Positions 1 through 64,000 of a stretch of 64,000 nucleotides of DNA are shown here, in pieces (the first letter of the stretch is position 1; each line of letters opens with the position of its first letter). The DNA comes from Escherichia phage BEU50. Both the position numbers and the translations under genes were made by a program. The notes beneath the pieces were generated by a model. It searched no databases. It was not told the DNA's origin and was given only the letters and a program-made list of their open reading frames with translations. The stretch lies in the sequence record OM632671.1. One strand, written 5' to 3'.

Positions 1-189
1 ACCGAAGAAGTTATTCGCAACCGCCACCCTGAAGTTCGTATCGATTCAGTACAAGATTCCAAGTTCTGGACAACTGAGCTTAATCTGAGCGGCCCTTATG
101 AAGCTGTTAAGAAGTTCATGGTTGAAGAATACTGCGAAGGCATGCACCCCGAAGACGCCAAGTTTTATGTCAATTTGATTAAAAAATAA
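1..189 (+). CDS. 3' end of an upstream gene (partial, hypothetical)
   Basis: Open frame from position 1 to TAA at 187-189; no recognisable motif. Confidence 0.4.
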   Translation, partial: TEEVIRNRHPEVRIDSVQDSKFWTTELNLSGPYEAVKKFMVEEYCEGMHPEDAKFYVNLIKK

Positions 190-218
190 TTTACAAACTC
201 TTGAGAGCAGAGTATAAT
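189..218 (+). promoter_or_regulatory. sigma70-type early promoter (-35 TTTACA, -10 TATAAT), copy A of a duplicated cassette
   Basis: TATAAT at 213-218; short inverted repeat GAGAGC/GCTCTC flanks the -10. Confidence 0.5.
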
Positions 219-237
219 GCTCTCGTTGGATAATAAA
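192..237 (+). repeat. 46-bp promoter-leader cassette, copy A (second copy at 26356..26401)
   Basis: 43 of 46 nt identical between copies. Confidence 0.6.
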
Positions 238-259
238 CCACCAATTGAAAGGTAATAAT

Positions 260-853
260 ATGAACACACTGAAGAAACTTGTTGAATTCATCCGCACTAA
301 ACTGGGTACTGCTATGGCTAAAAATCTGACTGTCGAAGAACAGTATAACGCAGCTGCAGATAAGTTGATTACCCAAATCAAAGAACTAAAAACGGCTTCT
401 GTTAAATCTATTAATGAAGAAAAACGTATTCGCGAACTTGTTAATGAAAAGAACAAGCAAGCCGCTTCTAAGGAACGTGAAATTCGTAAGCTCCTTGCTG
501 AAGGACAAGATGTTACTATGCATGCTAAGCTTGGTCTTCTGTATCGTCGAACTGCCGAACAACTTAATACAAAGGCTGACGGGTATGCCGCTATGCGAAT
601 TGAAATTGCTCGTAAGGTGGTTGAACTTGACGATGCTCGTCAGAACCTGGCAATCAAACTCGAATACATTCGTGAAACTCGAGCAGCCAATGCCCTTGGT
701 ATCTCTACGGCCGATGATGTAATTGAAATAGCTGCACTGACTAAGGTTGATATCGAAGACACTCTGACTCGTGTTGAAACGTTCAATGGCACTCCAGCCG
801 GCGTCGAAACCACTTCTGCTGATGTACAAGAATATATTAACTCTTTGAAATAA
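260..853 (+). CDS. hypothetical protein, predicted coiled-coil (197 aa)
   Basis: ATG 260 after GAAAGG; ORF-track start at 245 is TTG; charged heptad-like sequence. Confidence 0.55.
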
Positions 854-861
854 AATAATAC

Positions 862-883
862 GGAGGACTCCGGTCCTCCTTTT
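862..883 (+). terminator. rho-independent terminator hairpin
   Basis: GGAGGAC-tccg-GTCCTCC followed by TTTT. Confidence 0.6.
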
Positions 884-902
884 GGATAATAAAGGAGTTA
901 AC

Positions 903-1385
903 ATGCGAAACCAAAATAATGATATTGACTCAATGTTCGAAGAGTTCCGAGATAAGGTAAATCCACCTACGTCTTTAGTTGATTCATTACGATATGTTGC
1001 AACTGGACGTAAATGGTACTGGTCGTCTTCTTATGAGACCACCGAGAAAACGGCTAGCCATAGCAGAAAATCTTTATTAGCCCCAGGTATTATGATTCAT
1101 GATATCGGAGCTATTGCTAAACTAGTTGCAGACCATGATATTAGATTCACCGATTTCGTTGCTCCTACATGGTCTGTTTGTTGTTTAAACACTGAATGGG
1201 AAGCTCCAGATCGTACTCTTCTTCAGTTTGATTGGCAAACATGGCACACTGGTTCTCGTGCAATTAGTAACGGATGGCGTTGGTTCGGACGTGTATCTCG
1301 TAATACAGACCGAGTTAAAAAGATTACCAATGAAATTCGTGTCAATGCCCAAGTTTATCTGGAATTCCCTATGGAAGGTTGGTAA
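903..1385 (+). CDS. hypothetical protein (160 aa)
   Basis: ATG 903 after AAAGGAG; ORF-track start 882 is TTG. Confidence 0.5.
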   Translation: MRNQNNDIDSMFEEFRDKVNPPTSLVDSLRYVATGRKWYWSSSYETTEKTASHSRKSLLAPGIMIHDIGAIAKLVADHDIRFTDFVAPTWSVCCLNTEWEAPDRTLLQFDWQTWHTGSRAISNGWRWFGRVSRNTDRVKKITNEIRVNAQVYLEFPMEGW

Positions 1386-1876
1386 TGATTAACAAAACAT
1401 ATTGGTCTAATATAGACGATGGCGACGAAGGTATTTCGTATTATTCGGTAGATTGGACAGGATGTCCATCCTACTTAGTGAAACATATTTGCCAAGAATT
1501 TAAAATCGACCAGCCAGCAGGTATTATTGTGAACAGATACATTAATGGATATCAACCTATCGATGAAGTAATACGAACAACTCAAGCTGAGCTTGAAAAG
1601 TTTTTCAATAAGTGTCAATGGATAACAGGATGGATTATATTTGTACCGTCGGTATGGTTTTTTAGTACTAAAGTAAGTGCCTTTGCTGTACTAGATATTA
1701 TCGCTATCTTATTAGCATCTACTATCGTAAGTATTATTGGTGGTATTATTGGTGGAGGTACTATAGGCATCATTATTAATCTTGTTAAAAGTAGTTTACA
1801 AGAACATAAAGACAAGATAAAAGCCAAGAATAATGAAGTTGAACGTTTTATTACCGAATGCAGGAATTTGAGATGA
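1385..1876 (+). CDS. hypothetical membrane protein (163 aa)
   Basis: ATG overlaps upstream stop (TAATG); hydrophobic Gly/Ile-rich segment. Confidence 0.5.
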   Translation: MINKTYWSNIDDGDEGISYYSVDWTGCPSYLVKHICQEFKIDQPAGIIVNRYINGYQPIDEVIRTTQAELEKFFNKCQWITGWIIFVPSVWFFSTKVSAFAVLDIIAILLASTIVSIIGGIIGGGTIGIIINLVKSSLQEHKDKIKAKNNEVERFITECRNLR

Positions 1877-2109
1877 GTATAGCAATTTACATTAAATCAG
1901 AATCATGTGATAGTTATCTGTACACATATGATAAAGATGTGTCAGAAGAAAAAATCAAAGACGACCTTAATATGGACCTTGATATGTTCTGTCCTATTGC
2001 AGATTACAAACTTGCGGTCTCTAATAGTGAAAGTCCATCTAAAGAAACGCGCATTGAAGAATTTATGTCCGAATTAATGGCCAAATCATGGGACCGAGAT
2101 GATGAGTAA
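1873..2109 (+). CDS. hypothetical protein (78 aa)
   Basis: ATGA start/stop overlap with upstream ORF. Confidence 0.4.
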   Translation: MSIAIYIKSESCDSYLYTYDKDVSEEKIKDDLNMDLDMFCPIADYKLAVSNSESPSKETRIEEFMSELMAKSWDRDDE

Positions 2110-2557
2110 GAAAAATAAAGTGAAAGAACTATCAGCCGGTATTATTTTCCTTACCGAAGATAAAGAATTATTCATGGGGCGTGTAACTGGTTCTCGTCCT
2201 AAAGGTGCATTAGCTCATCGGTGGGATATTCCTAAAGGCCGTGTCGAACCTGGCGAATCTCCTATCGAAGCCGCTATTCGTGAATGCGAAGAAGAAACTG
2301 GGTTTACACAATATGACCCTGCCTTCCTGAAAGACCTAGGCGAACATCATTACTCAGACAATAAGAATATTCATCTGTTCCTATATACCATCCCTGTAGA
2401 GCACGAGCAATTCAGAAACAGTGTTTGTAATTCCTATCATACATTCCCAGACGGACGACAGATTCCTGAATTTGATGCATTCGCTTTAATTAAACCTTCT
2501 CAATGGGAATATGTAATGGGCAAATCATTATATAAGGTGCTCACCACCCTCCTATAA
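2099..2557 (+). CDS. nudE: Nudix hydrolase
   Basis: Nudix box GRVEPGESPIEAAIRECEEETGF; sits immediately upstream of e as in T4. Confidence 0.85.
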   Translation: MMSKKNKVKELSAGIIFLTEDKELFMGRVTGSRPKGALAHRWDIPKGRVEPGESPIEAAIRECEEETGFTQYDPAFLKDLGEHHYSDNKNIHLFLYTIPVEHEQFRNSVCNSYHTFPDGRQIPEFDAFALIKPSQWEYVMGKSLYKVLTTLL

Positions 2558-2565
2558 GTAATAAA

Positions 2566-2589
2566 TACCTCCTATAAACGTGGGAGGTA
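2566..2589 (+). promoter_or_regulatory. hairpin sequestering the e ribosome-binding site
   Basis: TACCTCC (2566-2572) pairs with GGAGGTA (2583-2589); loop TATAAACGT. Confidence 0.45.
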
Positions 2590-2591
2590 TT

Positions 2592-3080
2592 ATGAATATA
2601 TTTGAAATGCTTCGTAATGACGAAGGTCTTAGACTGACTTTATACAAAGACACCGAAGGCTTTTGGACGATTGGCATAGGCCATTTAGTAACAAAGAACC
2701 CGTCTTTAGCCGTAGCTAAAGCTGAACTTGACAGAATGATCGGACGTAAATGCAACGGTACAATTACCCTTGATGAGGCTGAAAAGCTATTTAATGAAGA
2801 CGTTGATAAAGCCGTTCGCGGAATCTTGGGTAATGCTAAACTTAAACCGGTATATGATTCTTTAGATGCGGTTCGTCGTTGTGCATTGGTCAATATGGTC
2901 TTCCAAATGGGTGTAGCAGGCGTCGCCGGTTTTACTAATTCTCTTCGTATGCTTCAACAGAAACGTTGGGATGAAGCGGCAGTAAATCTAGCCCAATCTA
3001 AATGGTATCGTCAGACACCTAATCGCGCGAAACGTGTAATCTCAACATTTAAAACAGGAACTTGGAAAGCGTATATATGA
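2592..3080 (+). CDS. e: lysozyme (endolysin)
   Basis: MNIFEMLR...GIGHL...[13 protein letters not shown] matches T4 lysozyme along its length; ORF-track start 2580 is GTG. Confidence 0.95.
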
Positions 3081-3358
3081 AAACATATAGTGAATTTTTA
3101 TCAGAATCTATTCTTAACGAAGCTACTGACACATTTGCAACTAAGCTAGGTGCAGCTTTGGTTGAAGCTGAAAGTCTATTAGCACGTATTTCTGAACTTG
3201 CTAGTAAGATAGATACTCGCAAATTTGAACGTACCAGCGATATCGCTAAGCTTGAAGCTTTGTTACGTATGTGCGATAAACCGGAAGAAATCGCTAAGAA
3301 CGGCTCGTTAATGAAACAACGTCTTGAAAAATATATTTCAGGCGCTTCAGAAAAATAG
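3077..3358 (+). CDS. internal-protein-like protein with capsid targeting sequence
   Basis: N-terminus [10 protein letters not shown] resembles T4 IP targeting sequence MKTYQEFIAE; ATG overlaps e stop (ATGA). Confidence 0.55.
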
Positions 3359-3359
3359 T

Positions 3360-3412
3360 GTTTACTTCCTCCAAGGACTTTGATACTATACATTCATCAA
3401 CTACTTGGAGGA
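3360..3412 (+). promoter_or_regulatory. early promoter inside inverted repeat (upstream of denV)
   Basis: GTTTAC 3360-3365; arms TCCTCCAAG (3367-3375) and CTTGGAGGA (3404-3412), distal arm is the SD. Confidence 0.5.
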
Positions 3413-3416
3413 AATT

Positions 3417-3830
3417 ATGACTCGTATCAATTTAACACTTGTTTCTGAACTGACTGACCAACATCTTATGGCTGAGTATCGTGAATTACCACGCGTATTT
3501 GGTGCAGTCCGTAAACATGTTCAAAACGGTAAACGTGTAAAGGATTTTAAAATCTCTCCAACATTTATCTTAGGCACAGGTCACGTAACATTCTTTTACG
3601 ACAAACTCGAATTTTTACGTTTACGTCAAATCGAGCTAATCGCTGAATGTTTGAAACGTGGTTTCAAAATCAAGGACACGACAGTCCAGGATATTTCCGA
3701 CATCCCTGCCGAATTTCGTAATAATTATGTCCCGTCCGAAGCGTCCATTGCGATAAGTCAAGCACGCTTAGATGAAAAAATTGCTCAACGTCCGACTTGG
3801 TACAAATACTATGGTAAATCAATTTACTAA
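3417..3830 (+). CDS. denV: endonuclease V, pyrimidine-dimer DNA glycosylase
   Basis: [12 protein letters not shown]...[11 protein letters not shown] matches T4 DenV; ORF-track start 3405 is TTG. Confidence 0.95.
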
Positions 3831-3836
3831 GGAAAA

Positions 3837-4097
3837 ATGAAAATGTATCAAGAATTTATCATTGAAGCAGATGCCAAAGGTCCTAAATTTAAAGTTAAAG
3901 CTTTCATTGGTGATGCGGAAGACTTTGGCTCATTAAAACGTAATGGGTATTCTTTCTTAGGTGGCGATGGTAAAGAAATCAACACCTATGCAAAACGTAG
4001 TGAAATTGCTTATGTTGTAGCAAGTCCTAAAGTAGATGTTGACGATATTGGATATGATTTTAACAACTTCGGAATTATTTCTGGCGGTAAAGCTTAA
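3837..4097 (+). CDS. internal-protein-like protein with capsid targeting sequence
   Basis: N-terminus MKMYQEFIIE. Confidence 0.6.
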   Translation: MKMYQEFIIEADAKGPKFKVKAFIGDAEDFGSLKRNGYSFLGGDGKEINTYAKRSEIAYVVASPKVDVDDIGYDFNNFGIISGGKA

Positions 4098-4100
4098 ATT

Positions 4101-4130
4101 GTTTACGCTTAAGTATTAATATGGTATAAT
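4101..4130 (+). promoter_or_regulatory. early promoter
   Basis: GTTTAC 4101-4106, TATAAT 4125-4130. Confidence 0.5.
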
Positions 4131-4160
4131 TACTCTATCAAAACAAACAAGGAAACAAAA

Positions 4161-4475
4161 ATGAAAACGTATAAAGAATTTATTGCAGAATCCGCCAACC
4201 AACGCGTTGAAGGTGGTTATATTTGGATTGAACAAGTTGAGCCACCGAGCCGCACTTCTACAGGTAAATGGAAAATTACTGTTGACGGTCCTGGTGGTAA
4301 ACGTAGGACTCTTAAAGAAATTAATGGGTACTATGAAGAAGCTCTTTCGGATGCAGGAACTTACATGATGCAAATCATGATTAAAAACCCTGAAAACCGT
4401 TTTGCAGCTAAAGTCTTCCGTCGTATTGGTAATAAACTTTATGATGCATACTCTAAAAACTTCCCTAAAGAATAA
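4161..4475 (+). CDS. internal-protein-like protein with capsid targeting sequence
   Basis: N-terminus MKTYKEFIAE. Confidence 0.65.
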   Translation: MKTYKEFIAESANQRVEGGYIWIEQVEPPSRTSTGKWKITVDGPGGKRRTLKEINGYYEEALSDAGTYMMQIMIKNPENRFAAKVFRRIGNKLYDAYSKNFPKE

Positions 4476-4500
4476 CATAAATTAAAACAATAGGAACAAA

Positions 4501-4830
4501 ATGAAAACATATCAGGAGTTTATCACTGAAGTTACATTATCTGCGGAACAGAAAGCTGCTATCGAAGAAGGTAAAAATCCCAAAGTAACATACAAAGTAA
4601 ATAGTAAAGGCGTTTTTGATGGCTTGGTTCAAGACCCTGAATTGAAAAAAGCTCTTTCTAAAACTAATGCGTACTTTGCTCCTAAATTTAACACAGCCGG
4701 TGTACTTATTGGATTGGATGTATTCAACTCTAAAGGTGTTCTATCTAATGCCTTTGGTTATGCCGCTAACAAAATTACCAAAGCCGCATGGGAATCCAAT
4801 ACCAAACAAGCTCAAAAGCCTAGAGTATAA
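4501..4830 (+). CDS. internal-protein-like protein with capsid targeting sequence
   Basis: N-terminus MKTYQEFITE. Confidence 0.65.
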   Translation: MKTYQEFITEVTLSAEQKAAIEEGKNPKVTYKVNSKGVFDGLVQDPELKKALSKTNAYFAPKFNTAGVLIGLDVFNSKGVLSNAFGYAANKITKAAWESNTKQAQKPRV

Positions 4831-5003
4831 TTCTTGCCTAATAAAGGGAAACGCAACCTCTCCTCATGAACGTCGAGTCCTCTGAGTGATGTACCTTTTC
4901 CAACCTGTAATAAGGTCGAGCGCAATGCGGTAATGGGTTTACATAGCGAGTCGAAGGACCTAACATGTGCCACGGAATGGCCCCAACCTAAAAGAGAAAC
5001 TAA

Positions 5004-5543
5004 ATGAGAACATTTTTAACTGGACCTTATCTATCCCTGATGAATGCTTTTACACACCATTCTGATGCTAGAGTAGAAGAAATTTGTAAGAACGGTTATA
5101 TCCCACCGTTTGAAGACGTACTCAAGCAGTACTGTACACTTCGTTTAGACGGCGGCAGACAATCAGGTAAATCGACCGCAGTAACTAATTTTGCTGCTAA
5201 TTGGCTGTATGACGGTGGAACAGTTATTGTTCTTTCTAATACTTCAGCTTACGCTAAAATTTCTGCAAATAACATTAAAAAGGAATTTTCTCGTTATTCT
5301 AGCGATGATATTCGATTCCGTTTATTTACTGATTCTGTTCGTAGTTTTATTGGCAATGAAGGTTCTAAATTCCGTGGATTAACGCTTTCTCGTATTCTGT
5401 ATATAATTGACGAGCCTATTAAAGCTCCTGATATGGATAAGATTTACAATGTCCACATTAAAACAGTACAGCACTGCTGCAAAAGCAAATATTGCATCGG
5501 CGGTAATGCTCGTCCTCAATTTTTTGTGATTGGAATGCAATGA
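5004..5543 (+). CDS. hypothetical protein with P-loop-like motif (179 aa)
   Basis: GGRQSGKST motif. Confidence 0.5.
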   Translation: MRTFLTGPYLSLMNAFTHHSDARVEEICKNGYIPPFEDVLKQYCTLRLDGGRQSGKSTAVTNFAANWLYDGGTVIVLSNTSAYAKISANNIKKEFSRYSSDDIRFRLFTDSVRSFIGNEGSKFRGLTLSRILYIIDEPIKAPDMDKIYNVHIKTVQHCCKSKYCIGGNARPQFFVIGMQ

Positions 5544-5848
5544 TGACCACTATTGAAGTTTTTGAGTATTGTTATAACAGCCCAGTATGCAATAAAAGGG
5601 CTCTTGTAGAAAATTATGAGATTTACCATTTTAAACCTAAACGATATCGTTTGACTAAAGGTCCGTTCGCAGGGCAGCAGGTTCTTTGTACTGCTCCTAA
5701 TGCACGGTTGATGACTAGTATTCCGCATTTCAAAATGGAATTTATTGATGGGCCATTTAAGGGATTAATCACTCAAAGTTTAATGGCGTTTAATTCCGAC
5801 CCATTTTTGATTAAAGAAAAATCTTGGATAAATTTATTTTCTAATTGA
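5540..5848 (+). CDS. hypothetical protein (102 aa)
   Basis: ATGATGA overlap with upstream stop. Confidence 0.45.
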   Translation: MMTTIEVFEYCYNSPVCNKRALVENYEIYHFKPKRYRLTKGPFAGQQVLCTAPNARLMTSIPHFKMEFIDGPFKGLITQSLMAFNSDPFLIKEKSWINLFSN

Positions 5849-5854
5849 GGTTAT

Positions 5855-6217
5855 ATGAAAGCATATCAAATTCTTGAAGGTGCACATAAAGGCACTATTT
5901 ATTTTGAAGACAGTACTCAAGCCCGGATTATTGTCTCTAAGACTTTTAAAGAAGACGCTATTGTAGACCCGGAAATTTTCTACGGTTTGCATGCTCGTGA
6001 AATTGAAATTGAACATCAACCTAAAGTTAAAATTGAAGGTGGTCAACACCTGAACGTTAACGTTCTGCGTCGTGAAACTCTGGAAGATGCAGTTAAGCAT
6101 CCGGAAAAATATCCGCAGCTGACCATCCGTGTATCCGGATATGCAGTTCGCTTTAACTCTCTGACTCCGGAACAGCAGCGCGACGTTATCGCTCGTACCT
6201 TTACTGAGAGTCTATAA
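5855..6217 (+). CDS. autonomous glycyl radical cofactor (GrcA/YfiD-like)
   Basis: C-terminal [59 protein letters not shown] with RVSGY glycyl-radical motif. Confidence 0.85.
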
Positions 6218-6441
6218 TGGCTAAATTGATTATAGAAGGGTCTGAAGATGTTTTAAAATGTTTTGCCGCCTGGTTTAGTTGCTCAGGCGAGCAATCATTC
6301 ATTGAAGCATTTAGAATGGGTGATATTACTGGAAACTATCCGACAACTGATATCACTGTACATGGATATGGTATTAATGAGCCTATCCAATTGGTCGAAT
6401 ATGACCTTGCCACCGATGAGGAAATTCCTTATGTCGATTGA
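6217..6441 (+). CDS. hypothetical protein (74 aa)
   Basis: ORF track. Confidence 0.45.
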   Translation: MAKLIIEGSEDVLKCFAAWFSCSGEQSFIEAFRMGDITGNYPTTDITVHGYGINEPIQLVEYDLATDEEIPYVD

Positions 6442-6697
6442 AGACATCAAAGGCTACAAGCCGCATACCGATGATAAAATCGGTAAAGTGAACGCTATTA
6501 AAGATGCTGAAGTCCGTCTTGGATTGATGTTTGATGCTCTGATTGAAGAAGCATATATCTTGAAAGAAAATGAAACAGAGCAACAAACCAAAGAAGATAT
6601 GGATGCAGTGCAGGCTCTTAAGTATGCTAAGCAACATCTAAAAGAAGCCAGCATGTGGGCATGTCGTGCGGTATTTCGACCTGAGGAAAAATACTAA
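6431..6697 (+). CDS. hypothetical protein (88 aa)
   Basis: Start moved to ATG 6431, which overlaps the upstream stop. Confidence 0.45.
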   Translation: MSIEDIKGYKPHTDDKIGKVNAIKDAEVRLGLMFDALIEEAYILKENETEQQTKEDMDAVQALKYAKQHLKEASMWACRAVFRPEEKY

Positions 6698-6912
6698 TGG
6701 CTTCTACTATTACTGGGTTATTGGACTTCCAAGAAAAGGTCAACAAAATTTGTAGTGAATACTTAAAGTATCTTGAAGAAGACCTTGAAGATTGTAAGGA
6801 AGAAGGCGAAGAAGACTATGCTGACCAGCGTCGCCGCCAAATCGAAGAGATGAGGCATTTCGCCAATATGGTATCTAAAGAATCTTGGGCTTTAACTCCG
6901 TTTTATCAATAA
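6697..6912 (+). CDS. hypothetical acidic protein (71 aa)
   Basis: TAATG overlap. Confidence 0.45.
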   Translation: MASTITGLLDFQEKVNKICSEYLKYLEEDLEDCKEEGEEDYADQRRRQIEEMRHFANMVSKESWALTPFYQ

Positions 6913-6916
6913 AGTA

Positions 6917-6967
6917 GTTTACTTCTCCTCTAGTTGTGTTACTATAGACCTGTCAACTAGAGGAGAA
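6917..6967 (+). promoter_or_regulatory. early promoter inside 14-bp inverted repeat (upstream of regB)
   Basis: GTTTAC 6917-6922; arms TTCTCCTCTAGTTG (6923-6936) and CAACTAGAGGAGAA (6954-6967). Confidence 0.55.
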
Positions 6968-6973
6968 ATCAAA

Positions 6974-7432
6974 ATGACTATCAATTCGGAAGTTTTTATC
7001 CGCCGTAATAAACTCCGTCGAATCTTTGAAACGGAGTTCCGCAAAATAAATGCCAGTATAAAAGACGCTGCAAAGTCTCTTGGACTACCAGGCTTTCATA
7101 TCAAGTATTCTCAACATCTCTTAGATCGTGCTATCCAGAGAGAAATAGATGAGAATTACGTTTTTGAATTATTTCGTAAAGTAAAAAATCATGTTAAAGA
7201 AGTTGCAGAATTTTTATCAATGCCGGCACGTCCAGATGTTGATGAAGATTTTGTCGAAGGTGTCGAATATCGCCCGGGCCGTTTAGAAATAACTGATGGA
7301 AATCTTTGGTTGGGACTTACAGTTTGTCGCGAAAATCCGGCATTCAAAATGAAGACTCTTCAATGCAGAATGGCTATTATTAACAGTAAACGACTACCAG
7401 GAAAAGCTTCTAAAGCAGTGATTAAAATCTAG
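6974..7432 (+). CDS. regB: RegB site-specific endoribonuclease
   Basis: MTINSEVFIRRNKLRR...YSQHLLDRAIQREIDE matches T4 RegB. Confidence 0.9.
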   Translation: MTINSEVFIRRNKLRRIFETEFRKINASIKDAAKSLGLPGFHIKYSQHLLDRAIQREIDENYVFELFRKVKNHVKEVAEFLSMPARPDVDEDFVEGVEYRPGRLEITDGNLWLGLTVCRENPAFKMKTLQCRMAIINSKRLPGKASKAVIKI

Positions 7433-7440
7433 AGGTAAAC

Positions 7441-7983
7441 ATGAGAAAAGCACTACTCGCTGGTCTATTTGCTCTTTCATTATCAGCACATAGCTCCGAG
7501 CATACTTTTAGTAATGTCCAACTCGATAACTTGAATTATGCTTATCAGTTTGGGGAACAGTTTTCTAAGGACGGAAAATTTAAAACGCATGAAAATATGC
7601 ATAAGAAAGGACTTGGATACATAATGGCCGCAATACTATGGCAGGAATCATCTGCCGGTATTAATCTTAAAGATAAGAAAGGTCACCATGCGTATGGAAT
7701 GTTCCAAAATTATCTACCAACAATGAGGGCAAGAATTAACCAGCTTGGTTATAATATGACTGATGCCCAAATTAAGAAAATGCTATCTAAGCGGTCTAAT
7801 TCAACCAGATGGGCTTATATCGAATTTTCTTATTGGTTAAATATACATAACGGGGATATAAGAAAAGCTATATCCTCATATAATGCGGGATGGAAGACAA
7901 GCGCTGGAAGTAAATATGCTTCTGAAGTCCTAGAAAAGGCTAATTACCTTAAATCAAATAAACTACTGGAAATAAAAGAATGA
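7441..7983 (+). CDS. secreted lytic-transglycosylase-like protein (SLT domain)
   Basis: Signal peptide; ILWQESS catalytic-Glu context and YNAG motif. Confidence 0.55.
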   Translation: MRKALLAGLFALSLSAHSSEHTFSNVQLDNLNYAYQFGEQFSKDGKFKTHENMHKKGLGYIMAAILWQESSAGINLKDKKGHHAYGMFQNYLPTMRARINQLGYNMTDAQIKKMLSKRSNSTRWAYIEFSYWLNIHNGDIRKAISSYNAGWKTSAGSKYASEVLEKANYLKSNKLLEIKE

Positions 7984-8327
7984 CCAAAATGTTGGCTTTA
8001 ATAGTTGGCTTGGTTTCATTTAACGCTCTTGCTAATACTACATATACTGATGTAACGGAGTATACAAACAGAACGGCGTCTGATTATTGTGGTAAAAGTC
8101 AAGAGTGTAAAGTAGATTTTTCACAAAAATTGTTATATGCGTATAAAGACGGAGAAAAAGATGGGGCGTCTAGTAGGTTCAAGGCGTCTACCTTAATTAA
8201 AAGATACTATAAAAAATGGCAAATATTAGAATGCTCTGTGGCGGAACCTAAAGATAAGGCAGCATGCAATTCTATGGTGGACCGTCTAGTTGACTCTTAT
8301 ACTAGAGGACTTGCAGCAAGTGATTAA
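7980..8327 (+). CDS. secreted hypothetical protein (115 aa)
   Basis: N-terminal signal-peptide-like segment, several Cys. Confidence 0.5.
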   Translation: MTKMLALIVGLVSFNALANTTYTDVTEYTNRTASDYCGKSQECKVDFSQKLLYAYKDGEKDGASSRFKASTLIKRYYKKWQILECSVAEPKDKAACNSMVDRLVDSYTRGLAASD

Positions 8328-8784
8328 AAACTATATCAAGGGCGATATTGTCGCCCTGTTTTCTAAAGGTAATAATATTGCTCATGGGTGTAATTGTTTT
8401 CATACAATGGGCGCCGGTGTAGCAGGCCAATTAGCAAAGGCTTATCCAAAAATTCTGGAAGCCGATAAACTTCAAACCGAATTCGGAGACAAGTCTAAAC
8501 TCGGGACTTATTCGGTTTATGAAAAATATTTTAAGACCCATAAAGCTTATTGCTTTAATCTTTATACACAGTTTGAGCCGGGACCTAATTTTGAGTACTC
8601 TGCTTTAATGAATTGTATAATAGAATTAAATGAATTCGGAAAGAATAAGATAATAAAGCCTGTAATTTATATGCCTAGAATTGGTGCAGGTATTGGTGGT
8701 GGAAACTGGGATATCATCGAAGAGATTTTAGATACGTATTCCACTAAACTAGAAATTGTGATTGTTGATTGGGAACCTAAATGA
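8320..8784 (+). CDS. macrodomain-like protein (ADP-ribose binding/hydrolase fold)
   Basis: IAHGCNCFHTMGAGVAGQL and IGAGIGGGNW resemble macrodomain motifs; no in-frame ATG before the motif, GTG 8320 proposed. Confidence 0.55.
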   Translation: MIKNYIKGDIVALFSKGNNIAHGCNCFHTMGAGVAGQLAKAYPKILEADKLQTEFGDKSKLGTYSVYEKYFKTHKAYCFNLYTQFEPGPNFEYSALMNCIIELNEFGKNKIIKPVIYMPRIGAGIGGGNWDIIEEILDTYSTKLEIVIVDWEPK

Positions 8785-8963
8785 AATTAACTAAAGAAGA
8801 GAAAGCTAAATTGTTCGAACTTATCCATGACCTATTGGATGAGCAAGCAGCCACCAATGCGTATGATGAATATGCTCCTTTAACAGATGAAGAATATCAA
8901 GCATTGATGGAATCATTTGACAGGAAAGAACAAGAACTCATTGACTACGTGAATTCACTATAA
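8781..8963 (+). CDS. hypothetical protein (60 aa)
   Basis: ATGA overlap. Confidence 0.4.
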   Translation: MKLTKEEKAKLFELIHDLLDEQAATNAYDEYAPLTDEEYQALMESFDRKEQELIDYVNSL

Positions 8964-8972
8964 GGGGCTCTT

Positions 8973-9554
8973 ATGGCTAGTTTAATTTTTACATATGCCG
9001 CTATGAACGCCGGTAAGTCTGCTTCATTACTTACTGCCGCACATAACTATAAAGAACGTGGCATGGGTGTATTAGTTCTTAAACCGGCTATTGATACTCG
9101 TGATTCAAAAGGTGAAATAGTCTCTCGTATTGGTATTCGTCAGGATGCCAATATAATTACAAAAGACATGGATATCTTTGAATTCTATAAATGGGCTGCA
9201 GCACAAAAGGATATTCACTGTGTATTTGTTGACGAAGCTCAGTTCTTAACTACTGAAAAGGTGTATCAACTTAGTCGTATTGTTGACGTATACAATGTGC
9301 CGGTAATGGCATATGGACTACGAACAGATTTTAAAGGTAATCTATTTGAAGGTTCTCAAGCATTAATGGCTATTGCCGATAAGCTTGTTGAACTTAAAGG
9401 TGTCTGTCATTGTGGTAAAAAGGCCACAATGGTAGCTAGAGTCACGGAAGACGGACTTCCAATTACAGATGGCAGTCAAATTGAAATTGGTGATACTGAT
9501 AGATATGTGTCATTATGCCGGAAGCATTGGAATGATTTGACAGGATTGTTATAA
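8973..9554 (+). CDS. tk: thymidine kinase
   Basis: NAGKSASLL P-loop, VDEAQFL, C-terminal Zn-ribbon cysteines. Confidence 0.95.
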   Translation: MASLIFTYAAMNAGKSASLLTAAHNYKERGMGVLVLKPAIDTRDSKGEIVSRIGIRQDANIITKDMDIFEFYKWAAAQKDIHCVFVDEAQFLTTEKVYQLSRIVDVYNVPVMAYGLRTDFKGNLFEGSQALMAIADKLVELKGVCHCGKKATMVARVTEDGLPITDGSQIEIGDTDRYVSLCRKHWNDLTGLL

Positions 9555-9557
9555 ATA
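9550..9557 (+). promoter_or_regulatory. late promoter core TATAAATA
   Basis: Exact TATAAATA octamer. Confidence 0.45.
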
Positions 9558-9581
9558 CTAATATCTAACCAAGAGGTATAT

Positions 9582-9794
9582 ATGCAGCAATTAAACGAAA
9601 GACAACTTCGTAATCTTACTGTAACCCAATTGGATGAAATCCGAAGAGAATTAGGACATTCTATTTCTCATTTAAACGAGGATATCCGTCAAACTGGTTC
9701 TAAAGCTGATTATACACGCAAGCGCAAGCTGGAAAAATACCTCACAGATGTTAAGGCCGTCCAAAGGCGAAAAATAAATACTGGCCAAAATTAA
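9582..9794 (+). CDS. hypothetical basic protein (70 aa)
   Basis: ATG after AAGAGG. Confidence 0.45.
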
Positions 9795-9806
9795 CAGGAG
9801 GCCTAT

Positions 9807-10109
9807 ATGGCCTTAAGAGCGATAGCTGTCATGGCGATGCTGGGGTTTTTTGCAGCAACAACTCCTATCGTTGGTACTGCATATGTTGACCCATATTTTG
9901 ATAACTTTATGGAATCAGGGATTAAAAACGTATATACTTTGTTTGAAATTCAAAATGTCGAGAATTCTGAAAAATTCTATAAGTATATGGCAAAGCATTA
10001 CAAAAATAGCCCCTGTGATGATGCATTTGAATGTCACGAACAAGGCATAAAAACTGCCAGACAATTTGCCGAGTTCATGAAAATAAAATTAGAGCCTACA
10101 TCTATCTAA
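9807..10109 (+). CDS. rI: lysis-inhibition regulator rI
   Basis: Signal-anchor N-terminus; DPxFDxFMESGI...KYM similarity to T4 RI; adjacent to tk. Confidence 0.8.
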   Translation: MALRAIAVMAMLGFFAATTPIVGTAYVDPYFDNFMESGIKNVYTLFEIQNVENSEKFYKYMAKHYKNSPCDDAFECHEQGIKTARQFAEFMKIKLEPTSI

Positions 10110-10115
10110 TTTACT

Positions 10116-10143
10116 AGCCCCTTCCGAAAGGTTGGGGCTTTTT
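10116..10143 (+). terminator. rho-independent terminator
   Basis: AGCCCC...GGGGCT hairpin followed by TTTTT. Confidence 0.6.
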
Positions 10144-10154
10144 GGCATCTATCA

Positions 10155-10205
10155 GTTTACTTCTCCTCAGGTTGTGTTATAGTAAACCTTACTTACTAGA
10201 GGAGA
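10155..10205 (+). promoter_or_regulatory. early promoter with imperfect inverted repeat
   Basis: GTTTAC 10155-10160, TATAGT 10178-10183. Confidence 0.45.
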
Positions 10206-10210
10206 ACGTT

Positions 10211-10390
10211 ATGACACGTAAAGAAAAAATTTCTAAGTTAATGTTTTTGATTGAAGAGTACGCTAATGCGGTATCTGATTGGGAAAATGCTCATGGTTGC
10301 GAAGATGGAGACATCGACATTAACAGAGCTATGAAAAAGATGGCTGATGCCCACACCGAATTGCAAATGTATGTTAACGAGATTATGTGA
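10211..10390 (+). CDS. hypothetical protein (59 aa)
   Basis: ATG 10211 after GAGGAGAA. Confidence 0.4.
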   Translation: MTRKEKISKLMFLIEEYANAVSDWENAHGCEDGDIDINRAMKKMADAHTELQMYVNEIM

Positions 10391-10397
10391 GGATATT

Positions 10398-10604
10398 ATG
10401 CTTTACGATTATACTGGAAAATCTGAAGACGGTGTACTTGAACTTTTACCTGAAAGCGCTGAAGATGATGATATGGTGGCGATGTTTTGTAAAAATGGCC
10501 CTGGGGATAAGGGATGGATTTATCTTCGTCAAGAAAATGACTTAATTGTTTTGGACCCTAAACAAGTTGAAGAACTTTATCAACATTTAAAACACAATCG
10601 GTAG
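10398..10604 (+). CDS. hypothetical acidic protein (68 aa)
   Basis: ATG 10398 after GAGGA. Confidence 0.4.
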   Translation: MLYDYTGKSEDGVLELLPESAEDDDMVAMFCKNGPGDKGWIYLRQENDLIVLDPKQVEELYQHLKHNR

Positions 10605-10642
10605 TTTACAACTTGGTAGGACTATGTTATAGTAGTCCTACC
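10604..10642 (+). promoter_or_regulatory. early promoter inside 9-bp perfect inverted repeat
   Basis: GTTTAC 10604-10609; GGTAGGACT (10615-10623) / AGTCCTACC (10634-10642). Confidence 0.5.
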
Positions 10643-10661
10643 AAAACAAATGGAGAACAAA

Positions 10662-10772
10662 ATGAAACTTTTGCTTATCGCTTATGTTGTAGTACAATAC
10701 AATTATCCGATGTTTACGTATAACATGGTAAATGGTGTAATGAATCTTATTGAAGCGAGTATGGTAAAATGA
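10662..10772 (+). CDS. small hydrophobic peptide (36 aa)
   Basis: ATG after GGAGAA; below ORF-track cutoff. Confidence 0.25.
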   Translation: MKLLLIAYVVVQYNYPMFTYNMVNGVMNLIEASMVK

Positions 10773-10869
10773 CCTGTGAAATGGATCTTATTTAATTTTT
10801 ATAGAAATCAGGTTGATGCTCGTCAGAATGATTTGGTGAATTTTGTTGAAACTTTAATTGGTGAATAAT

Positions 10870-11400
10870 ATGAAAACTGTAATTGAAACGACTGAGTTGT
10901 TTGGTGATTTATGTATCGAAAAACGTGGTTATGCGTACGTTCTGACGCAAGAAGATGATGTTGTTACTATTCTTCCTATGGAACTAGACAAGATTTTGAA
11001 ACTCAATCCACCAGGTCATGCATCTGTAATTAACATTGATGAAGACCTCCAAGTTCGTTTTTATCACGGACTTTATAGTGGGGTTAATATCGAAACCGAA
11101 GACGAATGTTTTTCTATTAATAATTGGAAAACATTTGTCACTAAGGTGAAAGAATTCATGGAATCTGAAACAGCCAAAAAGGCCAAACTTCAATGGGCTA
11201 AATGCCGTAATGCTTTTATTACAAATCAGGACCGCCCTGACTATACAACAGTCCTAGGCGTTAATCCTTCTTATGAAGATGGTGATGTCGTAGTTATTCG
11301 CCAAATTGATGACCTTCGTCAACATATCATTACATTAGACAAAGATGAAGCAGTTGCTCTTAAAGCTTATCTCGATTCTATTATCCCAACTTTGAAATAA
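10870..11400 (+). CDS. hypothetical protein (176 aa)
   Basis: ORF-track start 10858 is TTG; first ATG at 10870. Confidence 0.5.
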   Translation: MKTVIETTELFGDLCIEKRGYAYVLTQEDDVVTILPMELDKILKLNPPGHASVINIDEDLQVRFYHGLYSGVNIETEDECFSINNWKTFVTKVKEFMESETAKKAKLQWAKCRNAFITNQDRPDYTTVLGVNPSYEDGDVVVIRQIDDLRQHIITLDKDEAVALKAYLDSIIPTLK

Positions 11401-11409
11401 GGAATTATT

Positions 11410-11886
11410 ATGATTATCAATGAAAACTCTTGGCACTTTAAAATTTATGCCGCGTTCAATAGTACATGGAATCGTCCGAAAACGTTATGTGCTTATTTTT
11501 GGAAAACGTTTCTCCCGGTATTGGCTGCTTCAATTATTGGATTTGCGATTTTAGCAGCAGTCACAATCATTGGCCAGGAAATTTTAACTAAATTCTTTGT
11601 TTTTAGCAGTCTATGGACATTAGTTCTGGCTTCAATTGGTGTAGGCATTTTAATGGTAGCAGTCATGGCTTTTATTGCTACCGGGTTGGTAATTGGTCCG
11701 TCTTGGTTGTTAGACAAATATAACGACAGAAAATATTATAAAGAAATTGAGCTCATTGCACAAAACCAAGAACGAATTAAAAATGGACTTGAGCCTATTG
11801 AACGTAAGAAATCGATTATCGTTGAATTTTTAAAAGCTCGTAAAGCTAAAGTGTGTCCTACTCTTGAATACAAGCCAGGCAAATGA
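11410..11886 (+). CDS. hypothetical membrane protein (158 aa)
   Basis: Two hydrophobic helices. Confidence 0.5.
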   Translation: MIINENSWHFKIYAAFNSTWNRPKTLCAYFWKTFLPVLAASIIGFAILAAVTIIGQEILTKFFVFSSLWTLVLASIGVGILMVAVMAFIATGLVIGPSWLLDKYNDRKYYKEIELIAQNQERIKNGLEPIERKKSIIVEFLKARKAKVCPTLEYKPGK

Positions 11887-12665
11887 ATTATATCAAATGT
11901 TATGATGCAATAATTCAACGAGGAAAACTTAGAGGCAGTGATAAGTCTGAGTTGAATTATTATACTGAATCCCATCACATAATCCCTTCATGTATTGGAG
12001 GGAGTGATGACCCGAGTAATAAAGTTTTATTGACTGCCAGGGAACATTTTATCGCTCATTGGTTATTATCAAAAATTCACCCAAACTCTGAAGGATTGAT
12101 TTACGCTTACTGGGCGTTCTATAATTTAGGCGAAGATGCTTTAGGACGAAATCTTAAATTAACCTCAAGAGGCTATAAAGACGTAAGGGAAAAGTTTTCA
12201 GAAATTCACTCTAATAGAATGAAAGATATATGGGAATCACAAGAATATCGTGATAAGCGTTCAGCGACCATGAGCCTCCCTGAGATAAAGGCTAAAATGT
12301 CAGATTCTCAAATAGAGGCACAGAATAGACCTGAAGTTAAAGCAAAAATATCTACTGCTATCAAAGAGGCCTTTAAGAGAGATGATGTTAAAGAACGGCA
12401 TTCAAGAGCTGTTAAAAAGGCCCTAGATAATCCAGAAACTAAAAAGAGACAGTCTGAAGCGTCTAAAGCTAGACAACGAACTGGTAAACACTGGGAAGAT
12501 TATGATATGCTTTACGAACTTTGGATTAAATTGAATCGACCTAAGCGTGGGGCTTTCGGAACCCATATTAGTAAAATGGGTTATCCTAAATCAAATTACC
12601 AACGCTTAATATTACAGTTCATTGAAGATTATGAAAGGAAAGTGAATAATGAAAACGATTGTTAA
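11883..12665 (+). CDS. HNH homing endonuclease
   Basis: MNY N-terminus; HHIIPSCIGGSDDPSNKVLLTAREH motif; C-terminal NUMOD-like repeats. Confidence 0.8.
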   Translation: MNYIKCYDAIIQRGKLRGSDKSELNYYTESHHIIPSCIGGSDDPSNKVLLTAREHFIAHWLLSKIHPNSEGLIYAYWAFYNLGEDALGRNLKLTSRGYKDVREKFSEIHSNRMKDIWESQEYRDKRSATMSLPEIKAKMSDSQIEAQNRPEVKAKISTAIKEAFKRDDVKERHSRAVKKALDNPETKKRQSEASKARQRTGKHWEDYDMLYELWIKLNRPKRGAFGTHISKMGYPKSNYQRLILQFIEDYERKVNNENDC

Positions 12666-13635
12666 GGCTTACTTTGGTAGCCACCTTTATGGAACGTCTA
12701 CCCCTGAATCTGACGTTGATTTTAAAGAAATTTATGTCCCTCATGCTCGTGATATCTTGACCGGTAACGTTAAAGAACATATGAGCAAGAACACGAATAA
12801 CACATCTTCTAAGAACACAAAAGACGACGTGGACCATGAGTTATATAGTCTCAAATATTTCTTTAAACTAGCTGCAGATGGTGAAACTGTCGCATTAGAT
12901 ATGCTTCACACTCCACCAAGTCTAGTAGTTAAATCTGATTTGCCTGATGTATGGAAGTATATTCAAGATAACAGGTCTCGTTTCTATACCACTAACATGA
13001 AATCTTATTTAGGGTATGTCCGTAAGCAAGCTTCTAAATACGGTGTCAAGGGTTCTCGACTGGCTGTTCTTCGTCAAGCCCTTAAACGTTCTAATGAATG
13101 GGGACAATACTTTGATAATGGTGCAGTAATTCGTTTATCACATATGAAGAATGTTCTGCCTGTAGGTGAATTTGCTTCATGGGTTGAAACCGAAAACGAG
13201 AAAACAGGTAAGCAAACATTCTATAATCTGTTAGACCGTAAATTCCAAGATACGTTAACCAATAAAGAGTTCAATGCCATCCTGGTTAAACTGGAAGAGA
13301 ACTACGGTGAACGTGCTCGTAAGGCGGAAGCCAACGAAGGTATTGACTGGAAAGCATTGAGTCATGCATGCCGTGGTGGACTTCAACTATTGGAAATTTA
13401 CAAAACCGGCGACCTGGTTTACCCACTTCAGGATGCTCCATTTATTCTCGATGTTAAGCTTGGTAAACATACGTTTAAAACTGTACAAGAATTCCTAGAA
13501 GATATCGTTGACCAAGTTGAACAAGCATCAGAACAAGCCGCTAAGAACGGTATGCAACAAAAAGTAGATATGAGTTTCTGGGATGACTTCCTTGAACAAG
13601 TCTATCTCGAAAATCATAATTCTTACTATAAATAA
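12649..13635 (+). CDS. predicted nucleotidyltransferase (Pol-beta-like fold)
   Basis: YFGSHLYGTSTPESDVDF minimal NTase motif. Confidence 0.55.
   Translation: MKTIVKAYFGSHLYGTSTPESDVDFKEIYVPHARDILTGNVKEHMSKNTNNTSSKNTKDDVDHELYSLKYFFKLAADGETVALDMLHTPPSLVVKSDLPDVWKYIQDNRSRFYTTNMKSYLGYVRKQASKYGVKGSRLAVLRQALKRSNEWGQYFDNGAVIRLSHMKNVLPVGEFASWVETENEKTGKQTFYNLLDRKFQDTLTNKEFNAILVKLEENYGERARKAEANEGIDWKALSHACRGGLQLLEIYKTGDLVYPLQDAPFILDVKLGKHTFKTVQEFLEDIVDQVEQASEQAAKNGMQQKVDMSFWDDFLEQVYLENHNSYYK
13627..13634 (+). promoter_or_regulatory. late promoter core TATAAATA
   Basis: Exact TATAAATA upstream of the secreted ORF at 13667. Confidence 0.45.
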
Positions 13636-13666
13636 GTAGATAAATAACCATTAACTTGAGGTAAAT

Positions 13667-13948
13667 ATGAAAAAATTAGTAATTGGTTTATTCGCAGTAA
13701 TGATGGCATTCTCTGTTGGTGCTACCACAGGTGCTGCTGGCGGTAGTGCAGGAGCTGGTGGTAACCAGTCTTCTGGGCCTTCCAATGGTTCGGTAAATGC
13801 ATCACATTCTCAGGGTATTGAGAACATTAAATCAAGCTATATTAATAGCACGGCAGGTCAAGCAACTGAAGCATGGTCAAAGGGCCGAGTAGTTACTCGC
13901 TCCGTATTCTGTGATATGCCTAATTATGTTGCTAAGTGCGATAAGTAA
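13667..13948 (+). CDS. secreted Gly/Ala/Ser-rich protein (93 aa)
   Basis: Signal peptide followed by low-complexity Gly-rich region. Confidence 0.5.
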   Translation: MKKLVIGLFAVMMAFSVGATTGAAGGSAGAGGNQSSGPSNGSVNASHSQGIENIKSSYINSTAGQATEAWSKGRVVTRSVFCDMPNYVAKCDK

Positions 13949-13953
13949 ATGTG

Positions 13954-13973
13954 GGGACCTTCGGGTCCCTTTA
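13954..13973 (+). terminator. UUCG-tetraloop hairpin, weak terminator
   Basis: GGGACC-ttcg-GGTCCC then TTT. Confidence 0.45.
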
Positions 13974-13999
13974 GGGGGTTAAAATATTTTTAAAAAGTA

Positions 14000-14028
14000 G
14001 TGTACATGCTTTTAGGATATGTTATTAT
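14000..14028 (+). promoter_or_regulatory. early promoter
   Basis: GTGTAC 14000-14005, TATTAT 14023-14028. Confidence 0.4.
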
Positions 14029-14066
14029 AGACCTATCGAAACGAAATGAGTAAATTGGAGAATAAA

Positions 14067-15047
14067 ATGTTCAACGTTCAAATCAAAAAAGGTATCTATC
14101 GTAATAACGAAATCTCTGGTTCTTATGTTGCCACAAAGACATGGTTCCCGGCAAAGCTTAATCCTGAATGTTCCCACTTAGGTGATGGTAAAATTTTCGT
14201 TATGATTGATGGTTCTGAACGTGGAGTATGGGTCTTCAAATCAGACATCGTAATGGAAGGAGTTGAGACATCTCCAGTTTCAGTTGTTGAAAGCACTGAA
14301 GATATGAAAACTCGTATCAACAAACGCTTTAAAGTAATGAACATGATGACGAATGGCATTATCGATGGCAAAATTCGTTCACTCATTATTTCAGGTGCAG
14401 CCGGTATTGGTAAGACGTATTCTCTGGATAAAGCACTTAATAATGCTAATGATAATGGTTTCATCAAATACAAAAGCATTAATGGTAAAATCTCTGGTAT
14501 TGGCCTTTACGAACAACTTTGGCTCAACCGTGATGCATACAGCGTTCTCTTAATCGACGACGTTGATGTATTCTCAGATATGGACATCTTGAACCTTCTT
14601 AAAGCAGCATTAGATACCGGAGATAAACGCAAAGTTTGTTGGAGCACTGCGTCATCTTATCTCGATGATAAGGGTATTGATAAAGAATTTGAGTTTGAAG
14701 GTACTATCGTTTTCATTACAAACGTTGATATCGATAAAGAGTTAGAACGCGGTTCGAAACTTGCTCCGCACCTTCAAGCTTTAGTATCTCGTTCAGTGTA
14801 TTTGGACCTTGGAGTACACTCTAATGAAGAGATTATGGTTCGAGTTGAAGATGTAATATTATCTACTGACATGATGCAGAAACGTGGCCTGACGGATGCA
14901 GAAACGTATAAAGCATTGTCCTGGATGAAGGCTAACGTATCTCGTCTTCGCAATGTATCATTACGTACGGCTCTTTATGTAGCGGATTTTATTTCAACTG
15001 ATAAAGATGGTTGGGAGGAAATCTCTGAAGTAACTTTACTGAAATAA
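14067..15047 (+). CDS. P-loop NTPase of unknown function
   Basis: Walker A GAAGIGKT, Walker B LLIDDVD; ATG 14067 has the better SD. Confidence 0.55.
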   Translation: MFNVQIKKGIYRNNEISGSYVATKTWFPAKLNPECSHLGDGKIFVMIDGSERGVWVFKSDIVMEGVETSPVSVVESTEDMKTRINKRFKVMNMMTNGIIDGKIRSLIISGAAGIGKTYSLDKALNNANDNGFIKYKSINGKISGIGLYEQLWLNRDAYSVLLIDDVDVFSDMDILNLLKAALDTGDKRKVCWSTASSYLDDKGIDKEFEFEGTIVFITNVDIDKELERGSKLAPHLQALVSRSVYLDLGVHSNEEIMVRVEDVILSTDMMQKRGLTDAETYKALSWMKANVSRLRNVSLRTALYVADFISTDKDGWEEISEVTLLK

Positions 15048-15185
15048 GCTTATAGGAAGTTCTGAGGTAACAAAAGCCATAAAGATGAATAATCATATGG
15101 CTTACCTCAAAGAAGGACACCAGGAACCTACTGAGGGCATAGAAATATTTAAAAATAATGATGTACAAATCAAAGAGGATATGTT

Positions 15186-15473
15186 ATGGATTTTATGCAA
15201 AAAATTAAAGCCGCAGTCGAACTCTATGCTCATCGTATGGTTAGTTCTACAATGCAATATAGCGAGGAGGTTCGCCAGGACTCTTCCTTGAAAGGAAAAA
15301 CTAGAGCCTTAATTACCTTAGACCGTCTACAAAAGAATGCCATAGAGATGCTCCAGTACGACAAGGGTGTATATAAGAAAGAACAGGAAGAGAAACTTAA
15401 ATCTGAAAAATTACAAAAAATCCCGAAGTCTGTTTGGTTCAGTGGAAAAAATACCGAAAAAAGTTTCTTTTAG
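15186..15473 (+). CDS. hypothetical protein (95 aa)
   Basis: ATG after AGAGGA. Confidence 0.45.
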   Translation: MDFMQKIKAAVELYAHRMVSSTMQYSEEVRQDSSLKGKTRALITLDRLQKNAIEMLQYDKGVYKKEQEEKLKSEKLQKIPKSVWFSGKNTEKSFF

Positions 15474-15475
15474 TT

Positions 15476-15510
15476 GTTTACAAGGTCTATGGTTATGTTA
15501 TTATAGACCT
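15476..15510 (+). promoter_or_regulatory. early promoter inside 8-bp inverted repeat
   Basis: GTTTAC 15476-15481; AGGTCTAT / ATAGACCT; TATTAT 15499-15504. Confidence 0.5.
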
Positions 15511-15531
15511 ATCAACTACTGGAGGTAAAAC

Positions 15532-16059
15532 ATGAACGCTAAAGATATTTTCAACCTGGTAAATTATAACGACGGTAAATTTAAATCTGAAGCACAAAGC
15601 AAGTTCTTTAATGACGTTGCTTATGGTAACGAGATTACCGTGGACGGAGGTCAGATTTTCAAATCTCGCTGGAATTGGATTGTTATCATCGATTCAGTTG
15701 GAATTGTGGAAGTCTACAAAAACACTAACAAAAAACGTACATTATTCTGGTCTCGTGAAACTAACGAGCAGTACAAAAAGGATAAAGCATCTCGTTTATC
15801 CAAAGTAACCCAGGAAGATATCGAGTTTATCAAGAAAGATATCGAGATGTACGAAAATTTAATCGCTGAAGACCAGGCAGTACTCGATAAGTTTGATGAA
15901 ATTAAAGCTTCTCGTGAAATCCCTGACTTCATGAAAGAAACAGTAAACGAACGATACGCTCTCACTTCAGAACGTATTGCAAACTATACAAAACAGAAAG
16001 CAGAACGTATTAGTACTCTTCGGAAATTTGAAGAACGTTTAAAGACGGTTCACGCATAA
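15532..16059 (+). CDS. hypothetical protein (175 aa)
   Basis: ATG after GGAGGT. Confidence 0.5.
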   Translation: MNAKDIFNLVNYNDGKFKSEAQSKFFNDVAYGNEITVDGGQIFKSRWNWIVIIDSVGIVEVYKNTNKKRTLFWSRETNEQYKKDKASRLSKVTQEDIEFIKKDIEMYENLIAEDQAVLDKFDEIKASREIPDFMKETVNERYALTSERIANYTKQKAERISTLRKFEERLKTVHA

Positions 16060-16061
16060 AC

Positions 16062-16086
16062 GCTTTACCCAAGGACGGGTTATAAT
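16062..16086 (+). promoter_or_regulatory. promoter of the CCAAGGA-spacer subfamily
   Basis: GCTTTACCCAAGGACGGGTTATAAT. Confidence 0.4.
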
Positions 16087-16121
16087 GGTTTTGAGTTCCA
16101 ATTCAATCTGAGGAAATAGTT

Positions 16122-17117
16122 ATGAGCATTACATCTGATGCGGTAAAACATGAAATTAACGGTTTATGTGCTTCACAGATTAAAGTGTGGTTTAAAGACC
16201 ATAATGATCGCAGAGCACTTAATTATGAGCAAATTGCTATCCAAGTTCATCAATTACTGACTAGTAAATTTGATTTTCATATGCCGTCTGAAATCTATAC
16301 TAATCTGCCGCGAGCGCTTATTAAAGCGTGTAAAGGTTACGGAAAATCAATGGCTGATGGAATCTTCAGCGCGCTGAATAAACTTAACGTTCTGTCGATG
16401 ATTAACTCTAACAACATCCTGCGTAATCTAGGACGTACTGATTTGTTCGGTCGTGAACAGTGTAAAATGCCTTTGAAATGGATTGTTGCTCATCTTAACG
16501 AGAACCAAACACGTTTTATGGCCGTATCAGCACGCTTACAAATGGGTCTAGATCGTCAGATGAACTTTAAAACTCATCCATGTTATTCAGGTTCAACAGA
16601 CTTTTATAAATGTGAGCTTCAAAAGGTTGGTGGCAAAACTGTCTTAGTAGTTCGTGTAACGTTTGAAGGACGACGTCAAGGATATTTTAACCTAATCGGC
16701 TCTGGTCTTAAACATTGTGGATTTATCGACGAAGTTGATATCAAGCGAGACGGCACTGGATATCGTATTGGATATGTTTGTACTCTTAAAGAAGAGATTT
16801 CAGGACCAGCTCCAGGACTAAAAGATGTTAGATATAAAGATGAGCTCGTTGAAGAAATAAAAGAAGTTGAATATGATATCAACCAAGAAGATGCTCTTAA
16901 AGACCTTATTGATGAACTAAACCAAGACGTTATTCCGGTTCAGAAATTTGAATCAAAACATGCTGAGCAAATCAAATACTTTGAAGCTTTGATTAACGAA
17001 CTTAATGTAACTATTCAACAGACCGACGATGAAATCTCACGATTAGCAGGCTTAAACGGTAAAAATAAAACAGAACGAGCTAATCTTATTCAAGTAGTAA
17101 AACTTCTTAAGGAATGA
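16122..17117 (+). CDS. hypothetical protein with C-terminal coiled coil (331 aa)
   Basis: Own promoter and SD. Confidence 0.55.
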   Translation: MSITSDAVKHEINGLCASQIKVWFKDHNDRRALNYEQIAIQVHQLLTSKFDFHMPSEIYTNLPRALIKACKGYGKSMADGIFSALNKLNVLSMINSNNILRNLGRTDLFGREQCKMPLKWIVAHLNENQTRFMAVSARLQMGLDRQMNFKTHPCYSGSTDFYKCELQKVGGKTVLVVRVTFEGRRQGYFNLIGSGLKHCGFIDEVDIKRDGTGYRIGYVCTLKEEISGPAPGLKDVRYKDELVEEIKEVEYDINQEDALKDLIDELNQDVIPVQKFESKHAEQIKYFEALINELNVTIQQTDDEISRLAGLNGKNKTERANLIQVVKLLKE

Positions 17118-17146
17118 TGTACAACCAAGGATGGTTGGAGTATAAT
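17116..17146 (+). promoter_or_regulatory. early promoter, CAACCAAGGATGGTTGG subfamily
   Basis: TGTACA..CAACCA-agga-TGGTTG..TATAAT 17141-17146. Confidence 0.5.
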
Positions 17147-17172
17147 AAATTTTTCAACATGAGGAATATAAA

Positions 17173-18132
17173 ATGGCTTTTATTACACGTAGAGAACTTA
17201 TCAAAGAATTTACCTCGAACGCATATACTCCAGGACCTAATCCTATCCGTATGCCTGTAAAGACTCCTGAAGAGATTGAGGAAATCTGTTCATATTATGG
17301 GATTACTTCTCGTAAGTTTACTCAATTTGAATGCGTTACTAACACACCCGTTAAAGAGTTCATTAAAAATGGTGAGTTCAGCCGTTTATTAGCCAAACAG
17401 AAACTTCGTAATTTTTGTATTGGTGGTGAAGGACAATATTTCGCTAAGCAGTTCCGGAATAACCTTAACAATCTGATGGCCATTGCTTCTCGTATTCGTC
17501 CTCAAGCAATTAACATGAAACATTTGAAATATACTTACGATAAGTTAGAAATCATGGTTATCGGTGAGAACGAGTTCACTCTTACGTATAAACCTAAGAA
17601 TGATAACGTTGCTCGTGTATTCCACCAAGCGTTGGAAGTTTTAGGTGATAATATCCACCAGATTAAAGCAATTTATTCTCGTGAGCTTAATATTATCGAC
17701 CCTATCAAGAATAAGGGCCATATCGCTATCCAGGCTCGTGTATCTATTGGTAAAAAGGTTCCTGCGCCATGGTGGCACAAAGACTCTGAATACTATCAAA
17801 ATCTTAAAAAGGAAAATGCATTGTTTGAAGCATCGCTTACTGGGACCCCAATTGAACAGGCCGAAGTCCTAAGTGCTTATTCTACTTCGGGTAAATCAAT
17901 GTTTAAAGGTTTGCCAAATGTGTGCAAACTGTCTGCAGTAAAACTAAATGTTTCTAATGACCTTCTTCCGGCCGAAGATTACCGTTACAATCAAATCAAG
18001 GCCACTATGGACCAACTGTCTGTTGAACTTGACAAAGCACAAGCTAAGCTTCGTGATGCTCAAAGTGTTGTAACGAATCTCCAGTTGCAGTATTCTAAAC
18101 TTTTTAACGCAATGAATGCATTAAAATCATAA
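17173..18132 (+). CDS. hypothetical protein with C-terminal coiled coil (319 aa)
   Basis: Own promoter and SD. Confidence 0.55.
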   Translation: MAFITRRELIKEFTSNAYTPGPNPIRMPVKTPEEIEEICSYYGITSRKFTQFECVTNTPVKEFIKNGEFSRLLAKQKLRNFCIGGEGQYFAKQFRNNLNNLMAIASRIRPQAINMKHLKYTYDKLEIMVIGENEFTLTYKPKNDNVARVFHQALEVLGDNIHQIKAIYSRELNIIDPIKNKGHIAIQARVSIGKKVPAPWWHKDSEYYQNLKKENALFEASLTGTPIEQAEVLSAYSTSGKSMFKGLPNVCKLSAVKLNVSNDLLPAEDYRYNQIKATMDQLSVELDKAQAKLRDAQSVVTNLQLQYSKLFNAMNALKS

Positions 18133-18136
18133 AATA

Positions 18137-18166
18137 GTTTACAACCAAGGATGGTTGGAGTATAAT
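18137..18166 (+). promoter_or_regulatory. early promoter, CAACCAAGGATGGTTGG subfamily
   Basis: GTTTAC 18137-18142, TATAAT 18161-18166. Confidence 0.55.
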
Positions 18167-18194
18167 GAATCTATCTTAACGAGAGGAAAATATT

Positions 18195-19145
18195 ATGACA
18201 CGTTCACATTACATTGAATACTTTGCAGGTCTTATCGCTAACGTTCATGCCCAACGTGCTTCTGGTTCATTAGGATTTGATGTTCCACACCGAGATGTAG
18301 TAAGTGGTATTCTTCGAGATTTTGGTACATACATAGGCCAAGAAAATCATATCTGTAAAGATACTCAAAATGCGTATTCTCATTCGTTAGGGACGTTGCT
18401 TCAATGGTTCAAACGTTCTCGTTTATTATCTTCTACTGTAGCTCGCGATAACATTAAAAACTTTATGAAGCCGAGCTTTATTAAATCTGTGACATCTAAA
18501 ACCGATTTGGTTGAATTCACTATTGTTAATGATGTTAAAAAGACTCATTTGGCTGATTGGTTAACTACCATTCCTGAAACTAAATTTGCTGATAAATTTG
18601 CTTGTGAATTCAATAACCAAGTGAATATGCTTTTTAAACATTCTCGTAAATTATTCACAGGCGGCGATGATCGTACAAATAAAGTTCATGCTAAAGATTG
18701 GGTTACTGCAGTGTTCAAACCAACCGGTAATGGTACCGCATCATTATCAATTGATATTCAGGTTCCTTATTATTACTCACGTAATCTCGGCACCATGAAA
18801 GCTGAAGAAATTAAGAAGCACAATAAAACCATTCGTTCGCTGTCTTATAAACTTCGCATGATGTTAAGAATCATGGACGTGGTAGAAATGTATGATGAAA
18901 CCGAAGATAATGGTTCAATGTTATACAGTTCTCGCATTCAAATTAAGTTGAAGAACCCTAACGAGTATAAGCCTAAGCCTATTAAAGAGCCTAAAGCAGA
19001 AAAAGTTGATAACTTAAGAGAAGAACGCGAATATCTCAAATCTCGTCTGAAAGAAGTCGAAGCCCAGATTGCAGAACAAACTAAATCATTAAAAGCTCTG
19101 AATGCAAAAGCGGATGGTTTACGAAATGCCATTGAGGTTTTATAA
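18195..19145 (+). CDS. hypothetical protein with C-terminal coiled coil (316 aa)
   Basis: Own promoter and SD. Confidence 0.55.
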   Translation: MTRSHYIEYFAGLIANVHAQRASGSLGFDVPHRDVVSGILRDFGTYIGQENHICKDTQNAYSHSLGTLLQWFKRSRLLSSTVARDNIKNFMKPSFIKSVTSKTDLVEFTIVNDVKKTHLADWLTTIPETKFADKFACEFNNQVNMLFKHSRKLFTGGDDRTNKVHAKDWVTAVFKPTGNGTASLSIDIQVPYYYSRNLGTMKAEEIKKHNKTIRSLSYKLRMMLRIMDVVEMYDETEDNGSMLYSSRIQIKLKNPNEYKPKPIKEPKAEKVDNLREEREYLKSRLKEVEAQIAEQTKSLKALNAKADGLRNAIEVL

Positions 19146-19450
19146 TGAAACTACGTCTTTTAGAGGATATTGATATGAGCACTAATCATGACTTGGTTAA
19201 GTTTATTGACGATAGTTCAAAGATTGAATTTGTTCAGCGAGATAAAATCCACGGTGAAGAAGAGTTCGTTCCTCCGGCATGGAACGAAATCATGAAAATG
19301 GTTGAACGACGTGAAAATGCTGCCAAATCGGCAGCAAAACATCCATGTCCGGAATGTGGAACTATCCAAGTCCAACTGGTTAACTGGACCACTGATAACT
19401 TGAAATTGAAATGCCGTAAATGCTTCCACAAATTTGAGAGAACATTATAA
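19145..19450 (+). CDS. zinc-ribbon protein (101 aa)
   Basis: CPECG...CRKC motif. Confidence 0.5.
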   Translation: MKLRLLEDIDMSTNHDLVKFIDDSSKIEFVQRDKIHGEEEFVPPAWNEIMKMVERRENAAKSAAKHPCPECGTIQVQLVNWTTDNLKLKCRKCFHKFERTL

Positions 19451-19863
19451 TGAGATATAGCCTTCGTTGTTTTATTGCAGCTTTAGTTTTTGCCATCATT
19501 CCATTCATTTGGAACAGCCAGAATACTTACATGGAAACTAAAGTAATTCCTGTGGAGGTAGTGGAATTAATTTCAGGTCAATCTACAGGAAAATATTCTA
19601 AATTAGAATTTATTGCCGTCTATAAAGATGAGCAAGGACGAGTTTTTGACAGGCGTGTATCACCGTCGTTTTATACGCTTCTGAATAAAGGTGATACGAT
19701 AGCTATAGAAATTCGTGAGATGGATATCAAACAAACTACTAAAGATAACCTGATTTGGTTCTTTGGTACAGTGTTGATGTTCTCTATCGGTATCACAGGT
19801 TTTATTACATGTATTGTATTTGGTGTTGCATATTTAATCGATGAAAGGAAAAATAATGTTTAA
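19450..19863 (+). CDS. hypothetical membrane protein (137 aa)
   Basis: N- and C-terminal hydrophobic helices. Confidence 0.5.
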   Translation: MRYSLRCFIAALVFAIIPFIWNSQNTYMETKVIPVEVVELISGQSTGKYSKLEFIAVYKDEQGRVFDRRVSPSFYTLLNKGDTIAIEIREMDIKQTTKDNLIWFFGTVLMFSIGITGFITCIVFGVAYLIDERKNNV

Positions 19864-20119
19864 AGTGTACGGGTATGACTCTACTATTCACCGTTGTGTT
19901 TTCTGTGATAATGCGAAAAGATTGCTGACTGTTAAGAAACAGCCATTCGAATTCATTAATGTTATGCCAGAAAAAGGTGTGTTCGATGATGAGAAAATTG
20001 CTGAGCTTCTGGTTAAGCTTGGTCGTGAATCACAAGTCGGATTGACTATGCCTCAAGTGTTTGCTCCTGACGGAAGTCACATTGGTGGATTTGACCAACT
20101 GCGAGAATATTTTAAATGA
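19856..20119 (+). CDS. nrdC: glutaredoxin/thioredoxin NrdC
   Basis: MFKVYGYDS..CVFCDNAKRLL matches T4 NrdC; start moved to ATG 19856. Confidence 0.9.
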   Translation: MFKVYGYDSTIHRCVFCDNAKRLLTVKKQPFEFINVMPEKGVFDDEKIAELLVKLGRESQVGLTMPQVFAPDGSHIGGFDQLREYFK

Positions 20120-20451
20120 ACAATATTGATTTCGCCAAAGCATATAAATTTGTAGCAACTCTTCTCGGCCCTGACGCTCCTACTAAGCTTGAAGTTTTAA
20201 ATTTGATTCCGACTTCATTGGTTCGAGATGCTGAAATATGGACATGGGACGACCCAGCTGTTTGTGAAGACCTGTACATTCTGATGAATGACATGATGGT
20301 TAAAAAGCCTGAAACAATGGTTACTATTACTGTTGAAGAATATAATCGCCTACAAGCCATCGAAGAGCTTCTGTGGAATGTTGAATCTGATTTGCCGTCC
20401 GGACTAGAATCCTGGATTGATTATGAAGAGCTCGATAAGCTCCGCGGTTAA
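20116..20451 (+). CDS. hypothetical protein (111 aa)
   Basis: ATGA overlap with nrdC. Confidence 0.5.
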   Translation: MNNIDFAKAYKFVATLLGPDAPTKLEVLNLIPTSLVRDAEIWTWDDPAVCEDLYILMNDMMVKKPETMVTITVEEYNRLQAIEELLWNVESDLPSGLESWIDYEELDKLRG

Positions 20452-20579
20452 ACCGTGGTATTCGGCTCGATGGGAGACAGTCGAGCCAGACGTCGAAACA
20501 GTTTACAACGACGAAGAAACGTGTTATGATGAACCTTCAATAAATGAATTAATTAATATGGAAATGGGAAGAGATTATT

Positions 20580-20750
20580 ATGCAAGTTAAATTATTGTAC
20601 CGTTTATTAAAAAATGGCAAGCATGATTGGTATTTGCTTATTAAAACCGATCCGAATTTTTTCTCCGGACAACCATTTACAGTTCGTCCTACTAAACGTC
20701 AGCTTCGCAAAGCTAAACGTTCTCATCGTAACTTTTATAACGTTTACTAA
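20580..20750 (+). CDS. small basic protein (56 aa)
   Basis: Below ORF-track cutoff; Lys/Arg-rich. Confidence 0.3.
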   Translation: MQVKLLYRLLKNGKHDWYLLIKTDPNFFSGQPFTVRPTKRQLRKAKRSHRNFYNVY

Positions 20751-20759
20751 ATAATAAAT

Positions 20760-20787
20760 ACCCTTATCTATTTAAGGTAAGGGTTTT
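20760..20787 (+). promoter_or_regulatory. hairpin immediately 5' of the gene 49 start
   Basis: ACCCTTA...TAAGGGT stem followed by TTTT and ATG 20791. Confidence 0.4.
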
Positions 20788-20790
20788 ATC

Positions 20791-21262
20791 ATGTTATTAT
20801 CAGGCAAAATATAAAGAAGAAAAACAAAAATTTTATGATGCACAGAATGGTAAGTGTCCTATTTGCCACCGTGAATTAGACCCTGATGTTCAAGGTAACC
20901 ATCTTGACCACGACCACGAATTAAACGGGCCAAAAGCCGGTAGAGTTCGTGGATTACTCTGTAATCTGTGCAACGCAGCAGAAGGTCAAATGAAGCATAA
21001 GTTCAACCGTTCCGGTCTTAAAGGACGTGATGTTGACTACCTCGAATGGCTTGAAGCTCTTCTTGCTTATTTGAAACAAGATTATTCTTATAATAATATC
21101 CATCCTAATTTTGTTCCAGACAAAACTAAAGAGTTCTCAAGACTAGGTAAAGAGGAAATGATGGCTGAGATGCTTCAAAGAGGATTTGAATATAATGAAT
21201 CTGACACCAAAACACAGTTAATAGCTTCATTTAAGAAGCAACTTAGAAAGAGTTTAAAATGA
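20791..21262 (+). pseudogene. 49: endonuclease VII (gene 49) homologue with disrupted 5' reading frame
   Basis: ATG 20791 gives MLLSGKI then TAA at 20812; the homologous frame (YKEEKQKFYDAQNGKC...HLDHDHELNG...) runs 20807..21262 with no ATG before 20990. Confidence 0.6.
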
Positions 21263-23076
21263 CAATTGAAAAAGAAATTGAAGGATTGATTCATAAAACT
21301 AATAAAGACCTTTTAAACGAGAATGCTAATAAAGATTCTCGTGTTTTTCCAACTCAACGGGACCTTATGGCTGGTATTGTGTCTAAACACATTGCCAAAA
21401 ATATGGTCCCGTCTTTTATTATGAAAGCGCATGAAAGCGGAATTATCCATTTCCACGATATTGATTATTCCCCTGCTCTTCCATTTACTAATTGCTGTTT
21501 AGTAGATTTAAAAGGAATGCTTGAGAACGGGTTTAAGCTCGGTAATGCACAGATTGAAACTCCTAAATCAATCGGTGTTGCTACTGCAATTATGGCACAA
21601 ATTACTGCACAAGTTGCTTCACACCAGTATGGCGGAACGACTTTTGCTAATGTAGATAAAGTACTTTCTCCTTATGTTAAACGCACCTATGCAAAACATA
21701 TTGAGGATGCAGAAAAATGGCAAATCGCTGATGCGTTGAATTATGCTCAATCCAAAACAGAAAAAGATGTCTATGACGCATTCCAAGCTTATGAATATGA
21801 AGTAAACACTCTCTTTAGTTCAAACGGACAAACGCCTTTTGTAACAATTACATTTGGTACGGGAACTGACTGGACTGAACGAATGATTCAGAAAGCAATT
21901 CTGAAAAATCGTATTAAAGGTCTTGGTCGTGATGGGATAACTCCTATTTTCCCTAAGCTTGTTATGTTCATTGAAGAAGGTGTTAATCTTTATAAAGACG
22001 ATCCGAACTATGATATTAAGCAGCTTGCGTTAGAATGTGCAAGCAAAAGAATGTATCCTGACATTATTTCGGTTAAGAATAATAAAGCTATTACCGGTTC
22101 ATCTGTTCCTGTTTCTCCAATGGGTTGCCGTAGTTTCTTGAGTGTATGGAAAGATTCAACCGGTAATGAAATTCTTGATGGTCGCAATAATCTTGGTGTT
22201 GTAACATTGAATCTTCCTCGCATCGCGTTAGATTCTTATATTGGAACGCAATTTAACGAACAGAAATTTGTTGAATTATTCAATGAACGAATGGATTTAT
22301 GTTTTGAAGCTTTGATGTGTAGAATTAGTTCCTTAAAAGGAGTTAAAGCGACTGTTGCTCCTATTCTTTACCAAGAAGGTGCATTCGGGGTTCGTCTTAA
22401 ACCTGATGACGATATAATTGAGTTATTTAAAAATGGTAGAAGTTCAGTGTCCCTAGGATACATTGGTATTCACGAATTGAATATTCTTGTCGGTCGTGAT
22501 ATTGGACAAGAAATTTTAACTAAAATGAATGCTCATCTTAAACAGTGGACTGAAAGAACTGGATTTGCTTTTAGTTTATATTCGACTCCTGCTGAAAACC
22601 TTTGTTATCGCTTCTGTAAACTTGATACAGAAAAATATGGAAGTGTAAAAGATGTTACCGATAAAGGCTGGTACACTAACAGTTTCCACGTTTCAGTAGA
22701 AGAAAATATTACTCCGTTTGAAAAGATTTCTCGTGAAGCGCCATATCATTTCATTGCGACAGGTGGTCACATTTCTTATGTTGAACTTCCTGATATGAAA
22801 AATAACTTAAAGGGTCTTGAGGCCGTATGGGATTATGCTGCACAACATTTAGATTATTTTGGTGTTAATATGCCAGTAGATAAATGTTTTACATGCGGAA
22901 GTACCCATGAAATGACTCCTACTGAAAACGGATTTGTTTGTTCTATTTGTGGAGAAACTGATCCTAAAAAGATGAATACCATAAGAAGAACATGCGGCTA
23001 TCTTGGAACTCCTAGCGTTGTTCCATGGAATTTAGGTAAAATGAAAGAAATGGTAAAACGAGTAAAACATGCATAG
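21259..23076 (+). CDS. nrdD: anaerobic ribonucleoside-triphosphate reductase
   Basis: 605 aa; C-terminal Zn-ribbon cysteines and glycyl-radical motif RRTCGYLG. Confidence 0.95.
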   Translation: MTIEKEIEGLIHKTNKDLLNENANKDSRVFPTQRDLMAGIVSKHIAKNMVPSFIMKAHESGIIHFHDIDYSPALPFTNCCLVDLKGMLENGFKLGNAQIETPKSIGVATAIMAQITAQVASHQYGGTTFANVDKVLSPYVKRTYAKHIEDAEKWQIADALNYAQSKTEKDVYDAFQAYEYEVNTLFSSNGQTPFVTITFGTGTDWTERMIQKAILKNRIKGLGRDGITPIFPKLVMFIEEGVNLYKDDPNYDIKQLALECASKRMYPDIISVKNNKAITGSSVPVSPMGCRSFLSVWKDSTGNEILDGRNNLGVVTLNLPRIALDSYIGTQFNEQKFVELFNERMDLCFEALMCRISSLKGVKATVAPILYQEGAFGVRLKPDDDIIELFKNGRSSVSLGYIGIHELNILVGRDIGQEILTKMNAHLKQWTERTGFAFSLYSTPAENLCYRFCKLDTEKYGSVKDVTDKGWYTNSFHVSVEENITPFEKISREAPYHFIATGGHISYVELPDMKNNLKGLEAVWDYAAQHLDYFGVNMPVDKCFTCGSTHEMTPTENGFVCSICGETDPKKMNTIRRTCGYLGTPSVVPWNLGKMKEMVKRVKHA

Positions 23077-23088
23077 GGTTAAACACCA

Positions 23089-23721
23089 ATGAATTATGAC
23101 AGAATCTATTCAAATCTAGTTAATTCTGCTGAACACCCATCTAAGCCCCGTCAAACTAAAGCCGGGTATGAACTTCATCATATAATTCCAAGAAGCATGG
23201 GTGGTCCAGATGATTTAGACAACTTAGTATTTTTAACTTATAAGGCCCACTATACTGCTCACCATTTATTGGCTAAAATATATGGTGGAAAGATGTATGA
23301 TGCATATTGGATAATGAGTAATAGTAAGCATAGAAAAGTTACTTCTTCACAATACGCGTATGCAAAAGCTAAGAAATTTGAAAATCAGCGTGGCGCAAAA
23401 AGAAGCGATAAAACTAAGAAGCTAATGAGCATAGCTAGGTCTAAAGTAACTCTTCCTGATGATTTTGGAAAAAGGATATCTGATGGGCTAACAGGAAGAA
23501 CTTTGTCTACTAGTCATAAAGAGCATATCAAAAATAGTTCTAGAAATCGCTTTAACACCAAAACGGTTATTGGCTATTCACCAGACGGAAATACAATAGA
23601 ACTAACTGGAGCAACTGAAATAAGAAATGCAGGATTTTTTCATTCTGCTGTTTATAAATGTTGCAAAGGAATTCAATCTATTCATAAGGGATATACTTGG
23701 AAATATAAAGATGAATTATGA
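23089..23721 (+). CDS. HNH homing endonuclease
   Basis: MNYDRIY N-terminus; HHIIPRSMGGPDDLDNLVFLTYKAH motif; lies between nrdD and nrdG. Confidence 0.8.
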   Translation: MNYDRIYSNLVNSAEHPSKPRQTKAGYELHHIIPRSMGGPDDLDNLVFLTYKAHYTAHHLLAKIYGGKMYDAYWIMSNSKHRKVTSSQYAYAKAKKFENQRGAKRSDKTKKLMSIARSKVTLPDDFGKRISDGLTGRTLSTSHKEHIKNSSRNRFNTKTVIGYSPDGNTIELTGATEIRNAGFFHSAVYKCCKGIQSIHKGYTWKYKDEL

Positions 23722-24181
23722 TAGAATATACCCGTGCTGCTTTGTTAATGGTCCTGGATGCAGGGTCGTTCTCTTCGTCACTGGATGTTTGCATAAATGC
23801 GAAGGTTGTTATAATCGTAGTACTTGGAATGCTCGTAACGGACAGTTATTCACTATGAATACCGTTAAAGAACTTGCGTCCCATTTAAGCAAATCGTATA
23901 TCCAAGGCCTTACCTTAACCGGTGGTGACCCACTTTATCCACAGAACCGAGAAGAGATTTCAAATTTAGTTTCTTGGGTTAAAGCAAGATTTCCGGAGAA
24001 AGATATCTGGTTGTGGACAGGATATAAGTTTGAAGATATTAAACAGCTAGAAATGCTTAAATATGTTGATGTTATTATTGATGGGAAGTATGAGAAAAAT
24101 CTTCCGACTAAAAAGCTGTGGCGAGGATCAGATAATCAGCGACTTTGGTCAAATACCGATGGGGTGTGGAAACATGATTAA
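23711..24181 (+). CDS. nrdG: anaerobic ribonucleotide reductase activating protein (radical SAM)
   Basis: MNYDRIYPCCFVNGPGCR and CLHKCEGC (CxxxCxxC); ORF-track start 23627 is an upstream extension. Confidence 0.9.
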   Translation: MNYDRIYPCCFVNGPGCRVVLFVTGCLHKCEGCYNRSTWNARNGQLFTMNTVKELASHLSKSYIQGLTLTGGDPLYPQNREEISNLVSWVKARFPEKDIWLWTGYKFEDIKQLEMLKYVDVIIDGKYEKNLPTKKLWRGSDNQRLWSNTDGVWKHD

Positions 24182-24291
24182 ATTGAATTACATTATGGAT
24201 ACTATAAATGATATGATTTTTCGTTTTGGTCCAGAATTTTATTCGCAATATAGTTTAGTGCTTATCAATGCTTAGTTAATTAAGGGTAAAT

Positions 24292-24504
24292 ATGTATAAA
24301 TTTCGTAAAGGTTTAGCTGATTTTCTTACAACTGTAACATTCTTTTTGTTTATGGCAGTTGGAGCTATTTTTCTTATTCCTTTTACTGCTGTATTTTTCG
24401 TGATTAGTTTAATTTCTCCGGAAAAGGGTTTATCCTCCAGCGAATTCAATGAACGTTTGGACAAAATTACTAATAAACTGAATTCTGTTCTTGGCAAGGA
24501 ATAA
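24292..24504 (+). CDS. small membrane protein (70 aa)
   Basis: Two hydrophobic helices. Confidence 0.45.
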   Translation: MYKFRKGLADFLTTVTFFLFMAVGAIFLIPFTAVFFVISLISPEKGLSSSEFNERLDKITNKLNSVLGKE

Positions 24505-24506
24505 TT

Positions 24507-24815
24507 GTGGAACACAACAAGATTGAAATTTATGGCATCCCTGAAGAAGTAGGACGTTGTCCAGGATGTTATACTGTTACAAAACTTTTAAAGGAGCTCA
24601 ATGCTCCTTATACATTTTATAAAGTCCTCACTAATAATGGTAAGATTGAATATGACCGTCCTTTAATCGTATCTCTTGCTAAACGTGCAGGATTCACTTC
24701 ACTTAATATTCGTTATCCTGTCATATTTTTAAATGATAAGAAACAAAAGAATATTGCAGAGTTTAAAAAGTCCTTGATTTCATTAGGATATGACTCTGAT
24801 ATCATAGAAGATTGA
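24507..24815 (+). CDS. nrdH: glutaredoxin-like NrdH
   Basis: CPGC redox motif; GTG start; adjacent to nrdG. Confidence 0.75.
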   Translation: MEHNKIEIYGIPEEVGRCPGCYTVTKLLKELNAPYTFYKVLTNNGKIEYDRPLIVSLAKRAGFTSLNIRYPVIFLNDKKQKNIAEFKKSLISLGYDSDIIED

Positions 24816-24838
24816 CCAGGTGCCGCCTGGTCTTCTTT
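24814..24838 (+). terminator. rho-independent terminator
   Basis: GACCAGG-tgccg-CCTGGTC followed by T-rich tract. Confidence 0.55.
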
Positions 24839-24923
24839 ATCTCATTTCTAATATAATCCATTGGAATCTTCACTTCACTATCTCCTTGTGCCCCTCTCAA
24901 ATCGAAAATATTTTCATAAAACA

Positions 24924-24952
24924 GTTTACATCCTCAATAGACGTGTTAAGAT
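24924..24952 (+). promoter_or_regulatory. early promoter
   Basis: GTTTAC 24924-24929. Confidence 0.4.
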
Positions 24953-24980
24953 TAAACCATCTACTATAGAGGAAAATAAA

Positions 24981-25163
24981 ATGACAATTGAAGATAAAGA
25001 AATTAAGGTTGACCAGTACTATTCTGTCAACGGTAATGCAGTACAGATAACCAGAGTTTCAAGCCTGGATGTTTGGTACCGTTTAATCAAATATCCAGAA
25101 ATTGGCGAAATGCTTTGTGACCGTGGTATCTTCTGTTCAATTGCGAAGGAAATTAAGCCATGA
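24981..25163 (+). CDS. hypothetical protein (60 aa)
   Basis: ATG after GAGGAAAA; ORF-track start 24861 is TTG. Confidence 0.35.
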   Translation: MTIEDKEIKVDQYYSVNGNAVQITRVSSLDVWYRLIKYPEIGEMLCDRGIFCSIAKEIKP

Positions 25164-25408
25164 TTAGTTTAGATTCAAAGAAAGTTGTTCTAACCCTTAA
25201 AGTTAATGACGAGCGACCGGTATTCGTTACCATTTCCGATTTGCATGTTGAAATTGCTAATGGCGTTCGTACTTATCAAGCAAATAAAACTCAATGGGAT
25301 TATATCCCGATGTTGACGCTTACTCAGCGTTTAGAAGCAATTGGCCTTAAAGACCTTTCAGTAAGTGAAGTGAATTTTATCAAACGCATTGTATCAATCA
25401 ACCTCTGA
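25160..25408 (+). CDS. hypothetical protein (82 aa)
   Basis: ATGA overlap. Confidence 0.45.
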   Translation: MISLDSKKVVLTLKVNDERPVFVTISDLHVEIANGVRTYQANKTQWDYIPMLTLTQRLEAIGLKDLSVSEVNFIKRIVSINL

Positions 25409-25415
25409 GGTACTT

Positions 25416-25709
25416 ATGGGTAAAACATATCGTCGTAAAGATTTGAAAGTTCGCGATTACGACTATTTTGGTAAGCGTAAAGCTCCTGATGGTGTTAGCC
25501 ACAAAGACATGGTTGAAAACATTTTCCGCTCAGATAAATGGAAACGTATGAAAGGCGTTGATTCTGAAGTCAAGAATGAAATGAATCGACAACTCCGCAA
25601 AGAAGTTCGTAAGTTGAAAAAAGATGTTTACAGTAAAGAAGAGTATGATTATAATACTTCTCATACTGAAGCCAAACGTAAAGCTAACGAATGTTATCGT
25701 TACAGTTGA
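25416..25709 (+). CDS. hypothetical basic protein (97 aa)
   Basis: ATG after TGAGG; Lys/Arg-rich. Confidence 0.45.
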   Translation: MGKTYRRKDLKVRDYDYFGKRKAPDGVSHKDMVENIFRSDKWKRMKGVDSEVKNEMNRQLRKEVRKLKKDVYSKEEYDYNTSHTEAKRKANECYRYS

Positions 25710-25848
25710 GGAAATTATGAATATCAAACGCTGGCTTTTTAAGCAAGGGTTCTACACTTTAAATGCTACTCCAAAAGGCGATACAACTAAGTGGTCAGTA
25801 ACTGACTGGATTAAATTTATTGATGAAAATGGCAATTGGGAAATTTAA

Positions 25849-26049
25849 ATGAATCCTGAATCTATGTTATCTCAAAAACTTCGTGAAGAACGTGCCGAAT
25901 TCTTTGCCAATATGAAACTCAACGGTGTTGAGGATGAAGACTTCTTACGCTGGTTCTGGATTTACAAATACAAAGAATGCCAGCACGCTGTACTACTGAC
26001 TTGTGCAGTTATGTACGAAGGCTGGAAAGGCGCTAAAAAGTTCGGTTAA
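25849..26049 (+). CDS. hypothetical protein (66 aa)
   Basis: ORF track. Confidence 0.4.
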   Translation: MNPESMLSQKLREERAEFFANMKLNGVEDEDFLRWFWIYKYKECQHAVLLTCAVMYEGWKGAKKFG

Positions 26050-26058
26050 TAATGTACA

Positions 26059-26093
26059 ACGATAGGAAGACATGTTATTATCTTTCCTATCGT
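26059..26093 (+). promoter_or_regulatory. promoter-like element inside an 11-bp imperfect inverted repeat
   Basis: ACGATAGGAAGA...TCTTTCCTATCGT flanking CATGTTATTA. Confidence 0.4.
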
Positions 26094-26113
26094 CTTAAAA
26101 TGAGGAAAATATC

Positions 26114-26353
26114 GTGGCCCAAGAATTAGATTTTATCAAATTCAAAAAACACCTCGACGTTAAAATTGGGGATTCAATTGTTAGGATTGAGTATGACATT
26201 TTAACAGATGCTATTACTGTTAGTTGTGATGGAAATAGTTTCAGCTTCGATACAACCGAAAACAAGTACCCAATCTATAAAGGCATCTTTGATATGGGTG
26301 TTGATATTACTCCACGTGATACAAATTACTTACTTTTCATGCTTAAAAAATAG
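26114..26353 (+). CDS. hypothetical protein (79 aa)
   Basis: GTG start after GAGGAAAA. Confidence 0.45.
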   Translation: MAQELDFIKFKKHLDVKIGDSIVRIEYDILTDAITVSCDGNSFSFDTTENKYPIYKGIFDMGVDITPRDTNYLLFMLKK

Positions 26354-26382
26354 TATACAAACTCTTGAGAGATGAGTATAAT
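26354..26382 (+). promoter_or_regulatory. early promoter, copy B of a duplicated cassette
   Basis: GTATAC..TATAAT 26377-26382; inverted repeat GAGAGA/TCTCTC. Confidence 0.5.
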
Positions 26383-26401
26383 TCTCTCGTTGGATAATAA
26401 A
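26356..26401 (+). repeat. 46-bp promoter-leader cassette, copy B
   Basis: Near-identical to 192..237. Confidence 0.6.
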
Positions 26402-26419
26402 ATAACCGAGGAAAATAAT

Positions 26420-26752
26420 ATGTCTACTAAAATCAAAAACGTAGTTAATTCTTTCGCTTTCGATAAAGTTGTTGCTCTTCTGGAATCCGGCAATATTGTT
26501 ACTCCTCAAGTTCTTGACGCGTGGGAATTCCGTCTTTATGAAATCATGCAAAAACACGACCAGAAAATTGGACGTAATTCTATTCGTGAAATTCTAGTAC
26601 AATATATTCTTTCTGAATTTGACGTTGCTGCATTTGGTGTTGAATCTAAAGCTTATCAGAAACATGAAATCTCTGAAAAGACTATCCGTCGTATGAAAAA
26701 TCAACGTAAGAAAAAATTCGTTGACCTGAAAATTGTTAAGGCGGTAAAATGA
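26420..26752 (+). CDS. hypothetical protein (110 aa)
   Basis: ATG 26420 after GAGGAAAA; the ORF-track ATG at 26372 lies inside the -10 hexamer. Confidence 0.5.
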   Translation: MSTKIKNVVNSFAFDKVVALLESGNIVTPQVLDAWEFRLYEIMQKHDQKIGRNSIREILVQYILSEFDVAAFGVESKAYQKHEISEKTIRRMKNQRKKKFVDLKIVKAVK

Positions 26753-26976
26753 GCGTATTAACAGAAACTTTGATTAATGACCTGCGTCTAGCTGGTTACG
26801 AAGTTGGTACAAATAGCCTAGGTCTTCCTCAGATTGAAGGGCCTGGATTTATCCTAGAATATGAATTCAAACAATGGTGGTTATATGCTACGGTTGACGA
26901 TGCGTTGAATATTGATTTTGTTGACCAATTTGATTCGTTGGATGCTGCTCTTGAAGCAGCAAAGGAACTAGAATGA
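26749..26976 (+). CDS. hypothetical acidic protein (75 aa)
   Basis: ATGA overlap. Confidence 0.45.
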   Translation: MSVLTETLINDLRLAGYEVGTNSLGLPQIEGPGFILEYEFKQWWLYATVDDALNIDFVDQFDSLDAALEAAKELE

Positions 26977-27242
26977 AATTAACTCGAATCAGTATAACTG
27001 AAGAAAAGCTGGGCGAATTTTATGTTGACGAATACATGAAAGTCACGTATTTTCCATTCGTTAAAGGTGTTGGTTTTTGGGAAACTCATGTATCTCAATT
27101 AAACGAAGGCGACTATAACGAAACACATGAGAACTTTTTAGATTTTCTTTATAATGCCGGTCTTACTGAGCTTTATATCGATATCCATGAGTTCAAACGT
27201 TTAATGGAAAAAGTGTTTCAGGCTTATTGTTTGCTCCGATAG
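26973..27242 (+). CDS. hypothetical protein (89 aa)
   Basis: ATGA overlap. Confidence 0.45.
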   Translation: MKLTRISITEEKLGEFYVDEYMKVTYFPFVKGVGFWETHVSQLNEGDYNETHENFLDFLYNAGLTELYIDIHEFKRLMEKVFQAYCLLR

Positions 27243-27249
27243 TATCTCG

Positions 27250-27293
27250 TGCTTTAAGATAGGTCTCTAAATATTATGATATAATAGACCTAT
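27250..27293 (+). promoter_or_regulatory. promoter-like element with 8-bp inverted repeat upstream of gene 55
   Basis: TGCTTTAA box; ATAGGTCT / AGACCTAT arms flanking TATTAT and TATAAT. Confidence 0.4.
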
Positions 27294-27314
27294 GAATTGA
27301 GCCAAGAGGTACTT

Positions 27315-27872
27315 ATGACTGAACAAAAACCTAAAAATAACTATGTGAATAATAAAGAGCTTCTCGCTGCTATAATCGAGTGGAAAAAGGAGCTCTTAAA
27401 TAATAAAGACCCAAACAAAATTATTCGTCAGAATGATACCATCGGATTAGCAATTATGCTTATCGCCGAAGGCCTGTCCAAACGTTTCAACTTTTCAGGA
27501 TATACCCAGTCTTGGAAGCAGGAGATGATTGCAGATGGGATTGAAGCCTCTATTAAAGGTCTTCATAATTTCGACGAAACTAAGTACAATAACCCACATG
27601 CATACATAACTCGAGCTTGTTTTAATGCTTTTGTCCAACGTATCAAAAAAGAACGTAAGGAAGTTGCAAAGAAATATAGTTACTTCGTTCATAATGTCTA
27701 CGACAGTCATGACGATGATATGGTAGCGTTGGTAGATGAAACGTTTATTCAAGACATCTACGATAAAATGACGCATTATGAAGAATCCGCTTATAAAGCT
27801 CCTGGGGCTGAAAAGAAGGAAGTTGTTAGCGATTCGCCTAGTTTGGATTTTTTATATGAGGATGACAATTGA
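27315..27872 (+). CDS. 55: late-transcription sigma factor gp55
   Basis: 185 aa, [17 protein letters not shown]...[25 protein letters not shown] matches T4 gp55. Confidence 0.95.
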
Positions 27873-28071
27873 CATCTCTAACTATTTAGAAGAACCTTTT
27901 GACGAAGCAATCCCTTATTTGGTAAAACTGTTGGGTCGTGAATTTAAAATTAATTTTGACATCGACCCTTTGAACCCACATGACGTGTCATTTTCGATAA
28001 ATGGGACTCCGGTTGAGTATGAGTTCTGTATTGAAGAGGATGGGCGTTTTTATTTTAATTTAATGAGATAA
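27862..28071 (+). CDS. hypothetical protein (69 aa)
   Basis: Start chosen at ATG 27862, overlapping the gp55 end. Confidence 0.4.
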
Positions 28072-28072
28072 T

Positions 28073-28396
28073 ATGACTACCGAGATTATTGAAAATAAAG
28101 AAGCAGAAGATGCAGTAGCTAAAATGCTACAAGAAATCCAAAAGAAAAATGAAGCTGAAGCACGTAAAAAATCCGAAAAGATTCTTAAAAAGAATCGTTT
28201 TGAACTAAACCGTCTTTATGCTCATGCTCAAGAAGCAGCAATTCAAAACAACTTCGAAGCTTACGAATATGCTATTAAGAAATCTCGGGATATTCTACGA
28301 CAACCATATAATGACAAGTTAATTAAAATCCAGTGGGTTACTACTCGTCAGGCTATTGAGGACATCATTAATGGCGCTAGTTCAAACAAAGTTTAA
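28073..28396 (+). CDS. hypothetical protein (107 aa)
   Basis: ORF track. Confidence 0.5.
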   Translation: MTTEIIENKEAEDAVAKMLQEIQKKNEAEARKKSEKILKKNRFELNRLYAHAQEAAIQNNFEAYEYAIKKSRDILRQPYNDKLIKIQWVTTRQAIEDIINGASSNKV

Positions 28397-28577
28397 ACGT
28401 CTGAAGCTGAACGCAGGGTTCACCCTTAAATTGGGAGGTCCTCTTTGTGTTAAAATTTCTGAAAAGGAATATCACGACGGTTCTATTACAGAAATTTGTC
28501 CGCCTATTGTAAAGGCAGACCCAAAACAACTCGTGTGGGTCGATTCATTTCAAGTTAAGAAATGGTGGAAACGATGA
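28371..28577 (+). CDS. hypothetical protein (68 aa)
   Basis: ATG 28371 after GAGGA; ORF-track start is TTG. Confidence 0.4.
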   Translation: MALVQTKFKRLKLNAGFTLKLGGPLCVKISEKEYHDGSITEICPPIVKADPKQLVWVDSFQVKKWWKR

Positions 28578-28616
28578 GAGAAATTGATTTAGGCATTTTC
28601 TGAGAGGTGCTTATGC

Positions 28617-28790
28617 ATGACGAACGACCTGACCTCTGAAAATTTCGATAAAATCCGTAAAGGCAAAGCAGAAAGAATGAGACGTTTTAAAGAGTCTTAT
28701 GATAAAGCTAAAGCCGAAGGAACTATTACATACAAGCCCATTAGATTTAAAAGTTCAAATGAGCCTCTGTACGGTGTACTATGTGGATAG
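28617..28790 (+). CDS. small hypothetical protein (57 aa)
   Basis: ATG after GAGAGG; below ORF-track cutoff. Confidence 0.3.
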   Translation: MTNDLTSENFDKIRKGKAERMRRFKESYDKAKAEGTITYKPIRFKSSNEPLYGVLCG

Positions 28791-28814
28791 GAACTCTTCG
28801 GAGTTCCTTTTTTT
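28790..28814 (+). terminator. rho-independent terminator (UUCG tetraloop)
   Basis: GGAACTC-ttcg-GAGTTCC followed by TTTTTTT. Confidence 0.7.
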
Positions 28815-28837
28815 GCTTTATAAACGGATGATAAAAT
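28812..28837 (+). promoter_or_regulatory. MotA-box-like middle promoter upstream of gene 47
   Basis: TTTGCTTTA 28812-28820, then 11 nt, then TAAAAT. Confidence 0.45.
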
Positions 28838-28860
28838 GAATTAACTAATGAGGAAATAAT

Positions 28861-29880
28861 ATGAAAATTTTGCACTTAGGCGACTTCCATATCGGAGTCA
28901 AACAAGACGACCCATGGGTTCAAGATATTCAACGTGATGGTATTCGTCAAGCAATTGAATACTCTAAGAAACACGGGATTAAAACTTGGATTCAGTACGG
29001 TGATTGGTTCGACGTCCGTAAAGCAATAACACATCGTACAATGGAATTCAATCGTGAAATCGTTGATATGATTTCTAAAGCAGGCATTCACGTTCATGTC
29101 ACGATAGGAAACCATGACATGGCGTTTAAGAATACAATAACACCCAACACTGTTTCTGAATTGTTAACTCAATTTGAAAATTTTACTATTTACGAGCATC
29201 CAACTACTGTAGATTTTGACGGATGTCTTATTGATATCATTCCATGGATGTGTGAAGAAAATACAGGTGAAATCTTAGAGCACATCAAGACTTCTTCTGC
29301 AGCGTATTGTGTTGGGCACTGGGAACTGAACGGCTTTTATTTCTATAAAGGGATGAAGTCTCATGGGCTTGAACCTGATTTCTTAAAGACCTATAAACAA
29401 GTCTGGTCCGGCCACTTCCACACAATCTCTGAAGCTGCTAACGTCAAATATATTGGGACACCATGGACCCTTACTGCAGGTGATGAGAACGACCCACGCG
29501 GATTCTGGGTATTTGACACTGATGTTGAACGTATGGAATTTATTCCTAATGAAACAACATGGCATCGACGAATCACTTATCCGTTTAAAGGCAAAATCAA
29601 TTATTCTGATTATACTAATCTAGCCGTACGTGTTATAGTATCAGAAATTGATTCAGAGTTGACTAAGTTTGAATCTGAACTTGAAAAAGTAGTTCACTCT
29701 CTTCGTATGGTTTCTAAAGTTGATAACAGTGTTGAATCTGATGACGACCAGGAAATCGAGATTAAATCACTTCAAGATATCATTAAAGAATATATTGACG
29801 CGATTCCAGATATCTCAGACGAAGACAGAGAAGCGCTGGTCAAATATTCCAACGAACTTTATATTGAGGCAACACAATGA
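28861..29880 (+). CDS. 47: recombination nuclease subunit gp47 (Mre11-like)
   Basis: LHLGDFHIG, GNHD phosphoesterase motifs. Confidence 0.95.
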   Translation: MKILHLGDFHIGVKQDDPWVQDIQRDGIRQAIEYSKKHGIKTWIQYGDWFDVRKAITHRTMEFNREIVDMISKAGIHVHVTIGNHDMAFKNTITPNTVSELLTQFENFTIYEHPTTVDFDGCLIDIIPWMCEENTGEILEHIKTSSAAYCVGHWELNGFYFYKGMKSHGLEPDFLKTYKQVWSGHFHTISEAANVKYIGTPWTLTAGDENDPRGFWVFDTDVERMEFIPNETTWHRRITYPFKGKINYSDYTNLAVRVIVSEIDSELTKFESELEKVVHSLRMVSKVDNSVESDDDQEIEIKSLQDIIKEYIDAIPDISDEDREALVKYSNELYIEATQ

Positions 29881-30140
29881 CTTTAGATGAATTTAACAAT
29901 GCTGGACTCAGGCTTGAAGTTGAAATGGACGTTAAAGATGATGATGGATTCGAGAACACTATCAAGTATTGGATTGAGCCATTACGCGTTGAAGGCAATG
30001 AAGTTAAAGCAGTTCATGTCTGCACCGACTGGGCTGTATCCTTTAACTTCAACATTTTAGATAATGACACACCTAAATCATTGCGAGATATGGCTGTATC
30101 TTGTATTAAGGATGCATACTGTGAAGTTTTCGACATTTGA
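29877..30140 (+). CDS. hypothetical protein (87 aa)
   Basis: ATGA overlap with gene 47. Confidence 0.45.
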   Translation: MTLDEFNNAGLRLEVEMDVKDDDGFENTIKYWIEPLRVEGNEVKAVHVCTDWAVSFNFNILDNDTPKSLRDMAVSCIKDAYCEVFDI

Positions 30141-30156
30141 CATTAATGATGAATTC
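30108..30156 (+). repeat. diverged direct repeat, copy A (SD + GTGAAG start + first codons)
   Basis: AAGGA, GTGAAG and GA(C/T)ATTAATGA(T/C)GAATT in the same spacing as 30312..30358. Confidence 0.5.
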
Positions 30157-30327
30157 ATAGCAAACATTGATTATACCGAAGAAGATTCTAGATATGTTGG
30201 AATAATTTATATTACATCAAAAACAGCACAAGGCGTTGTTTGCATGGCTGAATTTGATGAATACTTTTTAGATTATGATGATATGATAGAATGGTCTAAA
30301 AGATACATTAAAAGGAATCTTTTGTGA
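30121..30327 (+). CDS. hypothetical protein (about 68 aa)
   Basis: GTG start with AAGGA SD; N-terminus duplicated at the start of the downstream HNH gene. Confidence 0.4.
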   Translation: MKFSTFDINDEFIANIDYTEEDSRYVGIIYITSKTAQGVVCMAEFDEYFLDYDDMIEWSKRYIKRNLL

Positions 30328-30358
30328 AGAATTTTAAACTTGATATTAATGACGAATT
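30312..30358 (+). repeat. diverged direct repeat, copy B, at the start of the HNH gene
   Basis: Collinear with 30108..30156. Confidence 0.5.
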
Positions 30359-31178
30359 TTTAATAAAGGAATTAGTTGAAAAATTAGTGTTGAGCGAAGA
30401 AGACGCCAAGTCTTACATTAATTTTATTTCTATGAATTCAACTGTTAAAACTCCGGGTAAAACGGAAGCACATCACGTGCTTCCTAAATCAATATTTCCT
30501 GAATATTTAAAATCTACATGGAATTTAGTTAATTTAAGTCATTTTAATCATTTCAAAGCACATTTCTTATTAGCAAAAGGTAAAAATGGAAAAATGCTAA
30601 ATGCTTTAAATAGAATGATGTCAGGAAAAACATATAAAAATTTATCTTTAGCCGAAGTTGATTTAATAGCTGCTGAATATAGTTTTATAAGACAAGATGT
30701 AAGTGACACAATATCAAAAAGGCTTCAACAATATTATTCAAATCCGCAAAATAGAAATGCTGCTAGAGAAAGGGCATTAAAATATTTTTCAGTAGCAAAA
30801 AATAGGAAAGATAACAAAGAAAGATTAAATAATTTTAAAACAAAACAAAAAATTTCAATGGCTTCAAGGGAATGGTTTAATAACGAAGAAAATAAAATTA
30901 AACACCAAAAGGCTGTTCGTGCTGCTTTATCAAAACCTGAATATAAAATAGCTATATCAAATTCAGTAGCTGCTAGTTGGAAAAATCCGGAGATTAGAAA
31001 AGCTCATATAGCATCTCGACGAAAAGGCTATCATTGGGATAATAAAGATAAATTGTATGAATTGTGGATATCATATAATCGTCCTAAACATGTGATGTTT
31101 AGGAAAATGTTAGTTAAGAATGGATATCCAATAGAGGCTTCATTACAGGCTTTAGTTAAAGAATTTTCTTCATTGTGA
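30324..31178 (+). CDS. HNH homing endonuclease inserted between genes 47 and 46
   Basis: GTG start; AHHVLPKSIFPEY...LVNLSHFNHFKAH motif; Lys-rich NUMOD-like C-terminus. Confidence 0.75.
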   Translation: MKNFKLDINDEFLIKELVEKLVLSEEDAKSYINFISMNSTVKTPGKTEAHHVLPKSIFPEYLKSTWNLVNLSHFNHFKAHFLLAKGKNGKMLNALNRMMSGKTYKNLSLAEVDLIAAEYSFIRQDVSDTISKRLQQYYSNPQNRNAARERALKYFSVAKNRKDNKERLNNFKTKQKISMASREWFNNEENKIKHQKAVRAALSKPEYKIAISNSVAASWKNPEIRKAHIASRRKGYHWDNKDKLYELWISYNRPKHVMFRKMLVKNGYPIEASLQALVKEFSSL

Positions 31179-31193
31179 ACAATTGGATACAAA

Positions 31194-32882
31194 ATGAAAT
31201 CATTTAAACTTAATAGAGTAAAATATAAAAATATAATGTCAGTTGGTCAAAATGGAGTTGACATTCAATTAGATAAAGTCCAAAAGACATTAATCACTGG
31301 TAAAAATGGCGGTGGTAAATCTACGATGTTAGAAGCCATCACTTTTGGACTTTTCGGCAAACCATTTCGTGATGTTAAGAAAGGACAAATCATTAATAGC
31401 ACGAACAAGAAAGAGCTCTTAGTTGAGCTTTGGATGGAATTCGATGATAAAAAATACTTCATTAGACGTGGCCAAAAGCCCAATATTTTCGAAATCTCCG
31501 TTGACGGTGTTCGTCTTGATGAATCTGCCAGCAGTCGTGACTTCCAAGAAGAATTTGAACGTAGCATCGGAATGTCATACGCGTCTTTTAAACAAATCGT
31601 TGTGCTTGGGACGGCAGGGTATACCCCTTTCATGGCTCTTAGCACCCCTGCTCGTAGAAAACTTGTCGAAGACCTTTTAGAAGTCGGCACACTCGCTGAA
31701 ATGGATAAAATCAATAAGTCTCAAGTTCGAGAACTTAATTCCCAGGGACAAGTTCTCGATGCCAAGAAAGATGGTGTTATCCAACAAATTAAGATTTATA
31801 ACGAGAATATCGAACGTCAAAAGAAATTATCTGGTGATAATGTAGCGCGTCTACAGAATATGTATGACGACCTAGCCAAAGAAGCTCGTTCATTAAAAGC
31901 AGAAATCGAAGAAGCTAATGAGCGACTACTTAATATCGTTCTTGATGAAGACCCTACTGAGGCATTCAACAAGATCGGACAAGAAGCATTCTTGATTAAA
32001 TCTAAAATTGACTCATATAACAAAGTTATTAAGATGTATCATGATGGTGGTACATGTCCTACTTGTGCATCACAGTTGCACCAGGGTGATCCTATTGTCT
32101 CTAAGATTACCGATAAGCTTCACGAATGTAATCACTCATTCGAGCAACTTACATGTCACAGAGATAATCTGAGTGTCCTAGTGGACGAATATAGAGCTAA
32201 TGTTAAGACTAAACAGGACCTTGCATCTGATATTCGTACCAAGAAACAAGCAATGATTGCCACTATTGATAAAGCTAAGAAAGTTAAAGCTGCAATAGAA
32301 CAAGCCTCGGCGGAATTTATCGACCATGCCGATGAGATAGCTTTGCTTCAAAAAGAACTTGATAAAATCATTAAAACAAAATCGGATATCGTTCTTGAAA
32401 AATACCATCGCGGTATTATCACAGATATGTTAAAAGATTCTGGTATTAAAGGTGCTATCATTAAAAAATATGTGCCTCTGTTCAACAAGCAGATTAACCA
32501 TTATCTTAAAATCATGGAAGCTGATTATGTGTTTTCTATTGACGAAGAATTCAATGAATCTATAAAATCACGTGGACGTGAAGAATTCAGTTATGCTTCG
32601 TTTAGTCAAGGTGAAAAGGCACGTATCGATATCGCATTGTTGTTTACATGGCGAGATATCGCTGAAAAGGTCTCTGGCGTTAGAATCAATACATTAATTA
32701 TGGACGAAGTCATGGATTCCGCGACTGATTCTGAAGGTATTAAAGCTATTTCAACAATTCTTAACTCTCTAACCGATGCAAACGTGTTTATAATTAGTCA
32801 CAGAGACCATGACCCACAAGCTTATGGACAACATCTTCAAATGAGCAAAGTTGGACGATTTACTGTAATGAAAGCCTCTTAA
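31194..32882 (+). CDS. 46: recombination ATPase gp46 (Rad50-like)
   Basis: Walker A GKNGGGKST, CPTC zinc hook, long coiled coil, C-terminal signature region. Confidence 0.95.
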   Translation: MKSFKLNRVKYKNIMSVGQNGVDIQLDKVQKTLITGKNGGGKSTMLEAITFGLFGKPFRDVKKGQIINSTNKKELLVELWMEFDDKKYFIRRGQKPNIFEISVDGVRLDESASSRDFQEEFERSIGMSYASFKQIVVLGTAGYTPFMALSTPARRKLVEDLLEVGTLAEMDKINKSQVRELNSQGQVLDAKKDGVIQQIKIYNENIERQKKLSGDNVARLQNMYDDLAKEARSLKAEIEEANERLLNIVLDEDPTEAFNKIGQEAFLIKSKIDSYNKVIKMYHDGGTCPTCASQLHQGDPIVSKITDKLHECNHSFEQLTCHRDNLSVLVDEYRANVKTKQDLASDIRTKKQAMIATIDKAKKVKAAIEQASAEFIDHADEIALLQKELDKIIKTKSDIVLEKYHRGIITDMLKDSGIKGAIIKKYVPLFNKQINHYLKIMEADYVFSIDEEFNESIKSRGREEFSYASFSQGEKARIDIALLFTWRDIAEKVSGVRINTLIMDEVMDSATDSEGIKAISTILNSLTDANVFIISHRDHDPQAYGQHLQMSKVGRFTVMKAS

Positions 32883-33595
32883 TGAGGCTTATATTTACAA
32901 TTATCGAAATGCCAACGATGCATATTAGCAGGGATCCCTATTTTATCGCAATGAGGACATTTAATTTTCTTGTCCTCTTTTTTCTTTCTGTTAGGATTTG
33001 ATTTACAGAATTTTATATGTGGCTTTAACGCCGATAACTTAGTAGTTAAGCCACAAAACGGGCAAGAATCTTCTTTCCAAATTTTCGTGGCCATGGTTTT
33101 AATTATTTTATCTTTTGTTTCTTGATCAAGTTTTACTATTTTAGGCGTTGGACCTTGTTTACAATTATCAAAATGCCAACGTCGCATGTTTCCTTCAGTT
33201 CCAGTTAAACCACAATGTGGACAGGTAATCTTTGGTTTATTTTTTGCAGACTCGGACATTTTCTTACGGGTTTCAGCAGTGAATTCTTTATTCTTTTGAA
33301 CTTCTTGATTCTTACGTCGAAGCCATCCAAATAATTTGTTTTTGCTTCTATCTGCTTTAGGAGATGATATGGTCATCATACGAGCGGCATATATTAAAGA
33401 GGCATTATCTGGATGGATTTTTACCAACAGTTGATGTGCCAAATAATGTTCTTCCGGTGTTAAGTCTACTAAGTTTAAAGCATCATCACTTCCACCTAAA
33501 CATTGTGGTATAATGTGATGACGTTCTGTATAACCATCTAAACTTCTTGATTTAGCATTGGTGATAAGCTTTTCGTATATTGAGTTATAATTCAT
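32879..33595 (-). CDS. HNH homing endonuclease (minus strand)
   Basis: MNYNSIY N-terminus; HHIIPQCLGGSDDALNLVDLTPEEH; C-terminal CPxCG zinc-finger repeats. Confidence 0.8.
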   Translation of the reverse strand: MNYNSIYEKLITNAKSRSLDGYTERHHIIPQCLGGSDDALNLVDLTPEEHYLAHQLLVKIHPDNASLIYAARMMTISSPKADRSKNKLFGWLRRKNQEVQKNKEFTAETRKKMSESAKNKPKITCPHCGLTGTEGNMRRWHFDNCKQGPTPKIVKLDQETKDKIIKTMATKIWKEDSCPFCGLTTKLSALKPHIKFCKSNPNRKKKEDKKIKCPHCDKIGIPANMHRWHFDNCKYKPH

Positions 33596-33672
33596 TTACT
33601 AAATCCTTATTTGATACAGCAACAGATAAATTGATAAACCTATTTATATTGCTTTAATCACGGAGATTTATA

Positions 33673-33864
33673 ATGGCGGAGTATTCAACCGGACAACATC
33701 TTCTCGTTGTCCCTGAAATTAAAAGATATGTTTTGACCAATACGTTTTCAGGTGAAGAACATATTGTTACTGAACAAATGCTCAAATCTGCTTTTAAAGA
33801 TGAGTATAATAAAATAATGTCTAATCGCAATTCCGCATGGACAGTTACCGACTTCTACGAATAA
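33673..33864 (+). CDS. hypothetical protein (63 aa)
   Basis: ORF track; upstream GCTTTA box. Confidence 0.45.
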   Translation: MAEYSTGQHLLVVPEIKRYVLTNTFSGEEHIVTEQMLKSAFKDEYNKIMSNRNSAWTVTDFYE

Positions 33865-33876
33865 GAGAGAAATAAT

Positions 33877-34293
33877 ATGTTTACTACTGCTAAAGGTTTC
33901 ACTGCTGCTGATCTGAAAGTTACTTCTATCCGTACTGACGCTAACCCACATAACCATAATCGTGTTCGTAAAGCATGGGTCCTGCATTGTGATGACGCAA
34001 GTGCTAAAAAACTCCAATCTTTGCCACAAGAAACTCGTTTTATGATTTATGGTTTTATTGATAACGATGTATCTGATATGTGGATTCATCTGATGCGTAA
34101 GCACTATAAAGATTCTATTGAAGCTGGCGGAAAAATCGTTCTTGATAAAGACGGTTCTGAGCGTCTGGAAGATTTCTATTGTGTTGATGCCGACGAACAA
34201 CTAATTGCAGCTGGCGAAATTGTTGCTTCTAAAATTCCAGAATATATTGAATCACTGCCTGAAGCTATTAAAAAGCAGATGGTTGCTGCATAA
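33877..34293 (+). CDS. rpbA: RNA polymerase binding protein RpbA (by position)
   Basis: 138-aa ORF immediately upstream of gene 45; assignment by synteny only. Confidence 0.5.
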   Translation: MFTTAKGFTAADLKVTSIRTDANPHNHNRVRKAWVLHCDDASAKKLQSLPQETRFMIYGFIDNDVSDMWIHLMRKHYKDSIEAGGKIVLDKDGSERLEDFYCVDADEQLIAAGEIVASKIPEYIESLPEAIKKQMVAA

Positions 34294-34335
34294 TAAATTT
34301 GTTATAAACTTTGAATTGTCTTGAAAGGAAATAAA

Positions 34336-35022
34336 ATGAAACTGTCTAAAGATACTATCGCTATTCTGAAAAACTTTGCCTCTATTAACTCCGGCATTCT
34401 GCTTAGTCAAGGTAAATTTATTATGACTCGTGCAGTTAATGGCACCACTTATGCGGAAGCAAATATCTCCGATGAAATTGATTTTGACGTAGCACTTTAT
34501 GATTTGAATAGCTTCTTAAGCATTTTGAGTCTAGTGTCTGATGATGCTGAAATTTCAATGCACACTGATGGCAATATTAAAATTGCAGACACACGTTCCA
34601 CAGTTTATTGGCCTGCCGCTGACAAGAGCACCATTGTTTTTCCTAATAAGCCAATTCAATTCCCAGTGGCTTCTGTGATTACTGAAATTAAAGCCGAAGA
34701 CCTTCAACAATTGCTTCGAGTTTCACGTGGTCTTCAGATTGATACAATTGCTATTACAAATAAAGATGGTAAAATTGTTATCAACGGCTATAATAAAGTT
34801 GAAGATTCTGGACTAACTCGTCCTAAGTATTCTTTGACTCTTACCGATTATGATGGTTCTAACAACTTTAACTTCGTAATCAATATGGCTAATATGAAAA
34901 TCCAGCCAGGTAACTATAAAGTAATGTTGTGGGGAGCTGGTGATAAAGTTGCAGCTAAGTTTGAAAGCTCTCAAGTAAGTTATGTTATTGCGATGGAAGC
35001 CGATTCTACCCACGACTTCTAA
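34336..35022 (+). CDS. 45: sliding clamp gp45
   Basis: 228 aa; MKLSKDTIAILKNFASINSGI...ALEADSTHDF close to T4 gp45. Confidence 0.95.
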   Translation: MKLSKDTIAILKNFASINSGILLSQGKFIMTRAVNGTTYAEANISDEIDFDVALYDLNSFLSILSLVSDDAEISMHTDGNIKIADTRSTVYWPAADKSTIVFPNKPIQFPVASVITEIKAEDLQQLLRVSRGLQIDTIAITNKDGKIVINGYNKVEDSGLTRPKYSLTLTDYDGSNNFNFVINMANMKIQPGNYKVMLWGAGDKVAAKFESSQVSYVIAMEADSTHDF

Positions 35023-35054
35023 GTCAAAGCTTTACGTTTATTGTGATACGTTTA

Positions 35055-35072
35055 TGGAGGAGAAATCCTCCA
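35055..35072 (+). promoter_or_regulatory. GNRA-tetraloop hairpin between genes 45 and 44
   Basis: TGGAGGA-gaaa-TCCTCCA. Confidence 0.45.
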
Positions 35073-35097
35073 GTTTAATGATAATGAGGAAAATTAC

Positions 35098-36060
35098 ATG
35101 ATTACTATCAATTCCAAAGAACACATTCTAGAACAGAAATATCGTCCTTCTTCCATTGACGAATGTATTCTGCCTGCGTATGACCATGAAACATTCAAGT
35201 CTTTAGTATCTAAAGGAAAACTTCCTCATATTATTTTGCACTCTCCTTCTCCTGGTACAGGTAAAACAACCGTAGCAAAAGCATTATGTAACGATATCAA
35301 CGCTGAAATGATGTTCGTCAACGGTTCTGATTGTAAGATTGATTTTGTGCGTGGTCCGTTAACTGCATTCGCTCGTTCAGTCTCAATGGAAGGCAAGCCG
35401 AAAGTTATCGTTATCGATGAATTTGACCGTAGTGGCCTTGCTGAATCACAACGGCACCTTCGTACATTCATGGAAGAATTCTCTAGTAACTGTTCTATTA
35501 TTATTACTGCTAACAACATCGATGGAATTATTGAACCATTACGTAGTCGTTGTCGAGTTATCGAATTCGGACGTCCAACCGAAGAAGATAAAATCTCGAT
35601 GATGAAGAAAATGATTCATCGTATGGTTGAAATCTGTAAGAACGAAAATATCGAAATCGCTGATATGAAAGTTGTTGCAGCTCTGGTTAAAAAGAACTTC
35701 CCGGACTTTCGTCGTACAATTGGACAATTAGACCAGTACTCGTCTAAAGGTGTTCTCGATGCAGGTATTCTGTCTATCGTAACTAATGACCGTGGCACAG
35801 TCTCTGATGTTATCGAAGCAATGAAGAACAAAGATATCAAACAACTTCGTGCATTAGCTCCAAAATATGCTGCAGATTATTCATGGTTCATCGATAAATT
35901 AGTTTCAGAATGTTATGACCAAGTTGCACCTGGTAAAAGTATTATTTCGCTTTACGAAATTGCAGGCGAAAATAATAAGTTTCATGGACTAGCTAGTAAT
36001 ATTGAATTACATGTTATGTATATGCTTCTTCAATTGACTTGTGAACTGACTTGGAAATAA
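35098..36060 (+). CDS. 44: clamp loader large subunit gp44
   Basis: AAA+ motifs GTGKTT, DEFD, SRC. Confidence 0.95.
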
Positions 36061-36061
36061 T

Positions 36062-36625
36062 ATGAACTTATTCGATGATGACGTCCGGCTTAACGAGCAC
36101 CAAATTGCATGGAAGTCTAATGACGCTGATGCGATTCAAAAATGTGCTGACATGTTTAAAGAAAAACCTGAGAATGAATTCTTTAAAATCATTAATGCTA
36201 TTAATGAAAAGAAATCTATGTCAATTGCTCAGGTCGACTACTCAAAATTTATGGTTGAGAACTCATTATCCCAGTTCCCGGAATGTATGCCAGCTGTTTA
36301 CATGATGAACTTAGTCGGTTCTGAATTAAGTGATGAAGCACACTTCAACTATATGATGGCGGCAATTCCGCGTGGTCGTCGATTCTCTAAATGGGCTAAA
36401 CTAGTTGAAGACACTTCAGAGTTACTAGTTATCAAACTGTTGATGAAACATTACACAATCAACATGAATGATGCTACCGAGTATAAGCGGCTCCTTGAAA
36501 AAAATAACAAGTTGCCAATAGTCCTTAAAGAACTGAAGGCCATGGTCACTGATGAGTTTCTCAAAGAAGTTACAAAAAATGTGAAAGAACAAAAACAATT
36601 TAAAAAATTAGCATTGGAATGGTAA
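36062..36625 (+). CDS. 62: clamp loader small subunit gp62
   Basis: Position and size between 44 and regA. Confidence 0.85.
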
Positions 36626-36627
36626 AA

Positions 36628-36996
36628 ATGATCGAAATTAAATTGAAGAACCCTGAAGATTTTCTGAAAGTCAAAGAGACTTTGACCCGTATGGGCATCG
36701 CTAATAACAAGGATAAAGTCCTTTATCAGTCCTGTCATATACTCCAAAAGCAAGGTAAATATTACATCGTCCACTTTAAAGAAATGTTGCGTATGGATGG
36801 ACGACAAGTTGATATCGATGGTGAAGACTACCAACGACGTGATTCGATTGCTCAGTTGCTTGAAGACTGGGGCTTGATTGTTATTGAAGACTCTGCTCGT
36901 GAAGATCTGTTTGGCCTGACTAATAACTTCCGTGTTATCTCTTTTAAACAGAAAGATGACTGGACTTTGAAAGCAAAATATACAATTGGTAATTAA
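36628..36996 (+). CDS. regA: translational repressor RegA
   Basis: 122 aa; MIEIKLKNPEDFLKVKETLTRMGIANNKDKVLYQSCHIL matches T4 RegA. Confidence 0.95.
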   Translation: MIEIKLKNPEDFLKVKETLTRMGIANNKDKVLYQSCHILQKQGKYYIVHFKEMLRMDGRQVDIDGEDYQRRDSIAQLLEDWGLIVIEDSAREDLFGLTNNFRVISFKQKDDWTLKAKYTIGN

Positions 36997-37000
36997 AGCA

Positions 37001-37020
37001 ATGGGACTTCGGTCCCATTT
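37001..37020 (+). terminator. UUCG-tetraloop hairpin, weak terminator or RNA stability element
   Basis: ATGGGAC-ttcg-GTCCCAT then TT; TATAAT follows at 37025. Confidence 0.4.
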
Positions 37021-37077
37021 GGAGTATAATAAGTTCATCAACAAACAAAAGACAATAACTCGTCTAAAGGAAATTAA

Positions 37078-39789
37078 ATGAAAGAATTTTACTTAACGGT
37101 TGAACAGATTGGTGATTCAATTTTTGAACGTTACATCGATTCTAATGGCCGTGAACGTACTCGTGAAGTAGAATATAAACCATCACTGTTTGCTCATTGT
37201 CCAGAAAGTCAGGCTACGAAATATTTCGATATCTACGGTAAACCGTGTACTCGTAAGTTGTTCGCTAATATGCGTGATGCCTCCCAATGGATTAAACGCA
37301 TGGAAGATATCGGACTTGAAGCACTTGGCATGGACGATTTCAAATTGGCGTATTTGTCTGACACTTATAACTATGAAATCAAATACGACCATACAAAAAT
37401 TCGTGTGGCTAACTTCGACATCGAAGTAACATCTCCGGATGGGTTCCCTGAGCCGTCACAAGCAAAACATCCTATTGATGCTATCACCCATTATGACTCA
37501 ATTGACGACAGGTTCTACGTATTTGATCTATTGAATTCTCCATATGGTAATGTGGAAGAATGGTCTATCGAAATTGCGGCTAAGCTTCAAGAACAAGGCG
37601 GTGATGAAGTTCCATCCGAAATTATCGACAAAATCGTTTATATGCCGTTCGATAACGAAAAAGAATTGTTGATGGAATATCTCAACTTCTGGCAACAGAA
37701 AACTCCTGTCATTTTGACTGGATGGAACGTTGAGTCATTTGATATTCCATATGTGTATAACCGAATCAAGAATATTTTTGGCGAATCTACTGCGAAACGT
37801 TTATCACCACATCGTAAAACTCGTGTTAAAGTTATCGAAAACATGTATGGTTCTCGTGAAATCATTACATTGTTCGGTATCTCTGTTCTTGATTACATTG
37901 ACCTTTACAAAAAATTCTCTTTTACCAATCAACCGTCGTATTCTCTGGATTACATTTCAGAATTTGAATTGAACGTTGGTAAACTGAAATATGACGGCCC
38001 TATTTCTAAGCTTCGTGAAAGCAATCACCAACGATATATTTCTTATAACATTATCGACGTGTATCGTGTATTGCAAATTGATGCTAAGCGTCAGTTCATC
38101 AACTTGAGCTTGGACATGGGTTATTATGCTAAGATACAGATTCAATCTGTGTTTAGCCCAATTAAAACATGGGATGCTATTATTTTTAATAGCCTTAAAG
38201 AGCAGAACAAGGTGATTCCACAAGGTCGTTCTCACCCAGTTCAACCTTACCCTGGTGCTTTTGTTAAGGAACCTATTCCAAATCGATACAAATATGTAAT
38301 GAGTTTCGACCTTACATCTCTGTATCCAAGTATTATTCGCCAAGTGAATATTAGCCCGGAAACAATAGCAGGAACGTTTAAAGTAGCTCCACTGCATGAT
38401 TATATTAACGCAATCGCTGAACGTCCTTCAGATGTGTACAGTTGCTCTCCTAACGGCATGATGTATTATAAAGACCGTGATGGTGTAGTTCCAACTGAAA
38501 TCACTAAGGTCTTTAATCAACGTAAAGAACATAAAGGTTACATGCTTGCAGCTCAACGTAATGGTGAAATAATTAAAGAGGCATTGCATAATCCTAATCT
38601 TTCTGTTGACGAACCATTAGATGTTGATTATCGTTTCGACTTCAGTGATGAGATTAAAGAAAAGATTAAAAAGTTGTCTGCTAAATCTCTTAATGAAATG
38701 TTGTTTAGAGCTCAACGTACTGAAGTTGCAGGTATGACTGCACAGATTAACCGTAAATTGCTCATCAACTCACTTTATGGTGCACTTGGCAACGTTTGGT
38801 TCCGTTATTATGATTTGCGTAATGCTACTGCAATCACAACATTTGGTCAAATGGCTTTACAGTGGATTGAACGTAAAGTTAATGAATATCTGAATGAAGT
38901 TTGTGGTACAGAAGGTGAAGCTTTCGTTCTATATGGTGATACAGACTCCATTTACGTATCTGCAGATAAAATTATTGATAAGGTTGGTGAATCTAAATTC
39001 CGTGATACCAACCATTGGGTAGACTTCTTAGATAAGTTCGCTCGTGAACGTATGGAACCTGCTATTGATAGAGGTTTCCGTGAAATGTGCGAATACATGA
39101 ACAATAAACAACACTTAATGTTCATGGACCGAGAAGCTATCGCTGGTCCTCCGCTCGGTTCTAAAGGTATTGGTGGATTTTGGACTGGTAAGAAACGTTA
39201 TGCATTAAACGTGTGGGATATGGAAGGAACCAGATACGCTGAACCTAAGCTTAAAATCATGGGTCTCGAAACACAGAAATCTTCGACTCCTAAAGCAGTA
39301 CAGAAAGCTCTTAAAGAATGTATTCGTCGTATGCTTCAAGAAGGTGAAGAATCATTACAAGAATATTTTAAAGAGTTTGAAAAAGAATTCCGTCAATTGA
39401 ATTATATTAGCATCGCGTCGGTATCTTCTGCGAATAACATTGCTAAATATGATGTAGGTGGATATCCAGGACCTAAATGCCCGTTCCATATTCGTGGAAT
39501 TCTGACGTATAACCGGGCTATCAAAGGTAATACCGATGCACCGCAAGTTGTAGAAGGTGAAAAAGTATATGTTCTGCCTTTACGTGAAGGAAACCCATTC
39601 GGTGATAAATGTATCGCATGGCCTTCTGGTACTGAAATCACAGATTTAATTAAAGACGATGTACTTCATTGGATGGACTACACTGTTCTCCTTGAGAAGA
39701 CATTTATTAAACCACTTGAAGGATTCACATCAGCAGCGAAACTCGATTACGAGAAGAAAGCATCTCTGTTCGATATGTTCGATTTTTGA
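37078..39789 (+). CDS. 43: DNA polymerase gp43 (family B)
   Basis: 903 aa; exonuclease and polymerase motifs (DIE, YGDTDS); sequence matches my recollection of RB69 gp43. Confidence 0.97.
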   Translation: MKEFYLTVEQIGDSIFERYIDSNGRERTREVEYKPSLFAHCPESQATKYFDIYGKPCTRKLFANMRDASQWIKRMEDIGLEALGMDDFKLAYLSDTYNYEIKYDHTKIRVANFDIEVTSPDGFPEPSQAKHPIDAITHYDSIDDRFYVFDLLNSPYGNVEEWSIEIAAKLQEQGGDEVPSEIIDKIVYMPFDNEKELLMEYLNFWQQKTPVILTGWNVESFDIPYVYNRIKNIFGESTAKRLSPHRKTRVKVIENMYGSREIITLFGISVLDYIDLYKKFSFTNQPSYSLDYISEFELNVGKLKYDGPISKLRESNHQRYISYNIIDVYRVLQIDAKRQFINLSLDMGYYAKIQIQSVFSPIKTWDAIIFNSLKEQNKVIPQGRSHPVQPYPGAFVKEPIPNRYKYVMSFDLTSLYPSIIRQVNISPETIAGTFKVAPLHDYINAIAERPSDVYSCSPNGMMYYKDRDGVVPTEITKVFNQRKEHKGYMLAAQRNGEIIKEALHNPNLSVDEPLDVDYRFDFSDEIKEKIKKLSAKSLNEMLFRAQRTEVAGMTAQINRKLLINSLYGALGNVWFRYYDLRNATAITTFGQMALQWIERKVNEYLNEVCGTEGEAFVLYGDTDSIYVSADKIIDKVGESKFRDTNHWVDFLDKFARERMEPAIDRGFREMCEYMNNKQHLMFMDREAIAGPPLGSKGIGGFWTGKKRYALNVWDMEGTRYAEPKLKIMGLETQKSSTPKAVQKALKECIRRMLQEGEESLQEYFKEFEKEFRQLNYISIASVSSANNIAKYDVGGYPGPKCPFHIRGILTYNRAIKGNTDAPQVVEGEKVYVLPLREGNPFGDKCIAWPSGTEITDLIKDDVLHWMDYTVLLEKTFIKPLEGFTSAAKLDYEKKASLFDMFDF

Positions 39790-39829
39790 TATAATGTCAT
39801 GGACGGTAAACTAATTAAATGAGAGAAAT

Positions 39830-40465
39830 ATGAAAACTACTCCTATTACTATCGCTATTGACGCAATCATAAAACAAGCTTCTTCTTTGGCCGCTATGGC
39901 CAAAGTAATTAGTCAAAACCCTGCTCGTTATAATGCTATTCTAGAAACTCTTCGACGCCCGGGACTTAGTAATTATGAAAGCCGAGTAATTATTACAGGT
40001 GTTGGTAAGAATGCTAATATTGCAACTAAAGCTTCTGAGACATTTGCTTCACTCGGTATCCCGAGTATGTACTTGAACACTGGGCATTATTCTCACGGTG
40101 ATGCAGGATTCATTGCGCCTAATGATGTGTTGATTCATATTAGTCGTTCTGGTAAAACTGAAGAAATGATAGGCGTGGCTAAGCATCTTAAAATGATTCG
40201 ACCGAACGTCAAACAGATTCTGTTGCATTGTAACCCAGACATTCCACAAGAAAATGAAGCCCTTTTTGATTACTCTTTCTGTACAGGCATCGCAGTAGAG
40301 GTTGATGAGAATTCTCTGGCTCCGACTATGTCCACTACATTGTTGTTAGCGCTTATCGATACGTTTGCTATCAACCTTTCGTCTGAACGTGGATTTACCT
40401 CTAATGACTTCCTTAAGTTCCACCCTGGTGGTGCACTAGGTGCCATGTTACGAGGCGAACAATGA
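39830..40465 (+). CDS. SIS-domain sugar-phosphate isomerase, KdsD/GutQ-like arabinose-5-phosphate isomerase without CBS domains
   Basis: ITGVGKNANIATKASETFASLGIPS, HGDAGFIAPNDVLIHISRSGKTEE, LAPTMSTT...FHPGGALG parallel the KdsD SIS-domain motifs. Confidence 0.75.
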   Translation: MKTTPITIAIDAIIKQASSLAAMAKVISQNPARYNAILETLRRPGLSNYESRVIITGVGKNANIATKASETFASLGIPSMYLNTGHYSHGDAGFIAPNDVLIHISRSGKTEEMIGVAKHLKMIRPNVKQILLHCNPDIPQENEALFDYSFCTGIAVEVDENSLAPTMSTTLLLALIDTFAINLSSERGFTSNDFLKFHPGGALGAMLRGEQ

Positions 40466-40605
40466 AAGCAATAACAATAGGACTTTTACTATTGATGCTT
40501 GTCATGACTATCTACTGGAGCTTAACGGCTCCAGTAATGATTCCAACACTTGTAATTGGATGGATTATGATTGGACTACAAGCAAAGTATGAATGCTTTA
40601 ACTAG
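40462..40605 (+). CDS. small membrane protein (47 aa)
   Basis: ATGA overlap with the isomerase stop; two hydrophobic segments; below ORF-track cutoff. Confidence 0.3.
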   Translation: MKAITIGLLLLMLVMTIYWSLTAPVMIPTLVIGWIMIGLQAKYECFN

Positions 40606-40646
40606 AATAGTGTACAATACTCCTACTTACCAATGAGGACCACAAC

Positions 40647-42332
40647 ATGAAAAAAGCTGTTATTCTTGGTGCTGGACTGGCAACTCGTTTATATCCAATT
40701 ACTCACCATATTCCTAAGGTGCTTGTTAACTATAAACAAGACACTATTCTGAGCAATTTGTATACAATTTATTCTGACCTAGGCGCAGATGAAATTATTG
40801 TAGTAGTTCATTCAAAATTTGCTGAAACTGTTCGAGCTTATTGTGAGCAAGAAGGGTTCAATGTGACTATTCGTACAGTTGATGAAGCGTATGGTTCTGC
40901 TTATGCTCTTGCTAAATTACACAAAGATTTAGACGGCCATAATGTAATTGTTAACTGGTGTGATATTATTCCGGATTTTGGTTCATGGTCTTGGAATGTT
41001 AACGCAATCTATGTTAAGGGTGACGAATGTCGATATAATTTCGACGGTGAAAATATCACTAACGTAGGTTCAACAGGTGGTAATGTTGTAGGAATTTATC
41101 AGTTCAAAGACTGGGAATTCTATATGGGTTCTACTGATGAGGAAATTCATGAATACTGCAAAGGACGTGATTTCGTAGAATTCCTTTACGGCAGCGCATT
41201 CAATAAATCAGAGCTTATGAATCTAATTGATTTAGGTGATATGCCTAAACTTGAAAAAGCTCATGAAGTTCGTGAACTTAATCGTAGTTTTAATGCAGTT
41301 GAAATTGGTGAAGAAACTGTAACTAAATTCGCATTAACCGAACAGGGCCGAGCTCTTCAGAAAGATGAGATTTCGTGGTATTTGAAAGTGAAATCAGATT
41401 CAGTCCCTCAGTTAGTTTCTGTTAATGAAAATAACTTTGAAATGGAACGCATTAAAGGTAAGCCGGCATTTGAATATATTAAATCCAAATCAAGTCTTGC
41501 TCGTCCACAAATTGTTGATGCAATTTTAGATGCACTGAAATTCAGCACAGACACTTATTTTGTAAGTCCTGAAACTGTTCGTCGTGATTTCACTAAAGAA
41601 TTCTATACGAAAGTTATTGATCGTTGTGAAAGCATTCAACCATTGATTGATTCATTTGGTAAAATCACACATGTGAACTACACTAAGATTGGACGTCTGA
41701 AGCCAATGCTGAAACAAGCTTTAGAACACCTTATTCGTTATCATAACCGTTCTCAGGGACAGTACTCTGTTATTCATGGTGACCCGAACTTCAGTAATAC
41801 TATGATTACTGATAACGGCGAAGTCAAATTTATCGACCCTCGTGGATATTTTGGCGAAACCAAGATTTACGGGCCAAAATTGTACGATGAAGCTAAAGTG
41901 CTTTACGCTGTTTCAGGTTATGATGAATTCAATGCTAATCCGACCTGGGGACAGTTTACTATTGATGAAACAACTTGTAATGTGACTATTAACATCAATC
42001 CATTAGTTTACAAATATGGAAAGATGAGTTCGTTTAACGAGTATCATCATTTGGCAGTGGCAATTATCTGGATTGCATTAGGTGGTTATTTCAAGAATAA
42101 TCCACTTAAAGCGGTAGCCGCATATTATAAAGGTATGGAACTTCTGACTAAGCAATTACGTAACATGGGCCGTGTACTTCAGGACGGCTCTATTAGTTAT
42201 GACGTAGCAGAACCTGTAACGGCTACTCTGATTACAAAAAATCCTGGTAAATGGGTACTAACTGATAAAGAAACTGGTGTTTCCTATCGTCCAATCGGTG
42301 GCGATATCACTCATCAATGGGAACGAATTTGA
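40647..42332 (+). CDS. bifunctional sugar-1-phosphate nucleotidyltransferase / sugar kinase
   Basis: N-terminal ILGAGLATRLYPIT NTP-transferase motif; C-terminal VIHGDPNFSNTMITDNGEVKFIDPRGYFG kinase catalytic loop. Confidence 0.7.
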   Translation: MKKAVILGAGLATRLYPITHHIPKVLVNYKQDTILSNLYTIYSDLGADEIIVVVHSKFAETVRAYCEQEGFNVTIRTVDEAYGSAYALAKLHKDLDGHNVIVNWCDIIPDFGSWSWNVNAIYVKGDECRYNFDGENITNVGSTGGNVVGIYQFKDWEFYMGSTDEEIHEYCKGRDFVEFLYGSAFNKSELMNLIDLGDMPKLEKAHEVRELNRSFNAVEIGEETVTKFALTEQGRALQKDEISWYLKVKSDSVPQLVSVNENNFEMERIKGKPAFEYIKSKSSLARPQIVDAILDALKFSTDTYFVSPETVRRDFTKEFYTKVIDRCESIQPLIDSFGKITHVNYTKIGRLKPMLKQALEHLIRYHNRSQGQYSVIHGDPNFSNTMITDNGEVKFIDPRGYFGETKIYGPKLYDEAKVLYAVSGYDEFNANPTWGQFTIDETTCNVTININPLVYKYGKMSSFNEYHHLAVAIIWIALGGYFKNNPLKAVAAYYKGMELLTKQLRNMGRVLQDGSISYDVAEPVTATLITKNPGKWVLTDKETGVSYRPIGGDITHQWERI

Positions 42333-43078
42333 TACATTATCTCTACAAAACTACTAATCTTATAAACGGTAAAGTTTATTTAGGAATGCACTCGGCTGAA
42401 GAAGCCGAGCCTTTAGATTTATATAAAGGTTCTGGTAAATTATATAAAAAGGCTGAAAGGAAATACGGTAAGGAAAATTTTCTTAAAGAAATCATTTCCT
42501 ACCATAGCTCAAGAGAAGAATTAAAAATAGCTGAAAAGGCTCTAATAACATTAGACATAGTTAAAGACCCGAATTATTACAATCTTAAAACTGGTGGCGA
42601 AGGTGGTTCTGACGGGTTATCCCAAAGGTCCAAGGATAAAATTTCTAAGGCAAATAAAGGACGTTTAGTTGGTGATAAAAACCCAAGATGGGGTAAAACT
42701 TTGTCAGCTGAATCTATAGCTAGGGGTAAAGAAAAGCACAGGAGGTATGGTAAACCTGCATTACATGGTCTAAAGATTAATGTAGATGGCAAATATTATG
42801 AATCCTGTCGGGAAGCGGCTAAAGATTTGGGTATATCTTCTGCCACGATTCAAAAGAGAGTAAAATCGCCTAAATATCTTAATTATCGATATCAGGACGA
42901 AAGCAAAAATGCTCACAAGTCTCAAAAATTTGTTAAAATAAACGAAAATTACTATGAATCTCTTAGGATAGCTGAAAAGAAAACGGGTATTCCTAGAAAG
43001 CGTATAGCTGATAATATTAAAAATTCTATTGAAGGATATTGCTATGAAACCATTACATCTTTGCGTGGACGTCGATGA
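42317..43078 (+). CDS. GIY-YIG homing endonuclease (Seg-like)
   Basis: IHYLYKTTNLINGKVYLGMH GIY-YIG motif; C-terminal NUMOD/HTH-like region; overlaps both neighbours. Confidence 0.75.
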   Translation: MGTNLIHYLYKTTNLINGKVYLGMHSAEEAEPLDLYKGSGKLYKKAERKYGKENFLKEIISYHSSREELKIAEKALITLDIVKDPNYYNLKTGGEGGSDGLSQRSKDKISKANKGRLVGDKNPRWGKTLSAESIARGKEKHRRYGKPALHGLKINVDGKYYESCREAAKDLGISSATIQKRVKSPKYLNYRYQDESKNAHKSQKFVKINENYYESLRIAEKKTGIPRKRIADNIKNSIEGYCYETITSLRGRR

Positions 43079-43418
43079 TTGTATAACAGAGTGGAATAAC
43101 AATCGTGATTACGTGAACTTCAAACCAGACGTCGAAATGGTGTCTGCCATTAATGCCCTGTATGAGGCAGGGCATACCATAACGCTTTACACTGCTCGCG
43201 GTATGAAGTCAGTAGGTCCTGGTCGTATAGCAATTGACATTCTCCCAAGTCTGATTCAGAACTTGGCAAACATTGGCTTGAAGTACCATAATTTGCTAAC
43301 ACATAAACCAGTATATGATTGGATTATCGACGACAAAGCTATGCGTCCTGACGAATTCAAAGCTCTTATGAATAAAGGCGAATTCGAAACATTTAAATCA
43401 TATAAACCGAATCTATAA
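43044..43418 (+). CDS. HAD-superfamily phosphatase
   Basis: DVDDCIT motif I, downstream T, K and IIDD motifs; ORF-track start 43029 is TTG. Confidence 0.6.
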   Translation: MKPLHLCVDVDDCITEWNNNRDYVNFKPDVEMVSAINALYEAGHTITLYTARGMKSVGPGRIAIDILPSLIQNLANIGLKYHNLLTHKPVYDWIIDDKAMRPDEFKALMNKGEFETFKSYKPNL

Positions 43419-43464
43419 TAATTTAAGTAAGACCTGCAAAAACCATCGCATCAATTAACGTGAG

Positions 43465-44637
43465 ATGCAAAAAAAAATGAATACTTTTAAAATCGGAACG
43501 AATTTTGATTTAGCTCTTCTTGATAAAATCGTAGAGCTCAATAAAACTTATCCTAATAGCTTGATAAACGAAGTATACGGCTCTACAAGAGAAATGGCTT
43601 TTGTAGCAGCCAGACCTGATTTTAGGCTTCCTGACGTTGACAAAAAGATGTTAGAAGATTACGTTAAACGTTGTAACGAATTAGGTATTTGCTTTAACTA
43701 TACACTCAACACGATAAATCCTGGTTCAAAAAGAGAACTAGTTGAGTGGAAGAAGAAAGCTATTCAGGATTATGTTCAGTATCTTTGGTCAATAGGCGTA
43801 TGGCGTATTACTATCGCTAACCCTGTTGTTATGGAAATTGTTCGTGAAGTCAATAAAGACATTGAGATTGAAGTTTCAACAATTCTACATGTCGATGCTG
43901 TAACTCAAATCAAATACTTGCATGACCAATATAATATCAAAAAGGTCTGCTGTGGAATTCATAAGAACCGTTCAGTTTCTTTCCTGAAGCGTGCAGCAGA
44001 GTTTTGCAATAAGAACAATATAATATTTGAAGTTCTTGTAAATGAGTTCTGTTCTAATGCTGGTAAAGGGTATACAACACATTGTAGCTATCGTGACTCT
44101 TGCTATATTTTCCATAGTACTGATGTTACAGCTGATGATGCTAAATCCTTAAACGGATATCCAATGCAGCACTGTATTAAAGCTCGTGATACAGACCCAT
44201 TTAACTGGTTGAGAACTCGTTTTGTTCGTCCTCAAGATTTGAAACTTTATAATGATATTGGTATCACTCAATTCAAAGTTTCAGGACGTACAGGTAGCAC
44301 AGACTACATTTTGAAAGTTCTTGAAGCATACGCTTCTGAAAAGTTTGAAGGTAATTTGTTAGAACTGTGGAAGCCTTTAGAGACTATTTTCACTCTTGAA
44401 AACGAAACTGAGTTTTCACATACGGTAAATATTGAAACCTCTTTGTTAGATGGCTTTTTAGAAAAAAGGTGGTTCAGACATCCAGATTTCGATTGTGCTA
44501 ATGAAATCTGCGGGACGACGTGTACATATTGTGAAAGATATTATAAACGTCAGTTATCTAAAAATGGGTTATCAGAAAATTCTATATCTATTATTGATAT
44601 AACTAACTCTGACGACGCTTTGAGGTACCCGGAATGA
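43465..44637 (+). CDS. hypothetical Cys-rich protein, possible Fe-S enzyme (390 aa)
   Basis: C-terminal CANEICGTTCTYC (CxxxCxxC within it) plus CSYRDSCYIF; family not assignable by eye. Confidence 0.5.
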   Translation: MQKKMNTFKIGTNFDLALLDKIVELNKTYPNSLINEVYGSTREMAFVAARPDFRLPDVDKKMLEDYVKRCNELGICFNYTLNTINPGSKRELVEWKKKAIQDYVQYLWSIGVWRITIANPVVMEIVREVNKDIEIEVSTILHVDAVTQIKYLHDQYNIKKVCCGIHKNRSVSFLKRAAEFCNKNNIIFEVLVNEFCSNAGKGYTTHCSYRDSCYIFHSTDVTADDAKSLNGYPMQHCIKARDTDPFNWLRTRFVRPQDLKLYNDIGITQFKVSGRTGSTDYILKVLEAYASEKFEGNLLELWKPLETIFTLENETEFSHTVNIETSLLDGFLEKRWFRHPDFDCANEICGTTCTYCERYYKRQLSKNGLSENSISIIDITNSDDALRYPE

Positions 44638-44873
44638 TTTCTAGAAAAACTTTTAATTATAAACTTAATGAAGAGATTTTGACTATGAAACTGAACACCA
44701 ACGAACAAATTCTTAAAAAGGCCCTTATGGGCCTGTTTGAAACCAAAGCGGCTAAAGTGATTAAAGAACCTATTCAATTGGAATACTATGCTGATGCATT
44801 TCTTCATAGTGTTCTTGGAAGTATCGATGCTGAAGCTTTACGTTATATCAACATTGCCAAGAAATTCAAATAA
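44634..44873 (+). CDS. hypothetical protein (79 aa)
   Basis: ATGA overlap. Confidence 0.45.
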   Translation: MISRKTFNYKLNEEILTMKLNTNEQILKKALMGLFETKAAKVIKEPIQLEYYADAFLHSVLGSIDAEALRYINIAKKFK

Positions 44874-44896
44874 GCTTTACGAATTGAGTATATAAT
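44873..44896 (+). promoter_or_regulatory. middle-promoter-like element upstream of the gene 42 homologue
   Basis: AGCTTTA box, 11 nt spacer, TATAAT 44891-44896. Confidence 0.35.
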
Positions 44897-44915
44897 AAAT
44901 TGTATTGAGGTAAAC

Positions 44916-45632
44916 ATGGGAAAACATAACACAATGAAATATATCAAAGCCGCAGATTTTCAAGCCGCATTTAAAGCAGTCAATCGTGAAATTTTAGAAA
45001 ACCCGGAATTCGTAACTGATTCTCGTATTGGGCGTTGTAATGAAATTGGGTCTATGACAGTAGTTGTTGACACTCCATCATCATTCAAAATGACCGACCC
45101 ACGTATTAACCGCATCTCTTATGAATATGCCGAAGACTTCTGGAAGTTTATGATTTCTGGTGGTACCAACGCAGAAGAAGCGTTTAAGGCATATCCTAAT
45201 GTCGCTAAATTTATTTCTAAACCAAAATCAGATGTTTTGCCGGCGAACTTCAACACTTTCTATGGTCCTCGCATTGCGGCCCAATTACCAGCTCTTCTAA
45301 AAGAACTTAAAGAGAAGCCTAACTCTCGAAGAGTTGTGTTCCAAATTCTAGAAAGTTCTGATCAGGCTTTGCTTGATTCAGACGAAACGCTTGAATATCC
45401 ATGTACTGACTCAGTGACTTATTATATTCGTGATGGTAAGCTTTATACCCACTGTCATATGCGTTCTCAGAACTGTGCTGTTGTTATGCAGTTGGATTTT
45501 TATCTCCAAGGAAAATTACTTCATTATATCGCTAACGAATGTGGTGTAGAAGTTGGTGATTATACTCATACCATGGTAAGTGCCCATGTGTTTGAACGTG
45601 ATTTTGATTATGTTAAAGGATTCCTTGACTAA
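44916..45632 (+). CDS. 42: thymidylate-synthase-family deoxypyrimidylate hydroxymethylase (gene 42-like, divergent)
   Basis: PNSRRVVFQI, CTDSVTYYIRDGKLYTHCHMRSQN and SAHVFERDF parallel T4 gp42/ThyA catalytic regions, with low overall similarity to T4 gp42 as I recall it. Confidence 0.65.
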   Translation: MGKHNTMKYIKAADFQAAFKAVNREILENPEFVTDSRIGRCNEIGSMTVVVDTPSSFKMTDPRINRISYEYAEDFWKFMISGGTNAEEAFKAYPNVAKFISKPKSDVLPANFNTFYGPRIAAQLPALLKELKEKPNSRRVVFQILESSDQALLDSDETLEYPCTDSVTYYIRDGKLYTHCHMRSQNCAVVMQLDFYLQGKLLHYIANECGVEVGDYTHTMVSAHVFERDFDYVKGFLD

Positions 45633-46531
45633 TGGCTATTTTCCGCGTACCTATTTTGAGTATGCGGTCTTATGAAACTGGACAGTATGCCATCCTTAAG
45701 GATGGCAACTTCCAACTTCATTTGCACCGTGCTAATCCAGGTGATGTGATTACATATCCACGTAATGCATCCGATATTAAAGAATGTGAACGTCTTTTCC
45801 CAGAATTTAAGTTTGTTCCATTATGGTATAAAGATAACGCGTATAACACTCGTAAATATTTCTGGTCTGAAAATGAATTTGTGGTTGATTCATTAATCGC
45901 TTATTATGATTGTGATTTTCTAATCACAGATATCACTGGATACGACGGCGCTTTTGATGTAGAATTCAATTTCAATATCACTGCAGACCCTAATAAACCA
46001 CGTTTTTATATTGACGAATTCTTAAAAACCGACATGTTGTCGGTTAATCGTTCAATCCAAACAACTGTGTTGAATAAACGTCAAAAGGAAGTGCTGGTTA
46101 ACGCAGGTGCAGATGGTAATAAGATTATCATAACCCAGAAAGTTATACGTCCTTCCATCATGCAGCGTCTTGTAGGTGATTTAGCTCCTATTCATCTAGA
46201 TGGTATTTTTCATCCATTTCGAATTAGTGACCCGTGCTATCGGTTTGAACAAGTGGTTGAATGTGCAATTCAATTAGGCCAACCGCTTTATATAACCGAT
46301 CCAAATAATAGCTTCGACAGAAATAAGTATCCTGAAGAAGCGCTGATTCGAATTTTTAAACCAACTAAAACTGAGTACTATCAAATTCTTAAAGGACGTC
46401 CGAAGATTCAATATTTCGAAAATCCTGAAGAAGTATTCCATCCAGGTCTTGGTGAGTTCATCTACTTTAATGCTTTAATTTCTTCACCGTATAATATACC
46501 TAAATACGAAGATGTCGTAATCGAGGAATAA
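45632..46531 (+). CDS. hypothetical protein in the beta-glucosyltransferase position (299 aa); candidate DNA sugar transferase
   Basis: No recognisable motif; placement between gene 42 and uvsX only. Confidence 0.45.
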   Translation: MAIFRVPILSMRSYETGQYAILKDGNFQLHLHRANPGDVITYPRNASDIKECERLFPEFKFVPLWYKDNAYNTRKYFWSENEFVVDSLIAYYDCDFLITDITGYDGAFDVEFNFNITADPNKPRFYIDEFLKTDMLSVNRSIQTTVLNKRQKEVLVNAGADGNKIIITQKVIRPSIMQRLVGDLAPIHLDGIFHPFRISDPCYRFEQVVECAIQLGQPLYITDPNNSFDRNKYPEEALIRIFKPTKTEYYQILKGRPKIQYFENPEEVFHPGLGEFIYFNALISSPYNIPKYEDVVIEE

Positions 46532-46532
46532 A

Positions 46533-47081
46533 ATGGCTAAAATTATTTTAGTAGATGGCCCGGATAATGCTGGTAAAACAACTTTCATTAATGACATAAT
46601 GGAAATTAGTGAAAGATATGTAAAGATTGATTTCCCTAAACGAACAGTTGATGGACGTTTCGATGTTAAGTCTCGAAATGAAGTTGGCTGTTTCGAAACG
46701 ATGTTGAATTATTTAGACCCTACTAAGATTTATCTGTTAGACCGTGGATATATTAGTAACTGGGTTTACGGACGTATTCGACAAGATGCGGACTCTGTTC
46801 TTGACGTTTATGAACAGGATTATGTTCGTCTTTGCCAAAACCATGATGTGTTCACAATTATTTTAACACGTAACGAAATGACTGAAAGTTTTGAAGACGA
46901 CCTTATTACTTTGTCTTCATTCGGTTTTAATACAGTCATTTCACATTTTGAAGAGTTTGCAATTCATAACAAAATCCAAACGTATCAATTACTTAATCAT
47001 GATGGTGCTAACAAAGTTATAGGATTTAATGCAAGCGAACGTAATGTTTTGATTACAGAAATCATCAAATGGGCTCGTTAA
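46533..47081 (+). CDS. P-loop nucleotide kinase (thymidylate-kinase-like)
   Basis: Walker A VDGPDNAGKTT and DRGY (DRY-like) motif. Confidence 0.6.
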   Translation: MAKIILVDGPDNAGKTTFINDIMEISERYVKIDFPKRTVDGRFDVKSRNEVGCFETMLNYLDPTKIYLLDRGYISNWVYGRIRQDADSVLDVYEQDYVRLCQNHDVFTIILTRNEMTESFEDDLITLSSFGFNTVISHFEEFAIHNKIQTYQLLNHDGANKVIGFNASERNVLITEIIKWAR

Positions 47082-47101
47082 GAGCCATTTAAAGTTTTAA
47101 A

Positions 47102-47126
47102 TGCTGTATAACCCTTAGTATATAAT
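47102..47126 (+). promoter_or_regulatory. middle-promoter-like element upstream of uvsX
   Basis: TGCTGTA box, 12 nt, TATAAT 47121-47126. Confidence 0.35.
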
Positions 47127-47179
47127 CATCTTATCTTTTAAACATGAGTAAAATATAATGATGCCTATGGAAAAATACA

Positions 47180-48352
47180 ATGTCTGATTTAAAATCTCGT
47201 CTGATTAAAGCTTCTACTTCTAAAATGACTGCAGACTTGACTAAGTCTAAGCTGTTTAATAATCGTGATGAAGTCCCTACTCGTATTCCGATGTTGAATA
47301 TTGCATTAGGTGGTGCACTGAATGCAGGGTTGCAATCAGGCTTAACTATTTTTGCTGCTCCTTCTAAACACTTTAAAACGTTGTTTGGGCTGACTATGGT
47401 TGCAGCGTATATGAAGAAATATAAAGATGCAATCTGTTTGTTTTATGACTCAGAATTCGGTGCTTCAGAATCTTATTTTCGTTCAATGGGTGTTGATTTA
47501 GACCGTGTAGTTCATACTCCGATTCAATCTGTCGAACAACTTAAAGTCGATATGACTAATCAGCTTGACGCTATTGAACGCGGTGATAAAGTTATTATCT
47601 TTATTGACTCGATTGGTAATACTGCATCTAAGAAAGAAACCGAAGATGCATTGAACGAGAAAGTTGTAGGTGATATGTCTCGTGCTAAGGCACTTAAATC
47701 TCTGTTCCGCATTGTGACTCCTTATCTGACTATTAAAGATATTCCATGTGTTGCAATTAACCATACAGCAATGGAAATCGGCGGATTGTATCCTAAAGAG
47801 ATTATGGGCGGTGGTACAGGTATTCTTTATTCTGCCAACACGGTATTTTTTATCTCTAAACGTCAGGTTAAAGAAGGTACAGAATTGACCGGTTATGACT
47901 TCACGTTGAAAGCAGAAAAATCTCGCACAGTTAAAGAGAAATCTACTTTCCCGATCACGGTTAATTTTGATGGCGGTATTGACCCATTCAGTGGCTTGTT
48001 AGAAATGGCAACTGAAATTGGTTTTGTAGTTAAGCCTAAAGCCGGTTGGTATGCTCGCGAATTCCTTGACGAAGAAACAGGTGAAATGATTCGTGAAGAA
48101 AAATCATGGCGTGCTAAAGCTACTGATTGTGTAGAATTCTGGGGACCTTTGTTTAAACACAAACCTTTCCGAGATGCAATTGAAACTAAATATAAACTAG
48201 GTGCTATCTCTTCTATTAAAGAAGTTGATGACGCTGTTAATGACCTTATTAATTGCAAAGCAACAACTAAAGTTCCGGTTAAAACTTCTGATGCTCCGTC
48301 TGCAGCAGATATAGAAAACGACCTTGACGAAATGGAAGATTTCGATGAATAA
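47180..48352 (+). CDS. uvsX: RecA-like recombinase UvsX
   Basis: 390 aa; RecA-fold Walker motifs; acidic C-terminus. Confidence 0.95.
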   Translation: MSDLKSRLIKASTSKMTADLTKSKLFNNRDEVPTRIPMLNIALGGALNAGLQSGLTIFAAPSKHFKTLFGLTMVAAYMKKYKDAICLFYDSEFGASESYFRSMGVDLDRVVHTPIQSVEQLKVDMTNQLDAIERGDKVIIFIDSIGNTASKKETEDALNEKVVGDMSRAKALKSLFRIVTPYLTIKDIPCVAINHTAMEIGGLYPKEIMGGGTGILYSANTVFFISKRQVKEGTELTGYDFTLKAEKSRTVKEKSTFPITVNFDGGIDPFSGLLEMATEIGFVVKPKAGWYAREFLDEETGEMIREEKSWRAKATDCVEFWGPLFKHKPFRDAIETKYKLGAISSIKEVDDAVNDLINCKATTKVPVKTSDAPSAADIENDLDEMEDFDE

Positions 48353-48686
48353 TCTCGATGATTTAAATCTAGAAATCGTTGATGAATCCCCTTCTTCGGA
48401 AGGGGAAGACATTCGCAAAGAACGAGTGTTTAATGAATCTCTTAAAATTATCCGTTCAGCAATGGAAAATGTCATTCAAGAGATTCTGATTACACTTGAA
48501 GACGGTTCCCATCATATAGTCTATATTACAAAACTAGACTGGGTTGATGGTAAAATCGTAATGGACTTTGCAGTTCTTGACCAGGACAGAAAAGCAGAAC
48601 TTGCACCACATGTTGAAAAATGTGTTACAATGCAAGTACAACAAGCTTTTAATGAACGAACCAAGAAAAAATTTAAATTCTTTTAA
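48345..48686 (+). CDS. 40: gp40 head vertex assembly chaperone (by position)
   Basis: Between uvsX and 41 as in T4; start overlaps the uvsX end. Confidence 0.55.
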   Translation: MNNLDDLNLEIVDESPSSEGEDIRKERVFNESLKIIRSAMENVIQEILITLEDGSHHIVYITKLDWVDGKIVMDFAVLDQDRKAELAPHVEKCVTMQVQQAFNERTKKKFKFF

Positions 48687-48695
48687 GGAGTTATC

Positions 48696-50138
48696 GTGGT
48701 AGAAATTATTTTGTCTCATCTAGTATACGACCAGGCTTATTTTTCTAAGGTCTGGCCTTATATGGATTCTGAGTATTTTGAGCGTGGACCGGCAAAAAAC
48801 GTCTTTAAAATTATAAAGAGCCACGTTAACGAATATAATGCAATGCCATCTATCAATGCATTAAAGGTGGCTTTAGATAACAGTTCTTTAACTGAAGCCG
48901 AATATAAAGGAACTTCAGACCTAATTGAAAAATTGGCTGATACTCCTGAAGACCACGAATGGTTGGTTAAAGAAACTGAGAAATATGTCCAGCAAAAAGC
49001 GATGTATAATGCTACATCCAAAATCATTGAGATTCAGTCTAATGCTGAACTACCTCCAGAACAACGTAACAAGAAAATGCCTGATGTAGGAGCTATTCCT
49101 GATATTATGCGTCAAGCACTTTCAATTTCGTTTGATAGTTATGTTGGACATGACTGGATGGAAGACTACGAAGCACGCTGGCTTTCTTATCTAAATAAAG
49201 CACGTAAGGTCCCGTTCAAATTAAACATTCTGAATAAAATCACTAAAGGTGGTGCTGAAACAGGTACACTAAACGTTTTAATGGCTGGTGTTAACGTTGG
49301 TAAATCTTTAGGCCTTTGTTCACTTGCTGCAGATTATCTTCAAACAGGTCATAATGTTCTTTATATTTCCATGGAAATGGCTGAAGAAGTTTGCGCTAAG
49401 CGTATAGATGCAAACATGCTTGACGTATCACTTGATGATATCGATGATGGTAACGTATCTTATGCTGAATATAAAGCCAAGATGGAAAAATGGCGTTCAA
49501 AATCCACATTAGGACGTTTAGTAGTTAAACAGTATCCTACTGGTGGAGCTAATGCTAATACATTTCGTGCATTGCTTAATGAGTTAAAACTTAAGAAGAA
49601 CTTTGTGCCATCTGTAATCATGGTTGATTACTTAGGTATTTGTGGGTCTTGTCGTATCAGAGTTTACACTGAAAATAGCTACACATTAGTTAAAGCTATC
49701 GCAGAAGAACTTCGTGCATTAGCAGTAGAATCTGAAACAGTTCTATGGACTGCAGCTCAAGTAGGACGTGCAGCATGGGATGCTTCGGATATGAACATGA
49801 GTGATATTGCAGAATCAGCAGGTTTACCAGCAACGGCAGATTTCATGTTGGCCGTAATTGAAACCGAAGAACTTGCACAAGCTGAACAACAACTTATCAA
49901 ACAAATCAAATCACGATATGGTGATAAGAATAAGTGGAATAAATTCCTGATGGGTGTACGTAAAGGCAACCAGAAATGGATTGAGATTGAGCAAGAAGGC
50001 ATGAACACACCTAACACAGTAAATGAAAACGCAGGTGCTCAGATGCGTCAGGCAGAGGTGAATCGTACGGAACGCGTAGGTAAAGCCAAAGCAACACGGG
50101 CTGACCTAGATAGCTTAGCCAATGAGTTAAAATTTTAA
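48696..50138 (+). CDS. 41: replicative DNA helicase gp41 (DnaB-like)
   Basis: GTG start after AAGGAG; MVEIILSHLVYDQAYFSKVW...GVNVGKSLGL Walker A. Confidence 0.95.
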   Translation: MVEIILSHLVYDQAYFSKVWPYMDSEYFERGPAKNVFKIIKSHVNEYNAMPSINALKVALDNSSLTEAEYKGTSDLIEKLADTPEDHEWLVKETEKYVQQKAMYNATSKIIEIQSNAELPPEQRNKKMPDVGAIPDIMRQALSISFDSYVGHDWMEDYEARWLSYLNKARKVPFKLNILNKITKGGAETGTLNVLMAGVNVGKSLGLCSLAADYLQTGHNVLYISMEMAEEVCAKRIDANMLDVSLDDIDDGNVSYAEYKAKMEKWRSKSTLGRLVVKQYPTGGANANTFRALLNELKLKKNFVPSVIMVDYLGICGSCRIRVYTENSYTLVKAIAEELRALAVESETVLWTAAQVGRAAWDASDMNMSDIAESAGLPATADFMLAVIETEELAQAEQQLIKQIKSRYGDKNKWNKFLMGVRKGNQKWIEIEQEGMNTPNTVNENAGAQMRQAEVNRTERVGKAKATRADLDSLANELKF

Positions 50139-50144
50139 TAAAAA

Positions 50145-50164
50145 GGAGACTTCGGTCTCCTTTC
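50145..50164 (+). terminator. rho-independent terminator (UUCG tetraloop)
   Basis: GGAGAC-ttcg-GTCTCC then TTTC. Confidence 0.55.
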
Positions 50165-50167
50165 GGG

Positions 50168-50197
50168 GTTTACATCTTCCTCTAGGCATGATATGAT
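50168..50197 (+). promoter_or_regulatory. early promoter
   Basis: GTTTAC 50168-50173, TATGAT 50192-50197. Confidence 0.45.
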
Positions 50198-50226
50198 GTA
50201 CTTACACCAACCAAGAGGAAAACATT

Positions 50227-50601
50227 ATGAATATGTCTCAAGCAATTTTTACTGCAATCACCGAAAACACAACTGTTGAAGTAGTTTCTCCACTGGCAAC
50301 CTACGTTATTCTTGCTCCTAAAACTATTGTATCTCGTATGGAAAACATGGGCAAACGTATCGTACAAATAGTTGGAGCCGGAAATCAAAAACTTGATTAT
50401 CTACGAACCATCAAAGCTTATGAACATTTCCAACTCGAAAAAGGTTCTCCTATCCAGGTAGAACTCGTAAATGGTGATATCGTTCGAGCAATGTTCCATC
50501 ATTTCTATGCATTGAATGACCCATCTAAAGCGGTTCGTTTAATTGCATACGATGCAAACCAAAACGAAATCAACGCAGATATATCTAAATTACGTTTTTA
50601 A
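50227..50601 (+). CDS. hypothetical protein (124 aa)
   Basis: ATG after AAGAGGAAAA. Confidence 0.5.
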   Translation: MNMSQAIFTAITENTTVEVVSPLATYVILAPKTIVSRMENMGKRIVQIVGAGNQKLDYLRTIKAYEHFQLEKGSPIQVELVNGDIVRAMFHHFYALNDPSKAVRLIAYDANQNEINADISKLRF

Positions 50602-50650
50602 GTTTACTTCTCCAGTAGTTGTGTTATTATAGATCTATCAACTACTGGAG
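50602..50650 (+). promoter_or_regulatory. early promoter inside 12-bp perfect inverted repeat
   Basis: GTTTAC 50602-50607; CTCCAGTAGTTG (50610-50621) / CAACTACTGGAG (50639-50650); TATTAT in the loop. Confidence 0.55.
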
Positions 50651-50656
50651 AACAAA

Positions 50657-50974
50657 ATGAAAACCATCGATTGTAAAGCAGAATTTAAGATTTTTTATCA
50701 CGGTTCAAGTAGTTCAGCTAACATCGAAAACATGCTTTGTCCTCCTGAGGAAACAGGAGTTCTGTCTGAAACTGGACGTAAGAAAAACTTGGATCGTGTA
50801 TTCTTTACTGAAGATATCGGTTTAGCAAAGATTTATGCAGGACGAGCAGCACGCTCTTATGGAGGTGAACCACGTCTCTACCGAGTAATTTCTCCGGTAG
50901 ATGTAGTTCAAATGAATGATACTAAAGGCGCTACAGTTTATCACGCTGAATGGGCATTTTGCGAGGAAATATGA
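50657..50974 (+). CDS. hypothetical protein (105 aa)
   Basis: ORF track. Confidence 0.5.
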   Translation: MKTIDCKAEFKIFYHGSSSSANIENMLCPPEETGVLSETGRKKNLDRVFFTEDIGLAKIYAGRAARSYGGEPRLYRVISPVDVVQMNDTKGATVYHAEWAFCEEI

Positions 50975-51159
50975 GCAAATTAACTAAAGTTACTTTTATC
51001 GGTTGGTTTAAAAGCGGTGAGATGTTCACTAAAGATATGATGTTATCAGGTGATCGCGAAGAAATCGAGTGGGTTACGGTACAACTTGCTGAAGTGAACA
51101 AAGCATTAGTTAAAGCATTTGTTAATGACGAGAAAGTTTTCGAAGCAGATTTTCGATAA
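50971..51159 (+). CDS. dmd: Dmd-like antitoxin (inhibitor of host RnlA/LsoA RNase toxins)
   Basis: VTFIGWFKSGEMFTKDMM...AEVNKALVKAFVNDEKV resembles T4 Dmd; ATGA overlap. Confidence 0.75.
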   Translation: MSKLTKVTFIGWFKSGEMFTKDMMLSGDREEIEWVTVQLAEVNKALVKAFVNDEKVFEADFR

Positions 51160-51172
51160 TTTTAAAATAACT

Positions 51173-51202
51173 GTTTACAAGCCCCACATACTGTGTTACT
51201 AT
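51173..51202 (+). promoter_or_regulatory. early promoter
   Basis: GTTTAC 51173-51178, TACTAT 51197-51202. Confidence 0.45.
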
Positions 51203-51230
51203 CTTTCTATCAACTACAGAGGAAATTGAA

Positions 51231-51599
51231 ATGAAAAAATTAATCGCTTTAGCAATGGTATTCGGATTAACCGGATGTGGTGCCCATGGCTTTATCCCTA
51301 ATAACGTTGGCCAACTGATTTACAATCCGAATGTTAAACAGTACGACCAACCTAAAGTTGAAGTGGAAGACCCGGTTACTGTAGGTAATCGAATGATTCA
51401 AGCTGATGCCCATGCTCAACGTTATCGTGACTCTGATACTGTAGCATTGTCAAAAGAACAACGCGTTAAAGAACATTGCTTACAGGCTACTGAAATCGCA
51501 TTCATTCGCTATGTTGAAACAACTGGTAAAGAGCCTACCCAGAAACAAATAGCGAATAACTACGTCCAGTGTATTGAACGTTTAAACAAATTTAATTAA
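51231..51599 (+). CDS. predicted lipoprotein (122 aa)
   Basis: Signal peptide ending LTGC lipobox. Confidence 0.5.
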   Translation: MKKLIALAMVFGLTGCGAHGFIPNNVGQLIYNPNVKQYDQPKVEVEDPVTVGNRMIQADAHAQRYRDSDTVALSKEQRVKEHCLQATEIAFIRYVETTGKEPTQKQIANNYVQCIERLNKFN

Positions 51600-51660
51600 T
51601 TGGTTTACACCAAAGTTAAAACAAGATACTATAAACATAACAAATCAAGAGGAAATTAAC

Positions 51661-51909
51661 ATGGAATTATTCGTAGCTAGTTCAGTAGCAGTTTTAATCG
51701 CAGGTATTGGTTCAATCATCATTTACATGTTGCCTTGGGTAATCGCACTTATTCGTGGCACAAAAGGCACAACAGCAATCTTCTTTGTATCTTTACTCTT
51801 TAACTGGACGATGGTTGGTTGGATTGGAACTTTAATTTGGTCTATCGTTGCCGAAAAGAAATCTGCTCAGCAGCCTCAACAAGTAATTATTATTCGCGAA
51901 AAAGAATAA
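51661..51909 (+). CDS. small membrane protein, superinfection-immunity (Imm)-like
   Basis: Two TM helices with a GW-containing loop. Confidence 0.45.
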   Translation: MELFVASSVAVLIAGIGSIIIYMLPWVIALIRGTKGTTAIFFVSLLFNWTMVGWIGTLIWSIVAEKKSAQQPQQVIIIREKE

Positions 51910-51913
51910 ACTT

Positions 51914-51948
51914 GTTTACATTATAGATGGACTATAGTATAGTAGTCC
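51914..51948 (+). promoter_or_regulatory. early promoter with inverted repeat
   Basis: GTTTAC 51914-51919; GGACTA / TAGTCC arms. Confidence 0.45.
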
Positions 51949-51972
51949 TATCAAATCAACTAAGGAGTTAAA

Positions 51973-52266
51973 ATGAAAAAGTTATCATTGGCAGCAATCT
52001 TACTTGCAGTATCATGTGCACCGGCTCCAGTTACGGCAGGTTATGATAAAGACCTCTGTGAGTGGTCAATGACTGCAAATCAAGAAGATGTTGAACAACA
52101 AATCTTCTCTGATATCATGAACATCACTAAACGAGACCGTCCTAATATGGTTAATAAAGTTGTTGAACAACTTAAGTCTGGCGGTATCATGCAGTACAAC
52201 TATGTTTTGTATTGTGACCCTAATTTCGATAACAAAGATATCGTAACCGAAATCACAGGTGAATAA
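51973..52266 (+). CDS. sp: Spackle-like periplasmic superinfection-exclusion protein
   Basis: 97 aa with signal peptide; AGYDKDLCEWSMTA...GGIMQYNYVLYCD matches T4 Sp as I recall it. Confidence 0.7.
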   Translation: MKKLSLAAILLAVSCAPAPVTAGYDKDLCEWSMTANQEDVEQQIFSDIMNITKRDRPNMVNKVVEQLKSGGIMQYNYVLYCDPNFDNKDIVTEITGE

Positions 52267-52267
52267 T

Positions 52268-52918
52268 ATGATTTATTATATGCACAAAAATGCGCCATTT
52301 AAATATGGTAAATTTCCTAATGCACAATGTTATAATATAACGCCGAATGAAAATAATAACGGATACCATCTCGGTGTAATTTTTGTAATTGTTAAAGATA
52401 ACGAAATCGTTGCCTGGGCAGATTTTAAAGGTACAACATATGACGTTAATCCTGTGCCTTTCACATATTACAATATAATGGATTTGGCATATGATTATAA
52501 TTGGTTTAATCATGACACGTTGGCTCATATTGAAGGTGTAGGATTTGACATCTCTTATTCTAGTTATTCATTATGTCCTATGAGCCGAGCTCACGGTAAA
52601 GATGCATCATATCTTTCAATTCGGAAACGTGTAAACTTCAAACGTAGTACAGAGTATGTTGGTGGACTCTTTGTTAAAGATAATAAAATAACCCGTATTA
52701 GTTATCCTCTAAGTGTAGGCCAAAAAGATGTTGATGTTGATTTGGACTTAACTGAAAATAACATTAATCGTATTGCTTCTGTATATTTTGATATCGATGA
52801 AAAAATTGTAGTGTGTGGATATGAATTACCACCTGAAGAAAAGGCTGAAGCAATTGAAGTCGAATTAGAAATTTCTGTTGATGACCAAATATTTAATGCA
52901 TTTATGAATCGAGGTTAA
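52268..52918 (+). CDS. hypothetical protein (216 aa)
   Basis: ATG after AGGTGA; ORF-track start is GTG. Confidence 0.5.
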   Translation: MIYYMHKNAPFKYGKFPNAQCYNITPNENNNGYHLGVIFVIVKDNEIVAWADFKGTTYDVNPVPFTYYNIMDLAYDYNWFNHDTLAHIEGVGFDISYSSYSLCPMSRAHGKDASYLSIRKRVNFKRSTEYVGGLFVKDNKITRISYPLSVGQKDVDVDLDLTENNINRIASVYFDIDEKIVVCGYELPPEEKAEAIEVELEISVDDQIFNAFMNRG

Positions 52919-52919
52919 A

Positions 52920-53117
52920 ATGACTACTGCAATTTGCACTGGTTCTAAAATTAGTGTTTTTACAAGTTTTGAAGATTATGAAGTTGTTTCAAAACACCAA
53001 TGCCATATTAGCGTAAAAGCTAATGACGGTGTAATTTGGAATATTCCACAGTATGAAGGCACTACATATGAAGTCACAGATATAAATGGTGACAAAGCGA
53101 TCTTTGTAATTGATTAA
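52920..53117 (+). CDS. hypothetical protein (65 aa)
   Basis: ORF track. Confidence 0.4.
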   Translation: MTTAICTGSKISVFTSFEDYEVVSKHQCHISVKANDGVIWNIPQYEGTTYEVTDINGDKAIFVID

Positions 53118-53136
53118 ATATACTCAGGAGGTACCT

Positions 53137-53604
53137 ATGGGTATTATTAACACTGCAATAGATTCTGTTTATGCATATAAGTTTATTCGACTAATGCAAA
53201 AACCTTTTACCGAATGGAAAGCATACGAAGCCAAAATCATCGATGAACGTGGAAGTGTTCTTAAACGTCCTTCTACTCCCGAAGAAAAAGCGGCGTATAC
53301 ACCTTTTCATGCTTCAGTTCGTTCAATGAAGCGAATGATGAGCACTGTTCCGGGTCTTAATGGAATGGCCTCAATGATGTCTGCCTGGAGTGCTGTAGCT
53401 TCACGCTATAACATTACGGAAGAACAACAGAAAGAAATATTTAAAGAACTCCCTTTATTTGAGGATATGGTTGCTGGTGATTCAGGCGGCAGTCCTCAAG
53501 CTATTGCATCAGGAACAACTACAGGTGCAGTCGTAAATAAAGGTCCAGACCAAATTCCTTCCAAGAAAAGAAAGCGAATTAAAGTAAATATTAATAAGTT
53601 GTGA
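53137..53604 (+). CDS. hypothetical protein (155 aa)
   Basis: ATG after CAGGAGG. Confidence 0.5.
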   Translation: MGIINTAIDSVYAYKFIRLMQKPFTEWKAYEAKIIDERGSVLKRPSTPEEKAAYTPFHASVRSMKRMMSTVPGLNGMASMMSAWSAVASRYNITEEQQKEIFKELPLFEDMVAGDSGGSPQAIASGTTTGAVVNKGPDQIPSKKRKRIKVNINKL

Positions 53605-53610
53605 TATGAT

Positions 53611-53632
53611 GGCCTTAAATTAATTTAAGGCC
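53611..53632 (+). promoter_or_regulatory. perfect 22-bp palindrome upstream of gene 61
   Basis: GGCCTTAAATTAATTTAAGGCC. Confidence 0.4.
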
Positions 53633-53645
53633 TCTGGAGAATACT

Positions 53646-54668
53646 ATGGCTGAATGGATAGATAATGAATTTGCTTATCGTGCGTTTTCTCACCTCCCTC
53701 GTTTTAGACAAATCAATAATTCAAGCACATTTAAATTAACGTTTCGTTGTCCAGTTTGTGGCGACTCTCAGACAGATGCAATGAAAGCTCGCGGTTGGTA
53801 TTATGGCGGTACTCCTGGTAATGTACATTGCTATAACTGTCAATACCACAATACAATTTCCGGATACTTAAAAGAGTATGATGAAGAGCTTTATCGCGAA
53901 TATCTAATGGAAGTTCGTAAAGAAAAAGCTAGAATGGAACCAAAGATTGAAAAGGTTCCTGAAGCTAAGCCAGAGCCAGAGAAAAAGACTATAAATTCTT
54001 TGCCGTCTTGTTCTCGTCTGGACAAGTTGCCTGAAGAGCATCCTATTGTGAAATATGTTAAGTCTCGGTGTATTCCTAAAGAATCATGGAACAGATTATG
54101 GTTCACATTAGAATGGCCCAAATTGGTCAACAAGATTCAACCTGGTACGTATAAGAAAGAGATTCCAGAACCACGTTTAGTGATTCCTATTTTTAATAAA
54201 GATGGGAAGGCCGAGTCATTCCAAGGACGTGCACTTCGTAAAGATGCTCCTCAGAAATATATCACTATTAAAGCGTTTGAGTCTGCAACAAAAATTTATG
54301 GTGTTGAACGTGTTAAGGAAGGAGACGTCTGGGTAATGGAAGGCCCTATTGATAGTTTATTCATACCCAATGCAATCGCTATTACAGGCGGCTCAATAGA
54401 TTTAGATGTGGTACCATTTAAAGAACGTCGGGTATGGGTAATGGATAATGAACCTAGGCATCCGGATACTATAGCTCGCATGAAGCGATTAGTTGATGCA
54501 GGCGAACGTGTCATGTTCTGGGATCGAGCTCCATGGAGATCAAAGGATGTGAATGATATGGTAATGAAAGAAAATGCAACACCACAAGAAATTTTAGAAT
54601 ATATGAAACAGAATATTTCAAGTGGGTTGCATGCTAAAATGAGATTATCTCGTTATTCGAAGATTTAA
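53646..54668 (+). CDS. 61: DNA primase gp61
   Basis: Zn-ribbon FRCPVCGD...HCYNCQYH; strong match to T4 gp61 throughout. Confidence 0.95.
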   Translation: MAEWIDNEFAYRAFSHLPRFRQINNSSTFKLTFRCPVCGDSQTDAMKARGWYYGGTPGNVHCYNCQYHNTISGYLKEYDEELYREYLMEVRKEKARMEPKIEKVPEAKPEPEKKTINSLPSCSRLDKLPEEHPIVKYVKSRCIPKESWNRLWFTLEWPKLVNKIQPGTYKKEIPEPRLVIPIFNKDGKAESFQGRALRKDAPQKYITIKAFESATKIYGVERVKEGDVWVMEGPIDSLFIPNAIAITGGSIDLDVVPFKERRVWVMDNEPRHPDTIARMKRLVDAGERVMFWDRAPWRSKDVNDMVMKENATPQEILEYMKQNISSGLHAKMRLSRYSKI

Positions 54669-54853
54669 ACAAGCCCTATAATAGCAAAGGCCAAATCAAC
54701 TACAGTATCCAATGGAACAGAAGGAACTATAATACCATGGGCAACTAACAATGGTGCAATCCCGAAGTTCCATGAAATAATGCCACCTACAACTATTGCA
54801 GTTTTCTTTTTATTGCCTTTAATAGCGTTGATTAACGATGGAAGTTTAAACAT
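54665..54853 (-). CDS. small membrane protein (62 aa, minus strand)
   Basis: Hydrophobic; ORF track only. Confidence 0.35.
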   Translation of the reverse strand: MFKLPSLINAIKGNKKKTAIVVGGIISWNFGIAPLLVAHGIIVPSVPLDTVVDLAFAIIGLV

Positions 54854-54941
54854 AATATCTCCTTAGTTACCTATTATTTATTACGCTTTATAAAATTAAT
54901 GTTAGAATTAACTCTCTTATACTGAATTGAAAGGAAAAATA

Positions 54942-55463
54942 ATGGCACACTTTAACGAATGTTCACAACTTATTTCTGGTGTTGATAAAGCAGAAGAAGC
55001 TTATTTTAATGCTCTGATTCACGAAGATAAAGACCCACTGCAGGTAATGCTTGATATGCAGAAATCTTTACAGGTTCGTCTGGCAAATGACAAGCCTGAA
55101 CATAACAAACATCCTGATGAATTGGCCACTGCTGGTGATGTTGTTGATTGGCTGCGTAATCAGAAAGATTATATTGATGATGAATTCCGTGAACTGCTGA
55201 CTTCACTTGGTGGTATGAGCAATGGTGAGAAAACCGCTAGCTCTGTATGGAAGCCATGGAAAGCACAACATGCTGAATATCGAAATCGTCGTATCGATGA
55301 ACTGTCTCCTGAAGACCAGCTTGAAATTAAATTCGAGATGATTGATATCCTCCACTTTGTTCTGAATATGTTCCAAGGTCTGGGTCTTTCCGCTGAAGAA
55401 ATCTTTAAACTTTACTACTTGAAAAACCAACACAACTTTGAACGTCAGGATAATGGTTACTGA
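54942..55463 (+). CDS. 56: dCTPase/dUTPase gp56 (MazG-like)
   Basis: MAHFNEC start as in T4 gp56; ORF-track start 54927 is TTG. Confidence 0.9.
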   Translation: MAHFNECSQLISGVDKAEEAYFNALIHEDKDPLQVMLDMQKSLQVRLANDKPEHNKHPDELATAGDVVDWLRNQKDYIDDEFRELLTSLGGMSNGEKTASSVWKPWKAQHAEYRNRRIDELSPEDQLEIKFEMIDILHFVLNMFQGLGLSAEEIFKLYYLKNQHNFERQDNGY

Positions 55464-55469
55464 TTAAGT

Positions 55470-55477
55470 TATAAATA
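55470..55477 (+). promoter_or_regulatory. late promoter core TATAAATA upstream of soc
   Basis: Exact octamer about 30 nt before the soc ATG. Confidence 0.55.
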
Positions 55478-55508
55478 CACCTGTAATTAAACAACAAAGG
55501 AGTTAATT

Positions 55509-55745
55509 ATGGGTGGTTACGTTAATATCAAAACCTTTACACATCCGGCTGGTGAAGGCAAAGAAGTTAAAGGTATGGAAGTTTCTGTACCGTTTGAGAT
55601 TTATTCAAACGAACATCGGATTGCAGATTCTCATTACCAAATCTTTCCATCAGAAAAGGCAGCTTATTCTGATGTCGTTTCTGATGCAGCAACTTGGAAA
55701 ACTAAGAACGCTGCAATGTTTACCCCTACACCAGTAAGTGGTTAA
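55509..55745 (+). CDS. soc: small outer capsid protein Soc
   Basis: GYVNIKTF...HYQIFPSEKAAYS resembles T4 Soc. Confidence 0.85.
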   Translation: MGGYVNIKTFTHPAGEGKEVKGMEVSVPFEIYSNEHRIADSHYQIFPSEKAAYSDVVSDAATWKTKNAAMFTPTPVSG

Positions 55746-55753
55746 ATAATTTA

Positions 55754-55781
55754 AGGAATCCTTCGGGATTCCTTTTTTTTT
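55754..55781 (+). terminator. rho-independent terminator (UUCG tetraloop)
   Basis: AGGAATCC-ttcg-GGATTCCT followed by nine T. Confidence 0.75.
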
Positions 55782-55790
55782 GTTTCTACA

Positions 55791-55820
55791 GTTTACATCC
55801 ACTAAAAACTGTGTTAAGAT
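55791..55820 (+). promoter_or_regulatory. early promoter
   Basis: GTTTAC 55791-55796. Confidence 0.4.
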
Positions 55821-55848
55821 ATTCTTACTTACTCAAGAGGAGAACAAT

Positions 55849-56076
55849 ATGTTAAATCGTTGGATTAAACCTAATAACACATTAGGTGCTTTGATTGCTC
55901 AAGAAGTTTCATTGAAATACGGTCTTGGATATTACGATGATGTAGTCGTACACTCATTCATGATGGATGGTGAAGACGTCAAATTTAATGCCGAAATCCG
56001 TTGGGATGATGGTGGTGTTCGTTTTGTTCGAGGAACAATTAATGCTTACGATACTGAAGAAGTTGTTTGCTGTTAA
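55849..56076 (+). CDS. hypothetical protein (75 aa)
   Basis: ATG after GAGGAGAA. Confidence 0.45.
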   Translation: MLNRWIKPNNTLGALIAQEVSLKYGLGYYDDVVVHSFMMDGEDVKFNAEIRWDDGGVRFVRGTINAYDTEEVVCC

Positions 56077-56089
56077 ACCAGGCGAAGGT

Positions 56090-56290
56090 ATGATGCCTAT
56101 TCCTGATACACATGAAAAGGCTTGGGAATACATTGGTGACGGCATGATAGAAGAAGTTGTTCGTCCAAAAACAAAACATGTTAATGCTTCAAGCTCTTCA
56201 AGTTATAATCATTCATACGTATCGTCTTGGCCTGGTGATTCTGGGTCAAGTTATTCTGATTGTGGTTCAAGCTCAGGGAGCTGCGAATGA
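56090..56290 (+). CDS. hypothetical Ser-rich protein (66 aa)
   Basis: ATG after GGCGAAGG. Confidence 0.4.
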   Translation: MMPIPDTHEKAWEYIGDGMIEEVVRPKTKHVNASSSSSYNHSYVSSWPGDSGSSYSDCGSSSGSCE

Positions 56291-56466
56291 ACAAGATAGT
56301 TAAATGGTTTAAAAGCTGGGACGATGGTGTCGGTCCAGAAGATTGGCTGGATGTTCTTGAAGAGAATATGGCTAAAGAATTCCAGAAACATGAAGAAAAG
56401 CTCGTCGAAGATGAAGGCGAACGTATTGTAAAACTTTATATGGGTGAACCATCGAGGAAATTATAA
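56287..56466 (+). CDS. hypothetical protein (59 aa)
   Basis: ATGA overlap. Confidence 0.35.
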   Translation: MNKIVKWFKSWDDGVGPEDWLDVLEENMAKEFQKHEEKLVEDEGERIVKLYMGEPSRKL

Positions 56467-56930
56467 TGGATGCTATGTTATTTAAAATGTATTTGCTTGA
56501 AGCCAAGTCATTTAAACATATACCAGTGGAAGATAAGACTCCACTAGAAATAGCTATTCTCATTAACAAAAGTCTAAATAATCCGCAATATATCGTAGAA
56601 GAATTCTGCAAATTGCAGATTCCTAAAGGTTACAAAATTCGTGTAGAGCGAGTTGGAGCTATTACTCATTCTAAAAATTCTCCGTTTAGTCTTGAAGAAG
56701 GCATAAAGGACTTAGGTTATGAATCTACGGAAAATGCCGTTTATGTGAATCCTGAAAAGCGTTTAGACTTGTTTGAAAAGCGAGACCATAAGTATTTTGC
56801 CAAAAAATACTTTATTACATCATTAGCAGATTTAATCCATTTGCAACGAGCTATTTGGAAATTTTTTAAGACAAAAGGTGTAGCGCTAGAAACATTCTCC
56901 GAGCAGCCTAGTTTTTATTTAGGTGAATAA
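56466..56930 (+). CDS. hypothetical protein (154 aa)
   Basis: TAATG overlap. Confidence 0.5.
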   Translation: MDAMLFKMYLLEAKSFKHIPVEDKTPLEIAILINKSLNNPQYIVEEFCKLQIPKGYKIRVERVGAITHSKNSPFSLEEGIKDLGYESTENAVYVNPEKRLDLFEKRDHKYFAKKYFITSLADLIHLQRAIWKFFKTKGVALETFSEQPSFYLGE

Positions 56931-56931
56931 T

Positions 56932-57111
56932 ATGGACCTTATGAGTATGTTTGACGAGCCTGAAGTTGAGGCTCCTAAAGTGCATCGTAGTGAACTTGTT
57001 GATGAACTAGATAGTATTATACAACGACACGGCTTTAGTTTACCTGTTGAAGCCCTGAAAGACCTTGCCTCTTATTATGACGACCCTCCGCCATGGAGTC
57101 CTTGGAAATGA
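56932..57111 (+). CDS. hypothetical acidic protein (59 aa)
   Basis: ATG just after upstream stop. Confidence 0.35.
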   Translation: MDLMSMFDEPEVEAPKVHRSELVDELDSIIQRHGFSLPVEALKDLASYYDDPPPWSPWK

Positions 57112-57272
57112 AAGAGAAATTTAAAGAGAAATTCTTACTAGAAATCAAGGAAAAAGACTTTGAGACATGGTATCGAATGGTGAAAGGGTTGACATTGCTT
57201 TTTAAAGCATCCTTATTCATGTTAGAACAACCTGGTCCTGATGGTCCTTTAGTAGGAAAGCTTAAAAAGTAG

Positions 57273-57300
57273 TTTACATTCCCTCCTCTCGTGTTATGAT
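57273..57300 (+). promoter_or_regulatory. early promoter
   Basis: GTTTAC 57273-57278, TATGAT 57295-57300. Confidence 0.45.
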
Positions 57301-57327
57301 AGGCTTATCTTTAAATGGAGGTCTATC

Positions 57328-57909
57328 ATGACATGTCAATCTGAACTTCAAGAACGTGAATACCTAACAAATCTGATTGATAGCAAATTCACCCGCCAAG
57401 AACAAAACATTCTCTGGGCTTGCACCGATTCTAAGGAAGACCCGGATTTCCACTATGAATTAGACCATCTTGTTCGTAAGCATATGACTTCTACAGTACC
57501 AGTAGAACTCTACCGTGGTGTAACTCCAGAAGAAGTAGAACGTCTTTCCCTTCTTTCTGTTGGATGCCATTGGTCTCCTGGACGAGTAACATCGTTCACA
57601 ACTGATTTCAGTACAGCTCGTCAATTCTCCGGGAGTTGGGAATATCAGACGTACACTATTCTTAGTCTCAGGAATGCTCCATTCATTTTTGATTACTACC
57701 AAAACATGATTAACATTGTACTTGCCGGAAAGAACCCTAAGCATGTTATGGAAGAAACTCGTATCGATGTCCTAGATATGATTGAATCTGAACAAGAGTA
57801 CATGGTCTCAGGCATCTCTCGATTTGAGATTGTGGAAATTGAAGACTTAGAATATGACCCTTTATCTCGATTATACAAAATCATTCATTTGAAAATGTTG
57901 AATTTTTAG
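57328..57909 (+). CDS. ADP-ribosyltransferase, ModB/ModA-like
   Basis: YRG (Arg), STS-like segment and EQEYMV (ExE-like) motifs; paralogous to next gene; between soc and dda. Confidence 0.65.
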   Translation: MTCQSELQEREYLTNLIDSKFTRQEQNILWACTDSKEDPDFHYELDHLVRKHMTSTVPVELYRGVTPEEVERLSLLSVGCHWSPGRVTSFTTDFSTARQFSGSWEYQTYTILSLRNAPFIFDYYQNMINIVLAGKNPKHVMEETRIDVLDMIESEQEYMVSGISRFEIVEIEDLEYDPLSRLYKIIHLKMLNF

Positions 57910-57938
57910 TGTACAAACTCTTCCGATGATGATATTAT
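57909..57938 (+). promoter_or_regulatory. early promoter
   Basis: GTGTAC 57909-57914, TATTAT 57933-57938. Confidence 0.45.
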
Positions 57939-57966
57939 ACCTTTATCAACCACAGGAGAAACCTAA

Positions 57967-58575
57967 ATGTTTATGCCGTATAACGAGTGTGAAATTGAAG
58001 AAATGGTTCGTCGTGCTCAAAACCCCGAATATCAAGATGTATTGCAGTACGAAATTGATAGTCAATTCAACGATAATGAACAAAGCATCCTTTGGCAGTG
58101 TATGGAAAACAAGCCAGACTGTATTCAACAGGAGTTAAGTTCAATCGTTCGTAGAAATTGGACGTCTTCTGTTCCTGAGACAATGTATCGTGGAATCTCT
58201 AAGAAAACTATGGCCACACTTGATGATAAAGGCATTGGTAGTATTATTAAATTTGACAGAGTAATGAGCTTCAGCCCAGTGTTCGGTGTAGCACGTAACT
58301 TTGCTTCGTATAATTTTTACGGAACATTTAATATGTTCTGCATCAAAGATGCACCATTTGCTTTCAACTTCCGTGAACATATGCTTAACATGATTCTGGC
58401 CGCGCCATCTTGCGAGTTCAATGGAGCTTTCCCTGAAGCGACAAGACGGTCTAATGCTAGACTTATATCTGACGAATGTGAATTTATGCTCCCTATAGGG
58501 ACTACACTGCGTGTAGATTCTATTATTCAAGATGGACGTTATACAATCTGGAATCTATCTATTGTCAGTTACTGA
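57967..58575 (+). CDS. ADP-ribosyltransferase, ModA/ModB-like
   Basis: YRGIS, SFSPVFGVA, ECEFMLP motifs; paralogue of the preceding gene. Confidence 0.65.
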   Translation: MFMPYNECEIEEMVRRAQNPEYQDVLQYEIDSQFNDNEQSILWQCMENKPDCIQQELSSIVRRNWTSSVPETMYRGISKKTMATLDDKGIGSIIKFDRVMSFSPVFGVARNFASYNFYGTFNMFCIKDAPFAFNFREHMLNMILAAPSCEFNGAFPEATRRSNARLISDECEFMLPIGTTLRVDSIIQDGRYTIWNLSIVSY

Positions 58576-58649
58576 CTGAATTGGAATAACCGGATGGAAC
58601 TCAGAACCATTATAACACATAAAAAATTAAAGCATTTTACGAAAAAAGA

Positions 58650-58678
58650 GTGTACACTACCTGAGGGCATGATATTAT
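58650..58678 (+). promoter_or_regulatory. early promoter
   Basis: GTGTAC 58650-58655, TATTAT 58673-58678. Confidence 0.45.
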
Positions 58679-58727
58679 AAGCTTATCAGCTAAATGACCT
58701 AACGTCCGTAAGACAGAGGAAAATATT

Positions 58728-59474
58728 ATGTTATCAAATAATAAAATTAACAAAATCAATCGTCGTCTTGACCACACCAGAGCTTCTGCGAAGAGACGCT
58801 CTAAGGATTTTAACTTAGACTTTAATTACCTTAAAAACATTCTTGATCAAAAGGTCTGCGCTTACTCAGGTGAATCTTTTAATAACTCTGTTGAAGGTGA
58901 GAAATTATCCTTAGAACGTTTTAATAATGATATAGGCTACATTAAAGGTAATGTTATCCCAGTTAAGAAAAAATATAACACGGCTCGTTCTGATTTAACA
59001 TTAGAAGAACTTATTGGGAAACGTGATGCCATTGCAAGACGTATCGCTAATCCTTCTGTCAGTAAAGTAGAGAAACTTAATCTTGACGAGAAGAAATGGG
59101 CCCAAATTAAAAAGGTTTATGATACTATTTTAAAAATCCGAGCAAAACGTGAAAATCGTGTTAAGCATATGGCGAACATGATGAAAAATCAACCTTTATC
59201 TAACGAATCTAAACTTAGAATTGTTGCTTTGAAAGCACGCATTAATGGCTCACATCAAGCACTAGGCCATGAACTTACTAAACTCAACGTTCTTCTTAAA
59301 GGCTCTGACTGGAAAACTAAAACTAAATTAACTGACGCTGAATCGCTTTTCGATACATATGATAAAGTTATCCAAGGTCTGCAACGTTTTGAAAAGATTG
59401 GTTTCATTGGTAAATTAAAATTGAAACGTGGCTTACCACTTAGCGCATCATTATTCCAACTGATTAAAGGTTAA
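58728..59474 (+). CDS. srd: Srd-like protein (by position)
   Basis: 248-aa basic protein between the mod genes and dda; synteny only. Confidence 0.5.
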   Translation: MLSNNKINKINRRLDHTRASAKRRSKDFNLDFNYLKNILDQKVCAYSGESFNNSVEGEKLSLERFNNDIGYIKGNVIPVKKKYNTARSDLTLEELIGKRDAIARRIANPSVSKVEKLNLDEKKWAQIKKVYDTILKIRAKRENRVKHMANMMKNQPLSNESKLRIVALKARINGSHQALGHELTKLNVLLKGSDWKTKTKLTDAESLFDTYDKVIQGLQRFEKIGFIGKLKLKRGLPLSASLFQLIKG

Positions 59475-59476
59475 TT

Positions 59477-59788
59477 ATGGTTTATGTATATGCAATAGTT
59501 TATCGAGATATGGAAGGATTTACTGTCCCGGTTCCACTTGATGAGCATCGTCCTGCAGTATTTTTTAGAAAGGATATTGCAGATAAAGTTTTCGATACTT
59601 TGAAAACACAGTATAAAACAGATTTAAAAATGGGAGTTCTAAGAATGGTCGAAACTCCGCGTAAGTTCTGGTTTAATAAGCTTGAAATGAAACACGTTAA
59701 ACTAGATGCGGAGACGCAAAGATTGTATCAACGAATCCTGGACACAGGCCGTATTGTTAGTATTCCAATTGCAGGGACTTTACGATGA
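59477..59788 (+). CDS. hypothetical protein (103 aa)
   Basis: Immediately upstream of dda. Confidence 0.5.
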   Translation: MVYVYAIVYRDMEGFTVPVPLDEHRPAVFFRKDIADKVFDTLKTQYKTDLKMGVLRMVETPRKFWFNKLEMKHVKLDAETQRLYQRILDTGRIVSIPIAGTLR

Positions 59789-61098
59789 CATTTGATGATT
59801 TGACTGAAGGTCAGAAAAACGCCTTCAACGTTGTTATGAACGCTATTAAAGAAAAGAAACATCACGTAACTATTAATGGGCCTGCTGGTACAGGTAAAAC
59901 AACCCTTACTAGATTCATCGTTGAAGCCCTTATTTCTTCTGGAGAATCAGGTATTATTTTAGCAGCCCCTACACATGCTGCTAAAAAGGTTCTAAGCAAA
60001 CTTGCTGGTCAAGAAGCATCGACTATTCATAGCATTCTTAAAATCAACCCAACTACATACGAAGAAAACGTATTGTTTGAACAGAAAAAGGTTCCCGACT
60101 TAGCCTTGTGCCGTGTACTGTTATTTGATGAAGCGTCAATGTGCGACCGTTCTCTGTTTAAAATAATGTTAGCTAGTATCCCTAAATGGTGTACAGTAAT
60201 TGGAATCGGCGACCGATGCCAGATTCGACCGGTAGACCCAGGCGAATCAACTGCGTATCTAAGTCCTTTCTTCACTCACAAAGACTTCGTGCAATGCAAC
60301 CTTACAGAAGTTAAACGTAGCAATGCACCAATTATTGATGTTGCGACTGATATTCGTAATGGCAAATGGATTTACGATAAAGTAGTTGATGGGCACGGTG
60401 TTCATGGATATACAGACCTTAAATCGTATATGATGAACTATTTTAACGTTGTTAAAACTCCTGAAGACCTTTTCGAAAATCGAATGATGGCATTCACAAA
60501 TAAGTCAGTGGACAAGTTAAATTCAATTATTCGCCGAAAACTTCTTGAAACAGAAAAACCATTTATTAAAGACGAAGTCATTGTTCTACAAGAGCCATTT
60601 ACTAAGACATATAAGCTAGATGGTAAAAATATGACCGAAATGCTTTTCAATAACGGGCAATTCGTTCGTATTCGAGATGCTGTAGAAACGTCTACATTCG
60701 TTAAAGCACGTGGTGTTTCAGGCGAATATATGATACGATACTGGAATCTTACAGTAGAAACATATGGGGATGATGAAGAATATATCCGCGAAGATATAAA
60801 GGTTATTTCTTCTGAAGAAGAGCTTTATAAATTCAATTTGTTTTTGGCTAAGACTGCAGAAACATACAAATTCTGGAATAAAGGTGGTAAAGCTCCATGG
60901 AGCGAATTCTGGGATGCTAAACGTATGTTCACTAAGGTGAAGGCACTACCTGTATCAACCTTCCATAAGGCCCAGGGTATGTCTGTTGACACGGCCTTTG
61001 TTTATACACCGTGTATCCATTATGCTGATTCAGAATTAGCTAAACAGTTATTGTATGTCGGCACGACTCGTGGTCGTTTTGACGTCCATTTTATTTGA
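59785..61098 (+). CDS. dda: Dda DNA helicase (SF1B)
   Basis: Walker A GPAGTGKTT, Walker B LLFDEASM. Confidence 0.95.
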   Translation: MTFDDLTEGQKNAFNVVMNAIKEKKHHVTINGPAGTGKTTLTRFIVEALISSGESGIILAAPTHAAKKVLSKLAGQEASTIHSILKINPTTYEENVLFEQKKVPDLALCRVLLFDEASMCDRSLFKIMLASIPKWCTVIGIGDRCQIRPVDPGESTAYLSPFFTHKDFVQCNLTEVKRSNAPIIDVATDIRNGKWIYDKVVDGHGVHGYTDLKSYMMNYFNVVKTPEDLFENRMMAFTNKSVDKLNSIIRRKLLETEKPFIKDEVIVLQEPFTKTYKLDGKNMTEMLFNNGQFVRIRDAVETSTFVKARGVSGEYMIRYWNLTVETYGDDEEYIREDIKVISSEEELYKFNLFLAKTAETYKFWNKGGKAPWSEFWDAKRMFTKVKALPVSTFHKAQGMSVDTAFVYTPCIHYADSELAKQLLYVGTTRGRFDVHFI

Positions 61099-61107
61099 GA
61101 GAAAATT

Positions 61108-61785
61108 ATGAGCACTGATGTTATTATAGATTTTGAAACATTCGGCAATACATCAAAAGCGGCTGTTATTGACCTTGCGGTTATTGCATATAATTCCGAC
61201 CCTGAAGTTGTTGAATCATTTGAAGAACTTGTTCAACGAGGTAAGCGAATTAAATTTAATTTAGCTTCTCAGAAAGGGAAGCGAGTTTTCGCTAAATCCA
61301 CTATGAAATGGTGGAAAGAACAATCGGCTGAAGCGCGTAAAAACTTGGCTCCGTCTGAAGACGATGTCACTACGCTTGAAGGCATTAAAATCTTTTTAGA
61401 CTATTGCCGAGCTAATAAAGTTGACCAATGGAAATCACAGATGTGGTGCCGTGGTATGAGCTTTGACTTCCCGATCTTGGTCGATTTGATTCGTGACCTC
61501 TATCGTGATGAAGGTGTTCTTGAACCAGATATTGATACTGATAAATTAGAACCGGTTAAATTCTGGGCTCAACGCGATATTCGTACGGCAATCGAAGCTT
61601 ACTCTTTGACACGAGGATTAAGTATGTGTCCATTACCGATGGGTACGCTAAAAGGATTCGTTGCCCATGATAGTATTCATGATTGTGCTAAAGATATTTT
61701 GATGTTAAAATATGCTCAGCGTTATGCGCTTGGCCTTGAAGATGTACCTGAGAATCCTGACCCGTTAAGTGTAAAACAGCGATAA
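61108..61785 (+). CDS. dexA: exonuclease A (DEDD family)
   Basis: IIDFETFG...AHDSIHDCAKDI matches T4 DexA. Confidence 0.85.
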   Translation: MSTDVIIDFETFGNTSKAAVIDLAVIAYNSDPEVVESFEELVQRGKRIKFNLASQKGKRVFAKSTMKWWKEQSAEARKNLAPSEDDVTTLEGIKIFLDYCRANKVDQWKSQMWCRGMSFDFPILVDLIRDLYRDEGVLEPDIDTDKLEPVKFWAQRDIRTAIEAYSLTRGLSMCPLPMGTLKGFVAHDSIHDCAKDILMLKYAQRYALGLEDVPENPDPLSVKQR

Positions 61786-61789
61786 AACA

Positions 61790-61819
61790 GTTTACAACCA
61801 AGGACGGTTGGAGTATAAT
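61790..61819 (+). promoter_or_regulatory. early promoter, CAACCAAGGA subfamily
   Basis: GTTTAC 61790-61795, TATAAT 61814-61819. Confidence 0.55.
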
Positions 61820-61850
61820 CTTTCTATCTTAACCAAACAGGAAAAACATT

Positions 61851-62345
61851 ATGAATATCAATACTACGGCTACTTACATCCTGAAAGACGAAAAACAAAT
61901 CAACTGGTACGGTGCTTCAGTGAGAGCTTATGAAAAGTTTTGTGAAATTTTAGGTGCCACTCAAGGTAATAGTTTCACTATTGTTAACTTCATCAAACAA
62001 GCTGAAGGCCCTTGGTTATTCTTAGAAATTAAAAATTCATACGGTACAATTTCTACTACCGCCCTTCCAAGCACCGACTTTGAACTGTTGATTGAAGAAG
62101 TAGAACCCGGTAAAGACATCTGTATTGATATGGATATCGCTTGTATGTACGGTACTCTGATTAAGCCTATTGAGCCTACTGATTTGTTGTGTAAAGCTGT
62201 TTCAATTCGACGTCCGTTCGCAGGTCCAGTGAGTGGATGGGTAACTGATCAATGGATTGAAGACGGTGTTGAACTTCTGAACGTTGTTCATGCAGGTGAT
62301 TTTAGTGTAGTTCCACGTAGTGCTGTGGTTAATATCCTTAATTAA
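61851..62345 (+). CDS. member of a tandem paralogous family (164 aa)
   Basis: Shares C-terminal GWVTDQWIEDG...LNVVHAGDFSVV with the next two genes. Confidence 0.55.
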   Translation: MNINTTATYILKDEKQINWYGASVRAYEKFCEILGATQGNSFTIVNFIKQAEGPWLFLEIKNSYGTISTTALPSTDFELLIEEVEPGKDICIDMDIACMYGTLIKPIEPTDLLCKAVSIRRPFAGPVSGWVTDQWIEDGVELLNVVHAGDFSVVPRSAVVNILN

Positions 62346-62346
62346 T

Positions 62347-62378
62347 GTTGTACATCCAAGGATGGATGGAGTATAGTG
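62347..62378 (+). promoter_or_regulatory. early promoter, CCAAGGATGG subfamily
   Basis: TTGTAC..CCAAGGATGGATGG..TATAGT. Confidence 0.45.
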
Positions 62379-62407
62379 AATTCAATTTAAACAAAGAGAG
62401 AAAAATT

Positions 62408-62863
62408 ATGATTACTATTGGTGAAATTAAGCGTGTATCGTCTGCATCTCGTTCTAAAGCTGCAGGTCGTCTAGTTGAAGTGGTAGGACTTCGTACTAAT
62501 GGTACTGGTCGTGTTAAAGAAGTTAAAGTTCGAATCATTCCTAGTTCTGGAAAAACTGAAACTCAGTACGCTTACGTAAGTCCTAAATTTTTGGAAACTC
62601 CTGTGAGCGCTCATTTTGCTTCTACTGAACCTAATGCACAGTTCAAATGGGCCCTTTGCAAAGGTGTTGAATTCCAGACGGATAAAGAATTTGACTTCAT
62701 CGATGAATACGGTTATCCAAGCAAAACTGATACTATGTGTGGCTTCATTAGTGACCAATGGGTTGAAGATGGTGAAAAGTTATACAATATCGTATTCTTA
62801 GGTGACTTCCGAGTTGTTAAAGAATCTGAAATCACTCGCTATGTGTCTCCTCGTAAAGCTTAA
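62408..62863 (+). CDS. member of a tandem paralogous family (151 aa)
   Basis: GFISDQWVEDGEKLYNIVFLGDFRVV; ATG 62408 after AGAGAG. Confidence 0.55.
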   Translation: MITIGEIKRVSSASRSKAAGRLVEVVGLRTNGTGRVKEVKVRIIPSSGKTETQYAYVSPKFLETPVSAHFASTEPNAQFKWALCKGVEFQTDKEFDFIDEYGYPSKTDTMCGFISDQWVEDGEKLYNIVFLGDFRVVKESEITRYVSPRKA

Positions 62864-62872
62864 GGAATTATT

Positions 62873-63292
62873 ATGAATATTGTAAATCTCTCTACAGGTG
62901 ATTATGTATATGTATCCGTTGCTTCTCGCTCTAAAGTTGCCGGGAAGTTGGTTGAAGTTCTTTCTGTGAGTGATCCGGTTTTTGGACGTAACGAAGTTAA
63001 AGTTCGTGACGCTGATGGTAACATTGGTTATGTCTCAAGCCAATTCATTGAACCAGAAGAAAAAGCGTTCAAATGGGGACTATGCAGATCAGTTTCTGTT
63101 GAAAAAGACCATGAATTCACTATTGCTGCGGCAACTGATGGAACACCGTGGAAAACTAAGCAAATCGCTGGATTTATTAGCGACCGTTGGGTAGAAGATG
63201 GTGTTAAGCTTTATAACATCGTTTTCGCTGGACAGTTCATGGTAGTTCCTGAATTCCAAATTAAAAAATATAGCCCAGCTGCTTTCGCATAA
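62873..63292 (+). CDS. member of a tandem paralogous family (139 aa)
   Basis: GFISDRWVEDGVKLYNIVFAGQFMVV. Confidence 0.55.
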   Translation: MNIVNLSTGDYVYVSVASRSKVAGKLVEVLSVSDPVFGRNEVKVRDADGNIGYVSSQFIEPEEKAFKWGLCRSVSVEKDHEFTIAAATDGTPWKTKQIAGFISDRWVEDGVKLYNIVFAGQFMVVPEFQIKKYSPAAFA

Positions 63293-63296
63293 AGTT

Positions 63297-63345
63297 GTTT
63301 ACTTCTCCTCTGGTTTTGGTATTATAACCATATCAACCAGAGGAG
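63297..63345 (+). promoter_or_regulatory. early promoter inside 11-bp perfect inverted repeat
   Basis: GTTTAC 63297-63302; CTCCTCTGGTT (63305-63315) / AACCAGAGGAG (63335-63345). Confidence 0.55.
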
Positions 63346-63351
63346 AATAAT

Positions 63352-63876
63352 ATGTTAGTTTACCGCGTAGAACGTAGTTTTTGTACTCAACGTGAATCAT
63401 TACCAGGAATTGCTATCGAAGACGGTAAAGCCGTCAGAATTTGGGAAACCTCTTGGAATAAAGAACCTCGCTCACCATACGGTTGGTCGGGCACCGACAA
63501 CTCTGAAGAAACATGGGAGTTCCTTGATAAACATGGAATAATCTCAGGTAATTTCTACCATCACGGCGACAACTATAACGTCCCTAATCGTCCTACAGTA
63601 AATGAAGACAAACTCCTTGAACAAAATATCTTAAGATACTATAGAATTGAGCACACATTTGAATTGAGTGAAGATTGGGCTCAAGGGTTCTATTTTGGAT
63701 TTGAAAGTGTTGACGCGGTTTATGCATGGTTTGATGACCAGGTGGATGTTGAACTCTTGAAAGCTAAAGGATACTACATCGCGGTCTATGAAGCACCTGA
63801 TTTCATCCTCGGAAGTTGTCAATTAATGTTCAGACGTTCATTGGCAGAACAAGTTGATTTTATTTTGCTAAAATGA
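63352..63876 (+). CDS. hypothetical protein (174 aa)
   Basis: ATG after AGGAGAA. Confidence 0.5.
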   Translation: MLVYRVERSFCTQRESLPGIAIEDGKAVRIWETSWNKEPRSPYGWSGTDNSEETWEFLDKHGIISGNFYHHGDNYNVPNRPTVNEDKLLEQNILRYYRIEHTFELSEDWAQGFYFGFESVDAVYAWFDDQVDVELLKAKGYYIAVYEAPDFILGSCQLMFRRSLAEQVDFILLK

Positions 63877-63910
63877 TGTACAACAACTATGGTCTATGAT
63901 ACTATAGACC
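63876..63910 (+). promoter_or_regulatory. early promoter with 7-bp inverted repeat
   Basis: ATGTAC; GGTCTAT / ATAGACC arms; TACTAT. Confidence 0.45.
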
Positions 63911-63933
63911 TATCAAAACAAGAGGAGAATATT

Positions 63934-64000
63934 ATGAAACGTCAAATCATTAAAAACGTAACTACTGATTCAAACATCGATGAGTTTGAAGATGTTCTGT
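63934..64000 (+). CDS. 5' end of a gene truncated by the window edge
   Basis: ATG after GAGGAGAA; open to the end of the window. Confidence 0.4.
   Translation, partial: MKRQIIKNVTTDSNIDEFEDVL

Follow-up and report, generated by a model that had tools for sequence, protein, structure and literature searches.

The window analyzed here is a stretch of 64,000 nucleotides of Escherichia phage BEU50 (sequence record OM632671.1). In this window an HNH gene is located between nrdD, which codes for the large subunit of the anaerobic ribonucleotide reductase (21259–23076, + strand, 605 aa; Pfam NRDD with E=1e-171 and Gly_radical), and nrdG, which codes for the activating enzyme (23711–24181, + strand, 156 aa; Pfam Fer4_12 with E=2e-50 and Radical_SAM). 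Judged by its sequence, the HNH gene (23089–23721, + strand, 210 aa) is a known gene, namely the ortholog of the free-standing homing endonuclease gene mobC of T4, to which 630 of 633 nucleotides are identical. As in the annotation of T4, nrdD, the HNH gene and nrdG follow one another on one strand. The two phages agree in the locus of mobC, in its start and in its overlap with nrdG, and about 99% of the residues are identical (99% for residues 8–210 by tblastn); they differ in the first ∼50 nt of nrdG, which in BEU50 are a PCCF variant. The first-pass annotation had extended the HNH region to position 23730, but the stop codon of the open reading frame is already reached at 23721.

The MobC protein contains an HNH motif at residues 28–50 (ELHHIIPRSMGG...DNLV; Pfam PF01844, 26.8 bits compared to a cut-off of 21.4) and matches phrog_655 ‘homing endonuclease’ with E=2e-42. 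The gene is a separate open reading frame with complete nrdD and nrdG genes on both sides and is not associated with an intron or intein. Among the 837 phage records matching the locus, 31 contain mobC; the other records examined are empty or carry segH or HNH279, a 279-aa HNH gene. Free-standing homing endonuclease genes are recognized by a patchy presence at one locus and by an adjoining donor tract, and both are found for mobC. MobC has been part of the T4 annotation for decades; a review of 2010 gives its activity as ‘ND’ and its target as unknown. Our comparisons are based on GenBank phage records, since scans of IMG/VR and metagenome contigs for mobC and HNH279 returned no orthologs, only weak relatives or matches to the nrdG-derived first 13 residues.

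The repeated start of mobC and nrdG

It had been noticed from the window alone that the HNH gene and nrdG begin alike. This is correct for the proteins, as both N-termini read MNYDRIY, and nearly so for the DNA. The first seven codons of mobC (23089–23109, + strand, ATGAATTATGACAGAATCTAT) and the first seven codons of nrdG (23711–23731, + strand, ATGAATTATGATAGAATATAC) agree at 18 of 21 nt, and all three mismatches are synonymous third positions. The two copies are spaced by 622 nt and not by 620 nt as first given, and the other HNH genes of the window do diverge after MNY, as had been reported (MNYIKCY at 11883 on the + strand, MNYNSIY at 33595 on the − strand). At the other end of mobC, the nrdG ATG is positioned 10 nt ahead of the mobC stop, so that the open reading frames overlap by 11 nt. 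The stop codon TGA (23719–23721) is formed by codons 3–4 of nrdG, and the last three codons of mobC together with the stop are read out of the second copy in a different frame. Thus, the mobC open reading frame is built from nrdG 5′ sequence at both ends.

When judged as random DNA the repeat is significant: a 21-mer with at most three mismatches is found only at these two sites in the 64 kb, at a chance expectation of 0.01. In a window-wide control of N-termini none of 7,021 scored pairs of open reading frames reached 6/6 identities at residues 2–7; 5/6 was reached only by the tandem paralogs at 3077–4501, and the pair of gene 46 and its upstream 284-aa HNH gene (HNH284) reached 4/6. The mobC–nrdG pair itself is absent from this control, as the mechanical caller of open reading frames places the nrdG start at an upstream ATG.

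The protein family is the fairer null, and at the residue level most of the MNYDRIY match is expected. In an exhaustive representative search, which yielded 133 in-register members, the HNH family has the consensus N-terminus MNY[QEK][KR]IY, covering six of the seven residues of MNYDRIY with D4 alone being unusual. At least six of seven residues are shared by 24 of the 133 representatives and all seven by one; the family member P0074 begins exactly with MNYDRIY though it is located between baseplate genes. A phenylalanine at position 3 occurs in none of the 133 and an aspartate at position 4 in two (1.5%). A word-indexed protein search with MobC yielded no more than 7 distant hits, T4 itself not among them, and was not used for these statistics. 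The first-pass annotation had reasoned that the match would be coincidental if MNYDRIY were the general N-terminus of the family. This is nearly the case, as the consensus provides six of seven residues without any recombination; only D4 departs from it. Close relatives of MobC (44–46% identity; Slopekvirus, Pseudotevenvirus) are also found upstream of nrdG and have native MNYHKIY or MNYQKIY starts, and NrdG of endonuclease-free phages retains xYDRIY down to about 55% identity. Thus, D4–R5 is a trait of nrdG and not of MobC.

These numbers have to be weighed against the simplest explanation, i.e. that two conserved N-termini coincide because mobC entered with its native start at the very point separating the nrdD stop from the nrdG ATG, without any capture of nrdG codons. 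The frequency of close matches in the family agrees with it, as does the fact that the exact match is found once in an unrelated member. Furthermore, the MNYDRIY of NrdG is of old origin and owes nothing to an endonuclease gene, the MobC-like genes of Slopekvirus upstream of nrdG keep their native starts, and the two copies of the window differ at third positions about as often as chance would predict. Nevertheless, we regard this explanation as unlikely for reasons that come from other alleles and from other endonuclease genes (see below).

That one copy in the window was recently converted by the other is unsupported. The copies disagree at three of five variable synonymous sites, and therefore no sign of such an event is left. 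Likewise, the DNA identity of the copies within the window is no higher than what identical peptides and the codon usage of the phage would give. The earlier suggestion of a convergence that aids homing receives no direct support.

Allele comparisons at the nrdD–nrdG junction

In the empty alleles of RB68 and GiZh the junction reads catagggttaaacaccaATGAATTACGATAGATTTTATCCC, the nrdD stop overlapping the nrdG ATG. The mobC ATG of the window is found at exactly the position of this ancestral nrdG ATG, with the upstream context catagggttaaacacca as in endonuclease-free alleles, and empty-allele upstream sequence likewise stands before mobC in T4, HP3, and G2540-3 as well as in the window. A corresponding comparison is possible in Klebsiella phages. 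The mobC gene of Klebsiella phage Shark_ER15 starts with ATGAATTTCGACAGAATCTAT (MNFDRIY) and the local empty nrdG of K65_evo9 with ATGAATTTCGACAGAATCTAC, and both are identical at 20 of 20 nt. For the mobC of the window D4 is the sole departure from the family consensus; in the Klebsiella-phage mobC both F3 and D4 depart. A coincidence of native N-termini is strained by this Klebsiella allele, since its mobC follows the local nrdG in a residue that is absent from the family and in another that is rare.

The body of the gene is strongly conserved, with 98.6–99.5% nucleotide identity among the window, T4, and Shark_ER15 (98.6% for the Klebsiella-phage mobC). The nrdD 3′ flank on the other hand is lineage-specific (78% between T4 and K65, 96% between Shark and K65), whereas mobC and the nrdG tract up to ∼300 nt are shared, which implies that the co-conversion tract extends to the right side only and that the left junction falls into the first ∼20 nt. 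The block that moves between the genera is, according to these alignments, mobC from about codon 4 together with the first ∼300 nt of nrdG. As it begins at about codon 4 of mobC, its left edge lies inside the shared 21 nt, which speaks against the insertion of an intact native start. The upstream copy of the repeat follows the recipient lineage, and the downstream copy is donor-type and travels with the mobile block.

The nrdG gene of BEU50 is a mosaic of three origins. A patch at about nt 18–51 (23728–23761, + strand) encodes PCCF instead of PCDF, like the nrdG genes linked to segH and HNH279 and unlike T4, and over nt 1–60 the identity of the window reaches 93% for RB3 and Ozark, compared to 83% for T4. 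The following tract of nt 61–300 (23771–24010, + strand) is common only to other mobC-bearing phages and to Klebsiella (Jiaodavirus-type) phages; the identity over nt 101–300 amounts to 99.5% with T4, 95% with K65, and only 54–57% with RB68, GiZh, RB3, and Ozark. From nt 301 to 471 the gene is 98–99% identical to T-evens and 71% to K65. We read the tract of nt 61–300 as the putative right-hand co-conversion tract of mobC. The nrdG of T4 itself is likewise a chimera, which probably obtained its first ∼300 nt from a Klebsiella-phage-like lineage together with mobC. From the allele frequencies we infer the direction of this transfer (from a Klebsiella-type phage to a T-even phage or the reverse); a crossover within the repeat would produce a Shark-type start whichever way the transfer went. 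Precise excision of mobC was considered as the source of the ‘I’ variant among empty alleles (L012 and L034, MNYDRIYPCDF) and rejected, as codons 34–100 of nrdG are of the ordinary T-even type in these alleles.

On the other side of mobC the junction is rearranged as well. The 3′ end of nrdD (22995–23077, + strand), encoding ...GTPSVVPWNLGKMKEMVKRVKHA*, is a variant that in the alignment equals that of the segH-carrying phage RB3, whereas T4, HP3, G2540-3, Ozark, RB68, and GiZh have the other version. At the end of nrdD, RB3 reads ...aaaacATGCATAGGtatt (the segH start) and T4 reads ...aatcATGCATAGGgttaag. A 10-nt microhomology CATGCATAGG (23068–23077, + strand) joins the segH-type nrdD end to the T4-type sequence preceding mobC, and this junction leaves 16 nt extra relative to T4. 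Owing to its 3′ end of the segH-allele type, nrdD of BEU50 has its stop 12 nt upstream of the mobC ATG, whereas in T4 the stop overlaps this ATG. What we read from the sequence as the displaced T4/empty-type nrdD end is a relic mini-ORF ATGCATAGGGTTAAACACCAATGA (MHRVKHQ*, 23069–23092, + strand), the TGA of which overlaps the mobC ATG; the same 24 nt form the last codons of nrdD in T4 and in the empty alleles. A further difference concerns nrdD as a whole, which in T4 is joined from two pieces and carries I-TevII and in BEU50 has no intron.

Captured starts of two other endonuclease genes

HNH279, found in 32 phage records, shares with mobC the target gene nrdG and the position of its end (...WKYINEL*) in nrdG codons 3–4 (Ozark, PST, Roth04, and others). 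Its first 13 codons are DNA-identical to the local nrdG, i.e. MNYDRFYPCDFVN in Escherichia phage Ozark and MNFDRIYPSDFVN in the Klebsiella phages Roth04 and KP01, and in all three phages a recoded nrdG start of the PCCF type comes after the gene. The layout is therefore clearer than that of mobC: thirteen local nrdG codons serve as N-terminus, and the recoded nrdG start follows. HNH279 is no more than a remote relative of MobC (32% over 100 aa), and its fusion is out of register with the family N-terminus, with about 15 linker residues behind the captured codons. In Yersinia phage PST the gene is annotated as ‘mobC’, and several of the records examined have wrong starts or wrong names.

The second case is located in the window itself. 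HNH284 (30324–31178, + strand) is an HNH-like homing endonuclease gene (phrog_655, E=3e-45), and its GTG and first six codons (VKNFKL, 30324–30341) are the start of gene 46: in T4, where gene 46 is endonuclease-free, the same 45 nt lie upstream and lead into GTGAAGAATTTTAAACTT directly adjoining AATAGAGTA. In BEU50, gene 46 (31194–32882, + strand) begins with six recoded codons and then continues with T4-identical sequence. The recoded start (31194–31211, ATGAAATCATTTAAACTT, MKSFKL) resembles the Mosigvirus start and agrees with the captured copy at 14 of 18 nt. Relatives of HNH284 with 45% identity in the phages F2 and Melville, also upstream of gene 46, have their own N-termini.

We use the term start-capture layout for an endonuclease open reading frame whose first codons are those of the host gene downstream of it. 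For mobC (compared to RB68/GiZh and K65), HNH279 (compared to empty alleles), and HNH284 (compared to T4 gene 46), the upstream context and the first codons are those of the endonuclease-free host-gene start. By these comparisons the layout is found three times, each time with another endonuclease gene, and concerns two host genes. The N-terminus of the endonuclease family cannot account for the 13 codons of HNH279 and for the GTG and six codons of HNH284, and host codons in two unrelated HNH genes beyond any family consensus speak against coincidence at mobC, too.

Two further explanations should be considered with these cases at hand. First, selection could keep the two starts similar, either because the sequence is a favourable translation start region for both genes or because it is a built-in left homology arm for homing. 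In line with this, the repeat acted as left crossover point between genera with unrelated sequence upstream of nrdG, and mobC takes over the coupled start of nrdG behind nrdD, with the nrdG ATG in turn located shortly before the mobC stop. However, synonymous sites in the window show no surplus of identity, the downstream copies at HNH279 and HNH284 are recoded, contrary to what selection for identity would give, and within the T-evens the long nrdD homology renders a 21-nt arm unnecessary. We therefore consider selection for similarity quite improbable. Second, the discrete 622-bp insertion flanked by direct repeats of its target resembles a transposon-like target-site duplication produced by a staggered cut. 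Against this, the upstream copy is that of the recipient, while the one downstream is of donor type, is recoded, and continues into a 300-nt donor tract; the repeat lengths vary with the element (21, 39, and 18 nt); and there is neither a transposase nor terminal inverted repeats, the gene being an HNH homing endonuclease gene. As the two copies are of different lineage origin we reject this explanation, which has hardly any probability left. In the literature, nothing relevant was found on a duplication of target sites by free-standing endonucleases.

The first-pass annotation had put forward that the 5′ end of the endonuclease gene recombined with the nrdG start, and this is favored by the comparison of nrdD–nrdG junctions in relatives that had been proposed there as a check. 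The ancestral ATG position, the tracking of the local nrdG in Klebsiella phages, the left edge inside the repeat, and the two unrelated parallels argue for it; what has to be subtracted is that the family consensus alone yields six of the seven residues.

Insertion model and related systems

We thus consider it probable that mobC shares the start of nrdG since it sits on the original nrdG start and recombines there, on top of the similarity provided by the family consensus. The two MNYDRIY-coding stretches would then mark where the mobC insertion begins and ends. The upstream one would be the old nrdG start position, reused as the start of mobC, which thereby inherits the place of nrdG behind nrdD and presumably its translational coupling, and the downstream copy, brought along by mobC, would restore an intact nrdG. 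Two layers may have contributed. The HNH family natively has MNY-x-[KR]-IY starts and T4-type NrdG natively MNYDR[IF]Y, and therefore a microhomology of roughly 20 nt would have pre-existed in register. Crossovers inside this microhomology would then give mobC the first codons of whichever nrdG it landed in.

For a move from genus to genus, with no homology left of nrdG, we infer one-ended homing, in which a break in nrdG would be repaired from one side. The right break end would invade the donor nrdG, and synthesis would copy back through the 5′ end of the donor nrdG and mobC. The left break end, which keeps the first nrdG codons of the recipient, would be joined to mobC via the microhomology. 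From this repair model a MobC cleavage site near the nrdG 5′ end is predicted; in endonuclease-free phages, MobC probably cleaves not more than a few tens of base pairs into nrdG.

It is quite possible, and we propose it tentatively, that one-ended homing is a recurrent way in which the HNH homing endonuclease genes of T4-like phages pass from one genus to another: the right side would copy the donor, and the left end with the first codons of the target would be joined in frame to the endonuclease gene. If this is true, host start codons as N-terminus of the endonuclease together with a recoded duplicate restoring the host gene would be its signature. This signature would mark predicted cleavage sites, for MobC at nrdG codons 3–13 and for the 284-aa enzyme around gene 46 codon 6, and such genes would acquire expression signals and immunity at once. 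The recurrence of a borrowed start and a recoded duplicate suggests a general entry route into coding regions which the host gene survives, and which also allows crossing between phage genera lacking homology on one flank. If the layout holds up, target sites could be read from the genome sequence alone and the annotation of such loci could be improved.

While mobC is already known, the start-capture layout is new as far as the accessible literature shows. In the accessible mobC literature we found no mention of a shared N-terminus; the junctions may, however, have been described by Sandegren et al. (2005). SegH, reported in that study, is a GIY-YIG homing endonuclease whose gene stands in place of mobC in phages of the T6/RB3 type. 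Like mobC, segH occupies the nrdD–nrdG junction, its open reading frame overlapping the nrdD end and the nrdG ATG, and BEU50 retains segH-type flanks on both sides of mobC. SegH differs in that it belongs to another nuclease family and has its GIY-YIG motif at the N-terminus; at its start (MHRYYIIYKITN) a capture of nrdG codons was not seen.

MobA is reported to be located in T4 genes 39/60 and MobE to split nrdA in Aeromonas phage Aeh1 (Friedrich 2007; Crona 2011). These are, like mobC, free-standing endonuclease genes inside a host gene whose function is saved by sequence that is brought in or rearranged. In their case, however, the host gene remains as two polypeptides, whereas nrdG would be restored as a whole by the duplicated 5′ end, with the displaced start reused by mobC. 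The endonucleases of group I introns and inteins, too, are found at or near their target in a conserved gene, interrupt their recognition sequence, and are accompanied by a co-converted donor flank. In contrast to these, mobC involves neither RNA nor protein splicing, and the host gene is kept by the duplicated first codons.

The HNH gene at the nrdD–nrdG junction and its start

The window phage is T4-like (Tequatrovirus), and the region is 99.6% identical to Escherichia phage vB_Eco_BCPEco_001 and 96.4% to T4. ORF and Pfam analysis give the order gene 49, nrdD (21259–23076), an HNH ORF of 210 aa (23089–23721) and nrdG (23711–24181), the latter three on the + strand. The nrdD gene is uninterrupted (605 aa), whereas in T4 it is interrupted by a group I intron containing I-TevII. 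The HNH ORF exceeds the Pfam HNH threshold, also matches phrog_655 ‘homing endonuclease’, and shares 630 of 633 nt with T4 mobC at the same locus, of which it is the ortholog. MobC is classed as free-standing in a 2010 review, which gives its activity as not determined and assigns it no target. Homing with co-conversion is already established, as are mobC and segH. Among 837 phage records matching the locus 31 have mobC; the other records examined are empty or contain segH (GIY-YIG; T6, RB3) or HNH279, a 279-aa HNH-like endonuclease gene.

Both the HNH protein and NrdG start with MNYDRIY, as the first-pass annotation had noticed. The two copies (ATGAATTATGACAGAATCTAT in the HNH ORF, ATGAATTATGATAGAATATAC in nrdG) agree in 18 of 21 nt with three synonymous differences and are 622 nt apart, not the 620 nt reported there. 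Allowing up to three mismatches, the 21-mer matches twice in 64 kb against 0.01 matches expected in random DNA. The mobC stop TGA is made from nrdG codons 3–4, giving an 11 nt overlap.

The match would be coincidental if MNYDRIY were the general start of the HNH family. In an exhaustive search 12,897 relatives came up, and among the best 150 representatives plus seven earlier matches 133 are in register from residue 1, with the consensus M-N-Y-[QEK]-[KR]-I-Y-[DN]-x-L-I. The MobC residues occur in these 133 at frequencies of 99 (N2), 111 (Y3), 2 (D4), 44 (R5), 83 (I6) and 130 (Y7). At least six of the seven residues are found in 24 of them and all seven in one (P0074), whose gene is flanked by baseplate genes and has no nrdG nearby. 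NrdG, for its part, has the start x-[YF]-D-R-[IF]-Y in T4-like phages that lack the endonuclease, a pattern kept until protein identity falls to ∼55%. As the NrdG start is thus independent of the endonuclease and the family itself starts MNY[QEK][KR]IY, coincidence comes close to sufficing: the residue match is mostly family consensus, six of the seven residues being accounted for without any further cause, and D4 alone is unusual. In addition, MobC relatives of 44–46% identity (Slopekvirus KP27, Pseudotevenvirus leB, a metagenomic contig) lie directly upstream of nrdG behind differing spacers and keep a native MNYQKIY or MNYHKIY, which suggests an ancestral MobC start without D4-R5.

Position of mobC on the nrdG start and extent of the transferred block

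In the empty alleles of RB68 and GiZh, which have no endonuclease gene, nrdD ends with catagggttaaacaccaATGA, whose ATG is the nrdG start (ATGAATTACGATAGATTTTATCCC). The sequence upstream of this ATG also precedes the mobC ATG in T4, HP3, G2540-3 and the window. Thus, the junction comparison proposed in the first-pass annotation places mobC at the ancestral nrdG start, with the nrdG start re-created 622 nt downstream.

The Klebsiella phages provide the decisive comparison. They have an additional small ORF between nrdD and nrdG, which leaves nrdG with an upstream sequence unrelated to its counterpart in the T-evens. Their empty nrdG (K65_evo9) starts ATGAATTTCGACAGAATCTACCCT (MNFDRIYP). The mobC of Shark_ER15, 98.6% identical to that of the window at the nucleotide level, starts ATGAATTTCGACAGAATCTATTCAAAT (MNFDRIYSN) and its first 20 nt equal the local Klebsiella nrdG exactly, while the nrdG downstream has a T4-like start (ATGAATTATGATAGAATATATCC). 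None of the 133 in-register representatives has F at position 3. The first codons of mobC are therefore those of the local nrdG.

The boundaries of the block point in the same direction. The mobC genes of the window and T4 are 99.5% identical, but the 3′ flank of nrdD is specific to the lineage: 98–99% between T4 and empty T-evens, 96% between Shark and K65, and 78% between T4 and K65. In nrdG, the window is identical to T4 and Shark at nt 61–100. At nt 101–300 it matches T4 with 99.5% and K65 with 95%, against 54–57% for RB68, GiZh, RB3 and Ozark; at nt 301–471 it matches T-evens with 98–99% and K65 with 71%. As NrdG codons 34–100 generally show 58–67% between genera, the 95% Klebsiella-type match is a transferred tract and T4 nrdG a chimera. 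The unit shared across genera comprises mobC from about codon 4 and ∼300 nt of nrdG, with a co-conversion tract confined to the right side and a left junction within the shared 21 nt. T4 mobC nt 1–9 (ATGAATTAT) are of T-even nrdG type and nt 10–20 (GACAGAATCTA) are identical to Klebsiella-type nrdG, which fits an origin of mobC on a Klebsiella-type nrdG, with crossing over inside the first ∼10 nt as it entered the T-evens, if transfer ran in this direction. Real recombination at the nrdG start, one of the two options raised in the first-pass annotation, is therefore shown by position, lineage-tracking codons and block boundaries.

Further endonuclease genes with host-gene starts and a possible mechanism

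HNH279, which shares 32% identity with MobC over 100 aa, sits at the nrdG site in 32 records; Escherichia, Shigella, Yersinia and Salmonella phages account for 22 of these and Klebsiella phages for 10. In Ozark it starts MNYDRFYPCDFVN followed by DKLAL, the first 39 nt being exactly those of the empty nrdG of E. coli phages; in Roth04 and KP01 it starts MNFDRIYPSDFVN followed by DKLSS, identical to the empty Klebsiella nrdG. A complete nrdG with recoded start (MNYDRIYPCCFVNG) follows in all three. HNH279 has no internal Met upstream of the HNH motif and thus needs the captured start. In the Yersinia phage PST record the gene named mobC is actually the unrelated HNH279.

HNH284, a 284-aa HNH-like homing endonuclease gene (30324–31178, + strand) with 36% identity to HNH279, starts GTGAAGAATTTTAAACTT followed by GATATT, i.e., with the GTG and first six codons (VKNFKL) of gene 46. 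T4, lacking HNH284, has the identical 45 nt upstream and then GTGAAGAATTTTAAACTT followed by AATAGAGTA, the undisturbed annotated GTG start of gene 46. In the window gene 46 (31194) starts ATGAAATCATTTAAACTT followed by AATAGAGTA, six recoded, Mosigvirus-like codons (MKSFKL) preceding T4-identical sequence. HNH284 occurs in 71 records, among them T2 and T6; relatives of 45% identity (F2, Melville) lie upstream of gene 46 with N-termini of their own. The borrowed-start layout thus extends to three endonuclease genes.

Four features recur: a recipient-type upstream copy, a donor-type downstream copy, donor tracts on the right side only, and in-frame fusions. From these we infer that the target gene was broken in its 5′ part and mended by one-ended repair. 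On the right, the broken end would invade the donor, and copying would run back across the start of the donor gene and then the endonuclease gene; the left end, without homology, would be joined via microhomology. In the case of mobC this could come from the native MNYx[KR]IY of the family, in register with the MNYDRIY of nrdG. The start signals of the host gene, in T4 an ATGA overlap with nrdD, would pass to the endonuclease, the native target would be interrupted or recoded, and the nrdG ATG comes to lie 10 nt ahead of the mobC stop, a plausible arrangement for coupling. The model predicts MobC cleavage of nrdG within the first few tens of bp. Insertions splitting host genes are already known (MobA in genes 39/60, MobE in Aeh1 nrdA); in the literature accessible to us, which does not include the most relevant paper, we found no description of a shared start with duplicated, recoded 5′ ends.

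Probable traces of segH, and other genes

The last ∼80 nt of the window nrdD (22995–23077) are of segH-allele type, identical to RB3, and not of T4 or empty type. Their junction with T4-type sequence is a microhomology of 10 nt, CATGCATAGG (23068–23077), within which RB3 has the segH start codon. As a result of this join the window is 16 nt longer here than T4 and retains a relic mini-ORF of seven codons, MHRVKHQ* (23069–23092), the displaced original nrdD end, whose stop overlaps the mobC ATG. In addition, nrdG nt ∼18–51 (23728–23761) are of segH/HNH279 type and read PCCF, whereas T4 and empty alleles read PCDF. Given this patch and the segH-type nrdD end, the window lineage probably carried segH first and mobC later displaced it. 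The underlying GAT-to-TGC change is seen again in nrdG copies that accompany segH, HNH279 or, in Klebsiella phages, mobC; PCCF may protect from a competing endonuclease at the locus.

In RB3 (L002, 1870–2700) the annotation of ‘segD’ begins at an internal ATG, which removes the GIY-YIG motif; the complete ORF has its start at ATGCATAGG, overlapping the nrdD stop, and nrdG (2697–3167) is annotated 26 codons short. In the segH-bearing phage CHD94UKE2 (L047, 1797–2323) nrdG is annotated as three pieces, the first out of frame after ∼20 codons, and is therefore a pseudogene unless the sequence contains an error.

The 260-aa HNH gene at 11883–12665 (MNYIKCY), which may be mobD-like, has an ATGA overlap with the upstream stop and a 17-nt overlap with a downstream 328-aa ORF, and has no codons in common with its neighbour genes. 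The 238-aa HNH gene just past gene 46 (MNYNSIY; 32879–33595, − strand) has repeated CPHC...RWHFDNC zinc-ribbon-like motifs and all its neighbours on the opposite strand, an orientation described in the 2010 review as exceptional among T4 endonuclease genes. In the window-wide control the only other strongly shared N-termini belong to a small paralog family of four tandem ORFs (3077, 3837, 4161 and 4501, + strand), which start MKTYxEFI or MKMYQEFI.

Follow-up and report, generated by a model that had tools for sequence, protein, structure and literature searches.

The closest described system is that of phage RB69. Thomas et al. reported arabinose in RB69 DNA in 2018, found no glucosyltransferase homologue, and suggested that ORF003c is the transferase and that the module between gene 43 and uvsX is a UDP-arabinose route (PMC6024577). 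Lee et al., in 2026, used MS/MS and NMR to define the cytosine of RB69 as beta-D-Araf-(1,3)-alpha-D-Araf-5-hydroxy-2'-deoxycytidine; the DNA contains mono- and di-arabinofuranosyl-5-hydroxy-dC, with ions at m/z 376 and 508, and is fully arabinosylated, gp48, acting with a dNMP kinase, introduces 5-hydroxy-dC into the DNA of E. coli in a reaction that uses O2 and involves bound flavin, and gp46:47 and gp3 are the transferases proposed to add the first and the second sugar, respectively (PMC13326640). As cited in PMC13326640, He et al. (2026) contributed a crystal structure from phage HY126 and the AfhE and AfhF steps of UDP-arabinose synthesis. Mono- to tri-arabinosyl cytosine is found in Acinetobacter phage DLP3 and Shewanella phage Thanatos, which, like the DNA described here, have a homologous 5-hydroxy-dCMP synthase, isomerase, kinase/pyrophosphorylase, and phosphatase and a syntenic first transferase (PMC13326640) but which differ from it in transferase and sugar number (three in DLP3 and one in Thanatos), in host, and in genus. 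In phage T4, the sugar is glucose from host UDP-glucose, and a-gt, which encodes 400 aa in the T4 record, lies between genes 55 and 47, as a sequence-only reading of the present DNA had stated; T2 and T6 differ from both T4 and the DNA described here in having a-gt without mobB and a beta-alpha-glucosyltransferase (ba-gt) after gene 42.

We analyzed 64,000 nucleotides of Escherichia phage BEU50 (sequence record OM632671.1), a stretch referred to here as the window. Because positions 27000-30200 and 32934-64000 are near-identical to Escherichia phage NRG-P0074 (99.4% identity with the full length aligned and, against NRG-P0074 132000-163066, 99.0% identity, respectively), the window can be assigned by this similarity to an RB69-like T-even phage of the genus Mosigvirus, NRG-P0074 being classified in the Straboviridae, Tevenvirinae, Mosigvirus. 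Identity between RB69 and the window is approximately 98%, and it is 98.0% for the DNA of the arabinosylation cluster alone. At least 80% of 27000-30200 is covered by 146 phage records (NRG-P0074 and 145 others), nearly all of them at an identity of at least 95%, and the matches include APCEc01, JK45, HY126 (98.7% identity), and the BASEL phages AlbertHofmann and ChristianSchoenbein. Since these 146 records have the same arrangement, an interval without a-gt between genes 55 and 47 is not an accident of assembly.

The sequence-only reading had claimed that a-gt is missing from this interval and that only small ORFs of 57 to 107 aa occupy it, and both statements held. Gene 55, the late sigma factor gene (27315..27872, plus strand; phrog_234, E 3.7e-68; NRG-P0074 annotation, late sigma transcription factor), is separated by 988 bp from gene 47, which encodes an SbcD-like nuclease subunit (28861..29880, plus strand; phrog_100, E 1.7e-135; Pfam Metallophos); this distance is too short for a 400-aa gene, and the best tblastn match to T4 a-gt within it had an E value of 1.4. 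Four ORFs of 69, 107, 68, and 57 aa, all on the plus strand, fill the space: an a-gt.5 orthologue of the DUF5491 family (27862..28071; Pfam PF17595, E 5e-13; 47% identity to T4 a-gt.5), whose first 11 nt lie within gene 55 and which an alternative ATG farther upstream in gene 55 would lengthen to 97 aa; an a-gt.4 orthologue of the DUF2654 family (28073..28396; Pfam PF10849, E 1e-27; 56% identity to T4 a-gt.4); an a-gt.3 orthologue (28371..28577, or 73 aa if begun at a TTG; phrog_1648, E 1.6e-34; 70% identity to T4 a-gt.3); and an a-gt.2 orthologue of the DUF5486 family (28617..28790; Pfam PF17588, E 4.5e-28; 72% identity to T4 a-gt.2). The three Pfam scores in this small-gene set were 49.5, 96.6, and 97.3 bits, compared with curated cut-offs of 25 to 27. 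In T4, the order is 55, a-gt.5, a-gt.4, a-gt.3, a-gt.2, mobB, a-gt, 47.1, and 47; the four ORFs of the window follow gene 55 in that order at 47 to 72% pairwise identity, and mobB, a-gt, and 47.1 are the only T4 genes of the interval that are lacking, so that 2283 bp in T4 correspond to 70 nt here. The order 55, a-gt.5, a-gt.4, a-gt.3, a-gt.2, 47, with no a-gt, is shared with RB69 and other Mosigvirus phages (NRG-P0074, HY126, and Bas46/47). Judged by orthology, the four small ORFs are conserved neighbors of a-gt that are also present in T4 and T2 and not replacements for it. As they are retained in a probably nonglucosylating phage, the "a-gt" in the names a-gt.2 to a-gt.5 is positional only. 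A literature search found no function for a-gt.2 to a-gt.5 or for DUF2654; their sequences stay at 47 to 72% identity across phages with different sugars and bases, and their function may therefore be independent of glucosylation.

The junction between the a-gt.2 orthologue, which ends at 28790, and gene 47, which starts at 28861, leaves 70 nt and no room for a gene of approximately 1.2 kb. Directly 3' of the a-gt.2 stop codon lies a terminator-like hairpin that has a UUCG loop and precedes a run of T residues (28789..28808, plus strand), detected in a terminator scan and annotated as a terminator in NRG-P0074; the same hairpin, together with the box that follows it, is found after a-gt.2 in T4 and T2. 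The next segment (28812..28860, plus strand), read from the sequence, consists of TTTGCTTTA, which is MotA-box-like, an 11-nt spacer, TAAAAT, and the Shine-Dalgarno sequence AATGAGGA and leads into the gene 47 ATG. A MotA-box consensus is known for middle promoters, and the TTTGCTTTA box may thus be a MotA-dependent middle promoter. This is the site that holds mobB, a-gt, and 47.1 in T4 and a-gt in T2. The T2 spacer after a-gt.2, with its hairpin, TTGCTTTA box, TAAAAT, and AATGAGGA, is collinear with that of the window until the start codon, and this codon opens a-gt (400 aa) in T2 and gene 47 in the window. Because the two spacers are collinear up to the ATG, gene 47 of the window occupies the T2 a-gt start position and uses an a-gt-type ribosome-binding region. 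A similar hairpin and box occur once more in T4 and T2, between a-gt and the genes 47.1 and 47, so that two hairpin/promoter modules flank a-gt (and mobB in T4) in those phages, compared with the one in the window, which, unlike T2, lacks a second hairpin and promoter before gene 47. No degraded remnant of a-gt was found by tblastn in the 70-nt spacer or in the small ORFs. The difference in layout may stem from an insertion in Tequatrovirus or from a deletion in Mosigvirus. Tentatively, the hairpin and MotA-box-like promoter after a-gt.2 could be a reusable docking site for the gain and loss of DNA-sugar-transferase cassettes among T-even phages, although we regard this reading as rather doubtful; if it were true, Mosigvirus phages would have either an empty ancestral site or one produced by precise start-codon-to-start-codon excision.

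The genes that bear on DNA modification are located 11 kb downstream of this interval, in a cluster (39830-47081) between gene 43 (37078-39789) and uvsX (47180-48352), where T4 has imm.1, imm, 42, b-gt, and segA. Its proteins, except an endonuclease, are 92 to 100% identical to RB69 ORF045c to ORF055c, and the cluster is conserved at an identity of at least 97% across approximately 150 Mosigvirus records. On the plus strand, it opens with a predicted arabinose-5-phosphate isomerase, the counterpart of RB69 ORF055c (39830..40465; Pfam SIS, E 1e-10; 100% identity to ORF055c), followed by an intact 561-aa ORF (40647..42332) that corresponds to RB69 gp52:53 and HY126 AfhE and is predicted to be a bifunctional sugar kinase and UDP-arabinose pyrophosphorylase, a function taken from PMC13326640; it has a Pfam NTP_transferase match in its N-terminal part and kinase-like matches in its C-terminal part and is 99.5 to 99.7% identical to RB69 ORF053c and ORF052c. 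We considered this ORF as a glycosyltransferase and rejected it as a nucleotidyltransferase plus kinase, the same conclusion as that reached by Thomas et al. (PMC6024577). A predicted HAD-like sugar phosphatase (43029..43418, plus strand; phrog_1238; 97.5% identity to RB69 ORF051c), whose start in the NRG-P0074 annotation corresponds to approximately 43044, is the counterpart of RB69 gp51 and HY126 AfhF, its function likewise coming from PMC13326640. With it, the predicted set for UDP-arabinofuranose supply, namely, isomerase, bifunctional kinase/pyrophosphorylase, and HAD phosphatase, is complete in the window. Downstream are a peptidase-U32-like protein corresponding to RB69 gp50 (43465..44637, plus strand; Pfam Peptidase_U32, E 7.5e-11; 99.5% identity to ORF050c), a 79-aa ORF (44634-44873), and, at the end of the cluster, a thymidylate-kinase-like nucleotide kinase corresponding to RB69 gp45 (46533..47081, plus strand; phrog_761, E 3.7e-45; 98.9% identity to ORF045c). 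Beyond the cluster, a gene 56 dCTPase homologue was found at 54927..55463 on the plus strand (Pfam dUTPase_2 and PRA-PH; NRG-P0074 annotation, NTP pyrophosphohydrolase).

None of the cluster ORFs is interrupted in the window. This holds also for the 561-aa and 299-aa genes, which appear split in the old RB69 GenBank entry; the splits are reported to be sequencing errors (PMC6024577; PMC13326640). The window differs from RB69 in having an extra GIY-YIG homing endonuclease gene inside the cluster (253 aa, 42317-43078; GIY-YIG/NUMOD) and an HNH endonuclease gene before gene 46, both of which are common only to the window and NRG-P0074 among the records compared. On the basis of size and position, the 253-aa ORF was considered as the counterpart of gene 42 and was rejected as a GIY-YIG/NUMOD homing endonuclease, the real counterpart being a thymidylate-synthase (ThyA) homologue at 44916..45632 (plus strand).

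This ThyA homologue, the counterpart of RB69 gp48, occupies the position of T4 gene 42 and is a predicted 5-hydroxy-dCMP synthase. It is 98.7% identical to RB69 ORF048c/gp48 and matches the crystallized protein of PDB 9IQC/9IR2 at 233 of 238 residues (98% identity to 9IQC), in contrast to only 24.8% identity to T4 gp42; those entries are probably the HY126 enzyme, their codes being adjacent to 9IQZ, "phage HY126 glycosyltransferase." The gene that follows, in the T4 b-gt slot (45632..46531, plus strand), begins at the stop codon of the synthase and encodes a 299-aa protein, the counterpart of RB69 gp46:47, 97 to 100% identical to RB69 ORF047c and ORF046c. A fold search found two Rossmann-like domains and a structural match to solved GT-B enzymes, and the protein is thus a GT-B-fold glycosyltransferase and a candidate for the first, base-proximal arabinosyltransferase. 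It is a fold-level relative of a-gt within the window but not its orthologue, and its comparison with b-gt by BLASTP gave an E value of 0.91. The homology searches to which the sequence-only reading pointed turned up no a-gt or b-gt orthologue in the window or the searched parts of NRG-P0074; the GT-B-fold protein came from the fold search. Its family is represented in 348 phage records and reaches Acinetobacter phages at approximately 45% identity. A second GT-B transferase is encoded in NRG-P0074 at 166971-168071, approximately 4 kb past the end of the window, and matches PDB 9IQZ at an E value of 2e-251. Neither transferase was detected by BLAST or had a family match in Pfam or PDB sequence searches or in PHROGs; only the fold search identified them. 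Since the second transferase gene (the homologue of RB69 gp3/ORF003c) and the gene 1 dNMP kinase gene lie outside the 64-kb window, we infer their presence in this genome from the 99%-identical relative. The gene 43-uvsX cluster, the ThyA homologue, and the GT-B transferase are thus shared with RB69 and other Mosigvirus phages.

We consider it very likely that this phage lacks glucosyl-hmC and has arabinosylated 5-hydroxycytosine made through an RB69-type pathway instead. The interpretation combines what the sequence shows, namely, which genes are present, their orthology to those of RB69 and HY126, and a GT-B fold, with chemistry established in the RB69 and HY126 literature; by analogy, we infer that the DNA chemistry of this phage is the same as that of RB69 and HY126, as well as which transferase acts first. 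In this lineage, the only genes of the 55-47 interval are the conserved early/middle genes a-gt.5 to a-gt.2; the hairpin and a middle-promoter-like element come next and lead directly to gene 47, and the T4 cassette of mobB, a-gt, the second hairpin and promoter, and 47.1 is absent. In the proposed scheme, the flavin-dependent thymidylate-synthase homologue (44916-45632) would convert dCMP to 5-hydroxy-dCMP; kinases and the gene 56 dCTPase, which removes dCTP, would bias the pool so that 5-hydroxy-dC replaces dC in replication; and the phage isomerase (39830-40465), kinase/pyrophosphorylase (40647-42332), and HAD phosphatase (43029-43418) would provide UDP-arabinofuranose. The GT-B enzyme at 45632-46531 may then put the first arabinose on the 5-hydroxyl, either of the nucleotide or of the DNA, and the second GT-B enzyme, whose gene outside the window adjoins rIIA, would add the second arabinose. 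Assignment of the first of these steps to 45632-46531 is a proposal made by analogy with RB69, and single DLP3 transferases had no in vitro activity on 5hoC DNA (PMC13326640). The logic would resemble that of T4, with which the window shares a ThyA-family enzyme for C5-oxygenated dCMP, a dCTPase directed against dCTP, GT-B enzymes that add a UDP-sugar, the 55-47 and 43-uvsX neighborhoods, and the four small a-gt.N genes. The window differs from T4 in lacking a-gt, b-gt, mobB, and 47.1 and in having a ThyA homologue that is 25% identical to gp42 and, according to the literature, a flavin-dependent hydroxylase; in contrast to the glucose that T4 draws from host UDP-glucose, the sugar of the predicted pathway would be arabinofuranose from phage-encoded enzymes.

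The identity of the acceptor base separates this interpretation from the alternative that fares best, namely, that the DNA contains arabinosyl-hmC, as was proposed for RB69 in 2018, in which case the gene 42 counterpart would be a genuine dCMP hydroxymethylase and the sugar would be the sole difference from T4. That was the original reading of the RB69 HPAEC and MALDI data (PMC6024577), and many database records annotate the gene as dCMP hydroxymethylase, but the base fragment of the RB69 nucleoside in MS/MS has an m/z of 128.05, corresponding to 5-hydroxycytosine, and not the 142.06 of hmC; NMR joins arabinose C1 to cytosine C5 via oxygen; and gp48 with the dNMP kinase yields 5-hydroxy-dC in E. 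coli DNA with incorporation of 18O from O2 (PMC13326640). The enzyme encoded in the window shares 98.7% of its residues with gp48 but only 25% with T4 gp42, and we regard arabinosyl-hmC as improbable. The suggestion of the sequence-only reading that the phage does not glucosylate hmC and uses another modification is thus supported in its negative part by the lack of a-gt, b-gt, and ba-gt homologues in the window and the searched parts of NRG-P0074 and in its positive part by the arabinosylation cluster, but the acceptor implied is 5-hydroxycytosine and not hmC.

A less probable alternative is that the glucosyltransferase genes have moved, with a-gt, b-gt, or both located elsewhere in the genome and the DNA containing glucosyl-hmC as in T4. 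T4-like genomes are mosaic, with transferase genes in plastic regions, and the window comprises 64 kb of approximately 168 kb. We take into account the tblastn searches (word size, 2; E value up to 10) with T4 a-gt (400 aa), T4 b-gt (351 aa), and T2 ba-gt (280 aa) as queries against the window and NRG-P0074 1-50000 and 132000-168357, in which nothing below an E value of 0.01 was found with any query; the search thus came up empty in the window and in 86 kb more of this 99%-identical phage. For a-gt, the best match in the window had an E value of 0.014 over 69 aa at 990-1169; for b-gt, which the sequence-only reading had also listed as missing, the best E values were about 2 for the window and 0.55 for NRG-P0074; and for ba-gt, of which the window, unlike T2, has no homologue, the best E value was 0.75. 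The weak a-gt matches at 990-1169 and at 14193-14432 (E 0.03) were treated as noise and fall in ORFs belonging to PHROGs without an assigned function. One of the ORFs at these two positions has sub-threshold P-loop-like Pfam matches. The remaining 49 kb of NRG-P0074 (50001-99066), covered by annotation only, is annotated as an unbroken late structural block of head, tail, and baseplate genes in which the sole large unnamed protein is one of 318 aa in a PHROG of unknown function, and no gene named transferase is annotated in 50001-100000. BlastP searches of RB69 found no homologue of a-gt, b-gt, or ba-gt (PMC6024577; PMC13326640), in contrast to the a-gt homologues present in 657 phage records, the majority of which are from Tequatrovirus or Klebsiella phages. 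Because the gene 42 counterpart is of the 5-hydroxy-dCMP type, the hmC acceptor would also be missing, and relocation of the glucosyltransferase genes is largely refuted. It is equally improbable that the modified cytosine is left unglycosylated as in a T4 a-gt b-gt double mutant, with the sugar genes being relics or serving another purpose, given that the cluster ORFs are all intact, that they are at least 97% identical across approximately 150 Mosigvirus records, that the transferase family extends to 348 phage records, and that arabinosylation of RB69 DNA is complete (PMC13326640).

That RB69-type phages lack a-gt and b-gt and use arabinose instead has been known since 2018, and the 2026 papers described the 5-hydroxycytosine chemistry and the enzymes behind it; the layout of the junction after a-gt.2 is a minor new detail. 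The assignment of an arabinosylated 5-hydroxycytosine pathway to this phage is of value for annotation, as many records call the ThyA homologue "dCMP hydroxymethylase" and both transferases "hypothetical protein." Because Pfam and PHROGs miss both transferases, a sequence-only search for glucosyltransferases would wrongly return no DNA glycosyltransferase. The chemistry of the DNA affects cutting or sequencing of phage DNA by standard methods and the response of the phage to defenses based on type IV restriction, CRISPR, or DNA glycosylases.

A module comprising a hairpin with a UUCG loop and a promoter-like TTGCTTTA...TAAAAT element lies 3' of a-gt.2, the small conserved neighbor of the alpha-glucosyltransferase gene a-gt, in all three phages: in the window at 28789-28860, in T2 on the minus strand of its locus (L008) at 16590-16680, and in T4 on the minus strand of its locus (L002), where 18560-18630 and 20680-20740 are the two T4 copies, one of them after a-gt. 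T4 and T2 have a second copy after a-gt, and the a-gt cassette is therefore flanked by the module, whereas the single copy in the window leads into gene 47, with a ribosome-binding region resembling that upstream of T2 a-gt. Gene 46 is flanked by two further homing-endonuclease genes, at 30324-31178 (plus strand) and 32879-33595 (minus strand). The former encodes an HNH Mob-like protein (31% identity to T4 mobB over 98 aa; E 3e-8), so that the window too has a mob-type element near gene 47, but, compared with T4, on the opposite side of that gene and without a-gt. Among the relatives compared, only NRG-P0074, the nearest, has a counterpart of this gene; in the others, the alignment to the window ends at about 30035, before it. 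T4 a-gt gave a weak tblastn match (E 0.03), probably due to chance, in the first of four successive proteins of 316 to 333 aa encoded on the plus strand at 14046-19145 (phrog_1250, phrog_2257, DUF7235, and phrog_1435). That protein has subthreshold Pfam matches to P-loop/AAA and HTH families and is separated from the second by a 175-aa ORF (15532-16059).

Within the putative arabinosylation cluster, the ORFs at 40647-42332 (561 aa) and 45632-46531 (299 aa) are each unbroken, in contrast to the RB69 GenBank record, where a frame change splits both counterparts in two (1149-2835 and 5432-6332 of L007, the RB69 locus), in agreement with reported RB69 sequencing errors (PMC6024577, PMC13326640). 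The cluster also contains, on the plus strand at 42317-43078, a GIY-YIG/NUMOD (Seg-like) homing-endonuclease gene whose two ends overlap the adjoining genes: the 3' end of that for the 561-aa kinase/pyrophosphorylase and the 5' end of that for the phosphatase. Of the matches listed, NRG-P0074 alone has this endonuclease in common with the window. In RB69 and some 150 other Mosigvirus records the cluster aligned as two pieces with 90% cover. A conserved 79-aa ORF (44634-44873, plus strand; phrog_8601; 92% identity to RB69 ORF049c) sits between the U32-like gene and the putative 5-hydroxy-dCMP synthase gene; it is not among the genes given a role in the pathway as published. Elsewhere, the gene 61.2 position is occupied by a predicted counter-defense gene, a homologue of the anti-DarT factor AdfA (52259-52918, plus strand; PF23813, E 8e-120).

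Neither putative DNA arabinosyltransferase (window 45632-46531; 34972-36072 of L003, the NRG-P0074 locus) matched any Pfam family; they belong to phrog_3891 and phrog_8302, labeled "unknown function," and most GenBank records name both hypothetical. Standard annotation pipelines therefore overlook both of them.

Follow-up and report, generated by a model that had tools for sequence, protein, structure and literature searches.

Free-standing homing endonuclease genes are usually pictured between genes. In the DNA analysed here (the window: 64,000 nt of Escherichia phage BEU50, OM632671.1), a putative HNH endonuclease gene stands before gene 46, and its translation start looks like that of the small gene 46.1 upstream. 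Where does this start come from, and from what does gene 46 now begin? A preliminary description held that the endonuclease gene had captured or duplicated about 48 nt of the initiation region of its neighbour, as a footprint of its insertion between genes 47 and 46, which were taken to be adjacent in T4. The locus was read from 28861 to 33595; all coordinates are those of the window.

Results

Gene order at the locus

The following genes were assigned.

28861-29880, + strand: gene 47
29877-30140, + strand: gene 46.2 (Pfam T4_Y03C)
30121-30327, + strand: gene 46.1 (DUF5487, 68 aa, GTG start; Pfam PF17589, E = 4.5e-50)
30324-31178, + strand: free-standing Mob-like HNH putative homing endonuclease gene, 284 aa, apparently intact (phrog_655, MobD homology)
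31194-32882, + strand: gene 46 (SbcC/Rad50-like recombination nuclease subunit), with a substitute ATG
33595-32879, - strand: second Mob-like HNH ORF

The nearest database genome, Escherichia phage NRG-P0074 (Mosigvirus), is 99.2% identical, and its annotation has the same genes with the same GTG start for the endonuclease. The order in T4 is 47, 46.2, 46.1, 46. Genes 47 and 46 are thus separated by two genes in T4 and not adjacent as had been supposed, the endonuclease gene is absent, and the stop of 46.1 overlaps the start of gene 46. The 46.1 of the window is identical to that of T4, and it ends in a TGA that shares bases with the GTG of the endonuclease ORF (GTGA).

The endonuclease protein and its start

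The 284-aa ORF appears to encode an intact, free-standing, T4 Mob-like HNH putative homing endonuclease. It matched phrog_655 ('homing endonuclease') with E = 3e-45 and the MobD of T4 and RB phages with 30.5% identity over residues 47-281 (235 residues; tblastn E = 7e-12), and 1,005 relatives were returned from a search of 1.84 billion representatives. The His-His...Asn...His catalytic motif is present (EAHHVLPKS ... WNLVNLSHFNHFKAH). Residues Y31, H50, H51, P54, N67, H76 and H80 are invariant in a family alignment of 91 sequences headed by the window protein. An AlphaFold model (pLDDT 92) begins with a coil (residues 1-9), followed by two helices (10-21 and 25-38) and a beta-beta-alpha unit (47-84); the C-terminal half was predicted to be all-helical. 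NUMOD3 was matched by 29 of the 91 family members and the NUMOD-like domain of I-HmuI by six, and the window protein had no NUMOD-type match at E < 0.01. Membership of the HNH fold rests on the motif and on homology, because the Pfam HNH models did not match the protein and PDB fold searches gave no confirmation. Those fold searches, a PDB sequence search and NCBIfam were uninformative for the HNH domain.

No in-frame ATG occurs before codon 37, which lies past the invariant Y31 and the predicted helices 10-21 and 25-38. Starting there would delete conserved structure, which makes the GTG at 30324 a plausible start; it would use the native AAGGA and GTG of gene 46, and it is the only predicted start that keeps the conserved N-terminal helices. 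The annotated GTG thus appears to be correct, with the first 12 residues probably lying outside the enzyme family. Neither a late promoter nor an RBS-sequestering hairpin was found upstream of the endonuclease gene, and RNA structure was not significant at the start region of 46.1 or of the endonuclease gene (z-scores of 0.7 and 1.0). Since the GTG overlaps the stop of 46.1 and no such promoter or hairpin precedes it, the endonuclease is presumably translated by coupling to 46.1.

Likeness of the two translation starts

At the start of 46.1 (30108-30126, AAGGATGCATACTGTGAAG) AAGGA is separated from GTG by 8 nt, and at the start of the endonuclease gene (30312-30329, AAGGAATCTTTTGTGAAG) by 7 nt. 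Both GTG codons are followed by AAG, and both ORFs encode D-I-N-D-E-F at codons 7-12, just as first described. A repeat finder returned a 45-nt imperfect direct repeat (30120-30164 against 30323-30367, 73% identical, spacing 203). Only these two matches to AAGGA-N7/8-GTGAAG exist in the 64-kb window, where 0.06 would be expected, and 0 of 100 shuffles gave two. At codons 7-13 the two ORFs are identical in 17 of 21 nt, or in 19 of 21 when the commonest endonuclease allele is used, and 15 of 21 was the most that any of 4,950 ORF-start pairs from the window reached at these codons. The two proteins matched with a BLASTP E of 9e-4 (shuffling p = 5e-4), and the similarity was gone once the first 13 codons were removed (shuffle p = 0.37). 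The likeness of the two starts is not due to chance and is limited to the first 13 codons.

Comparison with endonuclease-free genomes divided the HNH start region into three parts: the start of gene 46, a copy of codons 7-12 of 46.1, and the endonuclease proper. The parts that concern the start are as follows.

30139-30156, + strand: codons 7-12 of 46.1 (GACATTAATGATGAATTC, DINDEF), probable source copy of a short repeat
30312-30341, + strand: native initiation region of gene 46, with AAGGA, 7-nt spacer, GTG and codons 2-6 (VKNFKL); 100% identical to T4
30342-30359, + strand: endonuclease codons 7-12 (GATATTAATGACGAATTT), probable second copy of codons 7-12 of 46.1 (15/18 identical)

Gene 46 of T4 begins AAAAGGAATCTTTTGTGAAGAATTTTAAACTT, which is window 30310-30341, and continues directly with AATAGAGTAAAATAT, which is found in the window from 31212. 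Presence and absence were counted in 489 records of T-even-type phages matching window 30300-31230. The full endonuclease ORF was present in 70 of them, at 98.4-100% identity and always at the same junction. The other 419 matched the first 41-46 nt only (to 30340/30345) and were continuous across the site, and no partial endonuclease copy was found among the 489. Because the region is 100% identical to T4, and because those 419 records match only this far, the endonuclease ORF has the native start of gene 46 up to codon 6, with its RBS and GTG, and not a copy of 46.1.

The starts of 46.1 and 46 share AAGGA-N7/8-GTGAAG already in T4, where no endonuclease gene is present. As the native start of gene 46 is identical in endonuclease-free T4, 46.1 and 46 had similar starts already before the insertion. 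In endonuclease-free genomes the first codons of the two genes agree in 14 of 18 nt in L009 (codons 2-7; background p ~6e-4) and in 10 of 18 nt in both T4 and QL01.

Codons 7-12 are a separate matter. A perfect 17-nt copy of codons 7-12 of T4-type 46.1, GACATTAATGATGAATTT, is present in 51 of the 70 carrier genomes. The copy in the window has two extra substitutions, and the window and T2 alleles of the DINDEF block seem to be derived variants. Of the duplication first proposed, the part that stood is thus codons 7-12, about 18 nt instead of about 48: when the start of gene 46 was aligned in endonuclease-free relatives, the copy of codons 7-12 was absent, whereas the RBS, GTG and codons 1-6, which had also been attributed to 46.1, were present.

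Structure of the insertion in gene 46

The ends of the insert were located from the following features.

30333-30345, + strand: left 13-nt direct repeat TTTAAACTTGATA, gene 46 codons 4-8 (repeat finder, spacing 870)
31179-31202, + strand: right end of the insert, with 15-nt spacer, weak RBS (GGAT) and substitute gene 46 codons 1-3 ATGAAATCA
31203-31215, + strand: right direct repeat copy TTTAAACTTAATA, where native gene 46 sequence resumes (repeat finder)

The insert measures 870 bp and lies in frame after codon 6 of gene 46, with its left junction within or just after the repeat at 30333-30345. It is flanked by TTTAAACTT(G/A)ATA, corresponding to gene 46 codons 4-8, in copies 870 bp apart, and this flanking repeat belongs to a longer stretch that imperfectly repeats the start of gene 46. 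The TGA stop of the endonuclease is followed by the spacer ACAATTGGATACAAA and then by the substitute start, which was found in every carrier examined (T2, the contig L007 and the window). The restart ATG of gene 46 (31194) is located 15 nt downstream of the endonuclease stop, and gp46 now begins MKS instead of VKN. Very probably, then, the element is an insert in gene 46 that has taken over the native start of that gene and provides a new one. The footprint of the event is then the 13-nt repeat at 30333/31203 together with the substitute start of gene 46, and not the 46.1-like stretch to which that role had been given.

Other kinds of element were considered and rejected. Terminal inverted repeats pairing the two ends of the insert, as in a transposon with a target-site duplication, were not found, and the HNH gene is the only ORF of the insert. 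No Rfam family reached its gathering score anywhere in the window, which argues against a group I intron. An intein was rejected on the grounds that the endonuclease ORF ends in a stop and gene 46 restarts with its own ATG. A derivation of the insert tail from the 3' end of RB69-type 46.1 was likewise rejected (local alignment p = 0.37).

Mosaic tract and decayed copies

The insertion lies within a tract of foreign type.

30027-31276, no strand: T-even (Tequatrovirus)-type tract in an RB69-like (Mosigvirus) backbone, defined by diagnostic T2-vs-RB69 sites; probable co-conversion tract

Window 28861-32882 is 97-100% identical to RB69 and ~55-85% identical to T2/T4, except for 30036-31265, which is ~100% T2/T4-like and unlike RB69. 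Diagnostic sites are RB69-type up to 30026 and T2-type from 30036, and the reverse change falls between 31265 and 31277. Besides the endonuclease gene, the tract covers the whole of 46.1, the 3' half of 46.2 before it and the initial ~70-80 nt of gene 46, so that the element has T-even-type flanks of ~300 bp on the left and ~55-65 bp on the right. Since the tract begins inside 46.2, this gene is a chimera, and everything from 46.1 through the endonuclease gene to the start of gene 46 was imported from a T-even phage. The same gene is present in L007, a second Mosigvirus-type contig, where the T-even-type sequence starts inside 46.1 (30234/30241) and stops almost where it does in the window. 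Frameshifted or truncated copies of the endonuclease gene were found in T2, in RB68 and among some metagenomic copies, and decayed copies such as those of T2 and RB68 are expected of a selfish gene. Presence or absence at one site, co-converted flanks and decayed copies are, at the level of sequence, the classical signatures of a homing element.

Paralogues and origin of the DINDEF block

A paralogue of the endonuclease occupies the same locus in F2/pEK20 and is 44% identical in a gapless alignment of 258 residues (residues 24-281). Its leader is the first 22 nt (7 codons) of RB69-type 46.1, in frame; F2 has no 46.1, and the 3' end of the paralogue overlaps the start of gene 46. The paralogue in L013 has its own start, with 47 and 46 as its immediate neighbours. 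In gapless BLASTP alignments the window residue number equals that of F2 plus 4, and that of F2 equals that of L013 plus 6. From these offsets the native Met of L013 corresponds to window residue 11, and it follows that the leader is 10-12 residues long in the window protein and 6-7 in that of F2. The 17-nt copy, the paralogue offsets and the F2 leader together point to capture of the DINDEF block from 46.1. A start of the form M-D-I-N or M-x-D-I-K was seen in seven unrelated members of the family, out of 151, and because of these members DINDEF could instead be native to the endonuclease.

If the block was captured, the endonuclease proper would begin at about codon 11-13, behind a leader of 12 codons made up of six from gene 46 and six from 46.1 (7-12). 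By analogy with F2, the gene would formerly have been fused to the 5' end of T4-type 46.1 at about codon 12, replacing the body of 46.1. Such an intermediate would carry the complete T4-type 46.1 leader, VKFSTFDINDEF-LIKEL..., and no separate 46.1; in nucleotides, with the 46.1 leader joined directly to the endonuclease, it would read GTGAAGTTTTCGACATTTGACATTAATGATGAATTTTTAATAAAG. An unequal crossover between the look-alike, in-register starts of 46.1 and 46 would then have placed the endonuclease behind the start of gene 46, and the same crossover would have restored an intact 46.1 upstream and left codons 7-12 of 46.1 as a fossil. An exchange in register would put the block at the same codon positions (7-12) in both ORFs.

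Against an unequal crossover, the homeology available amounts to ~13/18 nt plus the RBS only, and just 'TT' is shared at the exchange point. The intermediate, with the endonuclease on the T4-type 46.1 start and no intact 46.1, was absent from the 70 phage records and from the cluster members listed; nine of their sequences were inspected, and all of those that are full-length or 5'-complete start MKNFKLDINDEF. Patterns of the right junction and of the 5' region had 0 matches in IMG/VR, there were likewise 0 matches in JGI metagenomes and 0 in GTDB genomes, and the gene itself was found in none of these three collections. The odds that a 46.1-fused gene was moved to the start of gene 46 in this way are judged to be about even. 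For the explanation as a whole, comprising the insertion architecture, the homing pattern and this proposed history, a probability of roughly 0.6 was assigned.

Alternative origins of the shared start

A likeness that arose by chance, or by convergent selection acting on the two N-terminal peptides or on the two initiation regions, might be suspected in AT-rich sequence, where the shared motif is short and lysine is common at codon 2. No pair among the 4,950 ORF starts reaches the observed identity, however, and synonymous positions are identical too (17/17 nt in the majority allele); selection on the initiation regions is further opposed by the non-significant RNA structure at both starts. 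Such an origin is highly improbable. Equally hard to credit is a duplication, on insertion between otherwise adjacent genes 47 and 46, of the whole 46.1 start, ~48 nt that take in its RBS, GTGAAG and first 13 codons. It would account for the 45-nt repeat at 73% identity and for the RBS-GTGAAG pattern common to both starts, but up to codon 6 the start, RBS and GTG included, matches the endonuclease-free gene 46 start at 100% and 46.1 at only ~60%. The T4 comparison refutes it for the first 30 nt, and in T4 two genes occupy the space between 47 and 46.

Two other routes would deliver the short block without a crossover. The endonuclease gene may have entered gene 46 directly by microhomology in a single repair event, in which a template switch copied 17 nt from 46.1, 203 bp away, and the gene was never resident on the 46.1 start. 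The shortness and exactness of the block, its abrupt breakpoints with microhomologies of 2-5 nt (TT left, GAATT right) and the failure to find an intermediate lineage all suit this route, which is nevertheless unlikely: the shared codon register (7-12) in both ORFs is left unexplained, and the F2 paralogue shows that residence on a 46.1 start does occur in the family. The probability is lower again that 46.1 is itself what remains, after decay, of an endonuclease gene of this lineage that had inserted earlier at the same site in gene 46, and that the site was later re-invaded, both ORFs then starting with gene 46 codons 1-6 and an endonuclease N-terminus. This would agree with the resemblance of the first codons of 46.1 and 46 in endonuclease-free genomes (the 14/18 and 10/18 nt given above), with family members that start MDIN.. 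or M.DIK.., with a GC content of 29.0% in 46.1 and 28.7% in the endonuclease gene against 37-38% in their neighbours, with the tiny size of the 46.1 family (35 clusters), and with the decay of the endonuclease gene seen today in T2 and RB68. Beyond codon 13, however, the similarity between 46.1 and the endonuclease is nil, and the 151-member family HMM scored 46.1 no better than 6,000 shuffled decoys (p ~0.3). Nothing beyond nt 1-44 was found when 46.1 was compared in six frames with the full-length family HMM, or by blastn (word size 7) with three endonuclease genes. A remnant would also have to be old, as 46.1 is conserved in three genera (Tequatrovirus, Mosigvirus and Dhakavirus), whereas a perfect 17-mer shared with T4-type 46.1 only speaks for a recent event. 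Finally, in the gapless paralogue alignment the native protein begins only after DIND, at about residue 11.

Discussion

The insertion with a captured block, as preferred here, describes what appears to be a known kind of mobile gene in an unusual architecture, in which the start of the target gene is taken over in frame and a spare start is provided for the target. No description of an endonuclease gene at the 46.1/46 junction was found in the literature searched. The element of the window lies within the opening codons of a recombination gene that is essential, with the spare start as compensation. This would be a compact route to expression of a selfish gene without harm to the host, in which endonuclease and gp46 are presumably part of one translationally coupled chain.

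The closest known systems are the mob genes of T4 (mobA-E), among which MobD is the nearest relative from a characterised family and MobE is the best studied. The window gene belongs to the same family (phrog_655, 30% identity to MobD). Like it, the mob genes are sporadic, lie between or beside conserved genes of DNA metabolism, are found with co-converted flanking markers and are often frameshifted. The start of mobE overlaps the upstream stop (UAAUGA) at mobE/nrdA, and mobA uses GUG (PMC2988022); the overlap has its counterpart here in GTGA. Translational coupling has been noted for mobE/nrdA and other T4 endonuclease genes, several of which have a late promoter or an RBS-sequestering hairpin (PMC2988022). 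Upstream of the window gene neither is present. It differs further in its position: the ORF does not lie between genes but continues, in frame, the first six codons of its target gene, takes over the RBS of that gene and brings a substitute RBS and first three codons for it.

Endonuclease genes that split a host gene offer a second comparison. One example is gene 39/60 with mobA in T4, and mobE is reported to split nrdA of Aeromonas phage Aeh1. In these cases, as here, the insertion lies inside a coding gene that stays functional. Gene 46, however, is not split: the duplication affects only 3-6 codons at its beginning, and the new start is predicted to yield a complete gp46. Closer in this respect is the F2/pEK20 paralogue, which likewise lacks its own start and uses the opening codons of a resident gene, joined to it in frame. 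In F2/pEK20 the resident gene is instead RB69-type 46.1 (7 codons), which the paralogue replaces, and gene 46 is given no separate start: its own is overlapped by the 3' end of the paralogue.

Intronless homing by SegF and SegG and trans-homing by MobE have reportedly been described. There too the endonuclease gene is inherited with adjacent sequence, leaving short mosaic tracts comparable to the 1.24-kb tract in the window. The transfer seen here would differ in crossing genera, from Tequatrovirus to Mosigvirus, and is known from sequence footprints and not from crosses. The mosaic tract shows that genes passed recently from T2/T6-like phages to one of RB69-like type. The composite 12-codon leader and the 46.1 fusion of F2 could likewise serve as a datable record of moves between neighbouring landing sites, the leader preserving, as we infer, a trace of the previous one.

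A wider generalisation is conceivable, though doubtful. Endonucleases of the 47-46 locus might have no initiation region of their own and move between resident RBSs and leaders as the look-alike starts at this locus (the 47 stop, 46.1 and 46) recombine, the likeness of the 46.1 and 46 starts being a product of such moves. Each move would leave a few foreign codons behind as fossils, and 46.1 itself could have begun as debris of such an element.

In divergent endonuclease-free phages an island of ~175 nt identical to T4 ends at the insertion site. If endonucleases of this locus do move from start to start, that island might be the scar of an aborted homing event.

A T4-like island at the insertion site

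The 46.1 region (equivalent to window ~30148-30330) was compared in three metagenomic T4-like contigs that are free of the homing endonuclease gene (L009, L010 and L011). Backbone identity to T4 is just 55-75% in these contigs. Despite this divergence, all three hold an island of ~175 nt with 95-100% identity to T4, which extends from codon 10 of 46.1 (GATGAATTC) to codon 3 of gene 46 (GTGAAGA). The island stops at the endonuclease insertion site, where it may have been left behind by recombination or by a homing event that was aborted.

The first codons of 46.1 are similar to those of gene 46 in endonuclease-free genomes (L009 2501-2724; window 30121 against the T4 gene 46 start). In L009, 46.1 starts with ATGAAGACTTTTGAATTTAAT and gene 46 with GTGAAGACTTTTAAGCTTAAG, and codons 2-7 match at 14/18 positions (background p ~6e-4).

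Gene 46.2 (window 29877-30140) is chimeric, because the left co-conversion boundary lies within it; the 5' part is RB69-type and the 3' part, from ~30030 (VCTDWA...), is T4-type. GC content is 29.0% in 46.1 (30121-30327) and 28.7% in the endonuclease gene (30342-31178), which are thus equally AT-rich. Values for genes 47, 46.2 and 46 are 37-38%.

Endonuclease genes around genes 47 and 46

Frameshifts or truncation have inactivated the endonuclease gene in several cases, namely T2 (L002 3610-4462), RB68 (P0037) and two further copies (P0044 and P0202). The T2 copy is broken into 204 + 85 aa, and the RB68 and P0044 copies are 208 and 107 aa long, respectively. The window's copy is intact.

A paralogous endonuclease gene (44% identity) was found at the same locus in phage F2 (L004 2423-3283) and in contig L013 (3001-3834). 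The F2/pEK20 paralogue (10 records) stands in place of 46.1 and is fused to the first 7 codons of 46.1, while that of L013 lies directly between 47 and 46, with 46.2 and 46.1 both missing.

In Dhakavirus QL01, gene 47 is directly preceded by another HNH endonuclease gene (L014 1-495), and L010 has a 207-aa ORF (637-1260) at the matching position. Endonuclease genes seem to settle preferentially in the 47-46 neighbourhood, which looks like a hotspot for them.

A second HNH endonuclease ORF and a promoter box were located beside gene 46:

32879-33648 (including the promoter box), minus strand, second Mob-like HNH endonuclease ORF (phrog_655, E = 6e-67)
33648-33641, minus strand, T4 late-promoter box TATAAATA, ~46 nt upstream of the ATG of this ORF

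The T2 locus is without this ORF; F2, L009 and the nearest database genome (NRG-P0074) all carry it. Its 238-aa product has zinc-ribbon-like CxxC pairs at the C-terminal end. The ORF is convergent with gene 46, whose stop codon is inside the overlap.

Transcription and rearrangement of the locus

One terminator-like element was recorded:

28789-28808, strong terminator-like hairpin just upstream of gene 47 (8-bp stem, then a T run)

This hairpin agrees with a terminator annotated in NRG-P0074. A single transcription unit therefore probably runs from gene 47 to gene 46, with 46.2, 46.1 and the endonuclease gene in between.

In the lab-evolved phage HP3.2 (L015 1501-1620), a deletion joins codon 26 of 46.2 in frame to approximately codon 19 of gene 46, taking out the remainder of 46.2, the whole of 46.1 and the N-terminus of gene 46. 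The locus therefore tolerates large rearrangements.
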